DNA of 64,000 nt, from assembly GCA_950097015.1 (NCBI GenBank), contig CATNEN010000007.1, forward strand, positions 3,224,001 to 3,288,000. Direction: 5' to 3'. A program made the translations under genes and the position numbers. This document shows, in pieces, positions 1 to 64,000 of the stretch. Numbering within the stretch: the stretch's first letter is position 1; every line of letters starts with the position of its first letter. Under the pieces are notes generated by a model, which was not told the DNA's origin, did no database searches, and saw only the letters and a list, made by a program, of their open reading frames with translations. The stretch is from Macrostomum hystrix. Taxonomy: Eukaryota; Animalia; Platyhelminthes.

Positions 1-300
1 GAGGGGGGCAGGTCTCCGGGGACGCCGGCTCGCCTGAGTGACGAGTTCTGCTCGCGTTTCTCCGCGCACTCCGCGCATTAGATATGCTGATATGTCCGAG
101 AGAGAAAATCGGCTAAGAAAAATTTCTGACCGACGACCGACTCCTTGGCAAACAGCGCTGCGGGGGGAACTTTATCTAGTAGGGACGAGGAAAGAGGATG
201 ACAGCGGGAGTGAGTGAGAGATCGAATTGGCATCAGATAGACTGGAAAATCGTGCCACATGCCATCCATTTCCTGTTCGCTGCCCTGTTGCATTCCGCAG

Positions 301-3300
301 GCACCTACGCCGGCTGCTGGTTCCACGGCACTCGACACGGTCTCGGTGTTCGCCAGTCCGTTCCATTCGGCCTGGCAGCTCCATACCGCGACGATGCTGC
401 CGAATCCTCGCCCGCTGCAGTCGCTTCCGCCGCGTCTGCTCGTAGACAGCGCGACGAATCGCTGACTTCGCTTCGTTCAGCTCACCCAGACGAAGCCGCA
501 GAGGGAGCTGAGCCTCAGGATCGCCCAAGACGTCGACAACCTGGTGACGAGTATCGGGCAGGATTCGTTCTCAGTAGCCGGTATTCGACCGCAGCCGCAG
601 CCGCTAGCGAAGCGCCTGGCGGAGCAGCAGCGTCCGGACCCGAAAATGACCCAAGCTCGCCTGGCTATCGGCACCGGCGTCTGCGACCACCCAGCGGAGG
701 CACTTCGCTGGGTCGTGCTCTACTTGGCAGGCTGCGGAAGCAGAGGTCTGCCGGTGAAATTGAGCAACAGTATCAGAAAAAGCAGCAGCAGCAGCAGCAA
801 TCCCCTTCGCCGAGTCCACAGCAGCAGCCTGACCTGCAGCAGCAGAGACGTCGTCGCTTTCTGGGTCACCGATCGAGCTCCGTGCGTTCCGCTGCTAGCG
901 ACCGAACTTCACCAGCGTCAGCAGCTTCGGTCTCGACTGATCTTCTCGACGATGCAGACCGACGCGCTGCAACAGAAGAGGAGCTGGATGACGAGGATGA
1001 GCTTCTAGACCCTTCGGTGACGGAGGTGTACTGCGGCGAGTGGAAGCAGGACCGAAGGTGTGGCCTTGGCGTGGCCGAACGAAGCGATGGACTGAAATAC
1101 GAAGGCGAATGGGAGGGCAACCGGCGGCACGGCTATGGCGCGACAACCTTTCCTGATGGGAGCTGCGAGGCTGGAAAGTACAGGGCGAATGCTCTGACAG
1201 TGTCCACGGCCAGGCGAGGCCGGCTGTTTCTGCTGAAGAGCTCGCGACTGCGCGAAAGAGTTGACACGGCGGTCAGGGAGGCGCGAGCAACGATGAGCGA
1301 GGCCTTGAAACGAGCAGAAAACGCTCAGGCCAGGTAATGAGTGTTCAATTTCGTGAGCCTCGAGCTTTCCTGGGTATGGGACCGCCACACAGAAGCTTAT
1401 AAAAGTACAATTAGCTAGGAAATTAATAGGGTTGGGGACAGAGAGCAGCAGCTCCTATTGATAGTTGCGTTTTCGGGAATCTTTTCCTTGAACCGTTTTT
1501 TAGTAAACACAATCAAGGTCCTTGGGTGAGCACAATAAGGTTTTTTGTAGTTCTCGCTTGAGCAGTGCTGGCTCGCGAGATCGAGGGAATAAAAATATTG
1601 GAAACAGAGGCGAGGCCTCTGCCAAACAAGAATGAGAATGAAAGTGAGCATTATTTAAGCCAAGCCTACTGAACAGAGCCAATCGATAAACTGCTAACAA
1701 TATTCGCTAGACTGAGCGAGCAAGGTCATCAATACCGGTCCTCCACCCGCTAGACTGAACTATAGAACAGCCATTGCAATCAGCATATTGGTGCAGCTAT
1801 GATAGCATATAAGCTATAGGTATCGCATTGGACCGCACACAATAATCTGCGAACTAGAATTGCGGTTAAGAGTAGGAGAGGAAAGCAAAGAGGATTGGGG
1901 ATTATTGAAAATTCGAATGGGCATTTTAGCGATTCTCGGCACGGCCTTATTGCGTGAGCGCATTTTCACAGTCCTATTTTAGTGATATAGGAATAGCCTC
2001 TAAATATGATTTTGGAGAGAGGGGTGGGGAAAACAAGATTTCCTTGAATATCGTATTCAGTGCCTGATGAATGGACCCCGTGCCCAAGCTGCTCTGGCAG
2101 CTGAGGGAATCAATATTGCCTGGCCTACCCCTCGACTGCCCGCCCCGACTCTCTCTCGACTCGTCCTATATCCCTTTTGAGACAGAGTTTTCCCAACGCG
2201 CGCGAGAGAGAATGAATATGAAGGCCCTGCAAGTCGAGCAATGAAGCAAATAATCAAAGCGCAGAAATGCCAGCGCCCGAAAGATGGAGGATGTCGAGAA
2301 TGCGAAAGACTGAGGGGGAGAGGTCTTGCTCTAGGGCTTTTCGCGAAATAGGGGAACTGTAGAACAGGCTACCTAATGAGCTGCTTTCTCTTCTCTCCCT
2401 CTCGCTCACTCGCTCACTCACTTTGCCACCCCAGAGCATTAAGTTAAATCCAATTGCATCAAGTGCATCTTAGGCTCGCAACGCCCACGCGAGTGGGTTT
2501 CTTTCACTGTAGTGTGCTCCCAGTTTATTTGGCTTATTTCCTCTCTTTATTTTTCTGCCTTCCTCGTTTTTTTGATTGTTCGAGTGTTTTCTGACTTCTC
2601 TTTTGATTCATCAAAACAAATTGCAGGCAACAAATCAGTAGGCAAAAGGCTGAATTAGCTGACGCAGCGGCCCACAAGGCCAGACTGGACAGCGACTTGG
2701 CACGCAAGGTGGCCCGGGACTATGCGCCGGATTTTGACCAGCCGGGTAAGGACTCGCTGTTTACACTTAAATTGTACACTGATATGCACACTTATATTTA
2801 CACTAACATGTACACCGATATGTACACTGCTATTTACACTTGTACTGATATGTACACTTATAAAACAGGCATAGACTTCTAAATACAGAAAACGGAGAGA
2901 CAACTTCCGCCAAACCCTCCGTAAAGATTAAGAAAGCCTTATAAAGCTTAAGAAAGAAAACAAAATCGTTTTTTTTCAAGACACGAGTTTAAAAAGTTGT
3001 AAAGCAAAAAAGTTCTTGATTTTCGCTCCATTGATTTTTTGTTCTCTACAATCATATGAATAAATTCTCTACATTTCATCTGAAGCTTGCACGTCTACCT
3101 GTTATAGCTAGTGAGCTGTGCTTAAATAAAGTTATCTATTTAGTTATTCAAGGGCACCCCAGGCTTGACTGTGCACAGAATGTACACATAGAATGTACAC
3201 ATAGAATGTACATGCAAGGCAAGCCTGAGCGAGAGTGGCTTTAGGGATAGACCGAAATGTAAAAAGCACTATCTACACAACCCTCTAGTAGACGTATCTT

Positions 3301-6300
3301 GATCCACTACGATGACTCATCAATAAACGCTCATTGGCCGATTTGGATGAATGTCTGTAAGTGTAAGAAGGTGAACTCAATAATCAATGGCTAATGTACA
3401 CAGATTGCTAAGGCAGTGTGTAGTGACCTCAATTCGCGAAACTTCTGTACCATGTTCAATTGACCTTCGAGAACATTCTATACAGTACGAAAACATTGAT
3501 TTCTAGAAAATTCTTCGATATAGTACAAATTAAACTTCGCCATTTTTCTCAGAATATTCCTTTAGTACAATAATTGCATAATTCACCATAAATTATTGTA
3601 TATCTAACACAAACTCCTCATGCGCTTGCATCTAATAATAAATAGCCTAATTAAATTTGTTTTACCGTACAGTATATTTCTAGAAACTTCCGGAAACGCT
3701 AAAATACACTATAAATATACTGCACCCGATCCAGCAATAATCAAATCCTTTTTGATCTCATACGAGACTCAACAAACAATACAAAAAAACCACCGCCTAG
3801 CTCTTAATTACTCGCGAACTCGCGACCACAAAACCGCTTCAAGTGCAAGGCTTTCTAGTTTTACTCACCCTTCAAAGTTTTATACTCTAATAAATGAAAA
3901 GAACAAACACGCAGGCCCGGAATTCCTGAAGCGACGCACAGAAAACGACGTGTTGAGCAGTCTGTCCCTGACAACATCGCGATCCCGACCAGCCGGGACT
4001 GCCGCTTCAGCCAACAGATCGCTGACAAGGCAGCGCCACATCGAGGATTCGTCGCCAGCTAGACCCGGACCAACGTCTAATGCGCCCAACGCCTGTCTGC
4101 AGGTGTCAGATGCCGTACTTCAGGTGAGGATGCTATGTGTCAAAGAGGAAGTTGAATTCCGAATAATTCATCAATGAATGGGCATTGTGTTAGATTGCTA
4201 AGGTGTCGCGATGGTACAAAAACGATAGCACGTCTGGCAAAAACGTGCCTCGTCATCTAATTAGTAGGAGTCGATTGTTGGACTGACCTAAGCTGCGCCT
4301 GCAAGTCATGGCACTAAGCGCGCCATGCACCGTAACGCCACTTAAAAGTGCGCCGGTCTCTGTCAATGCAAAAATCGAATATAAAAACAAGGGACAACGG
4401 AAGAATTGGCATTTTTATTCCAGCCATAAAGGTTTGAGTTTGAGGCTCAAATGCGACGTAAACAGGAAGTGGTTGCAGAAAAAATCTTTTTTTATCCCTA
4501 AGGGTCTTGCGATGCTGACTCGCCGACAAAATAACGATTCACCAAAATCTAACCTCAAAAAGTCCCAACTCTCTAAACTCCCAACACTCTAAAATCCCAA
4601 CTCGCTAAACTCCCAACTCGCAAAAATCCAACCTCGCTAAAATCCCAACTCGCTAAACTCCCAACTCGCTAAAATCCCAACACTCTAAAATCCCAACTCG
4701 CTAAACTCCCAACTCGCAAAAATCCAAACTCGCTAAAACCCCAAATCGCTAAACTCCCAACACTCTAAAATCACAACTCGCTAAACTCCCAATGCGCTAA
4801 AATCCCAACACTCTAAAATCCCAACTCGCTAAACTCCCAACTCGCAAAAATCCAACCTCGCTAAAACCCCAACTCGCTAAAACCCCAAATCGCTAAACTC
4901 CCAACACTCTAAAATCACAACTCGCTAAACTCCCAATGCGCTAAAATCCCAACACTCTAAAATCCCAACTCGCTAAACTCCCAACTCGCAAAAATCCAAC
5001 CTCGCTAAAACCCCAACTCGCTAAAATCCTAACTCGCTAAAATCCCAACACTCTAAAATCCCAACTCGCTAAAACCCCAAATCGCTAAAATCCCAACTCG
5101 CTAAAATCCCAACACTCTAAACTCCCATGTCGCTAAACTCCCAACTCGCTAAAATCCCAACACTCTAAACTCCCAACTCGCTAAACTCCCAACTCGCTAA
5201 AATCCAAACTCGTTAAAACCCCAAATCGCTAAACTCCCAACACTCTAAAATCCCAACTCGCTAAACTCCCAACTCGCTAAAATCCCAACACTCTAAAATC
5301 CCAACTCGCTAAACTCCCAACTCGCTAAAATCCCAACACTCTAAAATCCCAACACTCTAAAATCCCAACTCGCTAAAATCCAAACTCGTTAAAATCCCAA
5401 CACTCTAAACTCCCAACTCGCTAAACTCCCAACTCGCTAAACTCCCAACTCGCTAAAATCACAACACTCTAAAATCCCAACTCGCTAAACTCCCAACACT
5501 CTAAAATCCCAACTCGCAAAACTCCCAACTCGCTAAAATCCCAACACTCTAAACTCCCAACTCGCTAAAATCCCAACACTCTAAACTCCCAACTCGCTAA
5601 AATCCCACATCGCTAAAATCCCAACTCGCTAAAATCCAAACTCGCTAAAACCCCACATCGCTAAAATCCCACATCGCTAAAATCCCACCTCGCTAAAACC
5701 CCAAATCGCTAAAATCCCACATCGCTAAAATCCCACATCGCTAAAATCCCAACTCGCTAAAATCCCAACACTCTAAAATCCCAACTCGCTAAAATCCAAA
5801 CTCGCTTAAATCCAAACTCGCTGAAACCCCAAATCGCTAAAATCCCACCTCGCTAAAACTCCTAATCGCTAAAATCCCAACTCGCTAAAACCCCCAAATC
5901 GCTAAAATCCCAACTCGCTGAAATCCCACCTCGCTAAAATCCCAAATCGCTAAAACCCCAAATCGCTAAAATCCCAACTCGCTAAAATCCCAAATCGCTA
6001 AAACCCCAAATCGCTAAAATCCCAACTTGCTAAAACCCCAAATCGCTAAACTCCCAACACTCTAAAATCCCAACTCGCTAAACTCCCAACACTCTAAAAT
6101 CCCAACTCGCTAAACTCCCAACTCGCTAAAATCCCAACACTCTAAACTCCCAACTCGCTAAAATCCCAACACTCTAAACTCCCAACTCGCTAAAATCCCA
6201 CATCGCTAAAATCCCAACTCGCTAAAATCCAAACTCGCTAAAACCCCACATCGCTAAAATCCCACATCGCTAAAATCCCACCTCGCTAAAACCCCAAATC

Positions 6301-9300
6301 GCTAAAATCCCACATCGCTAAAATCCCACATCGCTAAAATCCCAACTCGCTAAAATCCCAACACTCTAAAATCCCAACTCGCTAAAATCCAAACTCGCTA
6401 AAATCCAAACTCGCTGAAACCCCAAATCGCTAAAATCCCACCTCGCTAAAACTCCTAATCGCTAAAATCCCAACTCGCTAAAATCCCAACTCGCTTAAAT
6501 CCCACCTCGCTAAAATCCCAAATCGCTAAAACCCCAAATCGCTAAAATCCCAACTCGCTAAAACCCCAAATCGCTAAAATCCCAACTCGCTAAAATCCCA
6601 AATCGCTAAAATCCCAACTCGCTAAAACCCCAAATCGCTAAAATCCCAAATCGCTAAAATCCAACCTCGCTAAAATCCCAAATCGCTAAAATCCCAACTC
6701 GCTAAAACCCTAAATCGCTAAAATCCCAAATCGCTAAAATCCAACCTCGCTAAAATACGAATCTAACTAATAAAATTATTAGATTAAAAAACAATTGTCC
6801 TATAGATTGTGCGCAAGTCAACTACAAGACAGCGCTTATTGGAACAGGTGAGCTAACAGGTCTAGGATAATTTCCTAGGCAATGAATTCAGTTTGTTGTT
6901 ATACGAGTACCAGAACCGCTGCGCTTTTATTGTTGTTGACGGAGAGTTTGAGCTGAGTCAATGCCGCTGAATGACATTGTGGACTGCGGAGTAGCATTTT
7001 TGATCCCTCGATTCGTCAATGTATCAAATCAAAAAGCTTAGCTGAGCTAGCGTGCTCAGCAGCAGGAGCAGCAGCCGAACCTTTGCATGCACTTTTTCAA
7101 ATCGATTTCAGATGATCTTATTTGAAATGAAACCGCATTTTGTTAACCAAGGCAGCGAGATTAAACAATCGAAGCCCAAAATTATAAAGGCCTTTACGAA
7201 GTATTTTTCGCAGCATGGTCAAGGGCCATAAATCACAATGCTTAAAATCCCATATTTTGCCGATTTATCGAAGTTTTCACATAGTTAAATTACCATCACC
7301 TTCTCACAACTGTTCCACGTCTCACCGCAGGTCGGCGGCAGTCGGCGCGGTAGTTTTCGACTGTCACCGGCTGTTGTTCGCAGCAACAACATCAGCGGCA
7401 ACGGCGGCAGCGGATCCAAGGACAGCGGTCTGACAGCCGCAGCAGCCGCTTCAACATCATCTGGGCAAGCGGCTTCATCGTCTACAACTCCGAGCTACAG
7501 AGATCGGGTGGAGCCTCTAGCCCGGGTTCTGGACACGGCTCCCGCCATCGATCACTTCGATCAGTACCGGTTGGCACCAGCCGTACTCGGCTCATAGTTG
7601 CAGCAGATTTATATGTGTATTTACATGCTAGCTTACCCCAGTGCCCCGATGACTTCCCCTATATTATCCGTTTTCTCTATTTTCTGGTTTTCCTGTTTCT
7701 CGGCCCGCTGCTGAGTCTCCCCGGTGCCCGGTTTCCCCGGTGCCCGGTTTCCCCGGTGCCCGGTTTCCCCGGTGCCCGGTTTCCCCGGTGCCCGGTTTCC
7801 CCGGTGCCCGGTTTCCCCGGTGCCCGGTTTCCCCGGTGCCCGGTTTCCCCGGTGCCCGGTTTCCCCGGTGCCCGGTTTCCCCGGTGCCCGGTTTCCCCGG
7901 TGCCCGGTTTCCCCGGTGCCCGGTTTCAGACCCTGTTGCCCCTGATGCGGAAGTAGTTAAAGCCTTTCGAATGCCTTGCAAGTTTCGATCTTTGAAAACC
8001 ACAGAGCCGCTCCCAGTGTCTACCGCAGAAAGCGGGATAGCGGTCTGGGCCGTGACTCCTCCTTCGAGGACTCGCCCAGCAACAGCGGCTTTGTTGCCTC
8101 AGACCGAGCCTCAGCAGCGGCTAGCGGCGCGCTGGCGTCCGTCTCTGCCTCCGGTTCCGCTTCTGCAGCTGCAGCCGCGACCAGCTCTCTGGCAGTCGCT
8201 ACCGTCGCCAATGGCAATCATCGCGGCGACTCGGACAGCGGACTTAGCGAATTAAGTGGCGGCTCCATGGGCAGGTGTCGCAGGCGCACCCTACCGTCTT
8301 TATTGGACTCCACACCGCCGAGTCCGCCGACGCTGATTGGTCCAAATGAGCTGGACACCGAGAGGCGCGGGTGAGAAATTGCGTGGGTGGGTTTTCTCGG
8401 AGTGAGTTTGGTGCTTGTGGAGTGAGGCGGGTGCTTGCGGAGGGAGGTGGGTGGTTTATGATAATAAAAATATTCGCTGGCCCTAGCCTGTGGGCCCTAG
8501 CGAATTTCGTGACTGTAGACCCGCAGCCAGCGAGGAGGCAATTCTGCCCATTCTGGTGACACCTTAAAAAAATTATAGAATTTGACCATATTTAATGAGG
8601 TTCGGCTTCTGATATTTATCGATCCGTTTTAAAAACGGAAGAATTTTCTGTGCGTTGAAGGAACATTCTGTGCCCAATAACCCAGAAAAACTTCTAGCAG
8701 AGTTTTAAAATTCAGTCGATTCGATTTCGTCGTTAGCACTTTAATTTCGCATCTTGCTGGCCTGAATCTGATAATTCGATATTTAACCATTTTCAACTGA
8801 AGCTGGGAATCGTAGGTAATTGCATCGAGGCAAGGAATGCTAATATTTTCTCAGTTGGGTCCAATCCATTTCCGTCTCACACCTCACTGCGCAGCCACCT
8901 CACTGCATCCTCCTAGCAATTTCGAATGCCTAATGAGATAAGGCATGTTAATATTTCATGGCTCATGGATGGACCGAGAGTGCATGTTAGTGTCTCTGAG
9001 TTAGTCTATGCTAGTCCTTTCAGTACTTCTCTGCGACTGGTGCAGCAATGGAACTGTAATGCACGTTATGCTGATTTTATTACACTGTCCATGGACATTT
9101 ATCATTAAGCTATTTTTCCTGATGTTTTTGCTAAAATGTGCCTAAAAATAACGATTGCTTTCTGTGCAGTGCTTCAAAGTAACTGAGGTGGGTGTTAACA
9201 GGAGTGCCATCTCAACTGGGACTCAAAGATCCCATCTCAACCGACACTCCCAGATCCCATCTCATCTGGGACTCACAGATCCCATCTCATCTGGGACTCT

Positions 9301-9796
9301 TTGCGACCTGATGCACAGGGAACGTCATAACCAGAGGCTCGCGCCAATCACGCTATACTAAATCTCTAAGGTTTGTTTGGTTTGACCTTAAATACTCACA
9401 ATAAAAGTACACTTGCACTTAACCGCCCCATTAAACCCGAAACAGAGTTGGCCAGGCTTTCAATGGGTCAAACGGACAGTCGGCCAGCTACATAGTTGAG
9501 AACGGTGTTCGCAAACGCGTGCTGCACTCCCGTCTGTGCTCAGCGGCCATCTCATCGCCTCACAGATATTGTCAGCAGCTGTCGCTGCCGCAGCAGCGTC
9601 ATCATCAGCAACAGCAGCAGCAGCAGCAGCTGTGCCGCATCGAGTCGCAGGCCCGCTTATGCAAGGATCTGGGCGAGGGCAGTCTGCCTGACGTCAGCGT
9701 CTGTCGATACATCATGCGGAGAGGCCTCATGCCCAGGGAAGAGGTCGCCCAACTGGGCAGGCAGCGCCGGCTGGAGCTGCTCAGGATGGAGGAGCA

Positions 9797-9861
<65 letters not shown>

Positions 9862-11925
9862 GGCTTAGAAGAGAGGTTGCAGCCGCCGCTGCAGAGCCTA
9901 CAGATGTGCGCGTAGGTTTTCTAGAGGATGGGCATTGGTAGAGGTACAGGGAAGCGGATGCAGTGAATAGGCAGGATAGGGAAGGATAGGGAAGGATAGG
10001 GAAGGATAGGGAAGGATAGGAAAGGATAGTAAAGGACAGGGAATGATGAGGAATGATAGGGAAGGATAGGGATGGATATAGGGAAGGATAGGAATAGATA
10101 GGGAAAGATTGGGAAAGATTGGGAGAGGATAGGGAACGGTTGGAGAGAATACGGAAGGTGACGAATGGGATTGGGAACGGTGATGATGGATGGGAAGTGA
10201 TGATAGGATAGGAAGATATTAAAGGAGGTCGCGAACCCGCCCCCAGGAGTGCAAGCGGCTGCCCGTGGAGGACCCGTTGCACAGCTTCGTCTCTCGCTGC
10301 GGCCTGCGGCGCCGGCTCCTCTGCAGCCGCTGCGCATCTCTGGAGCCGCCGTTGAACTCACGCGAGCCGCCGACCGCCTCCGAGCACTGGCGCCGGCTGC
10401 TGCTGCTGTCGCTGGAGGAGCCGCAGGCGGCGACTAACACCGGCGGCGGCAAACCGGCTGGCGGCTCATCCTCCGCGCTGACCGCTGCGGCCAGGCTGTC
10501 TGCCGCTGCCGCTTCACACGCCTTTTGGCGAGTGGCCCAGTGGATCTGGCTGAATGCCGGGGTGAGTTCGGCGTGCCCAGGTTTGGGATGTCCGGTCAGT
10601 TTTGGGGTGTCCGGTCAGTTTTGGGGTGTCCGGTCAGTTTTTGGGGTGTCCGATCAGTTTTGGGGTGTCCGGTCAGTTTTTGGGGTGTCCGGTCAGTTTT
10701 GGGGGTGTCCGGTCAGTTTTTGGGGTGTCCGGTCAGTTTTTGGGGTGTCCGGTCAGTCCGGTCAGTTTTGGGGTGTCCGGTCAGTTTTGTTTGTCATGTC
10801 TGTGGATTTGTCCAGCCTGTTGCGTGTTCCGGTCAACGCGTTTGCTATTTTTAGTGATTGAAATTCAAACTCAATTAAGAATCCTTAGCAAGCATTATAG
10901 TGAACTTAATATTATGGCTTCTCATACGGAGTTTTCTTTGGACATGCCAGCGAAATGAGCAAAGAGCTGATTTCGAAGACTTACACCTAATGCATGCAGT
11001 GTTTGTTTCTGTGCGCTAATGAGGCAAAGTCGGGATAAGCTGCTGCTGCCGTCCCTCTCCTGTCCATTCCCATATTCCCTCGAATATTGAGTTTTTTTTT
11101 CGGAGAGACGCTCTGACTCTCAGCCCACCGCGTGCGTGCTTCTTTTTTGGAGTAAATAGAAGAGAAATAACATTGCTGACCGGCTTCCGACTCTGCTGCA
11201 GGCCCCTGAAACCTGCTTCTTTTCCTCTTGCTTTTTTTTCTAGAATTCTTCTGGCTTCAAGCGCTGTCTGACTGGATGACATGAAATCAGCACGCACTAT
11301 GCTGTACATCATGCATGTGCGTGTCCTTGCCGTATGCTGCATTGAGTTGGCTTGCTTCAGAATTTTTATGCTGCTATCTCAGTTTCAGTTTTGTTTCTGA
11401 CTGTCAGGCAACATTTTTAACTTAAAATTAGTTAACGCGTTTGCCTCTCGCACCAAGGTCCCTGAGCTCGATTCCAAGGCGAGGCCGCATTAAATTGGGG
11501 CGCAGCCGCGGAGAGAAGGCTTAAGGGCTGATGGTGCAATTTACGCCTTTGGGGGCCAACCTCCAAGGCACAGTAAGAGTGCACACTGCCTGACGATGAG
11601 AAAGTCAGGGCAGATGTACACCCGTGAGCATGCTTACAGTATGCGTATGTGCTCAGGAGTCAGTGGAATGGGTAGAACTGCCTTCTAGCTGGCTGCAGGT
11701 CTACTGTCACCAAATGATATGCCGCCAGCCCTCCTGCAAATAATCAGTATTATTACTTCCCGGCCCGAATGTATGTTCATGGAGTTTAATGGATAACCCT
11801 ATTCCTCTTCCCATTCGAAGGAGCTGCTTCAGGAGCACTTCCTGCTGCTGTTTGTGCTCATTGTTAACACCGGCCTAGCTCTGCTGGTGTTTCACCTGCT
11901 CACCAGCAATGCGAAACTTCCCTAG
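301..11925 (+). CDS. JPH: Junctophilin, 3' part (5' MORN exons lie upstream of the window)
   Basis: MORN repeats (GTYAGCWFHGTRHGLGVRQS; YCGEWKQDRRCGLG; YEGEWEGNRRHGYG), helical region ARKVARDYAPDFDQPG/GPEFLKRR, and C-terminal TM anchor LLLFVLIVNTGLALLVFHLLT before a TAG stop. Phase-consistent GT-AG exons: 301-1333, 2627-2745, 3915-4123, 7331-7569, 8005 or 8029-8370, 9446-9911, 10247-10561, 11821-11925. The middle low-complexity exons are less certain. Confidence 0.9.
4556..6756. repeat. 16-bp minisatellite (CTCGCTAAAATCCCAA and variants) in a junctophilin intron
   Basis: About 2.2 kb of directly visible tandem units, with higher-order duplications. Confidence 0.97.
7719..7927. repeat. 16-bp tandem repeat (CCCCGGTGCCCGGTTT), about 13 copies, intronic
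   Basis: Nearly perfect tandem array; it produces the spurious PGFPGARFPRCPVSPV ORFs. Confidence 0.97.
9970..10215. repeat. Purine-rich 10-bp repeat (GGAAGGATAG), degenerating 3', intronic
   Basis: Visible tandem units between junctophilin exons. Confidence 0.9.
10585..10790. repeat. 19-20-bp tandem repeat (GGGGTGTCCGGTCAGTTTT), intronic
   Basis: Visible array just after the donor at 10562. Confidence 0.93.
11432..11630 (+). mobile_element. tRNA-derived SINE, family A, copy 1
   Basis: B-box-like GAGCTCGATTCC; body GGTGCAATTTACGCC...CTGCCTGACGATGAGAAAGTCAGGGCAGATGTACAC is shared with copies at about 25915-26120 and 57005-57145. Confidence 0.75.
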
Positions 11926-14361
11926 CTTTCGTGCTCCGGGAGGGTGACTCGCCACTCACCACTTCTGGAGGAGCTTCTGAATTGGGCTGAAACAGATCAT
12001 GTCATGCCAGATTGGTTATCGTTTTTGTTGTTTGCTTTTTACCCGCGAAGTTCAAAGTGATTTGATTGGATCTTCTGTGCTGGTCATTGTCTGGTAAGCC
12101 ATTTCTCACATAATATGCAACTCAAACAAAAGTGCAATATCATCATGTTGCCGCTTGCCTGAGCCATGCGTGCTTCTGACATAGTCTTCGCAGAACTGCT
12201 GCATGTAACAAATGCTCTGTCTTGACAGATTTCCAAACTATTTTGTTGAGAAAATATTTTTTGTTGATTTTGTTCGAGGTGATGCCTGCTGCTAATTATG
12301 AATTTCTTGTAAGAAATGTGCACACTTTCACCATTGACAGTGTAGTTCTATCAGTACTATCAGTACTGAACTGTACTATCAGTATAGTTCATACGCCACA
12401 TTTATTTTCTTGTGTAGCATCATTGTTTATTTATTTGAGTTTAACAATTGTAGCAGCAAGCCAGCTATTAAATTATGGAACATAATACATGAGTACGTTA
12501 CAGCTTTTTGCTGATTATTTTGCTATCTCTAAACTCAATCAGCGTTCAAATACACAGTCGATCATCGTTTAAATTTATCTACTTGATGTCAATTGCACTT
12601 ATTTGCTCTATTGCAGTCGATTCTATTCTATTATATTCTAAAAAATGTATAACACAGCATGTAGCAGCACAACAAGAAATGGGCTGGATGTTGCATACAA
12701 AGTACACGTATACAAATTATGAAAGCCTCCATCCCTATCTCTCGCCCTTGGGATTCTATATACATTTTACAAAGGGCATTCAGTAAGCCAAGGGGACATG
12801 GTTGGTGAGATTACGTAATATAACTCATTGCCTTCCTAAACATCGAAAATGAAACCATGCATTTTAATGGCTAGTTATGCAGAAGCCGTTAATCGATCAG
12901 TATCTTGCAAATACGATTTTACAAGCCAAGTCGCAAGCTTAACTGTGATGTGTGAAAGGACGAAAGTAAAAAAATGAATGTCCCATGAAACTAGGTACGC
13001 TCGTATGATTATATAAAAAGTTCATATTGGTTAGGAAGACTAAAAGATAAACTTTTTCGGCAGCAAAAGATAGGCTTATCTAATACAACAAGTCATTTTT
13101 AACGGAAAAAGGTTCATTGTAAAAAGAGGACTAAATCGAATGAAACTATCTAAGGAGCCATACAACAATATTTCATCTTAGACTGATCATGAGCTTCTGA
13201 TTAGAATTCTTAGACCACTACGTGATCATAATTTAACTAATTTACAGAAATGGAAGCGATCTATATGATCCGAAGGGAACTTTTTATAAATTGTTTTTTC
13301 GCGGCTTTAAAAAAATCTTATTAAAACGAATCAGTGCACAATTTATGCTATTAAGATGGGATCGGTATTCATCCCGATTCCCAAAATGTTACATCAAGTA
13401 AAATAGTGATATTGAGTTTGTTTCTGTAGCTTCGAGTTACAATTTCTCAAATGGCCGAATTCTTTTTCTTAATTGAAGCTATTTTTCCCGAAGCAAATGT
13501 TTATCTAATGTCTAATTCAGAGGATTATGATAAGCTGCGACGCTGAGTATAGAATTGAATGTATGTACCTACTGTAGCATGACAAAACAAGTTACGACCC
13601 TAAGTCTACCGCATTACTAAATTTACTTTTCAATCTTAATATTGATGTCTATACAAAAAAGAAAATAGCATTTTTGTCATATTATCTGCTTTTTACTAAT
13701 TCTAGGACTAGGTATTCAGCAACACAAAATATAATATTATTATAAGCAATTCTAAATAGGCCTAGGTTCAATTTGTAAGCATAGAAAGGCCAATAAGCTG
13801 TGCTGCAAAATTTGCAAGGTAGGCCCTATGGCATTGGCCATGTGAAATGTGTCTAGTACTACAATATGTAATACTTACTTATTAAATTGTTATCAATTAC
13901 GTTTTGTAATAGGCCCTACTTTGGCTATAAATGCAATAGGCTATATATTAACTGTTGAATTATTGATAGTTCGAAATTAACATCAAAGTTTTAAAGTTTA
14001 AATCAAAAAAACATATTTTAATGGTACTGTGGTAGTTTTCAAATCAAAATTTATATTTAAATTCGAATTTTTAATAAGTTTTTTATTTAAGCAAGGGCAG
14101 AGCACATTTTCTAGTAACACCTTTGGCGTACCACCAAGCTGAAGTTGAATTGGTGTACCACTTTTAGCGTACCATTGGCACCACCAGGCAAAAAATCGTT
14201 GCCAGAGTAAAAACTTTTTGTAATTTTGTGTAAATTACGACATACAAGATACGACTACATCACACGACAATGTATTTTACGTAAAAAATTGCATATATTT
14301 TTTCCTGCATTGTATAACTTGATTAATCATTTTATAAATATATTAATAAAATAATTTAGCC

Positions 14362-15066
14362 CCATAGTCAGGAAGGTGGCAGTTTGGTCAGAAAATTCCG
14401 GCGCACACAAGCCCTTTTTGGGCACACAACGGCGCACAACAGCGCACAGCGGCGCGCCACAACAGTGCACAGCGGCGCACTGGTGCACAGCGGCGATCCC
14501 ATGTAACGATGTAAGTCGTTACTTGTTACAGTACACTATTCACTGTTCTATCTAATGTAACACTGCATTCTACAAAAAAAGAAAAAATAAAATAAAATAC
14601 TTTCCTTTTCCTTTTTACCTTTGTTTTTGCCATTTGCTTACTTTTTATGTTTGTTTTGTTTTAAAAATTAGAAATTAAATTAAAAATTTTTTACATTTTT
14701 ATTTTCGGTTTAACGATCTCAATTTCTCATAATACAATATAGATAGCCCGTAACCGTCCCGTATTAACCATTATATTCTCTTGTCTCGTGACTCGACTCT
14801 CGTGTAACGTTTATTTATTTCATTCATTTATTCATTTATGAGAATAGAATGAGTTCGCCTTATGCAAATGCAAATTGAAAATATTCAATTTTTGCACAAA
14901 AAGGCGCACAAAAATTGTTGCTATGTTGTAAAAAAAGGTCTTTTATTGTCGCAAGGCAGGTAGTGGCGGGCGCACAACGGCGCACACGAGGGTTTTTGTG
15001 TCGGCGCACAATTTTGGGAGAGGCCAAAATTTGTTCCGGGGCACACTGCCACCTTCCTGACTATGG
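14362..15066. mobile_element. Non-autonomous DNA transposon (MITE), hAT- or P-like
   Basis: Perfect 22-bp TIRs CCATAGTCAGGAAGGTGGCAGT; 8-bp TSD ATTTAGCC at 14354-14361 and 15067-15074; subterminal GCGCACA motifs; no ORF. Confidence 0.92.
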
Positions 15067-16700
15067 ATTTAGCCTAGTATTATTGGTAAATAAATTTCTG
15101 AGCACTGATTATATCTGTTATTTTTTAATAATTGTTAAAGTTTGTCCGCTATATTTTTACCGTTTTCAAAGTCGAAATGTTATTATTTTTAGTGCCGCAA
15201 CGTTATACACTGAGGGACCCCCACGTCTTTCTTTTGGCGTACCACTGGCGTACCACTTGGGAATCCTCCTTTTTCCTTCCGGCGTACCACATTACACCAT
15301 CCGGACTATGGGTCTCAAACAGGCAATCTTCTAGTTTCATGTGTTACATTTTTTACAAAGACAACAGTTTTTTCAACAATTTACTGACTAGGGTAATGTA
15401 TCATCAACCAAACAAGAATGTGCATTTTTTTACTTTGAACCTAAGCTACAGATTTTATTTTTAAGATATGATGATAAATCAGAAGCCAAGTTATAGAAAA
15501 CAGTTATATCTTTCTAAAAAGTATCTGCTTTTGCTGTTTTGTCAAATAGGAAAAAAGTTTTTCGTGTTTTTCATCTAAAACCAAACATTGATTTTCATGT
15601 ATCTTCAAACCAAATGGAGAATTTGATGTTCTGTGAAACACAATAGCTTGTTTCTGTCTTGCATGAGACCAAGGAAGGAGTCCAAATCATTGTTTGGTTT
15701 TGAAGATATACTGTTTGGTTGATGATACATTACCTTAGCAACAATCAGCAAGCCTTTATCTACCAAAATAAATCAATAAAAAGAGTCTGAAGATATGTTT
15801 TTTATGTGCCAGTGCCACCCAGAAAAGTTAAATTATTTTCTCATTAAAATATTTAAAAAGTCTTTATATTTTGTAAAATACTTAAGCATGCAAATCTAGA
15901 GGATTGCCCAAAATAAACTTGTAAAAAAGGCAGAGAAAAAAGAGTATGAACTTTGGTTTGTACAACAGATTGCACAAAGGATTGTACAAAAGACCTGCCT
16001 AGCATGAAGCCATGTATGAACTTTGAAGCCATGAAATGACATCTGCAAAAAATTCCACATCAAATTGAACAAAAGAAATTGAGTCATCTTATTGGTTTAC
16101 TTCTTTTGGTGGTGCTTGATGTCTAGTCCAAATAAATAGACCAAAAATCTTTTGATTTGTTTGCTGAATGTATCTCCGGCCTGTCACAAGCTGCACAGCT
16201 TTCTAGTAATGACAGAAAGTGATTCACAATTAAAACCAAGTTGCGTTTTTCTGTCCCTTTCTCAACTTTTAATTATACTCTCTTTCTTTAATACTCTCTT
16301 TCTGCCAGCATTTTCATTTTAGATACACAATCACGATTGGAAATTGTCTATTGAATTCATTTATTATAATTGTTGCAATGTCTTATACTAGTATAAATTT
16401 GATGTTCAAAGAAAAAGTAATTAGAAGGAATATAATATGACTTGTACATGTGTCCAGCCTTGTTAGATGGCAGTTTAAACAATCATTAAAGGAAATTTAA
16501 GTATGCTTTTGCATATTTTACTGCCTATTATCTATTTAGTAATAAATTAATTATATATATATGCCTCCATAAGATTTTCTAGGTCATGTAACTTTTTGTT
16601 TACAATTACACAAAAATTGCAGACTGTGTGACCAGTGCTAATTGCCAATACTGTCTGGTCTCACTAATTCAAATTCGATAGCAGGCAGGTAGGTGTTGAG

Positions 16701-18907
16701 ATGTCCATGGACACTAAGGAGCTAGCCGATGTGCTAGAAGATTTGGGCCAGCTGGCCGATATTGGCGGAGAGTCTGGACTAGCAGCTGCTCTGTCCGCCG
16801 GCTCGAGTTCCGTTAGCTTTGTGAGGCTTGTAGCTCGCCTGTGCAGTGAGTTATCTGGGCTGCACGGTATTGACGAGTCTGTTACAGAGCCCAAGACAGC
16901 TGATGCGAATGCTGGCGACAATACCGCAGATAACATTGAAGCATTTCACATGGAACTGGCTGGCTTCCTGAGAGAATACGGTTCTCCATACTCTTGCCTT
17001 GCTACTGTTAGTAGTAGTTCCACAGCATCCATTGCGCATCGACTGGAGCAACCCATGGCTAGGCAGCTGCTCTTGCACTATCTGGCCACTGAGGTGCAGG
17101 CTGCCAGGCTCATTCTGCGCACTCGACCATCTGCTCTCCGGGGACCAGCGGCTGCCGCTGCCGCTGCGGCCTCCTCTCAGGAGTCCGACGTGGCCGCTCA
17201 CCTGCGTCAGGCCGTCACAGCACTGGAACTCGGCCGACCGCCCGACGGTGTCACAGCTGGTGAGTTCTAGCTTGGTATGTTTCAGCCTATCGCACTGTCT
17301 GGGACTGTCTCAATGTCCCTCTCCCGCATCCAGGTCAGCTATTCAGCCGTTTTACCGGTCGAGTCTCTGAGCGGATCGCCTCAGCGCCTGACGGGCACCT
17401 TGGCCAGCCGCTGATTAACCCAGACCGGCGGCCTGCGCTTTCGGCTGCCGACTGGGCCAAAGCCCTGGATCTCAGCGCCCGCCTAGCCAGAGAGTACGCC
17501 ACAAGGCGCAGGCTGCTATTGGATAGATTGGACGCGACCATTTCCAGCTTCTTCTGGTCCGATCGAGTTAAAAAAGAGCGCAAACGAGTTGAAGCCGTTT
17601 ATCAACCGTTGAGAGCGGCTATGGAAGGCAGCGGCGAAAGTCTTGTGACTGCCGCTCAACTCTTGGCTAGCAGAGATTGGCTGCTTGCGCTGGACAAGAT
17701 CGACTCAGGAGAGGCCAGGCTGAGAGCTCTGTCTAGCGTTAACAAGGTACGCATTGAAGCTCTGTTGCTTCCTTTCTTTATAAATGGATTGAGCGTTTAG
17801 CGAGCTATGATGGTCAGTGATTGTAACACAGTTTTGGTCCAAAAATATTCCAAAAAAGATTTATTTGTGGTAATTACTGCTTTATTTGACTGCTAAACTC
17901 TTATCTCGTGAAAGTAATTGCATAGAAACCTTACAATAATGACACCAAAATAATATAATACTGATCCATCTAATTATCTAATAATAATTATATATATAAT
18001 TAATAATTATATATATAATTAATTATATAATTAATCTAATAATTAATTAATTAATTAATAATTAATTAATCTAATAATCTAATAAATAATCTAATAATCT
18101 ATAATCCATCTAATAATTATAATACTGATCCTGCTAAATACATTTAGCAGCTTTGGCATGATCTCATTGCAGATTAGCAACATAATCTTAGCTTTAAATA
18201 ATATTAAGTCTAAAAAATAACGCAGTTTAGCAGGGATCTAATGCAGTTTAGCAGGGATCTAATGCAGTTTAGCAGGAATCTAATGCAGTTTAGCAGGGAT
18301 CTAATGCAGTTTAGCAGGGATCTAATGCAGTTTAGCAGGGATCTAATGCAGTTTAGCAGGGATCTAATGCAGTTTAGCTAGAATCAAATCAAGGTATGTG
18401 AAGCTTTCAAGGACAAAAATATCGCAGCTTGTTTTGACTCGCATGCTCCAACGCCGCCAGATCCGCATGGGCACAGTGCCGGATCGGGGCGGCCGGGCCT
18501 GGGAGCTGGAACCGCCGCCGCCTGAAATGCCCGCCTTCAAGCAGCGGGAAACTGGCGGCAGCGACAATTGGGGTGGTGGCCGCGGCGGCGGAGGCGGAGG
18601 CGGCGGCGGTGGAAGAGGCGGACGTGGCGGCGGCGGCGGCGGCGGCTGGCAGCAGAATCCGCCGTATCAGCAGCAGCAGCAGCAGCAAGGCGGATTCTCA
18701 TTTGCGCCAAATTACAATCAGCAGCAGCAGCAGTTCACTTATCAGCCGCCGGCTAGCCAGCATGCATACGAATTTCATCCGGGCGGCTTTGATCAACAAC
18801 AGTTCCAGAATCAGTTTGCCCAGCCCCAGCAGAACTATGGCGGCGGCGGCTTTCATCGAGGTGGCGGTCGCGGAGGTCGCGGTCACCGCGGCGGCAGACA
18901 GTGGTAA
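16701..18907 (+). CDS. FAM98: FAM98 family protein with RGG/Q-rich C-terminus
   Basis: Motifs LEDLG, ELAGFLREYGSPY, EYATRRRLLLDRLDATISSFFWSDR and MGTVPDRGGR...PPPPEMP match FAM98A/B. Phase-consistent exons 16701-17259, 17334-17746, 18461-18907. Confidence 0.93.
18221..18379. repeat. 21-bp tandem repeat (AATGCAGTTTAGCAGGGATCT), about 7 copies, in FAM98 intron 2
   Basis: Directly visible. Confidence 0.95.
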
Positions 18908-19624
18908 CGCGGCTGCTTAATGACTCTGGACCCAAATTTGATCTACTGAATGATTTCATTTGATTTGCACTTTTGGTTTCCTATTCTGTTGCTTTGCTAG
19001 TAAGTTTGCTAATTTGCTAATAGCTCAAATTCATGGTGTCAGATTTAGTAGTAAGTCCCTTCTGTTTTGAGTTCAATAAACCCACATTTCTTTAATTACT
19101 GAATGCCAAAAGTGACGAGGCCCCGCTAGTTTCTTATTACTGTTATATATTGCTGGCATTTCCCTACTTCTGTCTCCTAGTTGTAATAAAACTGAATTTC
19201 TTCTCTCTCTCTCTTCTGTGATTTTCACTTTCTAGCCACAAATTTTGTAACGCAACCATGTCCTCTGCTCTGCTCACCCACCCGCATTTGGGCATAATTC
19301 AGCGATTAAATATATTTATTTATCTTAGATTTTAGTGACCCTCTGATTATCGAAAATCTAATTCTTGAATGCTACTCAAATGTTGACAGGGCTCATGCGG
19401 AGAGATGTTTCTTGTTGCTAATATCATATACATTAACAGTGCCAGGTTTTCTCTTTAGATTTTTGTTCCGGTGACTTTACTGCACTTTAACAAAGCTGTG
19501 ATTCGTTGTAATTATTTTCTTTCGTCTGTTAACATTAGATTTTTGACAATAAATTTCATTACTACTAGCTTGATAAGTAGTGCAGTGCGCAAGTGTTTAT
19601 AAACGAATTGCAGCTAATCAAGCC

Positions 19625-19813
19625 ATGCCTGCCTGGCGAGACGCTGGTCTAAACTACATCCGCTACTCAGCCCTGTGCGCCAAGGTGGTGCGTCACTGCC
19701 TCAAGCCGGAGCTGCAGCGGGAGGCCCTAAAGCGCGAGGGCACCATTGTGAAGGCCTTCCTATGGAAGGACGGCAAGCCGGTTGAGGTGGCGAAGCGAGC
19801 CGCCAGCGCCTGA
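19625..19813 (+). CDS. ATP5F1E: Mitochondrial ATP synthase subunit epsilon, 62 aa
   Basis: MPAWRDAGLNYIRYSALCAKVVRHCLKPE matches the family motif WRxAGLxYIRYSxICA; ATG at 19625. Confidence 0.93.
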   Translation: MPAWRDAGLNYIRYSALCAKVVRHCLKPELQREALKREGTIVKAFLWKDGKPVEVAKRAASA

Positions 19814-20292
19814 ATGTTTAGAGCAAGCTTCAGTACTATGAGTAGCTTTTGTTAAAAAAATGGGACTAAAGTGGGACAATGTAGTTTTTTTCTAAATTAT
19901 TCCCCTAATTTTTTATTCCTCCTGTTGCCGTAGCCCTCAGTAGTTTAGCATTATAGGCTAAGGAAAATATATTGTGTCATCTTTATTAAAAAAGCCATGT
20001 TAAACGAGCGATAATCTTAACTATCTGTTAGAAAAAATTCCCCAAGTAATGAATAATTCCCCGTAACCTGGTTATGGTGTGCGCTGAGCTGCCTTTGGCT
20101 GCGCGAAATCTGTAGCCGAATGATATAAATAAAAAGTTTATCATAACACTGTTCAATTTGAAACTAGATGAATGCGACCTTAGTAAAATCAAATAGAATT
20201 CGATTTTGGTGCCGTGTGGCTGTCTTATTAGATCAAATGAATTTTTTTGTTGTATATATTTTACATTCTCAAATGGAATGTTTTTACACTAT

Positions 20293-21190
20293 CTCCCAGA
20301 TCCTCATTCTGATTCACTATCCCCAGATCCTCATTCTGATTCACTATCCCCAGATCCTCATTCTGATTCACTATCCCCAGATCCTCATTCTGATTCACTA
20401 TCCTCAGATCCTCATTCTGATTCACTATCCCCAGATCCTCATTCTGATTCACTATCCCCAGATCCTCATTCTGATTCACTATCCCCAGATCCTCATTCTG
20501 ATTTCCTTTCTCCCAGATCCTCATGCTGATTCACTATCCCCAGATCCTCATTCTGATTCACTATCCTCAGATCCTCATTCTGATTCACTATCCCCAGATC
20601 CTCATTCTGATTCACTATCCCCAGATCCTCATTCTGATTCACTATCCCCAGATCCTCATTCTGATTCACTATCCCCAGATCCTTATTCTGATTCACTATC
20701 CCCAGATCCTCATTCTGATTCACTATCCCCAGATCCTCATTCTGATTCACTATCTCCCAGATCCTCATTCTGATTCACTATCCCCAGATCCTCATTCTGA
20801 TTCACTATCCCCAGATCCTCATTCTGATTTCCTTTCTCCCAGATCCTCATGCTGATTCACTATCCCCAGATCCTCATTCTGATTCACTATCCCCAGATCC
20901 TCATTCTGATTCACTATCCCCAGATCCTCATTCTGATTCACTATCCCCAGATCCTCATTCTGATTTCCTTTCTCCCAGATCCTCATGCTGATTCACTATC
21001 CCCAGATCCTCATTCTGATTTCCTTTCTCCCAGATCCTCATGCTGATTCACTATCCCCAGATCCTCATGCTGATTCACTATCCCCAGATCCTCATGCTGA
21101 TTCACTATCCCCAGATCCTCATGCTGATTCACTATCCCCAGATCCTCATGCTGATTCACTATCCCCCAGATCCTCATGCTGATCCCCCAG
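20293..21190. repeat. 27-bp minisatellite (CCCCAGATCCTCATTCTGATTCACTAT)
   Basis: About 0.9 kb array directly upstream of DNLZ; source of the HYPQILILI and DPHSDSLSP ORFs. Confidence 0.97.
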
Positions 21191-21213
21191 ATCTTCTGGG
21201 TCTCTTAGGTTTT

Positions 21214-21828
21214 ATGCAAACCAGTTTTATGCATTTCTTGCATTATGCCGTCACAAATGACTTATCCCAAACTGTGCTCCCTCAGTTTCTTCGAACCGTA
21301 CTTCTACGCTGCCACTCGCGGTGTCAAGCAGCGGCGGCTGCTGCTACTTCCGCTGCCAGCAGACGCACCCTGCTGACCTCAATCGCCAATCTTCCGTCTG
21401 CGTTCCGATGCGACCACCTTCGCCTTCTTCAACCCCCACAAGCACTGTCGCCCTCGACAATAGCCATTCGATCACTTTGCGGCGGTTCAGACAAGTCCCA
21501 TCTGCCTAGCACAATTTCCGACTTGCCCGACGTTATTGACAACGACGCCTGTAGCTCAGAGGGCAAGCGTCAGATGGGCATAGTGTTCACCTGCAAGGTG
21601 TGCAACACTAGACAGGCTAAGAGTTTCTCGCGTCTTGCCTACGAGCGCGGTGTAGTGATAATTCGCTGCGAGGGTTGCAAAAATTTGCACCTGATTGCAG
21701 ATAATCTACACTGGTTTAGCCACGTCAGCGGACGGAATGTGGAACAGATTCTGCGCGAGCGGGGCGAGGAGGTGCGCAGATTGAGCGGCTGCTTGGATCT
21801 GCAACTTGGCAGCACTGAGCGGAACTGA
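21214..21828 (+). CDS. DNLZ: DNL-type zinc finger protein (Hep1/Zim17), mitochondrial Hsp70 escort
   Basis: zf-DNL motif FTCKVCNTR...FSRLAYERGVVIIRCEGCKNLHLIADNL. The start is uncertain: ATG at 21214, or a spliced start at acceptor 21285|21286. Confidence 0.9.
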   Translation: MQTSFMHFLHYAVTNDLSQTVLPQFLRTVLLRCHSRCQAAAAAATSAASRRTLLTSIANLPSAFRCDHLRLLQPPQALSPSTIAIRSLCGGSDKSHLPSTISDLPDVIDNDACSSEGKRQMGIVFTCKVCNTRQAKSFSRLAYERGVVIIRCEGCKNLHLIADNLHWFSHVSGRNVEQILRERGEEVRRLSGCLDLQLGSTERN

Positions 21829-22318
21829 CTTTCGGTGTTGCCATTCTCGAAACACATGGCGACATTTGGGACAAACGTCAAGTCTGGAACAATCTGGATG
21901 GAATTTGTAAATAAGAGAATCATTTTTATAAGCGTGTCGCAATGTATGCCTGCAAGCATCAATTGTCACCTTCAGTTATCTCTAATGCATTTCGTTATTT
22001 TTATCCTGTGTGCAGATCATTAAGTACATCTGTATATTCAGTATTGAGTCTTCATGGCTAACACTGCTAGATCTTTGAAGTTTTGCTGCTGTTTCGATTT
22101 CGATTATCATTTGTGACGATAGTAAAACTCGCAGAAAAACTGCTAAACTGTTTCTTAAATTGGGCAATCAAATTAACATGGCCTAACAAAAATGTCTCCC
22201 GTATATTTAATTCGCTTTGTTGCATTTTTTCGAGTTGAAACTTTTTGAGGCGTAACAAGTTGGATTCAAAGAATATAAAAACATTAAGTTCAGCAAGCTT
22301 GCTAACAAGTGCCAGTGG

Positions 22319-23251
22319 TTAGCGCTTCTTAGGGGCTCGTCGTTGGGATTGGTGGCTGCTCGGTCGATTGGAAGGGTGCCGCTTGGCGCATGCAGACATT
22401 CGAGAATCGCCCTTTCGATGATGCTGGGGCAATTGTTGTCGATGATCCTCCTGCTGCTGCTGTCCCTGCTGTCGTTTGATTGAGATGGGTCTGGAAGCTG
22501 CAATACCGATTGCTGGTGTTCCCTCGGCGAAAGTTCCCGTCGCATCACCGTCGGCTCGATCTTCTGCACATATGCCGCTGTTTTCGTCCTCGACGCAGAC
22601 CTCGTCGTAGATGTTATATTCATCAGAGTCAACGTCGTAATTATTTTCGTCCTTGAACTCATCTTCATCATCTTCATCCTCGTCGTCAGACTTATAGACT
22701 AGCATGCAGGAGCAGGACTGCATGAGGCGATACAGTGGACCCCGGGCTGCCGGGCGTCCTCGGACAGCCAATCTGAGGTTGCCTCTGGCTCCGCCTGAGC
22801 CGCCTGGACGAGCTGCGCGTCGGTGGCTGCTGTTACTGCTGCTGCAGCCGCCATCACCGTCACCAATCTCTTTGTCCTCCTTAACGACGGCGTCCTTGGC
22901 GCTGCTACCGCCAAAGTTGCTATTGCACTCAGTTGACGTGACCGTGGCCGTAGACGTGGCAGCGTCTTGTCCGACGCGACCAAACGAGTTGGCATTGTTC
23001 ACCGAATCCAACTCGCTGCCTGTCGACGTGGACTTGCGCTGACAGTCGAAGTCTTCATAATCGAACGCCCGACTGGCCTTAAATACGGCGTCTGTGCCCA
23101 TGAACAGGATGTAGAAGCCGTAGTAACCGATTTGAAGAGCTGCAACCAGGTAGCAAGCGGTCAGCACCGCTGTCTGATACGGATATTCAACCTCTCCTAG
23201 TGCTGTTGGAGCGGGGTCTGTGGCATTCACTGCCATGCAAGCATCGGTCAA
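22319..23251 (-). CDS. Hypothetical single-pass membrane protein with an acidic low-complexity tail
   Basis: 310-aa intronless ORF in coding-like composition; hydrophobic segment AVLTACYLVAALQIGYYGFYILFM; D/E-rich block. No family recognised. Confidence 0.6.
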   Translation of the reverse strand: MTDACMAVNATDPAPTALGEVEYPYQTAVLTACYLVAALQIGYYGFYILFMGTDAVFKASRAFDYEDFDCQRKSTSTGSELDSVNNANSFGRVGQDAATSTATVTSTECNSNFGGSSAKDAVVKEDKEIGDGDGGCSSSNSSHRRAARPGGSGGARGNLRLAVRGRPAARGPLYRLMQSCSCMLVYKSDDEDEDDEDEFKDENNYDVDSDEYNIYDEVCVEDENSGICAEDRADGDATGTFAEGTPAIGIAASRPISIKRQQGQQQQEDHRQQLPQHHRKGDSRMSACAKRHPSNRPSSHQSQRRAPKKR

Positions 23252-24739
23252 ACTATGATTTTGACAAGCTAGGGCCGTTTGTCTATCGCATTGGCTGAAC
23301 TCGATTCGCTTCTCTTACACACAAGAGTCGGAAAGAACTAAAAAACACAGGCGTTCGCCAAACTCGCTTTCTGGACTCAACCATAGACAAGTGTACATGA
23401 ATTAAAATTTCAACTATGTTTTTACCAAGGAGTTCTACAAGTAAAAGTTTAAGATAGTAAAGATAGAAGAAGATAGATCTATCTGATAATAATAATAATC
23501 TCTATCTGTAAAGATAGCAGATTCATAGTGCCAGAGACCGAAAAAGTTCAAGCACAGAAATCTGTCAGCTTGTATAGCGATTTTTTTACATAAAACTGAC
23601 TTATTATCAAGGACTACTAAGAAACTTTTGGGGTGGAGTTGCTAATATGGCTAAGCTTGTTTTTACCCGAGAAAAGTTTTAAACCCTAGACCGCAGAGGC
23701 CCGCGCCGGAAGAAGTGTCTCGTGCAATTTAGGTTTGACGAGCTGCGCCGATTCGCTGATAACACCGTTATGACCGTTACACCAGCAAACTGCAATGCGT
23801 GTTACAATCACTGCTTTTCATTCGTGCCTCGCTGCCTTGCTCGGCAGGAAATTCTCGGTGACTAGTCGCTGAAACTGGCAAATGACCATTATTTTCGCAT
23901 TGTTCGAACTTTTTTTAATTGCTCACCAAAATGTTTCGAATTGTCCGGTTTAAATCTTGTTTGTGGTTCTTATTGGCCTATTTAAGTACTTTTCATTGTT
24001 TCACATATGCACTGTTACTGTCTCTGTCATTAGAAAATTGTTTATTGAGTACTTAGGCACAGCACAATACACCCATTCCTTTTCTCATACTTCTGCTGCC
24101 GAATTTGCTTGCAGTTTGGTGAATTTGAATGCAGTTGGATCAATATGATGGGCTTGTGCCATAGATATTTTTGTATCTGGTTGAGCTGGTGCCGAATTTG
24201 AATGTAGGATTAATATATCGCCGCTGAGTGCTTTAAAGTTCAAAGCGGCGATATATTAGTTGAATTGTAATATGCAAGCTGGGCCATAGACACTTTAACG
24301 TTAGTAAACTTGTTAACGTTGTATGCTTCATCTGTTCCACTTTTGAAATAAACTGTTTTTGTGCTTGTAGCGTTAGACGCACGCTAAATGCGTTACACGC
24401 ATGATGAAAACGCTTAGCGCGGTTGAGTTTCTACCATAGACTACTTGCGTTACACGCACGCTGTCTAACGTTTAATGCACCGCATTGCGTGTTACAATGC
24501 ATTTTGCCGAACTTGAATGTAGTTTGCCGTATTTGCTTGCAGTTCACAAGTATAGCCATAGAGTTTGTCCGAATATGAATGCAGTTTTATTGAACTTGAT
24601 TGCCGAAATGACGAATTTGAGTGCAAAAAGGTGTAAGAAACTTTTAGTAGTCCTTGCTTATTATCTTCTTGAAAACTGGTCCTATGTTTAGCTTCGGAGT
24701 TTATTTTTAAGAGCCAACCCAAATAAAAAGCGATTCATC

Positions 24740-24991
24740 ATGGTACAGTTTATAGTCGCCTTGGTTTTCACAATCCTTCTCAGTCACCACCTGGAGGTGA
24801 ACCAGGAAGAAGATTTCAAGCAGGAGTTCGTCGCCAAAAACCTGGGCTTCACGGGATTGGTTTGCGAAGAGGACGTTGACTGCTTCTTCCCCTACGAATT
24901 CTGCGATGACTCCGAGAAGCAGTGCTTCAGGTTATTCAAGATTCCCATACTGTACAAGACTGCATATGTCAGAATGTTTGGTCATGCCTAA
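24740..24991 (+). CDS. Small putatively secreted Cys-rich peptide
   Basis: Hydrophobic N-terminus MVQFIVALVFTILLS; motif C-x5-C-x6-C-x6-C; GC3-rich codons in an AT-rich context. Confidence 0.55.
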   Translation: MVQFIVALVFTILLSHHLEVNQEEDFKQEFVAKNLGFTGLVCEEDVDCFFPYEFCDDSEKQCFRLFKIPILYKTAYVRMFGHA

Positions 24992-25521
24992 CTGCTTTTT
25001 TACTTATTCGATACCTGATGCTAAGATAATATAAGCAAAATTTTCACCTGCTTGACACCTGCTTAACTTGACATATTAATATAAACCTGTTCCGAGTCTT
25101 TTGCAGGACGATTGATCAAGTGATCCGATTTTGGTGAAATTTTCACGCTCTTTTTCTATTTAACATATTACGGATCACTCAACTGCGTAAGAATCACTTG
25201 TTTAGGACATACGAGCTATTAACAATGAATTATTTTTTTCGCTTCTATACCTATATTAACTTCTCCCTGGTTTCTCATTTCGCGCGCCCTCTTAATGTAC
25301 TCTCTCCTCTCTCCCCCTGCCTGTTCAATTTATTTATTAGCCTTATCTTCTCTCTCGGCTCTGATTGGCTCTCACCTCGTCTCTCTTTCCTTCCCCTGCG
25401 TTTCATCTCTTACCTCTGGCTCTGGCCAGTCCGCGCACATGTTACCCTTCTAACCAACCCCCTTCCTTATCGCTCTGTTAAACTTACATATATTTTAACT
25501 CTCGGCCTGAATTGGCTCACT

Positions 25522-25630
25522 GCCGTATGAACGGGCTCTTACTGCGAGGACTCAATTTGTTGCATAAGAAATCGTTACAATACCTATGGTTCAAGTTTAA
25601 ATCGGAGGCTAATTTAGGGCCAAGCCAGTA
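25522..25630 (+). ncRNA. Spliced-leader (SL) RNA-like gene or pseudogene lacking the 5' splice donor
   Basis: CCGTATGAACGGGCTCTTACTGCGAGGACTCAATTTGTTGCATA is 37/44 identical to the Macrostomum SL as I recall it (CCGTAAAGACGGTCTCTTACTGCGAAGACTCAATTTATTGCATG). The CCGT/ACGG stem is preserved; a second hairpin, an Sm-like AATTTAGG and a GGC-CAA-GCC hairpin follow. Confidence 0.7.
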
Positions 25631-25914
25631 CACCTTTTTGCGTTCAGCGCACTTTATAAAACGAGCTTGCTATAGATAACTTCATCAAATTAGCTCGTAT
25701 TTGCTTGATCTCAGATTCTTAATACAAGTTTTATATATACATTTTTGCCTCCTATTTGGTTTTTTCTGCATTCAAATTAGTGCGTGGCTGTCAGCAGTAT
25801 GACGTGGCAGCGGTGTGGGGATGTAACCATAGAATACGAAATCAATCTGGTAAAAACTGCGCGCAATTTGGGCCATGCCATGGGGGAAGCATAGCCGAGA
25901 CGAAGAATGGCGCA

Positions 25915-26120
25915 GAGGGTACACACAAGTGTGTACATCAGACCCTGACTTTCTCATGGTCAGGCAGTGTACACTTTCACTGTGCATTGGAGGTTGTCCC
26001 TCAAGGGCGTAAATTGCACGACAAGCCCCAAGCCTTCTCTCGGCGGCTGGGCCGGAATCGAGCCCAGGAACCTTGGTGCGAGAGACAAACTCGTTTATAA
26101 CGCTCTGCCACTCACCTCGG
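25915..26120 (-). mobile_element. tRNA-derived SINE, family A, copy 2
   Basis: On the minus strand: A-box-like TGGCAGAGCG, B-box-like GGGCTCGATTCC, and the body shared with copy 1. Confidence 0.8.
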
Positions 26121-26815
26121 TAATAATTCGGGAATTCATATTTTGTCGCTGTACGTATTATCTACATACATACATATGTATAAATATATACATATTCTTG
26201 CCAGCAGAGAAGATCTCGGATTTAGCTAGTCAAAGCTGGTAAAAGTCGAGATTCGAGTTTACCCAACTATCTCACAAAAGAAAAGCACTGCTTAATATCG
26301 ATGAAGTGCTTTGATTATGTCTGCGAGCACTTCATGATACTCGTAGCAAAAACTGGCATGGCAACCTCCCATGCAGTCAGTCTGTTACCGTCTGTCCTAT
26401 CTTGTCAGCTAGACTTACTTAGGCCAGGCAACTGCTATGGGATGAATGCACACTAGGCTCACCGGACAGGTAGATATAGTGGCCCAATCTGTATGTGCCT
26501 GAGTTACTGCCATTCTCCGCATGAACAAACTAAAAATAGAATGTGTACATATATCCTAAGGCTGGTTTCGTGTTTTCTCTATTCTTCAATTGAGCCATTT
26601 CTCTCCAACATACAGTTGCTGTGCATGCAAAAGTGTACAAGCGTTGAAAACTTGGCATTGCCAGTTGCCAGCGTAAGTACGCAAGACACTTCTGAGATCT
26701 CTCCTGCTTTTCCACTGCAGATCTCACCCGCTTCTTGCTACGACAAAACACAAAAAATTAATATAATTGTCCTAATCGAAGAACCCCAGAAAAGCCTAGA
26801 AAACCTTCCTGAAAG

Positions 26816-28204
26816 ATGTACCGCAGCTCACGCAGCGAGGAGGATTTCGAGTCGCTCAGCGAGTCCCTGGTGCGCGAGGCGACCCCGACGGCCCTGGGGC
26901 TGATCGAGCACCTGTACAAGCGCAACCGGGACTCGAAGTTTGCGGAGCCGTCGACGGGCCGCCAGCGCCGGCTGGAGCAGCGGATGCTGGCTTCGCTGTT
27001 GAGCAGCGTGCAGGACCGCAGCGACGAGTCGGTGGAGTTCTGCCAGTTGCTGGCCACGTCCGACAGCTTCATTAGCGGCGTGTTCTGCGACATGTTGAAC
27101 TGCTGGAGCTCGGACTACCTGGCCCGAAAGCTGGGTGACCAGTGCGCAGACCTGATGTTCCAGATGATTACTATCGTGTTCAACTGCCTGTTCAAGAACG
27201 ACAGCTTCGTAAACTCCAACCTGGCCAACTTTGACCTCGTTGGACCGACTCAGCCTCTGTTGAAGTCCCCGGAGTCGGCGCGCTCGCTGCAGGCCCTGCT
27301 GCTTGTGGCCTTCGCATTGGACGAGAGCAAGGCCGACCTGTTCTTGGGAGAGAGTGACATCATCGGGCACCTGGTCGGCGGGCTCAAGGCTTCGCTGAGC
27401 TCCAGCGAGCGCAGCTTCGAGACAGGCAACATGGTGTACAGCCTGCCCGAGCTGGCCAGGTGCACCCAGCGGCTCGCTCTCAACGACGTCAACAAGGGCC
27501 TGTTAATAAAGCTCGGCGTGCTGCCCGCCGTCAAGGCGATGCTGGAGGCCACCGAGTCGCAGGACGTTGGCGCGGGGCTTGAGTTAGCGTTCACGCTGTC
27601 GTTTGAAAAGGACCGTCAGCTCAAGCTGGCCATAGGAGCTGAGATCTGCGACAGCCTCAAGCGCCTGGCCGCCGCCAAGGACTGGGAGATGTCGCAGACG
27701 CTGCAGGGCCTGCTGTTCAACATGGGCGAGAAGTTCACCATGAAGGTGCTGGGGCCCAGCAGCCGGATGTTCGCTTCTGTGGAGGAGTCCACCAATGAAG
27801 ACGAGAAACCAGTAACCGAAAGCAACTATGTGGTGATCAGCTTCGATCCGGAGCAGCTGGAGTTTGCCAAAAAGTTGCGATCTGACCTTGCGGCCTTCGG
27901 CATTAGCATCTGGGACAACATCAGCCGGTCGAACGTCTCGCTACAGGTGATGCTTGAGGCAACGCTGCACTGCAGCGCCTTCATTGTGTGCCTGTCGAGA
28001 CGCTACAAGGAGAACAACTCGTGCCGCATGGAGGCGGAGCACGCGCGCAGTCAGAAGAAGCTGGCGGTGCTGGTTCAAGCCGAGCCGAACTGCAAACCCA
28101 CCGGCTGGCTGACCCTGCTGCTGGCCTCCGGACCGATGGTGCCGATGGGAGGCGACGCCGCCGGAGAGATTTGTCGAAGAATGCGGGCGTCGGATGAGGC
28201 ATAG
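26816..28204 (+). CDS. ARM-repeat plus C-terminal TIR (TIR_2-like) domain protein, intronless
   Basis: ARM-like LALNDVNKGLLIKLGVLPAVKAML...LAFTLSF; TIR motifs VVISF, KLRSDLAAFGISIW, AFIVCLSRRYKENNSCRMEAEHA, PNCKPTGWL. Confidence 0.8.
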   Translation: MYRSSRSEEDFESLSESLVREATPTALGLIEHLYKRNRDSKFAEPSTGRQRRLEQRMLASLLSSVQDRSDESVEFCQLLATSDSFISGVFCDMLNCWSSDYLARKLGDQCADLMFQMITIVFNCLFKNDSFVNSNLANFDLVGPTQPLLKSPESARSLQALLLVAFALDESKADLFLGESDIIGHLVGGLKASLSSSERSFETGNMVYSLPELARCTQRLALNDVNKGLLIKLGVLPAVKAMLEATESQDVGAGLELAFTLSFEKDRQLKLAIGAEICDSLKRLAAAKDWEMSQTLQGLLFNMGEKFTMKVLGPSSRMFASVEESTNEDEKPVTESNYVVISFDPEQLEFAKKLRSDLAAFGISIWDNISRSNVSLQVMLEATLHCSAFIVCLSRRYKENNSCRMEAEHARSQKKLAVLVQAEPNCKPTGWLTLLLASGPMVPMGGDAAGEICRRMRASDEA

Positions 28205-30955
28205 TCTGGACTTCCTTTAATGCGGCTCAGTTTGAGTAAACGAGCAATTCACGAAGATATTTTCCTGGTAGCTACAATTGGTTTTGCGAGTATTCATGAA
28301 ACAATGCATAACTTGCATGAACCGCGTTGCTAGCATGCTGCTTTTAATTGAAGCCTATTCCTAATTTGAAGTATCGAGTGTGAGCCGTCATTGTACGCCT
28401 CTTTACGAGTAATCTTTTGAGAGCTTTTCTTTTGAAAAACTTGCATAACGTTGTTTCGTAGAATCCGTGAAGACGAAACAATCATACTGTGTACTATTGT
28501 CACAGTCTAAAAACTATTGTCATTAACTTAATTTTCCGATTCTTTGTAATTGAGTTATAATTAAATCCTAGTGATGAGATTGTGATGTGCTCTGAAAGCT
28601 GAAACACTGCACAATCGCGTTTATGACATTAATTACCAATGAGGAGACTAATGGAAATGCGCCATGCTATCCATAAGGATTGTTTTCTTTCTTCCATAAA
28701 TCGCAGCGAGTTGTTGAAATGCACAGAAAAGTAAAAGAAATGACAGCATTTAATTTTTGTCGACAATGTAAGTTCAAAGTTTGAAGTATAGATCAGTCCC
28801 TAACTGTAAAACTAAGAGTGCAGCCTTGAAATTCAAGGAAAGTAAAATTACAAAATTGATACACCACAATTTTTACCCAAATAAAATGGGACAGGCAAAT
28901 CTGACTAACTGTCGAGAACTTTTAGTCTTAACTTTTAAATGAAGCCTGAACTAATTGCGTGTCAGAAATATTTTAAATTGCAACCATCGAATGGCCAAGC
29001 TACACGTTGTTTGTGGTAAAACAAATCGCTGGAGCATGTAGTTTATTGAAGTGCGCATCAATGACCCCACTGAAAATACAATGTTTGGTGCTTAATAAGT
29101 TCACAGGAACTTTGCAATAGAGAATAAATATCTGAGGAAGAAATTTTGATTAATAAATTACAAAAACGGCATTGTATACGTTAGATCTCACAGTCTCATT
29201 ATCTTAGGGTGAGCAAGTAAATGTGTTGAGCAGTAAAGGTGCTATAAACGAAAAATTCCTATTGACTGTTTTGTTACATAATGAGGCTTCTAGTTATAGC
29301 ACTCTTAGTTTCTGTGTGCCTTCAATCCGCACTATGTACAACAAAAAGAACTCTTGTACTTCTGGAGAACCTTTCATTCAGGGAATCTTATTCCCAATAC
29401 TTCAAGTTATTGCGTGGTAGGTTGTTCTATTTTGTTTCTCATTGTTGACCGAATGCTAATAAATATATTTTAAAAAACTTAATTTCTATGCCTATTTATG
29501 ACTAGGGTTATGTTTTTATTTTCTATTTGAATTGCATATGTTTTTTTCTGGTGTACTCTGACATAGTGCAATCACAAATTTTCAAGTGAGCATCAATCTA
29601 AGTCAAAATGGACAAAACCAACTTCATTGTTGTGTGTGTGTGTGTGTGTTAATTTGGATTTTTTTAATTTATTACTTGCACATAATCTGGATCATGCTGA
29701 TTATATGGTTAGAGTATTTGTCATAGTAGTGGAACTATTAAGTTGCAAGTTTCTGTGGTAAAATGAAAGAACATTTTGTGTAGAGTTCATCGAGATGCAA
29801 GTTTTGTTCCTCTATCAACAATTAAGAAAGTTATGGAACTTTTCCTACAAGCATGGAAAACATCAACATTTCGTAGAAATTACATTTTTGGAAATTTTCT
29901 TGCTGATGAATAGCGATATCATTTTTCTTACTCAGAGTTCTGAGATAGCAGATATATCGTTGTGTAGTTATTAAACTCTTCTTTTTTTGAGGGGTCTTGG
30001 GAAAAAAGCATCATATTATTTCATGGCAAGACAACAAATAGTAAAGCAACATCCATGTTGGGTTTGATGATGCACTGTTCGGTTGATGATGTTTTACCCT
30101 ATAACTGGTTATATAATGTGCTGGTTATATAGCACATCACCTGTATTTTGCTAACATGCTCTACTGATTTTTTACCATTAACTGGCACACTTTAAGTCTA
30201 ATAACACCAATCCAGAAGCCCACCTGGCAGCACAGTCATTTACTGTGGATCCAAACTCCCTTATAATTACCTCTGCTGAATTTTGACACACAATCCTACA
30301 GAATTTGGACACAATATTTGACACTCATCATATCATTTTTCCAATTGTGTCATTGTTTTCCATTGTTTTGAAATGATTTCCCAATGTTTTTGCATTGATT
30401 GGAAATGAAACTAAAAAACAGTTTAACAAATGATTAAAAAAGAATGCCTTCTTGAATCTTGATTTAATATAAAATTTAAGCCAAATAGAAAAAGTTGCTC
30501 TCAAGGCTTTATCCCTTATTATGCCTAGAAAAAAAGACCAAGACAGTATTCTGAATTGAGCCAAGTTGTTTCATTTGTCAGTTAGCTATTTTATAATAAT
30601 TACAATGAGTGACACTATGGCAGCAGATCAAGTAATTAGAACTTGAAATTTAAAATTATATTGTTTGTTAAAAGTAAAGAATTTATGTATCCTTTTAAGT
30701 TAACATTTGACAATATTACATAAGTGGCAGCCTGTAAGTCCCCTTTTCAGGAATTTACACTTTCTACCAGGACACTGATCCAGACTTTTGTGCCTACATT
30801 GCCCATTTTGCTTCCAAATCTCATGCTAGAATTTATAGCATCAAACCACATGATCTAGACTATGTCTATTTGCTATGCTAGTTAGCTAGGCCTTTGCCCT
30901 TTGGCTATATATAAAAATATTCCTATTCCTAATTCCTAAATATTCCTAATTTTAG

Positions 30956-33811
30956 ATAATGGCTTTGAACTTTCATTCCGGACTGCTGATGACTCTACCC
31001 TCACCCTGACCAAGTATGGCGAATTTCTGTATGACAACCTCATTATCTTTGCGCCATCTACTCGTGGTAAGCTTTCTGTTTAAATTAAAAGTTTTGATTA
31101 ACTGAAACTAGTTCTCTGAAGGCTGCTCACAGATGCTAGTAATTTTTCTCATTTTCGGAAGAGTTTGGCGGCAAGCTCAACACGCCGGCCATCACGGACT
31201 TTGTTGACAACGGCGGCAACCTTCTAGTTGCTGGCAGTTCCAACATTGGCGAGGCTCTTCGCGATCTGGCCACCGAATGCGGCGTTGAGTACGACTATGA
31301 GAAGACCGCCCTGATCGACCACCTCCGCTACGACTCCAAGGACACTGGCCGGCACACCCTCATCATTGCTGATAAGCGCAACCTGCTCGATGCTCCGGTG
31401 ATTGTCGGAGAGAAGGCCAAGACCAGCCTGAAGCCGATACTTTTCCGCGGCGTTGCCATGACAGCCGATACCGCCAATCCCCTGGTACTGCCAATCCTGC
31501 ACGCTGACAGCACCGCTTACAGCTTTGATCCCGAACGGCCGGTAGAAGATTATCCCAATGCTATTGGCCGGTCCGCCCTGCTCATTGCTGGCCTGCAGGC
31601 GAGGAACAATGCCCGCGCGGTCTTTGTCGGCTCGCTGGAATTCTTCTCCGACGAGTTCTTTAGCGCCGCCGTGGAGCCCGCTGATCCCAGCGCAGCCGGC
31701 ATCTCCGCTTCCGAGGTTAGCGGCGTTTGAACTAGATCCGCTTATGTCTTGAAATATATTTACTATTTCTAAATCCTAATTTCTCTAGACTCAAACCCTT
31801 AAAGTCCCCAACTTCCCTAGACTCAAGCCCTCAAAATCATAACCTCTCGTGACTCAAGCCCTCAAAATCCCAACCTCTCGTGACTCAAGCCCTCAGAATC
31901 CCTACCTCTCGTGGCTCAAGCCCTCAAAATCCCAACCTCTCGTGACTCAAGCCCTCAAATCCCAACCTCTCGTGGCTCAAGCCCTCAAAATCCCAACCTC
32001 TCGTGACTTAAGCCCTCAAAATCCCAACCTCTCGTGACTCAAGCCCTCAAAATCCCAACCTCTCGTGATTCAAGCCCTCAAAATCCCAACCTCTCGTGAT
32101 TCATGCCATCAGAATCCCAACTCTTCCTAGACTCAAGGCATCAAAATTTCAACCCTTTAGACTCATGCCATTAAAATCTCAACCTCCCTTGACTCTAGCC
32201 ATCAATCTCAACCTCCCTTGACTCTAGCCATCAATCTCAACCTCCCCTTAAAGTTCTATCCTTGTCTTGTTCCTAAACTTCTATATTCAGGCCCTTAAAT
32301 TTCATTCCCTGCTGTACGCTCTTATACTGGCCTTTGAAATCCTCCAGACCCATTGAAATCTTTAGATTCAGCCTTCAAAGTTTTTAAAGACTTAAAAACA
32401 TATAAAGTCTTAGAATTTGAATTTAATTCAATTAAACCCATAATAAAAATGCCATCATACCTAGACCCAATTAGCATGTATTTAGTTTTATAAATCAGAA
32501 AAGTTGTGTATCTCATTATTGAACTTCTATAAAGTTTCACTTTCTTAACTAAACAATTCACTCCTCCAGGCGAGCGGCAATCGCGACCTGGCCCTCTCCC
32601 TGTCCCAGTGGGTGTTCAAACAGCGCGGCGTTCTGCGCTACCGCGACGTCAAGCACAGCCTAGCCGGCCAGTCCGCCCCGCCCGAGTTCTACACCGTCAA
32701 GGACCGCGTCCAGTTCTTCATCACTATCGACATCTGGAAGCCGGAGACTGGCCGCTGGGAACCCTACCAGGTGTGTTTCAGAGACATTGTGTCCGACTGC
32801 TAAAATATGATTAGTTGTATTGTTAACCAATCCACCAGTAATAATAATAATAATAATAATAATTGATTACATCTGCCCTAATCGGGTCAGATGTGCAGCC
32901 GACAGCACAGCCGCAGCTAATGCGCGGCGCATCTGAAGGCTGCGTACAGCTGTTCAGTCCATGGACTAGGGGGACGCCACACCCACCTTCAATTATCCCA
33001 GCTGATGCTGGTACCCATTTAACAGCTGGGTGAACTGAAGCAATGCAGAGATAAGTGTCTTGCTAAAGGACACAAATTGTTCCAGTGGAGTCGGGAATCG
33101 AACCCCCGACCTTTAAGTCGTGAGTCCGACGCTCTAACCACTAGGCTACAACCTGTTTCCACCAGACAATACTTTAACAGTAGAAAGAACACGGGATATT
33201 TCTAATACCAACATTTTTTTGTTTTCTGTAGATCTCCCGAAACATTCTACCAATCGGCATGAAAATCCGCTACACTGGGTCATCCGGTTTGGGAGATATC
33301 GTGAAGTAGGCACTGGGTCATCCGGTTTGGGAGCTATCGTGAAGTAGGCAGTGGGTCATCCGGTTTGGGAGATATCGTGAAGTAGGCACTGGGTATTAAA
33401 AATACCCCGTGATCTTTTCCCAGCGAGGTCTTTCTACTGTTAACGAGTCGCCCAATAAACACGCATCCGCAGGCCTCCGACGTGCAGCTAGAATTTGTCC
33501 GCATCGATCCGTTTGTGCGCACCAGCCTGCGCTCCGATGGTAAAGGCCATTTCCGGGCCGATTTCCAACTGCCTGACGTCTACGGTGTCTACCAGTTCAA
33601 GGTCGACTATACCAGGGTTGGCCTGACTAGCCTGCACAGCTCCACCCTGGTGTCTGTCCGGCCGTTGCGTCACACCCAGTACGATCGGTTCATTGTGGCG
33701 GCTTATCCCTACTACGTATCCGCATTCAGCATGATGGCCGGCCTGCTACTATTCTCATTTGTGTTCCTGTACCATCGCGACGATGCGGTCGAGCACAAGA
33801 AGAAGGAGTAA
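30956..33811 (+). CDS. DDOST: Oligosaccharyltransferase 48-kDa subunit (OST48/WBP1); first exon not located
   Basis: [73 protein letters not shown]-terminal TM and KKKE. Phase-consistent exons 30956-31066, 31162-31715, 32570-32770, 33473-33811. Confidence 0.96.
31790..32250. repeat. About 31-bp tandem repeat (CTCTCGTGACTCAAGCCCTCAAAATCCCAAC) in a DDOST intron
   Basis: Visible array that degenerates at both ends. Confidence 0.92.
32839..33157 (-). mobile_element. CORE-type tRNA-derived SINE with (ATT)n tail
   Basis: Minus strand: A box TAGCCTAGTGG, B box GGTTCGATTCC, CORE-like TGTGTCCTTTAGCAAGACACTT...CACCCAGCTGTTAAATGGGTACC, ATT tail; TSD TCCACCAG at 32831-32838 and 33158-33165. Confidence 0.88.
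33276..33393. repeat. 38-bp unit x3 (GGGTCATCCGGTTTGGGAGATATCGTGAAGTAGGCACT)
   Basis: Three visible copies in the last DDOST intron. Confidence 0.9.
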
Positions 33812-34499
33812 GCTAGGGCTGTGCTAGAACTGGAACAAACATAATTAACCATTTTTATACAAACCCTAGTTAATAACTAACGAAATCATATTTGTTGGCC
33901 AAACATAGTTTCATTACTATGCGTCTATTGCTACTGAAAGTAACCAAATAACCATATTTCCTTCTATTCAGATTCTTATCTAGTTTTATTTACTGTCGGT
34001 TAGTAGCAAGATTAATAGCTGTCTGAACAATTGTCGGAATCTGGAGCTGGTTGATAGTTGTAGTTATAAACAATATTCATTATCATTTGATATGGATGAG
34101 GCTTATAATTTAATACATAATCTGTTCCTCTATAATTGCAACAGTTTCTTACTGTATAATTAGCCAATTTGTCACAAGGCTCGGTTTCACAGGAAAACAC
34201 CAACTTTGGAAGTGAAATTTGAGTATTGATATAGAAAAATACACCGGTTTTGTGTGACGTTATTAATAGGCTGTTGTCGCATTCACTGACAAGTCGATTT
34301 GTTAAAGCAATCCCGATTTTGGGTGTAAGACATGATTTTGTGCACCGTTTTATAATTTATTTTCCTGGATTTTATTGACATATGCATAGTGATTTATAAT
34401 GCAGTCTTTTATCAATAACTTTATAATATTTACTATAGTAATCATAGTCAACTTCCAACCCACTTCCGAATACCATATTTAAATATCGAACTGAAGGTG

Positions 34500-36481
34500 G
34501 ATGAATTACCCACCTCTAAATATCCACCTCTGAATACCCACCTCTGAATATTCACCTCTAAATATTCACCTCTGAATACCCACCTCTGAATATTCACCTC
34601 TGAATACCCACCTCTGAATACCCACCTCTGAATACCCACCTCTGAATATTCACCTCTGAATACCCACCTCTGAATACCCACCTCTGAATACCCACCTCTG
34701 AATATTCACCTCTCAATACTCACCTCTGAATACCCACCTCTGAATACCCACCTCTGAATACCCACCTGTAAATACCCACCTCTAAATACCCACCTCTGAA
34801 TACCCACCTCTGAATATTCACCTCTGAATACCCACCTCTGAATACCCACCTCTGAATACTCACCTCTGAATACTCACCTCTGAATACCCACCTCTGAATA
34901 CCCACCTGTAAATACCCACCTCTAAATACCCACCTCTAAATATTCACCACTGAATACCCACCTGTAAATACCCACCTCTAAATACCCACCTCTGAATATT
35001 CCCCTGTGAATACCCACCTCTAAATATTCACCTCTGAATATACCCACCTCTAAATATTCACCTCTGAATACCCACCTCTGAATATTCACCTCTGAATACC
35101 CACCTCTGAATATTCACCTCTGAATACCCACCTCTAAATATTCACCTCTGAATACCCACCTCTGAATATTCACCTCTGAATACCCACCTCTGAATACCCA
35201 CCTCTGAATACCCACCTGTGAATATTCACCTCTAAATATTCACCTCTGAATACCCACCTCTTAATATTCACCTCTGAATACCCACCTCTGAATACCCACC
35301 TCTGAATATTCACCTCTGAATACCCACCTCTGAATACCCACCTCTGAATATTCACCTCTGAATACCCACCTCTAAATACCCACCTCTGAATATTCACCTC
35401 TGAATACCCACCTCTGAATACCCACCTCTGAATATTCACCTCTGAATACCCACCTCTGAATACCCACCTCTGAATACCCACCTCTGAATACCCACCTCTA
35501 AATATTCACCTCTGAATACCCACCTCTAAATATTCACCTCTGAATACCCACCTCTGAATATTCACCTCTGAATACCCACCTCTGAATATTCACCTCTGAA
35601 TACCCACCTCTTAATATTCACCTCTGAATACCCACCTCTGAATATCCACCTCTGAATACCCACCTCTTAATATTCACCTCTGAATACCCACCTCTGAATA
35701 TTCACCTCTGAATACCCACCTCTTAATATCCACCTCTGAATACCCACCTCTGAATATTCACCTCTGAATACCCACCTCTAAATACCCACCTCTAAATATT
35801 CACCTCTGAATACCCACCTCTAAATACCCACCTCTGAATATTCACCTCTGAATACCCACCTCTTAATATTCACCTCTGAATACCCACCTCTTAATATTCA
35901 CCTCTGAATACCCACCTCTGAATATTCACCTCTGAATACCCACCTCTTAATATTCACCTCTGAATACCCACCTCTTAATATTCACCTCTGAATACCCACC
36001 TCTGAATATTCACCTCTGAATACCCACCTCTTAATATTCACCTCTGAATACCCACCTCTGAATATCCACCTCTGAATACCCACCTCTAAATATTCACCTC
36101 TGAATACCCACCTCTGAATATTCACCTCTGAATACCCACCTCTGAATACCCACCTCTGAATACCCACCTCTGAATACCCACCTCTTAATATCCACCTCTG
36201 AATACCCACCTCTTAATATTCACCTCTGAATACCCACCTCTGAATACCCACCTCTGAATACCCACCTCTGAATATTCACCTCTGAATACCCACCTCTAAA
36301 TACCCACCTCTAAATATTCACCTCTGAATACCCACCTCTAAATACCCACCTCTAAATATTCACCTCTGAATACCCACCTCTAAATACCCATCTGTAAATA
36401 CCCACCTCTAAGTAACTACCCTAAATGCCTATCTCTAAATATCCTCGTGTAAATGCTCACCTCTGAATATGTACCTTTAAA
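34500..36481. repeat. 14-bp minisatellite (TGAATACCCACCTC / TGAATATTCACCTC), interrupted at its degenerate edge by the Helitron
   Basis: About 2 kb array; degenerate units resume at 50989 after the Helitron 3' end. Confidence 0.96.
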
Positions 36482-37488
36482 TCTAATACCTAAATCTGTG
36501 TATGTTTCTGCCTATGTCTGTCTGTCTGTCTGTCTGTCTGTCCGTATGTTTCACGTTTTAAGCTGAATGCCTGGACCATTTTCAACCGGATTTGTTGAAT
36601 TCGATTCGAAATTTTCAGCCGGTGGTGTGGCTTAAAATTGGTTGAATTCTGTTTATATTAAGACTGTTAAATTGACAGAAAACTGTATTTTTTGCAAAGT
36701 TCATTCAAGTTCAAACATGCTCGGCTGCTCTGGCTTGCTAAAAGTGTTCATTTCATTAGATTGCATCAGCAGTGCCCAAGTTCAATTTACTCTCTTACCC
36801 TCTTTTCTGCATAGGCTAAAAAATCCATGCGCATCAATGTGCGTGTGGACCTTTCCTGCCGGCCAAATGAATTGCCCAGTGCTAAATGTGCATATCGTGT
36901 GTATTTGTGGGTCCCGCTTACCCTGGCTGGCTGAATTATTCATTGCTAGCCTAGACGCACTAAAATGTACACTTCTTAGCTAGCTAGCAGTGAGAGATTC
37001 AAACATAAATATGCAGATTTTTGTGCCCTCACATCAACGGTCGGATAGCCAGCTGGTAGGCACTTAGGCTAGGTTAGGCTAGGATTCCCCGGCTCGAGTC
37101 CCCAGTGCGGCTGGCAAATTAATTGTCTTAATGGATGCCACCTGCTACTTTCAGTAACAGTCAGTGTGCTAAGTAACCTTTTTTCTTTTGTATGTTTCAC
37201 ATCTGTTTCACGTTTTTAAGCTGAATGCTAAATGAGATTATCGCTTACATTTGCGATTGGCTGCTGCATTCAATACAGAAATTTCTGTATTGACAGGGTA
37301 CAGTTTGTACAGGTACAAAGGCGAATGTACAAATCAGGAGTACATATGCAACAGATATTGATTTAAAGGTATGAGAGCTGCATGGTTTGTTTCTTCAAAT
37401 TTATTCACCCATCGCTTTGTCTATAAAAAGCATTTCGTATATCTGAACACTTTTATCGGATTTTTGTCTTCATTGTCTAAGCAAAGTA

Positions 37489-40400
37489 ATGCCTAAGCGC
37501 AAGAGCTTTCTCCAAAAGAGCCGCCAAGCGAAGCAGCATCGCCGTGCTGAAACAGACGATGAAAGAGAAGAGCGTCTTCGGAAGAATCGTGAGTATGCAC
37601 GTAGGCGTCGAGAGGAGGAAAATGAATCGAGTCGAGTGGCTCGTCTTCATGATGACAGGCATCGCACTGCCGAGCGACGCGCTGCTGAATCGTCACCTGA
37701 AAGACTGTCTCGTCTTCATGATGACAGGCATCGCACTGCCGAGCGACGCGCTGCTGAATCGTCACCTGAAAGACTGTCTCGTCTTCATGATGACAGGCAT
37801 CGCACTGCCGAGCGACGCGCTGCTGAATCGTCACCTGAAAGACTGTCTCGTCTTCATGATGACAGGCAGCGCACTGCCGAGCGACGCGCTGCTGAATCAT
37901 CACCTGAAAGACTGTCTCGTCTTCATGATGACAGGCATCGCACTGCCGAGCGACGCGCTGCTGAATCGTCACCTGAAAGACTGTCTCGTCTTCATGATGA
38001 CAGGCAGCGCACTGCCGAGCGACGCGCTGCTGAATCATCACCTGAAAGACTGTCTCGTCTTCATGATGACAGGCATCGCACTGCCGAGCGACGCGCTGCT
38101 GAATCGTCACCTGAAAGACAAAGCCGGTTGGCAGACCTTAGAACTCGAGATTCTAACAACCGAGCTAATGAGTCCCTTGCTGCAAGAGATAAGCGGTTAG
38201 AAAAGGCCAGAACACGGGACGCTGAGCGACGACTAAACGAATCTTTAGGCGTCAGGGACAATCGGCTTAAAAATTCGAAAAGTCGAACCGCTGAACGAAG
38301 GGCATCTGAATCTGCATCAGAACGCCAATCTCGCTTGGATCGCATGCGGATTTCCAGTGTAACTCGGCGAACGCACGTAGATTCACCCAGCAGCTTGTGA
38401 GTAAAAAAGGCTATGAGAAATAACAAACGCTGTTTAGATGGGGGCTTTTAATTAAAACTTTAGGTACATACTTGCTCCTGATATTCCTACTTACAGTAGT
38501 CACACAGGGGGTGTCGGTGTTGCGAATCTGTGAGGCTTTGAACTGCGAGCTGTGAACGGGAAACGCATTGAAGGCGGGACATGCACACGCAAATAAAGAA
38601 TTAGTATAATGGATATCGATCAACGAATATAATTTGTATTTGAATTTGGCAATAGGTATACTCTCCAACATCGATTCTCGCTTGCCTGATATCCACGCAA
38701 TTCTATGTGTAATTATATATTTTGTAATGCCTTCAAAATTATATCTTTTCCCATCCGATTGAAAGTGTAGTTAAATATCGATTGTATTAAAAAATCCTGC
38801 TTCTTTATATTCCCAACTACAGGCCTCTCGTCACAAGCCACGCTTCACCAACGCGATCGTTGCTAAACTTTGCTGTGCATAATGTACCTGGTGACGGCGA
38901 CTGCTTCTTTCACGCCGTCTGTGACCAACTTAAAAATACGGAGCTGAGCACAGATGCTTTCACCTTGCGACAGGAGCTCACTCGTCGCGCACAGCCTTAT
39001 TTACTGAATTTAGAAGCAAGCGGATTTATTGTGCAAGGTTCAAGTGCTTCACTTTTGAGAGCTTCAGGCTCGCAAGGAGTTGCAGTCCCCGATGAAATAG
39101 TACCGCTTCTAAGTCAATGCTTCAATATAGACGTTACTATTTTTCAAATTGATGGACGCGTACTGCAGCATTTCACATCGCCAGTTCATCCGCCAGTCTC
39201 TGTTGTGCGGTTGCTGTTGCACAATGAGCACTACCAGTCGCTGCGAAATTCCTTGCCAGATTCGCAAAGGTCTGCGCAGGACATCGGATCCGCTTCTGCA
39301 AGTGAGAGCTCCGTGATGAGTCCAGTCAAGAAGCGCCGGCTGCCTGCTGCTTTGCCTCCAACTTTGCCTCCAACTGCAGGACAGCATCGCGACAACACTG
39401 ACGGGCCTACCTTGAGTTGCGAATCTTTTGTTGACATTGAGAAATCGAGAGCTGCTGATGAAACTTTGACTAGGGATTCAACTTGCACTGAACAATCTGT
39501 GTAAGTGTGCCGACTATTATATATGAATAACATTTACAACTGCAATGGTTATAATGCAGAAAAATCCATCAGCACAGAAACTTTTGATGCACATTCAATT
39601 CTTCCTTTGGTGATGCTGTGTGGATGGTTTATGGCTAAATCTACTACCTGTAGTACTTGATCGCAGCTTGAAAAAATTATCTTAATTCCATGAACGTCCG
39701 GTAACGGCGACTCAAAGATTAATGCTTATTCGATTGCAGATCAGCGGAGGCGGCAACGCATTCGGCTGGTCGGATGGAATACCCATGCACAATGTGCGGC
39801 GCTCTGCGTTGGAAGCTGGAGGTGGCCGGACTCTGCTGCACTGGTGGACAGGTGAAGCTGGAGCAGCGGCGCATACCAGAGGAGCTGCGACGGCTCTATC
39901 AGGGCCAGCATGAAAAAAGCCGGCTCTTTTTAAATAACATCCGGAGGTTCAATGCAGCACTACACATGACATCTTTTGGTGTTAACAAGCGTGATCTTCC
40001 TCTAGGCTCAATGAATTTGATCATCAATGGACAAATCCATCACAAAATTGGCAGCCTTCTTCCTATTGAGGGCAGGACGGCACAATTTTGCCAGATTTTC
40101 TTCTGTGACTCTGAACTGGATACACGAATGGCAATGGTGAACGGTTTAGATCGAAACATTCTAGAGCTGCTGCAGAACATGCTGCATCGGGAAAATTCGT
40201 ATGTACGCAGCTTCAAAGCTGCCATCGAGCGAATCACAGAGAATCCCGATCTGCAGAGTGCATCTTTGGTTATCCGGGCAGATAGGAGACCCACTGGCGA
40301 GCATGTGAGGTAAGTTGGGTTTACTTTAAACTGATTTAAGCACTGAATGATGATATTTGAGCTTAGTTTTCTTTTTTAGAGAAATTTTCAGAAAGGGAGT

Positions 40401-43400
40401 TGTTCTTTTAATTAGGCTTAAAACTTTGTTATAGACGGCACATCGGCCAAACCACACTAGATTATTCTTTTTCGAAACACGGTAACTGGAATATGTTATG
40501 TACTATTTATAGTAATATATGAGGAATCAATTAATAAGAGACAAGAAACATAACTGTCTGTGACAAAGACTTGTTGAAGACGGAAATCAAAATCACACAT
40601 TGAGTTCTCAGTTAGTTGAAGAATAAATATGTCCTTTTTAAAACTGGTTGATTAGATTTTAATTAGACTGAATGAATGTCTACTTTATCAATTTCCTAGG
40701 CGATTCAACCTACCAAGTGTTAGTGAAGTCGCAGTGTTGTTTGACGCATTGGAGGACGATACCGAAGGTGCTGCAGGCAAGCGGGATGTCATTGTGCATC
40801 TGCGATCGGGCAGGATACAACGCATTGACGAGACACACCGCTCCTACGACCCATTGGAGTATGTACTCTTTCACCCATGCGGAGAAGATGGCTGGCACAT
40901 TGGTCTGACGATGGCTAACAATCGCAAGCTGACACCCAGAGCAATGTACTCACATCAGCTCATGATTCGTCCCGGCGTCTTCAATGCCCTTCACTACGGC
41001 AAGCGGCTCTTCCAACAATATATTGTCGATCAGGCAGCAAAGATAGAAGCTGAGCGACTAAATTATTTGAAGACGCACCAAAATGACCTCCGCTCTGAGA
41101 CTTACAGCGGCCTGAAAGATGCGCTGGTTGCCTCCGATGTTGACCCAGATTGGGCCAGCAAAGTCGGGAACCGTGTCATACTGACCTCCAGCTTTGTCGG
41201 CGGTCCGCGCTATCGGAGGGAGCGTCAACAGGACGCCATGGCATATGTGCAGCGCTTCGGAAGGCCGGATCTTTTCATAACAATGACTGCGAATCCTGCA
41301 TGGGAAGAAATCACACAGGAGCTGCTGCCTGGACAAAGCCCGGTTGATAGACCAGACCTCACAATGCGCGTCTTTGACTTAAAGCGAAAGGCTCTGCTGG
41401 ATTGCCTACGGACTGCTTTCGGCACTCCGGTCGCACATGTCTGCTCGCTTGAGTTTCAGAAACGAGGTGAGTTTATATTTAGTTTATGCAAGAACTACAA
41501 ACACTATCGACCACCAGCGAAGTATTGTCAGCCTGTCTCTGTCAGCCTGTCTCTGTCAGCCTGTCTCTGTCAGCCTGTCTCTGTCAGCCTGTCTCTGTCA
41601 GCCTGTCTCTGTCAGCCTGTCTCTGTCAGCCTGCCTCTTTAGGCCCTTGATTCACTTTATTCTGACTACATTTCTTCTACTAGCTGAGCATGTTGTGTTG
41701 TGAGATGCGATTATTCAGATAAAGTAGGATTCGTTCAATCGATTTCAATTTATTTATTTTTACTACTCTCTGTGAGATTTTTTCAGTCGACTTATCAAGA
41801 TTAGAATTCGCGACTTTCGCAACGATCTCTCTGCAGGTCTGCCACATGTTCATATACTTCTGTGGCTGGCACAGATGGATAAGATCACACCTGACCGCTA
41901 CGATGATGTCGTGTGCGCGGAAATCCCGAGCGCTGTCGATGATCCGGAGCTGCACAAGCTGGTTGTTGATAACATGATGCATGGACCATGTGGTGAAATA
42001 AACCCGCGATGTGTTTGCATGATAAACGGAGCTTGCAGCAAAAAATTCCCAAAGGACTACCAACTTGCGTCTGTTGTGAACGACTCGGGATTCCCATTTT
42101 ATCGTCGGAGATCTGCAACAATGGGAGGTCACGTAGCCAAGAAGTATCTGCGAGGCAAGGAAGTGATCATGGACAACAGGTAAATACTCATTTTGGAATT
42201 ATAGAAAAAGTTAGCAAAAATTGACATGTACAAATTAGACTTTCTTTAAAAATACATCATCTGGGATTTAATATGCCTTGCACTGATTTAAAACTTCGGT
42301 TCGAGAGGCGTTTTAGAGGATTCATTTTAATGTAGCAGTAATGATGAAAATTTTCATGTACAACAAACTACTTTTTTTCTTTCCATCTATGCAGTTTAAT
42401 TTGTGTGGTACAGGACTTCGATTTAAATTACCAGTATTAGATGTATCTAATCCTCATTTAGTAACAATGCTTTGCTTTATATTTATCGTTGAAGAGAAAG
42501 AGTAATTGTTGATTGAAGTGAAAATGTATCTGATATTCATAGTGATAATTACTAATACTTACTTTACTTTTGCTCTTACTTTTTAGATTCGTTGTCCCCT
42601 ACAATGCGCACCTGTTGCGCCTATTTCGGTGCCACTTAAACGTCGAGATTTGCGCGACCGTAAGGGCAATTAAATATGTAGTTAAATATCTCCACAAGGG
42701 ATCCGATATGGCAACTGTTGAGCTGACTACGGAGCAGCGTGAAGAAATAAAGTGGAATGAAATCGCTGCTTACCTGTTAACTCGGTATCTGGGCCCACAT
42801 GAAGGTGTTCAAATAATTCTCGGAATGAGCGTTCATAGCCGCTATCCGCCTGTTGTTCAGTTGTGCGTCCATCTCCCTGGTAAAAACCGAGTTATCTTTT
42901 CTGCGGCAACAGCTGAAATGCAAGCATCAAGACCACCTCGCAGCATGCTAACAGCGTTTTTTGAACTTTGTCGCAGAGATGATTTCGCCCGCACTCTGTT
43001 GTACACAGATGTTCCGCGATACTATATCTGGCAAGCTGACCGAAAGGAATGGCAGAGGACCAAGATTGGAGCACCTGTGGATGGCTACGATGGCGTTCGT
43101 CAGCGAGATACCATTGGCCGCATGTACAATGTCAGCCCGAGAGCTCGAGATGTATTTTATCTACGACTAGCCTTGCTGCGTATTCGGGGACCGGTCAGCT
43201 ATGAATCTCTGCGAACAGTAGACGGAATTCTGTACACTGATTTCTTTGAGGCTTGCAAGGCTCTTGGCATGCTGGAAGATGATAATCATTTCCGTCTCTG
43301 CATGGAAGAGGCTGAACAGACTCAGATGCCAGCTGCTCTTCGAAGTCTATTCTCGGTCATTTTGATCCACGGCAATCCTACAGACGCGCAACATTTGTGG

Positions 43401-45206
43401 TCCCGCTTCCAGTTGTCAATGGGTGAGGATTTTGCCCATCGCGAGTCAGCTGATGAAGCTTGGATAGTGAACCGTGTTCTGCAAGATTTGACCGTGCGAT
43501 TGAGCCTTATGGGCGGCAGTTTGTCTCAATTTGGTTTGCCAGAACCACTTCAAATTGCTGAGCAGGAAGCCGAGTTCGACGCGCAGGAGTTGAGCACGTT
43601 TGTTGAGCAGCGTGAGCACCAGCTGACAGACGAGCAGCAAAAAATCTACAAGGCAGTGCTGGACAGTTTGCAGAGTGGAGGAGGTCTGCACTTCATTGAC
43701 TCGCCAGGAGGAACTGGAAAGAGTTTTCTACTGGAACTTCTGCTTGCTCACGTGCGATCGCGTGGTGAACTTGCTTTGGCTGTTGCAACCACAGGAATTG
43801 CGGCAACTCTGCTCCCTGGCGGCCGGACTGCCCACTCGGCATTTAAAATTTCCCCTTCGGTTTTGAATGAAAGCTGCGGGCATTGCGACATAAAAAAGCA
43901 GAGTGCCCTAGCCGAAAATTTGCGAAACACCCGACTTGTTGTATGGGATGAAGCAGCAATGGTGCATCGCAAGATTCTAGAAACAGTCGAACGCAGTTTG
44001 AGAGATATAATAGCTGACAAGCCTTTCGGTGGACTGACGTTTGTAATGGCTGGAGATTTTCGACAATTGCTGCCTGTTATAAAGGGCGGCACAGCTGCAA
44101 ACGCAATTCAGGCGTGCATAAATAAGAGTCCACTTTGGAGCGGCTTTCTGCAGCATCGGCTAACCCGCAACATGCGACTTCAAGCAGACACCGATTCTGA
44201 AGCTTCGCACTACGCCGAGTTTCTGCTGCAGGTTAGTTTCTAATATTTAACTTGTATTTAGTGTTTCGATTAGATTAGGGTTTGAAATATGATAAAAGGT
44301 GCGCCTGTTGATAGTTGAGATTTTATTGGTTTTAAAAATATCGTAGTGTTTATCTTAGATTAATAACTGATCTCGAAAAACTGGCAGCTAGCACTTCACA
44401 TATTTTCCTCAATTCACATGCATTCATAGGTCGGTGAGGGACGACTAAAGCAGGACGATCAAGGCTATGTGGAACTCCCATCGGAGATTTGCATGCCAAT
44501 GGGATCTGACACGATGCAGCTGATTCGATATGTTTTTCCCAGCTTCAACAATGCTGAGACGCGCGATCAACAGTTTGAATCCAGAGCAATTCTGGCACCG
44601 CACAATCGAACGGTGAACGAAATCAACGCTCAATGCCTGGTTATGTTTCCAGGAAAGGCTGTGGAATACCTTTCAATTGACAGCATCCCAGATGACGAAG
44701 AAGCGGCGATTCAATTTCCTGTTGAGGCACTGAACAGCTTAGAAGCACAGGCACTTCCGCCGCACCGACTGGAACTTAAAGTCGGAGTGCCTATCATGCT
44801 GCTGAGGAATTTAGATGCACCACGTCTCTGCAACGGAACCAGGCTAATCATCACGAAGCTAGAAAAGAATGTTTTGGTAGCTCGAATCGCTTCTGGAGCT
44901 TTCAAAGGCGCACCTGTTCTGCTACCAAGAATTCCATTGACGCCGAATGCTGAGGATTTGCCTGTAAAATTCCGCAGACTGCAGTTTCCTGTTCGACTTT
45001 GCTTTGCAATCACAATTCATAAGAGCCAAGGTCAGAGCCTGGATTCCTTTGGCGTTCACTTGGGCCAGTCGTGTTTTCAACATGGCCAATTGTATGTTGC
45101 GCTGAGTCGAGCACGTGACCCAAGGCATGTGCGTGTCCTTCACGGCCAGCAGACGCAGAATATTGTCCTGCAACAAGTTTTTTCAACGGCCTGCGATTGT
45201 TCGTGA
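37489..45206 (+). CDS. Helitron RepHel transposase, about 1895 aa: STPR-like repeats, OTU, Zn finger, HUH Rep, PIF1-family helicase
   Basis: Exons 37489-38396, 38823-39500, 39740-40309, 40700-41466, 41837-42179, 42587-44231, 44430-45206 total 5688 nt with matching phases. Motifs: PDLFITMTANP, EFQKRGLPHVHILLW, KYVVKYLHKG, Walker A SPGGTGKS, VWDEAAM, GDFRQLLPV, QFPVRLCFAITIHKSQGQS, HGQLYVALSR. Confidence 0.95.
41525..41635. repeat. 14-bp tandem repeat (GTCAGCCTGTCTCT) in RepHel intron 4
   Basis: About 8 visible copies. Confidence 0.9.
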
Positions 45207-46751
45207 TACTCACATTTTATGCCTGTAAAACAGTCTTTTGACAAACAGTTTAGATACAATCTGCTTTACTCTATTATCAACAGGTCAATTTTGAAATTTA
45301 GCTAAATTCGAAGTTGAAATCCGCACATTACAATAGGCCAAACGTTGCAATAAACCCCATGTTAAAATAAACTCCATGTTGCGATATCCGCAGGTTGCAA
45401 TAATCCACAGCTTAAAATAATACAATGTGCAATGTTCACCCTCGAGGTTGAAGCAATACTATAGTCCTTATATTTGAAAAATCCATAGCAATAATCCCTG
45501 GTGCAATAATCCACCGTTTACAATAATCTCCACGATGCAATAATCCCAGGTTGTAATTCAGTCAGCCTGTTCTAAACGCTACGATTCGTCAAAAGAGATA
45601 TTTATCTGATGATTGTGCTGTTTATTATTCATATTTCACATGCAAATTATTAGAAGTGATTGAAGGTACATCATAATTCTCTTGTTCCAATTGTGAATCT
45701 AAAAGTGGAAAATTTGAAACACCTGTTCTATTCAACGTTCTCTTGCTGCGCTGTTGCACTGCCGCAAGTGCAAGAATTTCCGCAACTCCTGTGTCTTTTG
45801 ACCGTCAAAAGCGAAGATGCGTTGCTTTTTCTGCTGATTATTTTTTGCTTCCTAATTTACTGTGAGCTTGTCGCCCAGTCGCTTTCTTTCAACTGCTGCA
45901 ACATTTTGATGACAGCCACACAGTAACTAGAAAGTAGACTGTCGAATAAATTCCCAGGATGTAATGCTGGTATCCAGGTTGCAATAATCCCTGGTTTCAG
46001 ATTACTTTAACGGGCTTGGACAGAGTGGACAGGAAACTGGTCTGCAAACTGGTTTGCTAATTTGTCATTAGCGTGCAGTAAATGTCCATGAGCACGCTGT
46101 CAGTTGGTTTGTCAACGGGGCTGATAGTTTGTATTCAAACGGATTAATTGTTTGTCTTTCAACGGGATATGTTAATTGATTTATCAAAATGCTCTTAGTT
46201 GTTTAGCAAACATTAAATGGTCTGTGAATGTGTGTTGGCTTATACCACAGAATATCAATTGATATTCTGTGGCTTATACCTCAAATGGATTGTAAATTGG
46301 TCTGTTAATGCTAATAAATAAACTGTTGTTAATTAGCCGGTCTGTAATGGAGCTGTGATTTAATGCCATCAAGAAGTAAATCAATCTGCCTACGGGCTGT
46401 GACAATTGCTCAACGGGCTGTATATTAGTCTACAAAAATCCGCAGCTTGGAATCAGAAGGGTACATCATACACTATGTACATCTGCGTCACCTCAACGAT
46501 CGTCTGCTATTGACTGCTGAGTAACTCACTTTTTAAGAAGCTATGACTTTAATGTCCACCTATACCACCGTCACAAAACAAATTCGCGTGGTCACACGAT
46601 CACCACATCCCTTGTACATCGGTCGCGTGATTTGATGGCTCATTGGATGGCAGTTTGAAAAACTTTAAGAATCAATATATAATAGGTGGAAACCTCTTGA
46701 CTTTACGATATTGAAATTCAGCTGACTGCATTTGTCATACACGTAGACAAA

Positions 46752-48556
46752 ATGAAGATTTTGGAGATAAAATCCTGCGGAAGGCTGAGCATTCCAGTGC
46801 TGGGTAAGGTTTTCCTTCGAAATGAGGTGAGCTACGAGCTACATGTCTATATACTTAGATATATAGTCTCATAATTACGTCGACATCTTGCTGCTCATAC
46901 TCGCATATGAACCTGCAGATATTACATATTCTCCACCTCGCTAAATCAATACTAGAACAAATAACTTACTTGTAGTAGTGACTGAACTTATTCTTGAACA
47001 GATTCGAGATTACACAAGCCGACGAGGCAACGGACAGCTATTTAGCATTCTTCTGGCGGACGAATCGGCCGAAATCAAGGTCTGCTTCTTTGGCCGCGAG
47101 CTGGCCGAGCGCTGGAACTTGTGCGCCGTGGGCAGGGCGATACAGGTGTCAGGTGGAGAGGCAAAAGTAGCGGACACTCGCTTTAACGTAGCCAACAACA
47201 TTTTCGAAATAATATTGAATATTGACAACGGCGGCCTCGTTGAACGAGCTGATAACATTATCTGCAGCCCTCAATTCAAGTTTCGGCTCATATCCGAGCT
47301 GCCGACCGTCGGGTCCAGCGGGTAAGATTCACGTTGTAACGACATTGTACTTTTCAACTGACTAAAGTATTAGAGCGATTTTTGGCAAGGAGCTCTTAAG
47401 TAGAAGGACGTTATATTCAAGCATGGGAAACTATTCAAATCCGATTTTTAGAAAGATGCATATTGAATATTTATATATTTACACTTTCGAGGCTGATTTT
47501 CCTCGATTCGATTATGATCGACGTAAGGAAGCATTAAATATTCAAATATAGTGAATTTTTCATGTACACATAAAATCGAAGTTCAATCTAGAAACGTTTC
47601 CAGACGCAAAAAGCATATTTCTCAAATTTACAGTTTCTTATCCTTAAGTTTGAACTACACTACTAATAATAGCACAATAAGGGTTAAATAAAAAATGACG
47701 GAAATGCATAGCAAATACGGGGACACTGCAATGGGGGGTTCATTGGAAGTCAGAGTTTGAGGCAATGGCCTAATTGACACTCGCGGCTATTGCCTCAAAC
47801 TCTGACTTCCTATGAGCATCATTGCTTAAAATTTCCATCAATTCTATGCAATGGCCGGCCATTGCCATTGCCATTGCCAAGAAGTGAAATTTTAGGCAAT
47901 GTCTGTTTGACACAAGAAGAACTGGACCTGTATGTATTTACAAGATAAATATAGTACTTTCTCAATTTCCTGCCAGAGCTATCGTCGACGTTCTTGGCGT
48001 CGTAATTTCACAGGATGGTCCAACGGAAGTGCCAACAAGGAAGGGCCCTTGCGCAAAGAGCACAATTGTATTGGCAGATGCAACAAACACGGCTGTCACC
48101 TGCACGTTCTGGGGACAAAGCGCGGCCCAGGTAGCGTCATGGTCAGCGAATGACGTTTTAGCAATTAAAGGCGCGCGGACAAGCGATTATGGATCGATGT
48201 CCCTCAATTGCAGCTCCGCTCTGTGCATGATGGAGCCTGACATCCACCAGAATGTCGAAGTCGACCGTCTGCGGACCTGGATCACTCAGCGCGATGACAG
48301 ACTCACGCCTGCTGCCATTGAATTTGTTGCTGCCGCTGCCATCCGCGAGAAAGCAGATGAAATTTTTTTAGAAATACCATCTGCGGTGAAGCGGGTGCGC
48401 ATTCGCCGCGGAAGTTTGGAGGTAAGATAAATTTAAATGTCGATTTATCTGCGGGACTGGATTTGTGCGACTGTTTTTCTTACTCGCTTATTATCCAAAT
48501 TACAATTTCAGAAATCTGTGTCTTTCGAGGAGGCGGGTCTGAGCTCCTCCCAGTGA
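46752..48556 (+). CDS. Helitron-borne RPA70-like ssDNA-binding protein (two OB folds, DBD-A and DBD-B like)
   Basis: IRDYTSRRGNGQLFSILLADESAEIKVCFF resembles RPA70 [69 protein letters not shown] and LRTW follow the OB-B pattern. Phase-consistent exons 46752-46803, 46976-47321, 47977-48421, 48512-48556. Confidence 0.85.
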
Positions 48557-49196
48557 GTAATTTAAATTATGGCTTTGGCCAATCGGCTCATTAGTGGTTT
48601 GATTGATGAATCAATGCATATGGAAACTACAAATTGATAATCATATGATTGAAATTTGCTCTTAAAAGTTTACATACTTATAGTTTTCTTAGGCATGTGC
48701 TGACCACTGATTTGATTGAGCTACATAAATATATATCTGAAATATAACTTCATGAATATAATGAGTTATTTATAAAAAATATATAAGCAAACTGTGTATA
48801 TGGGTACTACAGGAAGTGAACACAGGTAGTCTTTGCAATCTTAAGCTCATGAAAAACCGAAAACTTATCCTTGCAGGCAAAGCGAAGCATCATTTGTGTC
48901 GTCAGGCTACTAAGAGGAATTTTGAAAATTCCAAATGAGAAATGCAGCATCGCAGCAAAAGGAGAAATCGCATTAAGGCCCGATGAATGAAGCACAATGA
49001 AGAAAAATTGAAAATGGACTAGAATTATTTTGTGCATTAACATTTAAAGCTTTTTTCTATGAAAAGAGAAGTTAAATTTTGTTCCACAAGCTAACATCTT
49101 AAAATATACCTTGCAGACTATAGAACAGATTTACAAAAAGTCTATTGGATGAAAGGCTGTTTGTGCTAGATTGTTTTTAATTATTTTAAAAGTAAC

Positions 49197-49470
49197 TATA
49201 TTCTCAGCAACAGTCAAAAGTGACACCTCTAGCAAGAGAACACTTTTCTCTCTCCTCTCACTTGTCTGCAAGTGATGCAACTTGCACCATGGCATAAGCT
49301 AAGGTTGAAGGAAAATGGGTAAATTGCAAGCATTGGTGTGGAAATAAACATTTTTTAGAATTGAAATCCCCAATGCATGAAGTAAGTTATATCACTCTTG
49401 ACTGAAGTGATATAGAGAAAATTTTTCTCCTTCATTAGATGTGTCACTTTTGACTGTTGCTAAGTATATA
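49197..49470. mobile_element. MITE nested in the Helitron 3' region (TA-ended, Tc1/mariner-like)
   Basis: 35-bp inverted ends (49197-49231 and 49436-49470) with 3 mismatches, ending in TATA. Confidence 0.75.
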
Positions 49471-50960
49471 CCTACACTTATTTAACAACTTAACACAGTA
49501 AACATACTTATTACTGTTTTCTTGCTAATAAGAAAAAACAGACATTAAAACTTGAAGACCGACATTGTTATACATTTTTTTAGTCCTGTACAAATCATGT
49601 ACAAATGGGTATGAAAATATTACATTCAATATAGCAGAATAAAGCTTGGAAACTTGCCTTTTAAACATTGGGAAGTCTGGATTACTAGCTAAATAGACAT
49701 AAAAAGAGTTTATCATCTATGACTCCAGCCATGTAGGAATATTATATCAATTTCAATATAATACAATACCTATAATAAGCTATGTAACACTGTATGGTAA
49801 AAATATGCAACACAATGCTTGGTTTATGAAATAATTTTCAGCTGGGCCTAATTCATATTATATAAATGATCTAAACATGGTAGCTGATATAGGCTATAGA
49901 TCTTATATAGTATTTTTAGCTTCTATATAATTATAATAAAGGGAAATAAACTTGATATGTAAACAAGAACAGCATTTTTAATGCTAGCAATGCATATCAA
50001 GAATGAAATTAATAGGCCTACAAAGTACAAACTAGGAAAAACTGATTCACATAATAAAAAATATATAAATCAACCCTAAAGTAAAAAAGCTTTATTTCAC
50101 AAAAGTTCATTGAACTTTTCATAATCAAAATAATGCTTACAACAATACAACTAGAACAAACAAAATTGCAACAAATTGGGTACTATTGATGATTTTGCAA
50201 AGGCTTTACCAATGAAAGAACAATATTGCTATGACTTGGCAATTGTACTAGCCAGTCAGCCATAAAGAGGCCTTATAAGCAATTCTTGCTAATCATTGTT
50301 TGGTTATTGCACTTTAGATTTTGCTGTTCAAGTATTGGAGTTAGGGATGAGTCTATAACATTTGATTGCCACAATTTGACTTCCACAATTTGACTGCAGT
50401 AAATTTGACTGCTAACAATTTGACTGCCATCAATTTGACTGCAAGCAACATTTGACTGCCAGCAACTTTTGACAGCAAATTAATAAATATCAAGTCTTCT
50501 GCCAATGCTAGACCAAGTCAAAAACAATTTCCAAGTCAATTGCCATCGGCAATAATACAGCCCAATACTCAATAGATGACCGTGAATGAAAAATGAGTGT
50601 TCCTAGAAAACAACCAACATAAAAAATCACGAAAGTGTATATCAACACATACAATAAAATAAAGTAGCCATCTGCATAAAAAATGTATATCTAAGCTTAC
50701 ATACAATTGGGTAATATCAGACGTCAGCACCAGCAACAAATGCTATACACTATATATTTTCTTATAACCTAGAATTTCGTTTATAACGCAGAATTCATCC
50801 GGATTTTAGCTGAACTGATGAAGGCGGGCTATCCAGAAAATAGACCTTGATGATCTGCTTGATATTGATCCGAGGGATCTGCTAACATGCTGTTAACAGC
50901 TGCAATTATTGCTTCATCTGCTATTTCATCTGGAATTGGAATATTGTCTTCTTAATTAAC

Positions 50961-50988
50961 GACCCGCGAAGCGGGTCTCAATGGCTAG
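50961..50988 (+). other. Helitron 3' terminal hairpin and CTAG end
   Basis: 7-bp GC-rich stem with GAA loop, 7 nt upstream of CTAG; canonical Helitron terminus. Confidence 0.92.
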
Positions 50989-51744
50989 TACCCACCTCTA
51001 AATGTGGTACTCTAAATGCCTACCTATAAAGGCGCAAAACTGGACAAATCTCTTAAGAAGCAATCGCACAAAAAGGATTCCCTAAATGCAAAGTTACGTC
51101 TCGCAAAGCAAAGATCACTAATCATTATACAAGTTGTACTTGTGTCAAGCTCCGTTTGTATTTTATGAAGCCGTTTCACTGCTATTTGCACTTTAAGCGT
51201 ACTGTAAGTTGCATCGCGCTATTCGCTCCTAATACCTTACTGGCATAAGGAATTTTCTGCTAGAACCAATGAAAGCATATCATTACAAGGCACAAGCAAT
51301 AAAGCAGTTTGGCTGAGTAAACTACTATAAGTAGTTTATAAGCTCGTACCCAAACCGTTTATTTGTTAGTTGTTAGTCGGAAATGGCGTAAAAAATATTT
51401 GGTTTCTTTGAATTCTACATGTCATTTCTAAGAAAAGTATAAAAATCTACTTATGTTTCTACTGAGTCAAGGGCTCAGTGTTTCTCTATACCCCTATAGC
51501 CTTGTCTTCAATTTAATGTGGCCCAGTCACTTATTCAAGCTCATCTTAGGACTCTGGTGTGAGAGTCGGACACGCCACCGACTATAAACGTTATTCAGGT
51601 AAGTCAGGATCTTTGAATACTGTCGGTATTAATGTGGATTTTTCCTTGGCAAGGCTTCAATTTCTAACATCGGAAGTCCGTGCTGGCAACAGCTGATGGC
51701 TGTTAAATGTGGGAGATATAGGGAAAAAACGTCTACAGATGGGA

Positions 51745-52464
51745 TCACAAAAGTTTGCAACTGCTCGCCTCCCCACCGCTGCCGCCGACACCAAATCCTG
51801 CGAAACGTGACGACGGTGTGGGCGGCGGCGCCGGCTGTTTGAGCGCCGCGGCAGCCGTGACCCTCAGCAGGTGGCGGAGTCCGCGCCCGGTCCTCGCCGA
51901 CGTCTCGACGTAGCCGACTGCGCCGGCTCCTTCGGCTAGTTCAACTCCGCGCTTCGAATCAATTGGCCGACGATGGCGATGATCGCACCGCTGTCGGAGC
52001 TTCAGCAGGGCCTCTGCGTCGGTGCGCAGGTCGGCCATTGTGCCGACTAGGATCAGCGGAATGCCGTGCTCGCAAGAGGCTGCCACAAGCTCCGGCAGCC
52101 AGATGTTCTCTAAGCTGGCCAGGCTGTCGGGCCGCATCACGGAGAAGCAGAGCCACAGCGCGTGGGCACCGCTGTAGGAGGCAGCTCGAACTCTGTCGTG
52201 GCCCTCCTGGCCGCTGGTGTCAACCAAGTGCAGCTCCACCGACTGCGGCACCTCGCCGATGTCCTCGGAGTCAGCCGGCGGCGGCACCGGCACAACGAAG
52301 TCGTCGCAGCAGACGGCGAAAGAGGCAACAGCTGCGGCGGCCTGGTTGGCGGCGGCCGTTGTCGGGCCGTCTCGAAGGCTAATGAGCAGCGACGTCTTGC
52401 AGGAGTCGATGTCGCCGACTGCGACACATTTCAAACGCAGCGGCGGCAGGGGCTGCGGCTGCAT
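51745..52464 (-). CDS. Atypical Rho-family small GTPase, intronless, CAAX box CKLL
   Basis: LKCVAVGD, LVDTSGQEGHDRVR..SY, LCFSV..PDSL, WLPEL, PLILVGT.ADLR, YVETSA. P-loop, switch I and G4 are degenerate. Confidence 0.85.
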   Translation of the reverse strand: MQPQPLPPLRLKCVAVGDIDSCKTSLLISLRDGPTTAAANQAAAAVASFAVCCDDFVVPVPPPADSEDIGEVPQSVELHLVDTSGQEGHDRVRAASYSGAHALWLCFSVMRPDSLASLENIWLPELVAASCEHGIPLILVGTMADLRTDAEALLKLRQRCDHRHRRPIDSKRGVELAEGAGAVGYVETSARTGRGLRHLLRVTAAAALKQPAPPPTPSSRFAGFGVGGSGGEASSCKLL

Positions 52465-52894
52465 TCTGACACAGTAGACCGCGATTACAATGAACCCTTG
52501 GTGCTGGTATCGACACTGCCCATTGTATAGATAGGGATGGTATCTGTTAGTTAGAGCTAATCCTGATAAGCACTAGGCCAGCCAGCAGCCGCATCAGCTG
52601 ACTGACTGGCCAGGCTGCAGGGGGAGGCTTTTGATGGGATCCGGTCCGTGCAGAACATTTCGGGTTCATTTTCCTACCACTGCCAGTGTACTGGCGCTGT
52701 GACTGCACAGTTGGCAATTGGGGTGGGGGAGCTGGGACAAACTTGATTTTTTCTGCCTGTTTAGCTCGATTGGGCCGGCTGCTGATAGTTGCCGGGTGCG
52801 GCCTTCACAGCAGGAAGAGCCATGCAGTACACAGAAATGGCTAGCAATGCACTGGACCAGACTCTAGTCCGATTTCGGTTGGAAGGGTCATGTA

Positions 52895-53403
52895 TTGGAC
52901 AGGAAAGGGTTGATCTGTTAGACAGGAAGGGAGGATCTGTTAGACGGGAAGGGATGATCTGTTAGACGGGAAGGGATGATCTGTTAGACAGGAAGGGATG
53001 ATCTGTTAGACAGGAAGGGATGATCTGTTAGACAGGAAGGGATGATCTGTTAGACAGGAAGGGATGATCTGTTAGACAGGAAGGGATGATCTGTTAGACG
53101 GGATGGGATGATCTGTTAGACGGGAAGGGATGATCTGTTAGACGGGAAGGGATGATCTGTTAGACAGGAAGGGATGATCTGTTAGACAGGAAGAGATGAT
53201 CTGTTAGACGGGAAGGGATGATCTGTTAGACAGGAAGGGATGATCTGTTAGACAGGAAGGGATGATCTGTTAGACAGGAAGGGATGATCTGTTAGACAGG
53301 AAAGGATGATCTGTTAGACAGGAAGAGATGATCTGTTAGACGGGAAGGGATGATCTGTTAGACAGGAAGGGATGATCTGTTAGACAGGAAGGGATGATCT
53401 GTT
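52895..53403. repeat. 22-bp minisatellite (CTGTTAGACAGGAAGGGATGAT)
   Basis: About 23 visible copies. Confidence 0.97.
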
Positions 53404-55094
53404 AATTAAACTGTGCGCACTGGACACGTGGTAGGCTCATTTGGCGTCTCGACAAGAATGATTTCATTGTTGTTGGATTGTCAGCAGAAATCGCCTTCTC
53501 AATACTAGTCTCCATCACGTCTACGTACCGCACACCGTCATACTCTTTGATTTGCAGGTCTCTCTTGCTCAATCCACGCAAGCATTCACGTCTTCTAAAA
53601 CCGAAATGACGTCAGCTCGGCATCTATCAGTCTATGATGTGCAGCCGTCAAGCCGGACCATTGACTAATCGCTTGACCTAGTTCGCGACGTCCAAGGCGC
53701 GTCAAAAAATCTAGCTCATTAATATTTATAGTATTGAATCGTCCTCTAGTATTGAATCGTACTCCAACATGTCGACCTCGTTTCAACCTCGTTTTAACAC
53801 GCGTAGGCTGCAATAGTTGATGTGAACGCCTCGGCAGCAGGCTACTATCTATGCATTCTCCTCCGCAACGCGAGGTTCAACAAATCCAACAATATCTCTC
53901 GAATCGACAACAATAGGCCATGCTTCTAATTCACAGATTGTTATTGACCGCTTTTTTAAATAGTTCGCACACAGAAGCCGAATTGCAGAAACGCATTTTG
54001 TGCTCGCAGAAACAGACCAGTGCTGACTGAGCAAGTCGGCTCTCTCTGCTGCGGCTGAAATAGCCAAATATTTACACGGAAAAATCCAGCGAAAATACAA
54101 AATTGTTTTGCATCAGCTTCAACTTTTGAATGCAGACAGGTAGGGCAGGTGCGGCGATGCCAGCCTGCTGTATCTACCACAAAACTTCTCTTTCCACCAG
54201 GGTTTTCCACCTGTTATGCTTCCATCTAGCTCCACGTGAGTAAACAACGTTTCTTATTTATTTTGTTGCGTGGAAAAGTGGTGAAGTCATCGAGCATTCT
54301 CGCATAAATAGCCGACAAGACGAGTTTGTCTTATATTCAGATCCGGCAGAACCGAGCCAGTTGAGCGAGGCGCACCACAACAGATCCACAGAATTGAGGA
54401 GATCCTGAATAGCGGGTGAGTGGTGTTGGTCAGGCCTCAAGCATATCAGCATGTGCGTGATGTGAGTTGTGTACTCTCCAACACGGCCTGATTTGATTGG
54501 CTGGCCTGTGCCTTCTCGAGGTGCTCTCTGAAGGATCGTGCGATCCTCGAAATGCAGGTCAGCCTTGGTCCCATACCGAGCCCCAGAACAGCACCCCAGT
54601 CGACATTGCCCCCCACTCGTACGCCCGGACCTCCTCAGTAAGGCGGGCGTCCTCTGATGCCCCGTGCAGTGGGCGACAACCCCAGAAGCTATACAATTAA
54701 ATGGAAGCTGGGTATTCAAGGAACTCGACCCACTACTGGGCTCTGAATTTAGGCTTTAATGATTGGTATATTTCTACGCTACTTAGAGTATACTTTGGTG
54801 GGGTTTTGGCAATTACGAATCTCGTAGGGTCCCCTACCTCTTATCGTCGGGGGTCTGTTTCGTCCGACTGAGCCTTGTGGGTTGGCGCTCTCATAACCGA
54901 AGTAGGTTGCCTAGCAGCCACACAATGGCACAGATGGTATCTTCACGGCTCGAGTAGTACGTGCAGAATGAGTCTGGGATCTCATCACGGATATGAACTC
55001 ATCTCCTACCTGTGAGTTCCCGGTGCGATAAATCAGGAGAGTTGCCAGGTAATTTGCCACACACTGAATGCATCCTGAACAGGGACAGTTCGCC

Positions 55095-55493
55095 ATGCAG
55101 TCATCCAGCAAGTCGTTGCTGTTGAGAGCAACCGTTCTCACAACGACAGCCACACTCATCGTCCTGCTTTCCCTGTCACCTGTGTCCGTCATCGCGAAGG
55201 CCTGTTGCACCGGACCGGCAGGAGTGAACGGTCCCGTCTGCAACGGCATCTACATATTGGGCAATCGAGGATACACAGTCACCTACACTGTGACAGTGCA
55301 TGGCAAGGGTGGCACACTGGTCTGCTGCAAAGCCAAGGCCTGTAATAAAGGCGGCGGCTGCAACATGGTGAACATCGGCTGCGGACACAAGAAGATTGAA
55401 GCACGAGTGTCTTGGGAAGACAACGCTGCGATGAGTGCCATTCAGTGCAGGGGAACCCCGTGCGGTGCTGCTTTGAGCTTCAAGCCGTCATGA
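55095..55493 (+). CDS. Secreted cysteine-rich protein, 132 aa, 10 Cys in the mature part
   Basis: ATG at 55095; signal-peptide-like LLLRATVLTTTATLIVLLSLSPVSVIA; intronless; family not recognised. Confidence 0.75.
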   Translation: MQSSSKSLLLRATVLTTTATLIVLLSLSPVSVIAKACCTGPAGVNGPVCNGIYILGNRGYTVTYTVTVHGKGGTLVCCKAKACNKGGGCNMVNIGCGHKKIEARVSWEDNAAMSAIQCRGTPCGAALSFKPS

Positions 55494-56240
55494 AGCGGCA
55501 TCTGTTCGCGGACTAAGCCAAAGGTATACTAACTGTGAGAGATACAATTCAGACTACTGACAACAGTAGAAAAGCAAAGACTTGGCTGCAAAACTCTCAC
55601 ATAACACTAAAAAATATCGCCATAAAAATGGCAAGGTTAAAAGAGACTTCTGTGCACACTAAGAGTGGTGGGAGAGGACGGCGTGTGGCTATGGCTGACT
55701 GACGAAGGCAAACAAGCCAGAAACCGGTCTCGGTCTGCCAGCGCGAGGTTCGTTTCCCACTTTTAGTGTGTTACATTAACCTTTACTGGTTTTCACTGCC
55801 AAAATTCATTGTAAATATTTCGTAGCAAAGTCTATTGAGTTATCAAACTCGCTCTCTTTTTCTTCAAATTGTTTTTTTTGCCGAACTTTCGTTAATGAAG
55901 AACTTTACACGCTCGTATTACAAGCGCATTAGCAAGTCTGACTCCGAGAATTATTAAGCCGAAACTAACCTCATCAAAATAAACATGGTGAAGTGAATTT
56001 TTGGATCTTTCGAAAAGCTTTGATAGAATACATGTAGTTGCTCATGAAATCGGTCTTAGATCTCAGCTTGCAGAAGTACACATAATTTAAATAGGTTTTG
56101 TTACTTAAAATTATCACTGAGCCCATAGACTAAAAGTACTCACAGCATTCGCTAAGTTGCAATTTCTATATCGCCAGTTGAAAGCCGAAGTTTTTGCATC
56201 GTCCCAGCCTTCACGCTGCCAAACAGACTCGAATCAAGTC

Positions 56241-58806
56241 ATGGATAGCCAAGGTGGAAAGGATGTGCCCCTGCCCTATGTATACTTTACTAAGTCCAAC
56301 ATTTCCTGCGACCCGCTCGACCGCATGCGCGCCCATCGAGCCGGCAGTGCCGAAGACGCGTCTCTCGGCGGCCTCGGAGGCGGCCAACAGCTAAGAAGAA
56401 GAATGTCACCCGGACAGTCTAGTGTCCTTGCGGCAGCCAACGCCGCAGCCCCGACCGCCGCTGCCACCGCTGCGGCTGCGGATTCTTCGTCCGCGGTTGG
56501 TCGACCAGCGTCCAGCGGCGGCGAAACTGGCGCCATTGCGGAAGACGTCGATGCCGGCAAGTCGGCGGCATCGATCGGAGTGTCTGGGACGCCGGTCGCC
56601 GGGTCGGCCGCTGCCGGGGCTGCTAGCATGACCCTCGGGGCGGCTCAGCAGGCGCCCGGAGCTTCAGCCACGTCATCCAAGGGCGAGCGGCCGCCCATCA
56701 TGACACCGGATGAGCGGGCGTGGAACGACCGACTAATCAAGTCGTTTAGGATGCAGCGCTCCGTGGTGGACGCCATCGTGCTGTCACCCAGTGGGGTTGT
56801 CATCAGCACCCTGGGCCGGCGAATCGAGGGCCGCGTGAAGGACATGACTCCCGGACTGGAGATTGGTGGGCTCAACTTTTTTATTTCTGTTGCTGGTGCG
56901 ACTTACGCATTTTATGTAGCTTGGCTGATTTTAGTAAAGCATCCCCGACTGTTCTTACATCCTGGGTCGTTAAGCTTATTTTTTCACTTACTCTAGAGCA
57001 CACTCACACAGGTGTGTACATCCGCCCTGACTTTTTCATCGTCAGGAAGTGTACACACTCACTGTGTCTTGAAGGTTGGTCCTCAATCGTACAACAAATC
57101 TCTCCGCCGGCCTTCAAACTCTTTAAGCGCTCTGTCAGTCGGTTAGTTGTTAAAGTCACAAGAAAAACACGATTGACAAGACTTTTAACACGCTATAAAT
57201 TTACGTTAGGCATCTTCTGCCTGCTGCTCATCCTGAGCAACTTGTTGCTAGTGCTGTGGAGCATCTTCAGCGGATTCATCTACTTGCGCATCATTAAGCC
57301 TCTGAGCTATGAGTTCACCCAAGACTTTGAGAAGACTCTCGGCGGTATAAATATTACCAGGATTGAGTATAGTATCACAACTGCCATCTCACTATTTGTG
57401 GTACAATCGAAGATTACATTCTATGAGCAAAGGACTGATGCATTTGGATTTGTGGCAGCACTAGCCAACGACTCAAAACTGGAGCGCATCTGGCGCGGAC
57501 TAACAAACAACATTGTCTATATCATGACCGAGCTGCTGCGGGGTCGGCAGTCTCTGCACAGCCTTGATAAGGGGCATCTAGTTGGTGAGGTTGCACTGAG
57601 GGTCATCCAGTTGGTGAGGTTGCACTGAGGGTCATCCAGTTGGTGAGGTTGCACAGAGGTTCATCCAGTTGGTGAGGTTGCACTGAGGGTCATCCAGTTG
57701 GTGAGGTTGCACAGAGGGTCATCTAGTTGGTGAGGTTGCACTGAGGGTCATCTAGTTGGTGAGGTTGCACTGAGGGTCATCCAGTTGGTGAGGTTGCACT
57801 GAGGGTCATCCAGTTGGTGAGGTTGCACTGAGGGTCATACAGTTGGTGAGGTTGCACTGAGGGTCATCCAGTTGGTGAGGTTGCACTGAGGGTCATCCAG
57901 TTGGTGAGGTTGCACTGAGGGTCATCCAGTTGGTGAGGTTGCACTGAGGGTCATCCAGTTGGTGAGGTTGCACTGAGGGTCATCCAGTTGGTGAGGTTGC
58001 ACTGAGGGTCATCCAGTTGGTGAGGTTGCACTGAGGGTCATCCAGTTGGTGAGGTTGCACTGAGGGTCATCCAGTTGGTGAGGTTGCACTGAGGGTCATC
58101 CAGTTGGTGAGGTTGCACTGAGGGTCATCTAATTCATACGCTTGTCCCACCGGTGCACGGAGTTAGCACTGATTCCGCCAAACACAATGCCTTACTTACA
58201 GATGGCTACTCCTGTTGGAGCTTTTTCATGCAGAAGGGTAACCGCATTGACTCCGCGCCCGTGCCGCACTGCGCCCAGGAGTTCAACGCGCTCAGAGACG
58301 TGTGGGACAACCTGTACTACAGCTCTCTGTTGTACTTCGTGGCAATTTTGGTCCAGCTGTACGTCGCGGCGAAGGAGGTTTTGTTCAAGCGCATTGAAAA
58401 CTTTGTGGAGCCTCGCGACCGCAGCCTGTCGCCGGAGCAGATGCGGGCCCGCATCAACATCGGCCTGGAGGGCGTGGCGGCCTTGCAGCGAGTCTGCTTC
58501 TTCTCCAAGCTGGCGCTGGTGCTGCAGGCCCTGGTGATGCTGCTCTTTCACAGGATGCTCTTCGTTATCAAGAATGTCGAGTACAGTACCAGGCACATGG
58601 CCAATCAGCTGGAGAAGGCTGGCATGCCGATCACGAATGTGGACATCTGCTCACACCTCATCTTCTTCAGCATGGCCAGCACCTCTCTGCAGTGCATCAC
58701 CATCGTATGCTTCCACACGCTAGCAAAGTACTATTCGACCATCGCTGTCACCAAGGTGCCGCCCGTGAGGCTTGTGCCGTCCCAGGATGAGTCTTATGTT
58801 TATTGA
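56241..58806 (+). CDS. Hypothetical multi-pass (about 4 TM) membrane protein
   Basis: Phase-1/phase-1 consistent exons 56241-56865, 57210-57584, 58202-58806; four hydrophobic segments and a large loop after TM1. No family recognised. Confidence 0.7.
57005..57145 (-). mobile_element. SINE family A, copy 3 (intronic, diverged)
   Basis: GTGTACATCCGCCCTGACTTTTTCATCGTCAGGAAGTGTACAC is the reverse complement of the family A hairpin. Confidence 0.7.
57576..58130. repeat. 29-bp minisatellite built from an exon/intron junction, about 19 copies
   Basis: Unit CATCCAGTTG|GTGAGGTTGCACTGAGGGT contains the 5' splice donor. Confidence 0.96.
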
Positions 58807-59080
58807 GCAGTGTTATCCCAGGATCTGAGTACTGTCCTGTGTTTATTGAGCAGTGTTATCCCAGGATCTGAGTACTATTTTTATTGAGCAGTGTTATCCC
58901 AGGATCTGAGTACTGTGTTTATTGGGCATTGTTATCCCAGGATCTGAGTACTGTGTTTATTGAGCAGTGTTACCCCAGGATGAGTACTGTGTTTATTGAG
59001 CAGTGTTATCCCAGGATGAGTACTGTGTTTATTGAGCAGTGTTATCCTAGGATCTGAGTACTATGTTTTTGAGCAGTGTT
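58781..59080. repeat. About 36-43-bp tandem repeat overlapping the stop codon and 3' UTR of the 4-TM gene
   Basis: About 7 copies of TTGAGCAGTGTTATCCCAGGATCTGAGTACTGTGTTTA-like units. Confidence 0.9.
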
Positions 59081-59320
59081 CCTGCTATTTGAGCTCTATA
59101 ACTTGCGGCTGACCAGTTTTGTCCCATGATTTGAATTTAATGTTTTCTGAGTTACACACTATCCAATACCTATTAATCAAATGATAGTTATCTCAAGCCC
59201 TATCGGCACTGAAAGTATCCAACATTATCCAACATTGAAATATTATTCTAGAATTTTGCGAATTCGTAACAGTCATAAGAAATATTTTCTTAAAGACCGA
59301 ATGTTATATATTTAGTTTAG

Positions 59321-60102
<782 letters not shown>

Positions 60103-60589
60103 TAAACTACACTCCATGAAGGCCCAGACTTTAGTACAGAGTAAGACTTGAAAAATAGTACCGACTGCACTTTTAGTCGGAGTACAAATTTATTTGGATG
60201 CTAACGGTGACAGGTTTGTAAAGTGTATAACGAAGCAGTGCATTTACATAGCTTTCCAATCATACTTGTGAAGTGGCTATCGAGAAGCACTAAGCAGCGA
60301 GAATCAAAAAATAATCTGTCAGTGCCGGGAAAATCACCAGATTTACAATTGGCAGTGTGGCAGGGAAGCTTAGCTTTACATATTATCAACGGATGAAGCA
60401 ACTTTTGCATTGTCCCCACTGCTTCTTGAAAAACTTCGGTGGTCGCGAGTTCAAATCTGCGTCCATATAGACAAGCATATAATGAAAGGATATTGGCAAT
60501 GTTAATTAAACAGCTTCTGGTCATTATCGCTTTGTCTGCATAGAATTTTATAAAAAAGTTAATTTTGTTTAATATAACCATTTGATCAG

Positions 60590-60742
60590 GGGTGGCGGTT
60601 TGGCCTGGTCCCTGAGACGAATGTACATTCTGGGGTGGCGGGTTTGGCCTGGTCCGGGAGGAGTGTACATTCTGGGGTGGCGGGTTTGGCCCGGTCCGGG
60701 AGGAGTGTACATTCTGGGGTGGCGGGTTTGGCCTGGTCCGAG
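60590..60742. repeat. 42-bp unit x3 (GGGGTGGCGGGTTTGGCCTGGTCCGGGAGGAGTGTACATTCT)
   Basis: Directly visible. Confidence 0.88.
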
Positions 60743-61194
60743 GAAAGCTTGCAATTGCGATTGAAAATTGGGACTCGACTCGCAGATATTGTAGGGCGTC
60801 GGATATAGTAAACGTACAGAAATTTTTAATTAAAAAAATACTTTTGGTTAAAAAGCAGGACAGCTTGAAATAAAAATTGGACGTCCTAAATTTTGGCACG
60901 AAATTTTCGTTTGCCAAAATAAGCTAAAAATACCCTTCTAAATACACCATTGCTTCGATTAAAATTCCAGCAATGACACAAAAGGTATTTAAAAACTGGG
61001 CCAGGCAAAGTAAAAAAAGCATTTAAAGCTTAAAATATTGTCGGGATTAGCACAACGCAAATTTAGTGAAAAAGGCACAAGCACGCACAATATTCTACTT
61101 GAATAGTAATTAGCGGGTGAAACTGCAAATGAATCTCTTCAGATTGGAAGCTTTGGATTTGAATCCCTGGCAGACAGTACAGTACATAATGTAC

Positions 61195-64000
61195 TCAGTA
61201 CAGTCCCAGTGCCTTCTTCATCTCCAGCCTCCGCCAGTCGCTAAGGCCGACAAATTCATCGCGGCCGATGCCGAAAGCGTCCAGAAAATCAGCATCGTCC
61301 AGGTAGGCCTCCAGGCGTCCGGGATCCACGCCTTCGGGCAGCGGCCGCTGCTGCAGCTGGGCCAGGCTGAAGCTCAAATTATTCAGGCGCTCGTGTACAG
61401 ACTGCAGCTCCTGAGGCGGGCGTTTTGCGGCGCAATTGTCGGACAAATCCCAAGTGGGGAAGAGCCGACGGAATGAGGCCGGCTCGGAGCCGGCGAACAC
61501 CAGCAGTTGGCGGCCGACGGGAATTCCCAGCACTGCGAGCAACGAGGGGCGAGTGCTATTTTTAAAATCTATTTTTAGAAACAGGGATTACCAATAGGGA
61601 TTCCCCCGTATAGTAGTGCTATTTTTAGAAACTAAAAGAGGAAATTCCCGATTGCCAATTTAAAGGCAGTATTTTTTAAGACAATAGAAACAAAGAGATG
61701 GCCCAGTTGGGCACGATTTAAAGCTATTGTGCGTCGTTTATAAAGGCGGTCCAAGCTCAGTCCATAGACTGGGTGCCGCTGTCTGTGGGCTGATCTGGCT
61801 CGATAGGGAATAAAGTGTCTTTCTCATGAACAAAAATAGCCTCCCTTGGGCTGACATTCAAAATTTCGACCTCCTTGGTCGAAATTTAGACTAATTAAAA
61901 GCAAATAAACTTACTTTTTCCATACTCGATAGCGGTTGACAGTACGGCTCGTTTCTCTGCTTCGAATCGAGTCAGTGACGAGCCAGCCACCCGGCTGCTA
62001 GCAGCGGCAGCCGCAATGTCTGCCTCGGCCGTTGAGGGTGCGGCCGACCCGGAAGAAGCAGCAGCAGCAGCAGCCGGGGCCGCTTCGCTAGGATTCCAGC
62101 CTTGCCACAAAAATAGGCGGCTGCCGGCGTCAAACAAGACGAAGGCTGGAAGGAAAAGTTGTGATTGGTTGACAGCGGTGTACACAATTAACTATGTAAG
62201 ATTGCCGCCAAGAAGCTGTGTCTGGAAGACTAAGTATACAGATTTTAAGAGACTGTAAAAATGTCTGCGAGGCAGTGTACACAGATTCCTGTGAGGCAAT
62301 GTACACAGATTTCTGTGAGGTGGTGAACACAGATGTCTGTAAGGCACGGGCTAACGGTAGACCGATGGCAGCCTACCGTTAGCCGGCTGTGGCAGGGCCC
62401 GCAGCGCGGCCTGCTGGCACGGAAACGGACTGGGCCGGTCAGGCTCGTGCCATGGATCAGACATCAGGCTGAACTGCAGCTCTCCGCCACCGACGCCGCC
62501 GCTCCTGACAGACGAAGCGAACTTGAATACTCGCACCGGGGGCGGGTCATTGCAAGCTTCTATCTCCTCAGCTTCGTCATCCCTGTCGGATCCCAGAGCG
62601 GCAAGAAAGCCGGCCGTCTCGGCGCCAGGCCGCTCAGCAGTCCAACTGCGGGGCGGCACCGGCAGACCGTCCAGGCCCATCTCCAATGGGGTGCCGTCGG
62701 CCAGGGTGTCAGCACGCTGCTTGGCGAGCTGGCGGTACCAGTCGGCGGTGGCCGGGCCCAGCCACAGGTGGCCTTGCCCTGTCCGTCGTACCAGCAGGTA
62801 GCAGCCGCGCGGACGGAGGGAGACCCGGCAGAGCGGCACCTGTACCAGCAGGCTCTCTTCGAAGCGGTGTCCGCGGACCAGAAACAAGCGGGCGGGAATG
62901 TCGGGCTTGGCTTTGACGACGCCGGCGGAGCTCGAAGCGGGGGGATCGGAGTAGATCACGCAGGTGCCCTGGAATTGCAGGGAAGAGATGCCTAGTTCTT
63001 GCCGGGGTGGGATTTAGGGTAGGGTTCAAGTTTGGATTTAGGATGGGGTGTGAGATTGGATTCTGGATGGGATTTGAGATTGGATTCTGGATAGGATTTG
63101 AGATTGGATTCTGGATGGGGTTTGAGATTGGATTCTGGATGGGATTTGAGATGGGATTCTGGATGGGATTTGAGATTGGATTCTGGATAGGATTTGACTT
63201 TGTATTCACGATGGGATTCGACTTTGTATTCACGATGGGATTTGACTTTGTATTCACGATGGGATCTGAGACGGGATTCTGGATGGGATTTGAGATTGGA
63301 TTTAGGGTAGGATTTGAGTTTGAATTCACGATGGAATTTAAATTTGGTATTCAGGATGGGATTTGACTATGTATTCTGGATGTGATTTGAGTTTGGATTC
63401 AGGATGTGATTCAAGTCTGGATTTAGGATGTGATTTGAGTTCGGGTTTATGATTTGATTTCATGCCAGATTCAGAATGAGTCGGATTCAGGATGGAAATA
63501 CAATATTTGAGGTTTTGGGGTTAAGAATGGACTTCTTGCATGATCGTTGCAGCCAAGCTGACCTGGAAAATCCTGGCAAACGCGGGCGGCTCGAAGCCCT
63601 CGGCCACGTGCACCTGCGGGCAGCGCTCCTCGTCCATCTGGACAGTCAGCAGGGCGCCGGCTCCTTTCTCGCGCTGACCGGCTCCGGCGCCCTGCCAATA
63701 GAAGTAGGCGCACCTGTCCCGGCCCGTGTCACGGCCGCCAGCGGAGCCGCCGCCCAGCCGTCCGGTCAGGGAGATCAGACGGTACTGCCAGCGCACCAGC
63801 CGAATGCCGCAGCTGTGCAGCTGGCCGGCCGATCCCGGCGCCAGCTCCAGCCTCTCCAGCTCCGGTGTGACTAGCCAGGCCTTCACTGACAGCGTCTCCA
63901 GTTGGAAGGCGCGCTTCAGCCCGTCAGTGATCTCCGTCCAGGAGCCGCCGCGGCCAAGCTGGGAGCCTTCCAGTTCCAGGCAGGCCGGCGGGCGCCGCTG
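61195..64000 (-). CDS. SVIL: Supervillin-like (gelsolin repeats plus villin headpiece), 3' part
   Basis: CAYFYWQG...EKGAGALLTVQMDEERCPQVHV.EG.EP, LFLWQGW, AGSEPASFRRLFPTW, and headpiece PEGVDPGRLEAYLDDADF...F..L..WRRLEMKKALGLY. Exons (minus strand) >64000-63563, 62968-62377, 62145-61915, 61532-61195. Confidence 0.9.
63010..63490. repeat. About 24-bp degenerate minisatellite (GGATTCTGGATGGGATTTGAGATT) in a supervillin intron
   Basis: Visible array; source of the NPISNPIQ and GFEIGFWM ORFs. Confidence 0.92.

Follow-up and report, generated by a model that had tools for sequence, protein, structure and literature searches.

An HLE1 Helitron inserted near the end of a 14-bp satellite

The stretch of Macrostomum hystrix DNA analysed here, 64,000 nucleotides in length and referred to below as ‘the window’, contains a Helitron of the HLE1 type embedded in the last units of a 14-bp tandem repeat. 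The element encodes a RepHel transposase and, downstream of it, a separate RPA70-like gene; no second copy or derivative of it was found in the window. The element, its termini and the flanking satellite are as follows (A/T denotes insertion between an A and a T).

34502–36481, + strand: host 14-bp satellite, left portion; about 141 units, the final ~6 degenerate
36482–50988, + strand: entire Helitron (HLE1), 14,507 bp, TC ... CTAG, A/T site
36482–36545, + strand: 5′ terminus; begins with TC, then a (TGTC)7 tract
50961–50977, + strand: 3′ terminator hairpin, 7-bp stem and 3-nt loop
50985–50988, + strand: 3′ terminal CTAG
50989–51030, + strand: host satellite, final ~3 degenerate units, to the right of the Helitron and in phase

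The satellite begins at about position 34502. At the left junction CTTTAAA is followed by TCTAATACC, and at the right junction GGCTAG is followed by TACCCAC, both as given in the initial annotation of this locus. When 36482–50988 was removed in silico, TRF treated the rejoined sequence as a single array of the 14-bp unit, 144 copies long, that passes over the join with 0% indels, and the four 14-mers over the empty site agreed with the nearest common unit of the satellite in 12, 13, 8 and 12 of their 14 positions. The right flank followed the expected satellite phase at 27/35 bases, a score reached by 0/117,798 non-satellite 35-mers of the window. Satellite periodicity fixes the length of the element at 14,507 bp and its boundary to within one T, as removal of 36483–50989 yields an identical empty site. 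Periodicity alone cannot decide between the two; the boundary is placed at A/T, with no target-site duplication, because the rule that Helitrons start with TC and end with CTAG decides. The earlier claim that the satellite records the exact insertion stands as regards in-phase rejoining without indels, and falls short by the single base that only the Helitron end rules settle; the A/T target without duplication, as Helitrons require, holds, the in-silico empty site restoring the satellite and the TC/CTAG ends choosing A/T. The insertion point lies close to the frayed right-hand edge of the array, with about three units beyond it. As a trace of the empty site the satellite phase is tidy, but it teaches nothing new on mechanism.

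The ends claimed in the initial annotation were read directly from the sequence. Canonical HLE1 elements start with TC, found here at 36482–36483, and finish with CTRR preceded, at ~11 nt, by a GC hairpin of 16–20 nt; here a 17-nt GC hairpin with a 7-bp stem (50961–50977, z = −3.1) lies 11 nt from the 3′ end, and it is the sole strong hairpin-CTAG-T combination within the window. An Rfam search gave no match.

An assembly chimera of Helitron and satellite, for which it could be said that the left junction adjoins a 2-kb repeat, is extremely improbable. One unbroken, unbranched 5,204-nt contig from an independent assembly (DNA run X1) extends from 47742 through CTAG and, judged from its length, ~1.9 kb into the flank; because it bridges CTAG into the flank, the right junction is independently confirmed, and the 3′ end is not chimeric. 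The satellite phase is, moreover, maintained across 14.5 kb, and a chimeric assembly is rejected on these two grounds. It is also very improbable that the Helitron targets satellite DNA. The element does lie inside a satellite and its 5′ end loosely resembles a satellite unit, but with the element taken out tandem repeats occupy 20% of the window, and 23% of the AT steps there fall in them, so that a single insertion into satellite needs no targeting; AT is present in every satellite unit, and relatives in Macrostomum lignano adjoin other Helitrons. The tandem-repeat share of AT steps suffices, and targeting is left unsupported. The notion that the satellite is itself a piece of an older flanking element was ruled out, no inverted or direct ends being found outside the 14-bp array.

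The RepHel transposase gene

The transposase gene was modelled as seven exons.

37489–38396, + strand: RepHel exon 1; basic N-terminus, STPR 23-aa repeats (PF21107, E 5e-19)
38823–39500, + strand: RepHel exon 2; OTU-fold protease, phase 2-2, frame-symmetric; model Cys330/His439
39740–40309, + strand: RepHel exon 3; zinc-finger-like Cys motifs CxxC ... CC, identified by eye; no Pfam match
40700–41466, + strand: RepHel exon 4; Helitron_like_N (PF14214, E 2e-50), Rep motif 1 and first half of motif 2
41837–42179, + strand: RepHel exon 5; GLPHVH HUH motif, His978/His980
42587–44231, + strand: RepHel exon 6; Y2 Tyr1119/Tyr1123, Pif1 helicase with Walker A Lys1467 and Walker B
44430–45206, + strand: RepHel exon 7; Pif1 2B/2A, arginine finger Arg1864, stop; no endonuclease domain

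Joined through GT-AG introns of matching phases, the seven exons, whose splicing is predicted from the genomic sequence rather than derived from RNA, give an open frame of 1,895 aa with one terminal stop, and a 69-bp repeat present seven times at 37640–38119 encodes the STPR of exon 1. Pfam and the other databases were searched, and the fold was modelled, one exon at a time, and the joined exons were used for the stop check and for local tblastn; the exon-wise Pfam matches were STPR, OTU (weak), Helitron_like_N, PIF1 and Pif1_2B. The protein is an HUH-Y2 Rep fused to a Pif1 SF1B helicase, and its nearest solved structure is the Helraiser transposase (7LCC, E 4e-82 for exon 6 and 5e-47). Transposition of Helraiser needs six residues, the HUH pair, Y727/Y731, K1068 and R1457 (PMC4778049), and RepHel carries all six: in the alignments, conserved residues stand opposite Y727, Y731, K1068 and R1457, and GLPHVH supplies the HUH pair. 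GLPH in Rep motif 2 is diagnostic of Helitron versus Helentron (PMC4067079), and the GLPHxH of canonical Helitrons is what RepHel contains. The transposase thus appears intact, as claimed, being open across seven predicted exons with its catalytic residues kept. No record in public assemblies matched the exact protein sequence of exon 3 or exon 7.

The OTU and STPR segments are predicted to splice in frame into RepHel. The model of the OTU exon (pLDDT 95) matched OTUD3 in Foldseek (E 5e-8, TM 0.77), and also DUBA; the D-G-x-C Cys loop and the H-Y His loop are both present and both conserved in relatives. The Pfam OTU score alone fell below the cut-off, and a profile search recovered OTU proteases with a profile that includes plain OTUs, making this recovery no independent evidence. 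The deubiquitinase module of the initial annotation is accordingly best described as an OTU fold with intact Cys and His which, from its modelled fold, would be expected to cleave ubiquitin.

The RPA70-like gene and its transcription

The second gene, and two inserts in non-coding parts of the element, are listed below.

46752–49154, + strand: RPA70-like gene, 305 aa, two OB folds; start codon inferred
46752–46826, 47002–47321, 47977–48421, 48512–48552 and 48877–49154, + strand: RPA70-like exons; stop 48911–48913, poly-A 49154
47728–47850, no strand assigned: palindromic repeat with arms of 31 nt, inside RPA intron 2; run X1 has related sequences elsewhere
49187–49480, no strand assigned: decayed MITE-like insert in the 3′ non-coding part, ~45-nt inverted ends (84%)

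Contigs of the public run X3, which was automatically classed as DNA and labelled as another organism and is read here as RNA for its GT-AG joints and poly-A, show four GT-AG joints in this gene and a poly-A end at 49154. These joints connect five exons into an open frame of 305 aa; the RPA-like gene is therefore intact, as had been claimed, and is spliced and polyadenylated in X3. The second OB fold matches DBD-B of human RPA70 (E 2e-12), with the Trp and the aromatic retained, and the first gives a weak Pfam OB match. The product has the tandem DBD-A/DBD-B OB folds, with the aromatics that stack on ssDNA, of cellular RPA70. The N-terminal OB-F and the zinc-binding DBD-C of RPA70, the latter concerned with trimer assembly, are absent from the 305 aa, which end in a short tail only, and the protein is classed from its sequence as RPA70-like, not a full RPA70. 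With Pif1 and OB domains found, the annotated helicase and ssDNA-binding modules both have candidates in the element. A word-based homologue search with an RPA exon gave no match at E 1e-5, a result uninformative about longer kin.

Another X3 contig, of 3,978 nt, extends from upstream of 45170 to 46759, and by length would start at 42783, or at 42585 with intron 6 spliced; transcription thus seems to include the helicase portion of RepHel. The RNA-like contigs of X3 run without a gap from the end of the RepHel coding sequence, over 1.5 kb, into RPA exon 1, although such contigs cannot separate read-through from overlapping UTRs between the two genes. As ~15% of genes lie in operons in the genus Macrostomum (PMC8629364), the unbroken contigs hint at read-through, or an operon, joining RepHel and RPA; overlapping UTRs account for the continuity equally well, and no spliced-leader end on RepHel-RPA transcripts was seen in the X3 contigs. 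We regard as improbable the more elaborate scheme of a working animal Helitron in which RepHel and RPA are made as one read-through RNA, divided by spliced-leader trans-splicing, and the in-frame OTU is a needed anti-ubiquitin helper. A small third gene of the zinc-knuckle type, lying between RepHel and RPA or flanking them, was sought and discarded: no frame with CCHC, RGG or polyQ was present there, nor any spliced RNA. A leader-like sequence close to the spliced leader of M. lignano occurs in the window.

Comparison with known Helitron systems

The element most resembles Helraiser, the reconstructed Helibat1 element of bats (HLE1; PDB 7LCC; PMC4778049, PMC5876387), with which it shares TC/CTAG ends, a hairpin 11 nt from the end, an A/T target and a Zn-HUH-Y2-Pif1 transposase with every tested catalytic residue kept. 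Unlike Helraiser, it is interrupted by introns, includes an OTU exon in frame and a seven-unit STPR, and carries an RPA-like gene of its own; it is a natural copy, known from sequence. In canonical Helitrons the HELIANO survey (PMC11417382) recorded STPR, an OTU upstream of RepHel and an RPA downstream of it, the same extra domains at the same positions in HLE1 elements; there, however, they occupy ORFs apart from RepHel, whereas here OTU and STPR are predicted in frame with it. Plant Helitrons with RPA-like ORFs (PMC4067079) likewise have canonical ends and a separate, intron-containing RPA-like gene, but the present host is an animal, and its RepHel falls outside the plant RepHel group. The set of STPR, OTU and RPA modules is thus already published for canonical Helitrons and the build is not new; the small additions are the predicted in-frame OTU fusion and the occurrence of OTU together with RPA in an animal HLE1 element.

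Helentrons (HLE2) often carry OTU and RPA as well. They are, however, distinguished by GSPH, subterminal inverted repeats, a T/T target and an upstream RPA, none of which is found here, where GLPH, TC/CTAG ends, an A/T target and a downstream RPA occur instead. Nor is there the AP endonuclease that Helentrons have fused to the helicase C-terminus, as the protein ends after Pif1 with no such Pfam match. GLPH and the missing endonuclease domain exclude identity as a Helentron.

Relatives of the element

The best named protein matches were from M. lignano (50–54%). In a tree of the helicase exon (26 chosen relatives, midpoint root, no Helentron rows), the element grouped with M. lignano RepHels (99/99), and the RepHels of plants and of other animals fell elsewhere; M. 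lignano loci L002–L004 and L012–L013, and the Logan loci L001, L005 and L006, belonged to the same clade, L012 and L013 carrying STPR and OTU. The closest relative, Logan locus L001, had 72–75% identity and intron positions in common with the window element; synonymous sites between the two were saturated, while dN was 0.18 over 1,165 codons, a comparison that points to strong protein constraint. Two further Logan loci (L005 and L006) have STPR-OTU-RepHel and a downstream RPA, as in the window element.

Other relatives lack one or both of the passenger modules. An OTU-bearing, RPA-less relative that ends in a hairpin and CTAG is found at two loci in M. lignano, each with its own 3′ flank, and a three-copy M. 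lignano relative is without both OTU and RPA. Since the M. lignano relatives have spread without RPA, and one without OTU too, the lineage moves and both passengers can be lost; OTU and RPA are dispensable in the M. lignano lineage. In contrast to the window element, which stands alone, RepHel elements of M. lignano are RPA-less and multi-copy at ~99% identity, and form head-to-tail trains. Helitrons shown to move are few (the reconstructed Helraiser, Feng8 of wheat and a Pleurotus family), and a natural copy that is intact and expressed and has OTU and RPA, with close relatives without one or both, is a fair subject for testing both modules.

Copy number, age and activity

Among the contigs of the deep DNA run X1, no sibling 3′ end was found at ≥90% identity besides that of the window locus, and there was no branch at CTAG; a sibling 3′ end or an empty allele of similar depth is thus absent from that sample. 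Neither an empty allele nor a CTAG-TC circle junction occurred in X1 contigs, among the loose ends listed, contigs being prone to drop rare variants. The initial annotation had looked to other copies sharing these termini, and for the 3′ end this one deep run yields none. Its description of a candidate active autonomous Helitron fares better in part: autonomous coding capacity and complete ends are borne out, and present activity, in the face of an X1 run without sibling 3′ ends, is not.

Against the window, the X1 copy of this insertion showed 13 substitutions and 2 indels (~0.25%) over the 6 kb compared, which comprised contigs only and took in the right junction and the last 37 bases of the RepHel CDS; most of the differences were common to run X2. 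Three of them fall in the RPA frame, one silent and two missense, and some differences may be errors of the window assembly. Because the same insertion differs to this extent, it is not brand new. The palindrome in RPA intron 2 and the decayed MITE-like insert likewise suggest some residence time. In X1 the RepHel interior had a depth of 348, compared with 240 for the 3′ part, which has the same GC (the last bins representing the 5,204-nt contig alone), and the higher value may reflect a partial second copy.

We consider it quite likely that the element is a canonical HLE1 Helitron of a Macrostomum lineage, structurally complete, probably still competent and low-copy; that is, an intact, expressed, probably low-copy Helitron. 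In wheat, one intact copy (Feng8) drives a family (PMC13286980), and the window copy could by that precedent be an active master, a single intact autonomous element driving itself or non-autonomous partners. Its frames and ends are intact, RNA covers both genes, and the extra depth over the RepHel interior could be a partial extra copy; set against the lone 3′ terminus and the unbranched CTAG in X1, this is unlikely. Rare somatic events are compatible with the X1 contigs.

It is more doubtful still, and decidedly improbable, that the copy is immobilised and kept, or being domesticated, for its helicase, RPA-like or OTU activity. An apparently single 3′ end that is common to samples and expressed, and decayed inserts in non-coding parts next to clean coding parts, would fit such a history. 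Domesticated copies, however, usually lose their termini, hairpin and target-site features, and here termini, hairpin and A/T site are all perfect; the samples diverge by only 0.25%, and protein constraint is expected of any transposing lineage.

Proposed mechanism

The cut-peel-paste steps of a competent HLE1 Helitron would be those of known Helitrons, and the locus itself provides the ends, the continuity of the empty site, the open frames, the catalytic residues, the OTU fold and the splicing and poly-A of RPA. As in Helraiser (PMC4778049, PMC5876387), the HUH-Y2 of RepHel would nick the plus strand at the TC end, the Pif1 domain would displace the nicked strand while host synthesis refilled the donor, and the 3′ hairpin and CTAG would terminate strand displacement; a circle would form and then join into an A/T step without duplication. 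Judging by its fold, the RPA-like protein may coat the displaced single strand, and the OTU, as an optional helper, may strip ubiquitin from RepHel or chromatin, roles proposed earlier in the literature for RPA as a single-strand coat and OTU as a ubiquitin remover (PMC4067079). By this route the window copy would have entered one AT step among the many close to where the 14-bp satellite frays out.

Possible additional copies or alleles

Among contigs assembled from the DNA run X1, depth was 348 over window 43127-47765, compared with 240 over the 3′ part of the Helitron and its flank, GC being equal, and it is possible that a partial additional copy of the RepHel interior is present. Contigs from X3, a run read as RNA, split at window 46759 (region 46730-46907) into two routes: the main route followed the usual path to RPA exon 1, and a minor route (depth 2) passed from 46759 to 46907 with 12 different letters in between. 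This minor form may be an allele, or a second copy, without most of RPA exon 1.

Palindromes and repeats within the Helitron

37270-37293, perfect 24-bp palindrome upstream of the RepHel start codon
46245-46272, perfect 28-bp palindrome upstream of the RPA-like start codon
47728-47850, strong palindrome within RPA intron 2
50360-50478, degenerate 15-bp repeat

The two perfect palindromes, each preceding a start codon, are possible promoter elements. Related copies of the intron 2 palindrome occurred at other places in X1 and X3, and it is probably a small mobile element. Relatives of the 15-bp repeat were present on other contigs, and contigs from X2, a further run, lacked 22 bp there.

Related Helitrons

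At L006:1-120, in a Logan locus, the contig start adjoins a TCTAAT start resembling that of the window Helitron; a short GACAGAAAACTGTA motif, common to this stretch and window ~36672, is possibly a conserved 5′ subterminal signal.

L012:8763-17741 and L013:8694-17790, Macrostomum lignano OTU-RepHel Helitron, ~9 kb

The M. lignano element formed head-to-tail (CTAG|TC) junctions with adjacent Helitrons, and at both loci had no RPA gene.

Other sequences in the window

198-1337 (+), host ORF with MORN domain
21040-21828 (+), host ORF with zf-DNL domain
26816-28204 (+), host ORF with TIR_2 domain
51745-52464 (−), ORF for a Rho-like small GTPase, without introns (Ras in Pfam)

Window 25522-25630 nearly matched the M. 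lignano spliced leader (PMC8629364), although it ends ...GCATAAG rather than GCATG followed by a GT donor; an Rfam search gave no match for it. Between the 3′ end of the Helitron and the Rho-like ORF lie ~750 bp; this ORF encodes a CaaX-like motif at its C-terminus.
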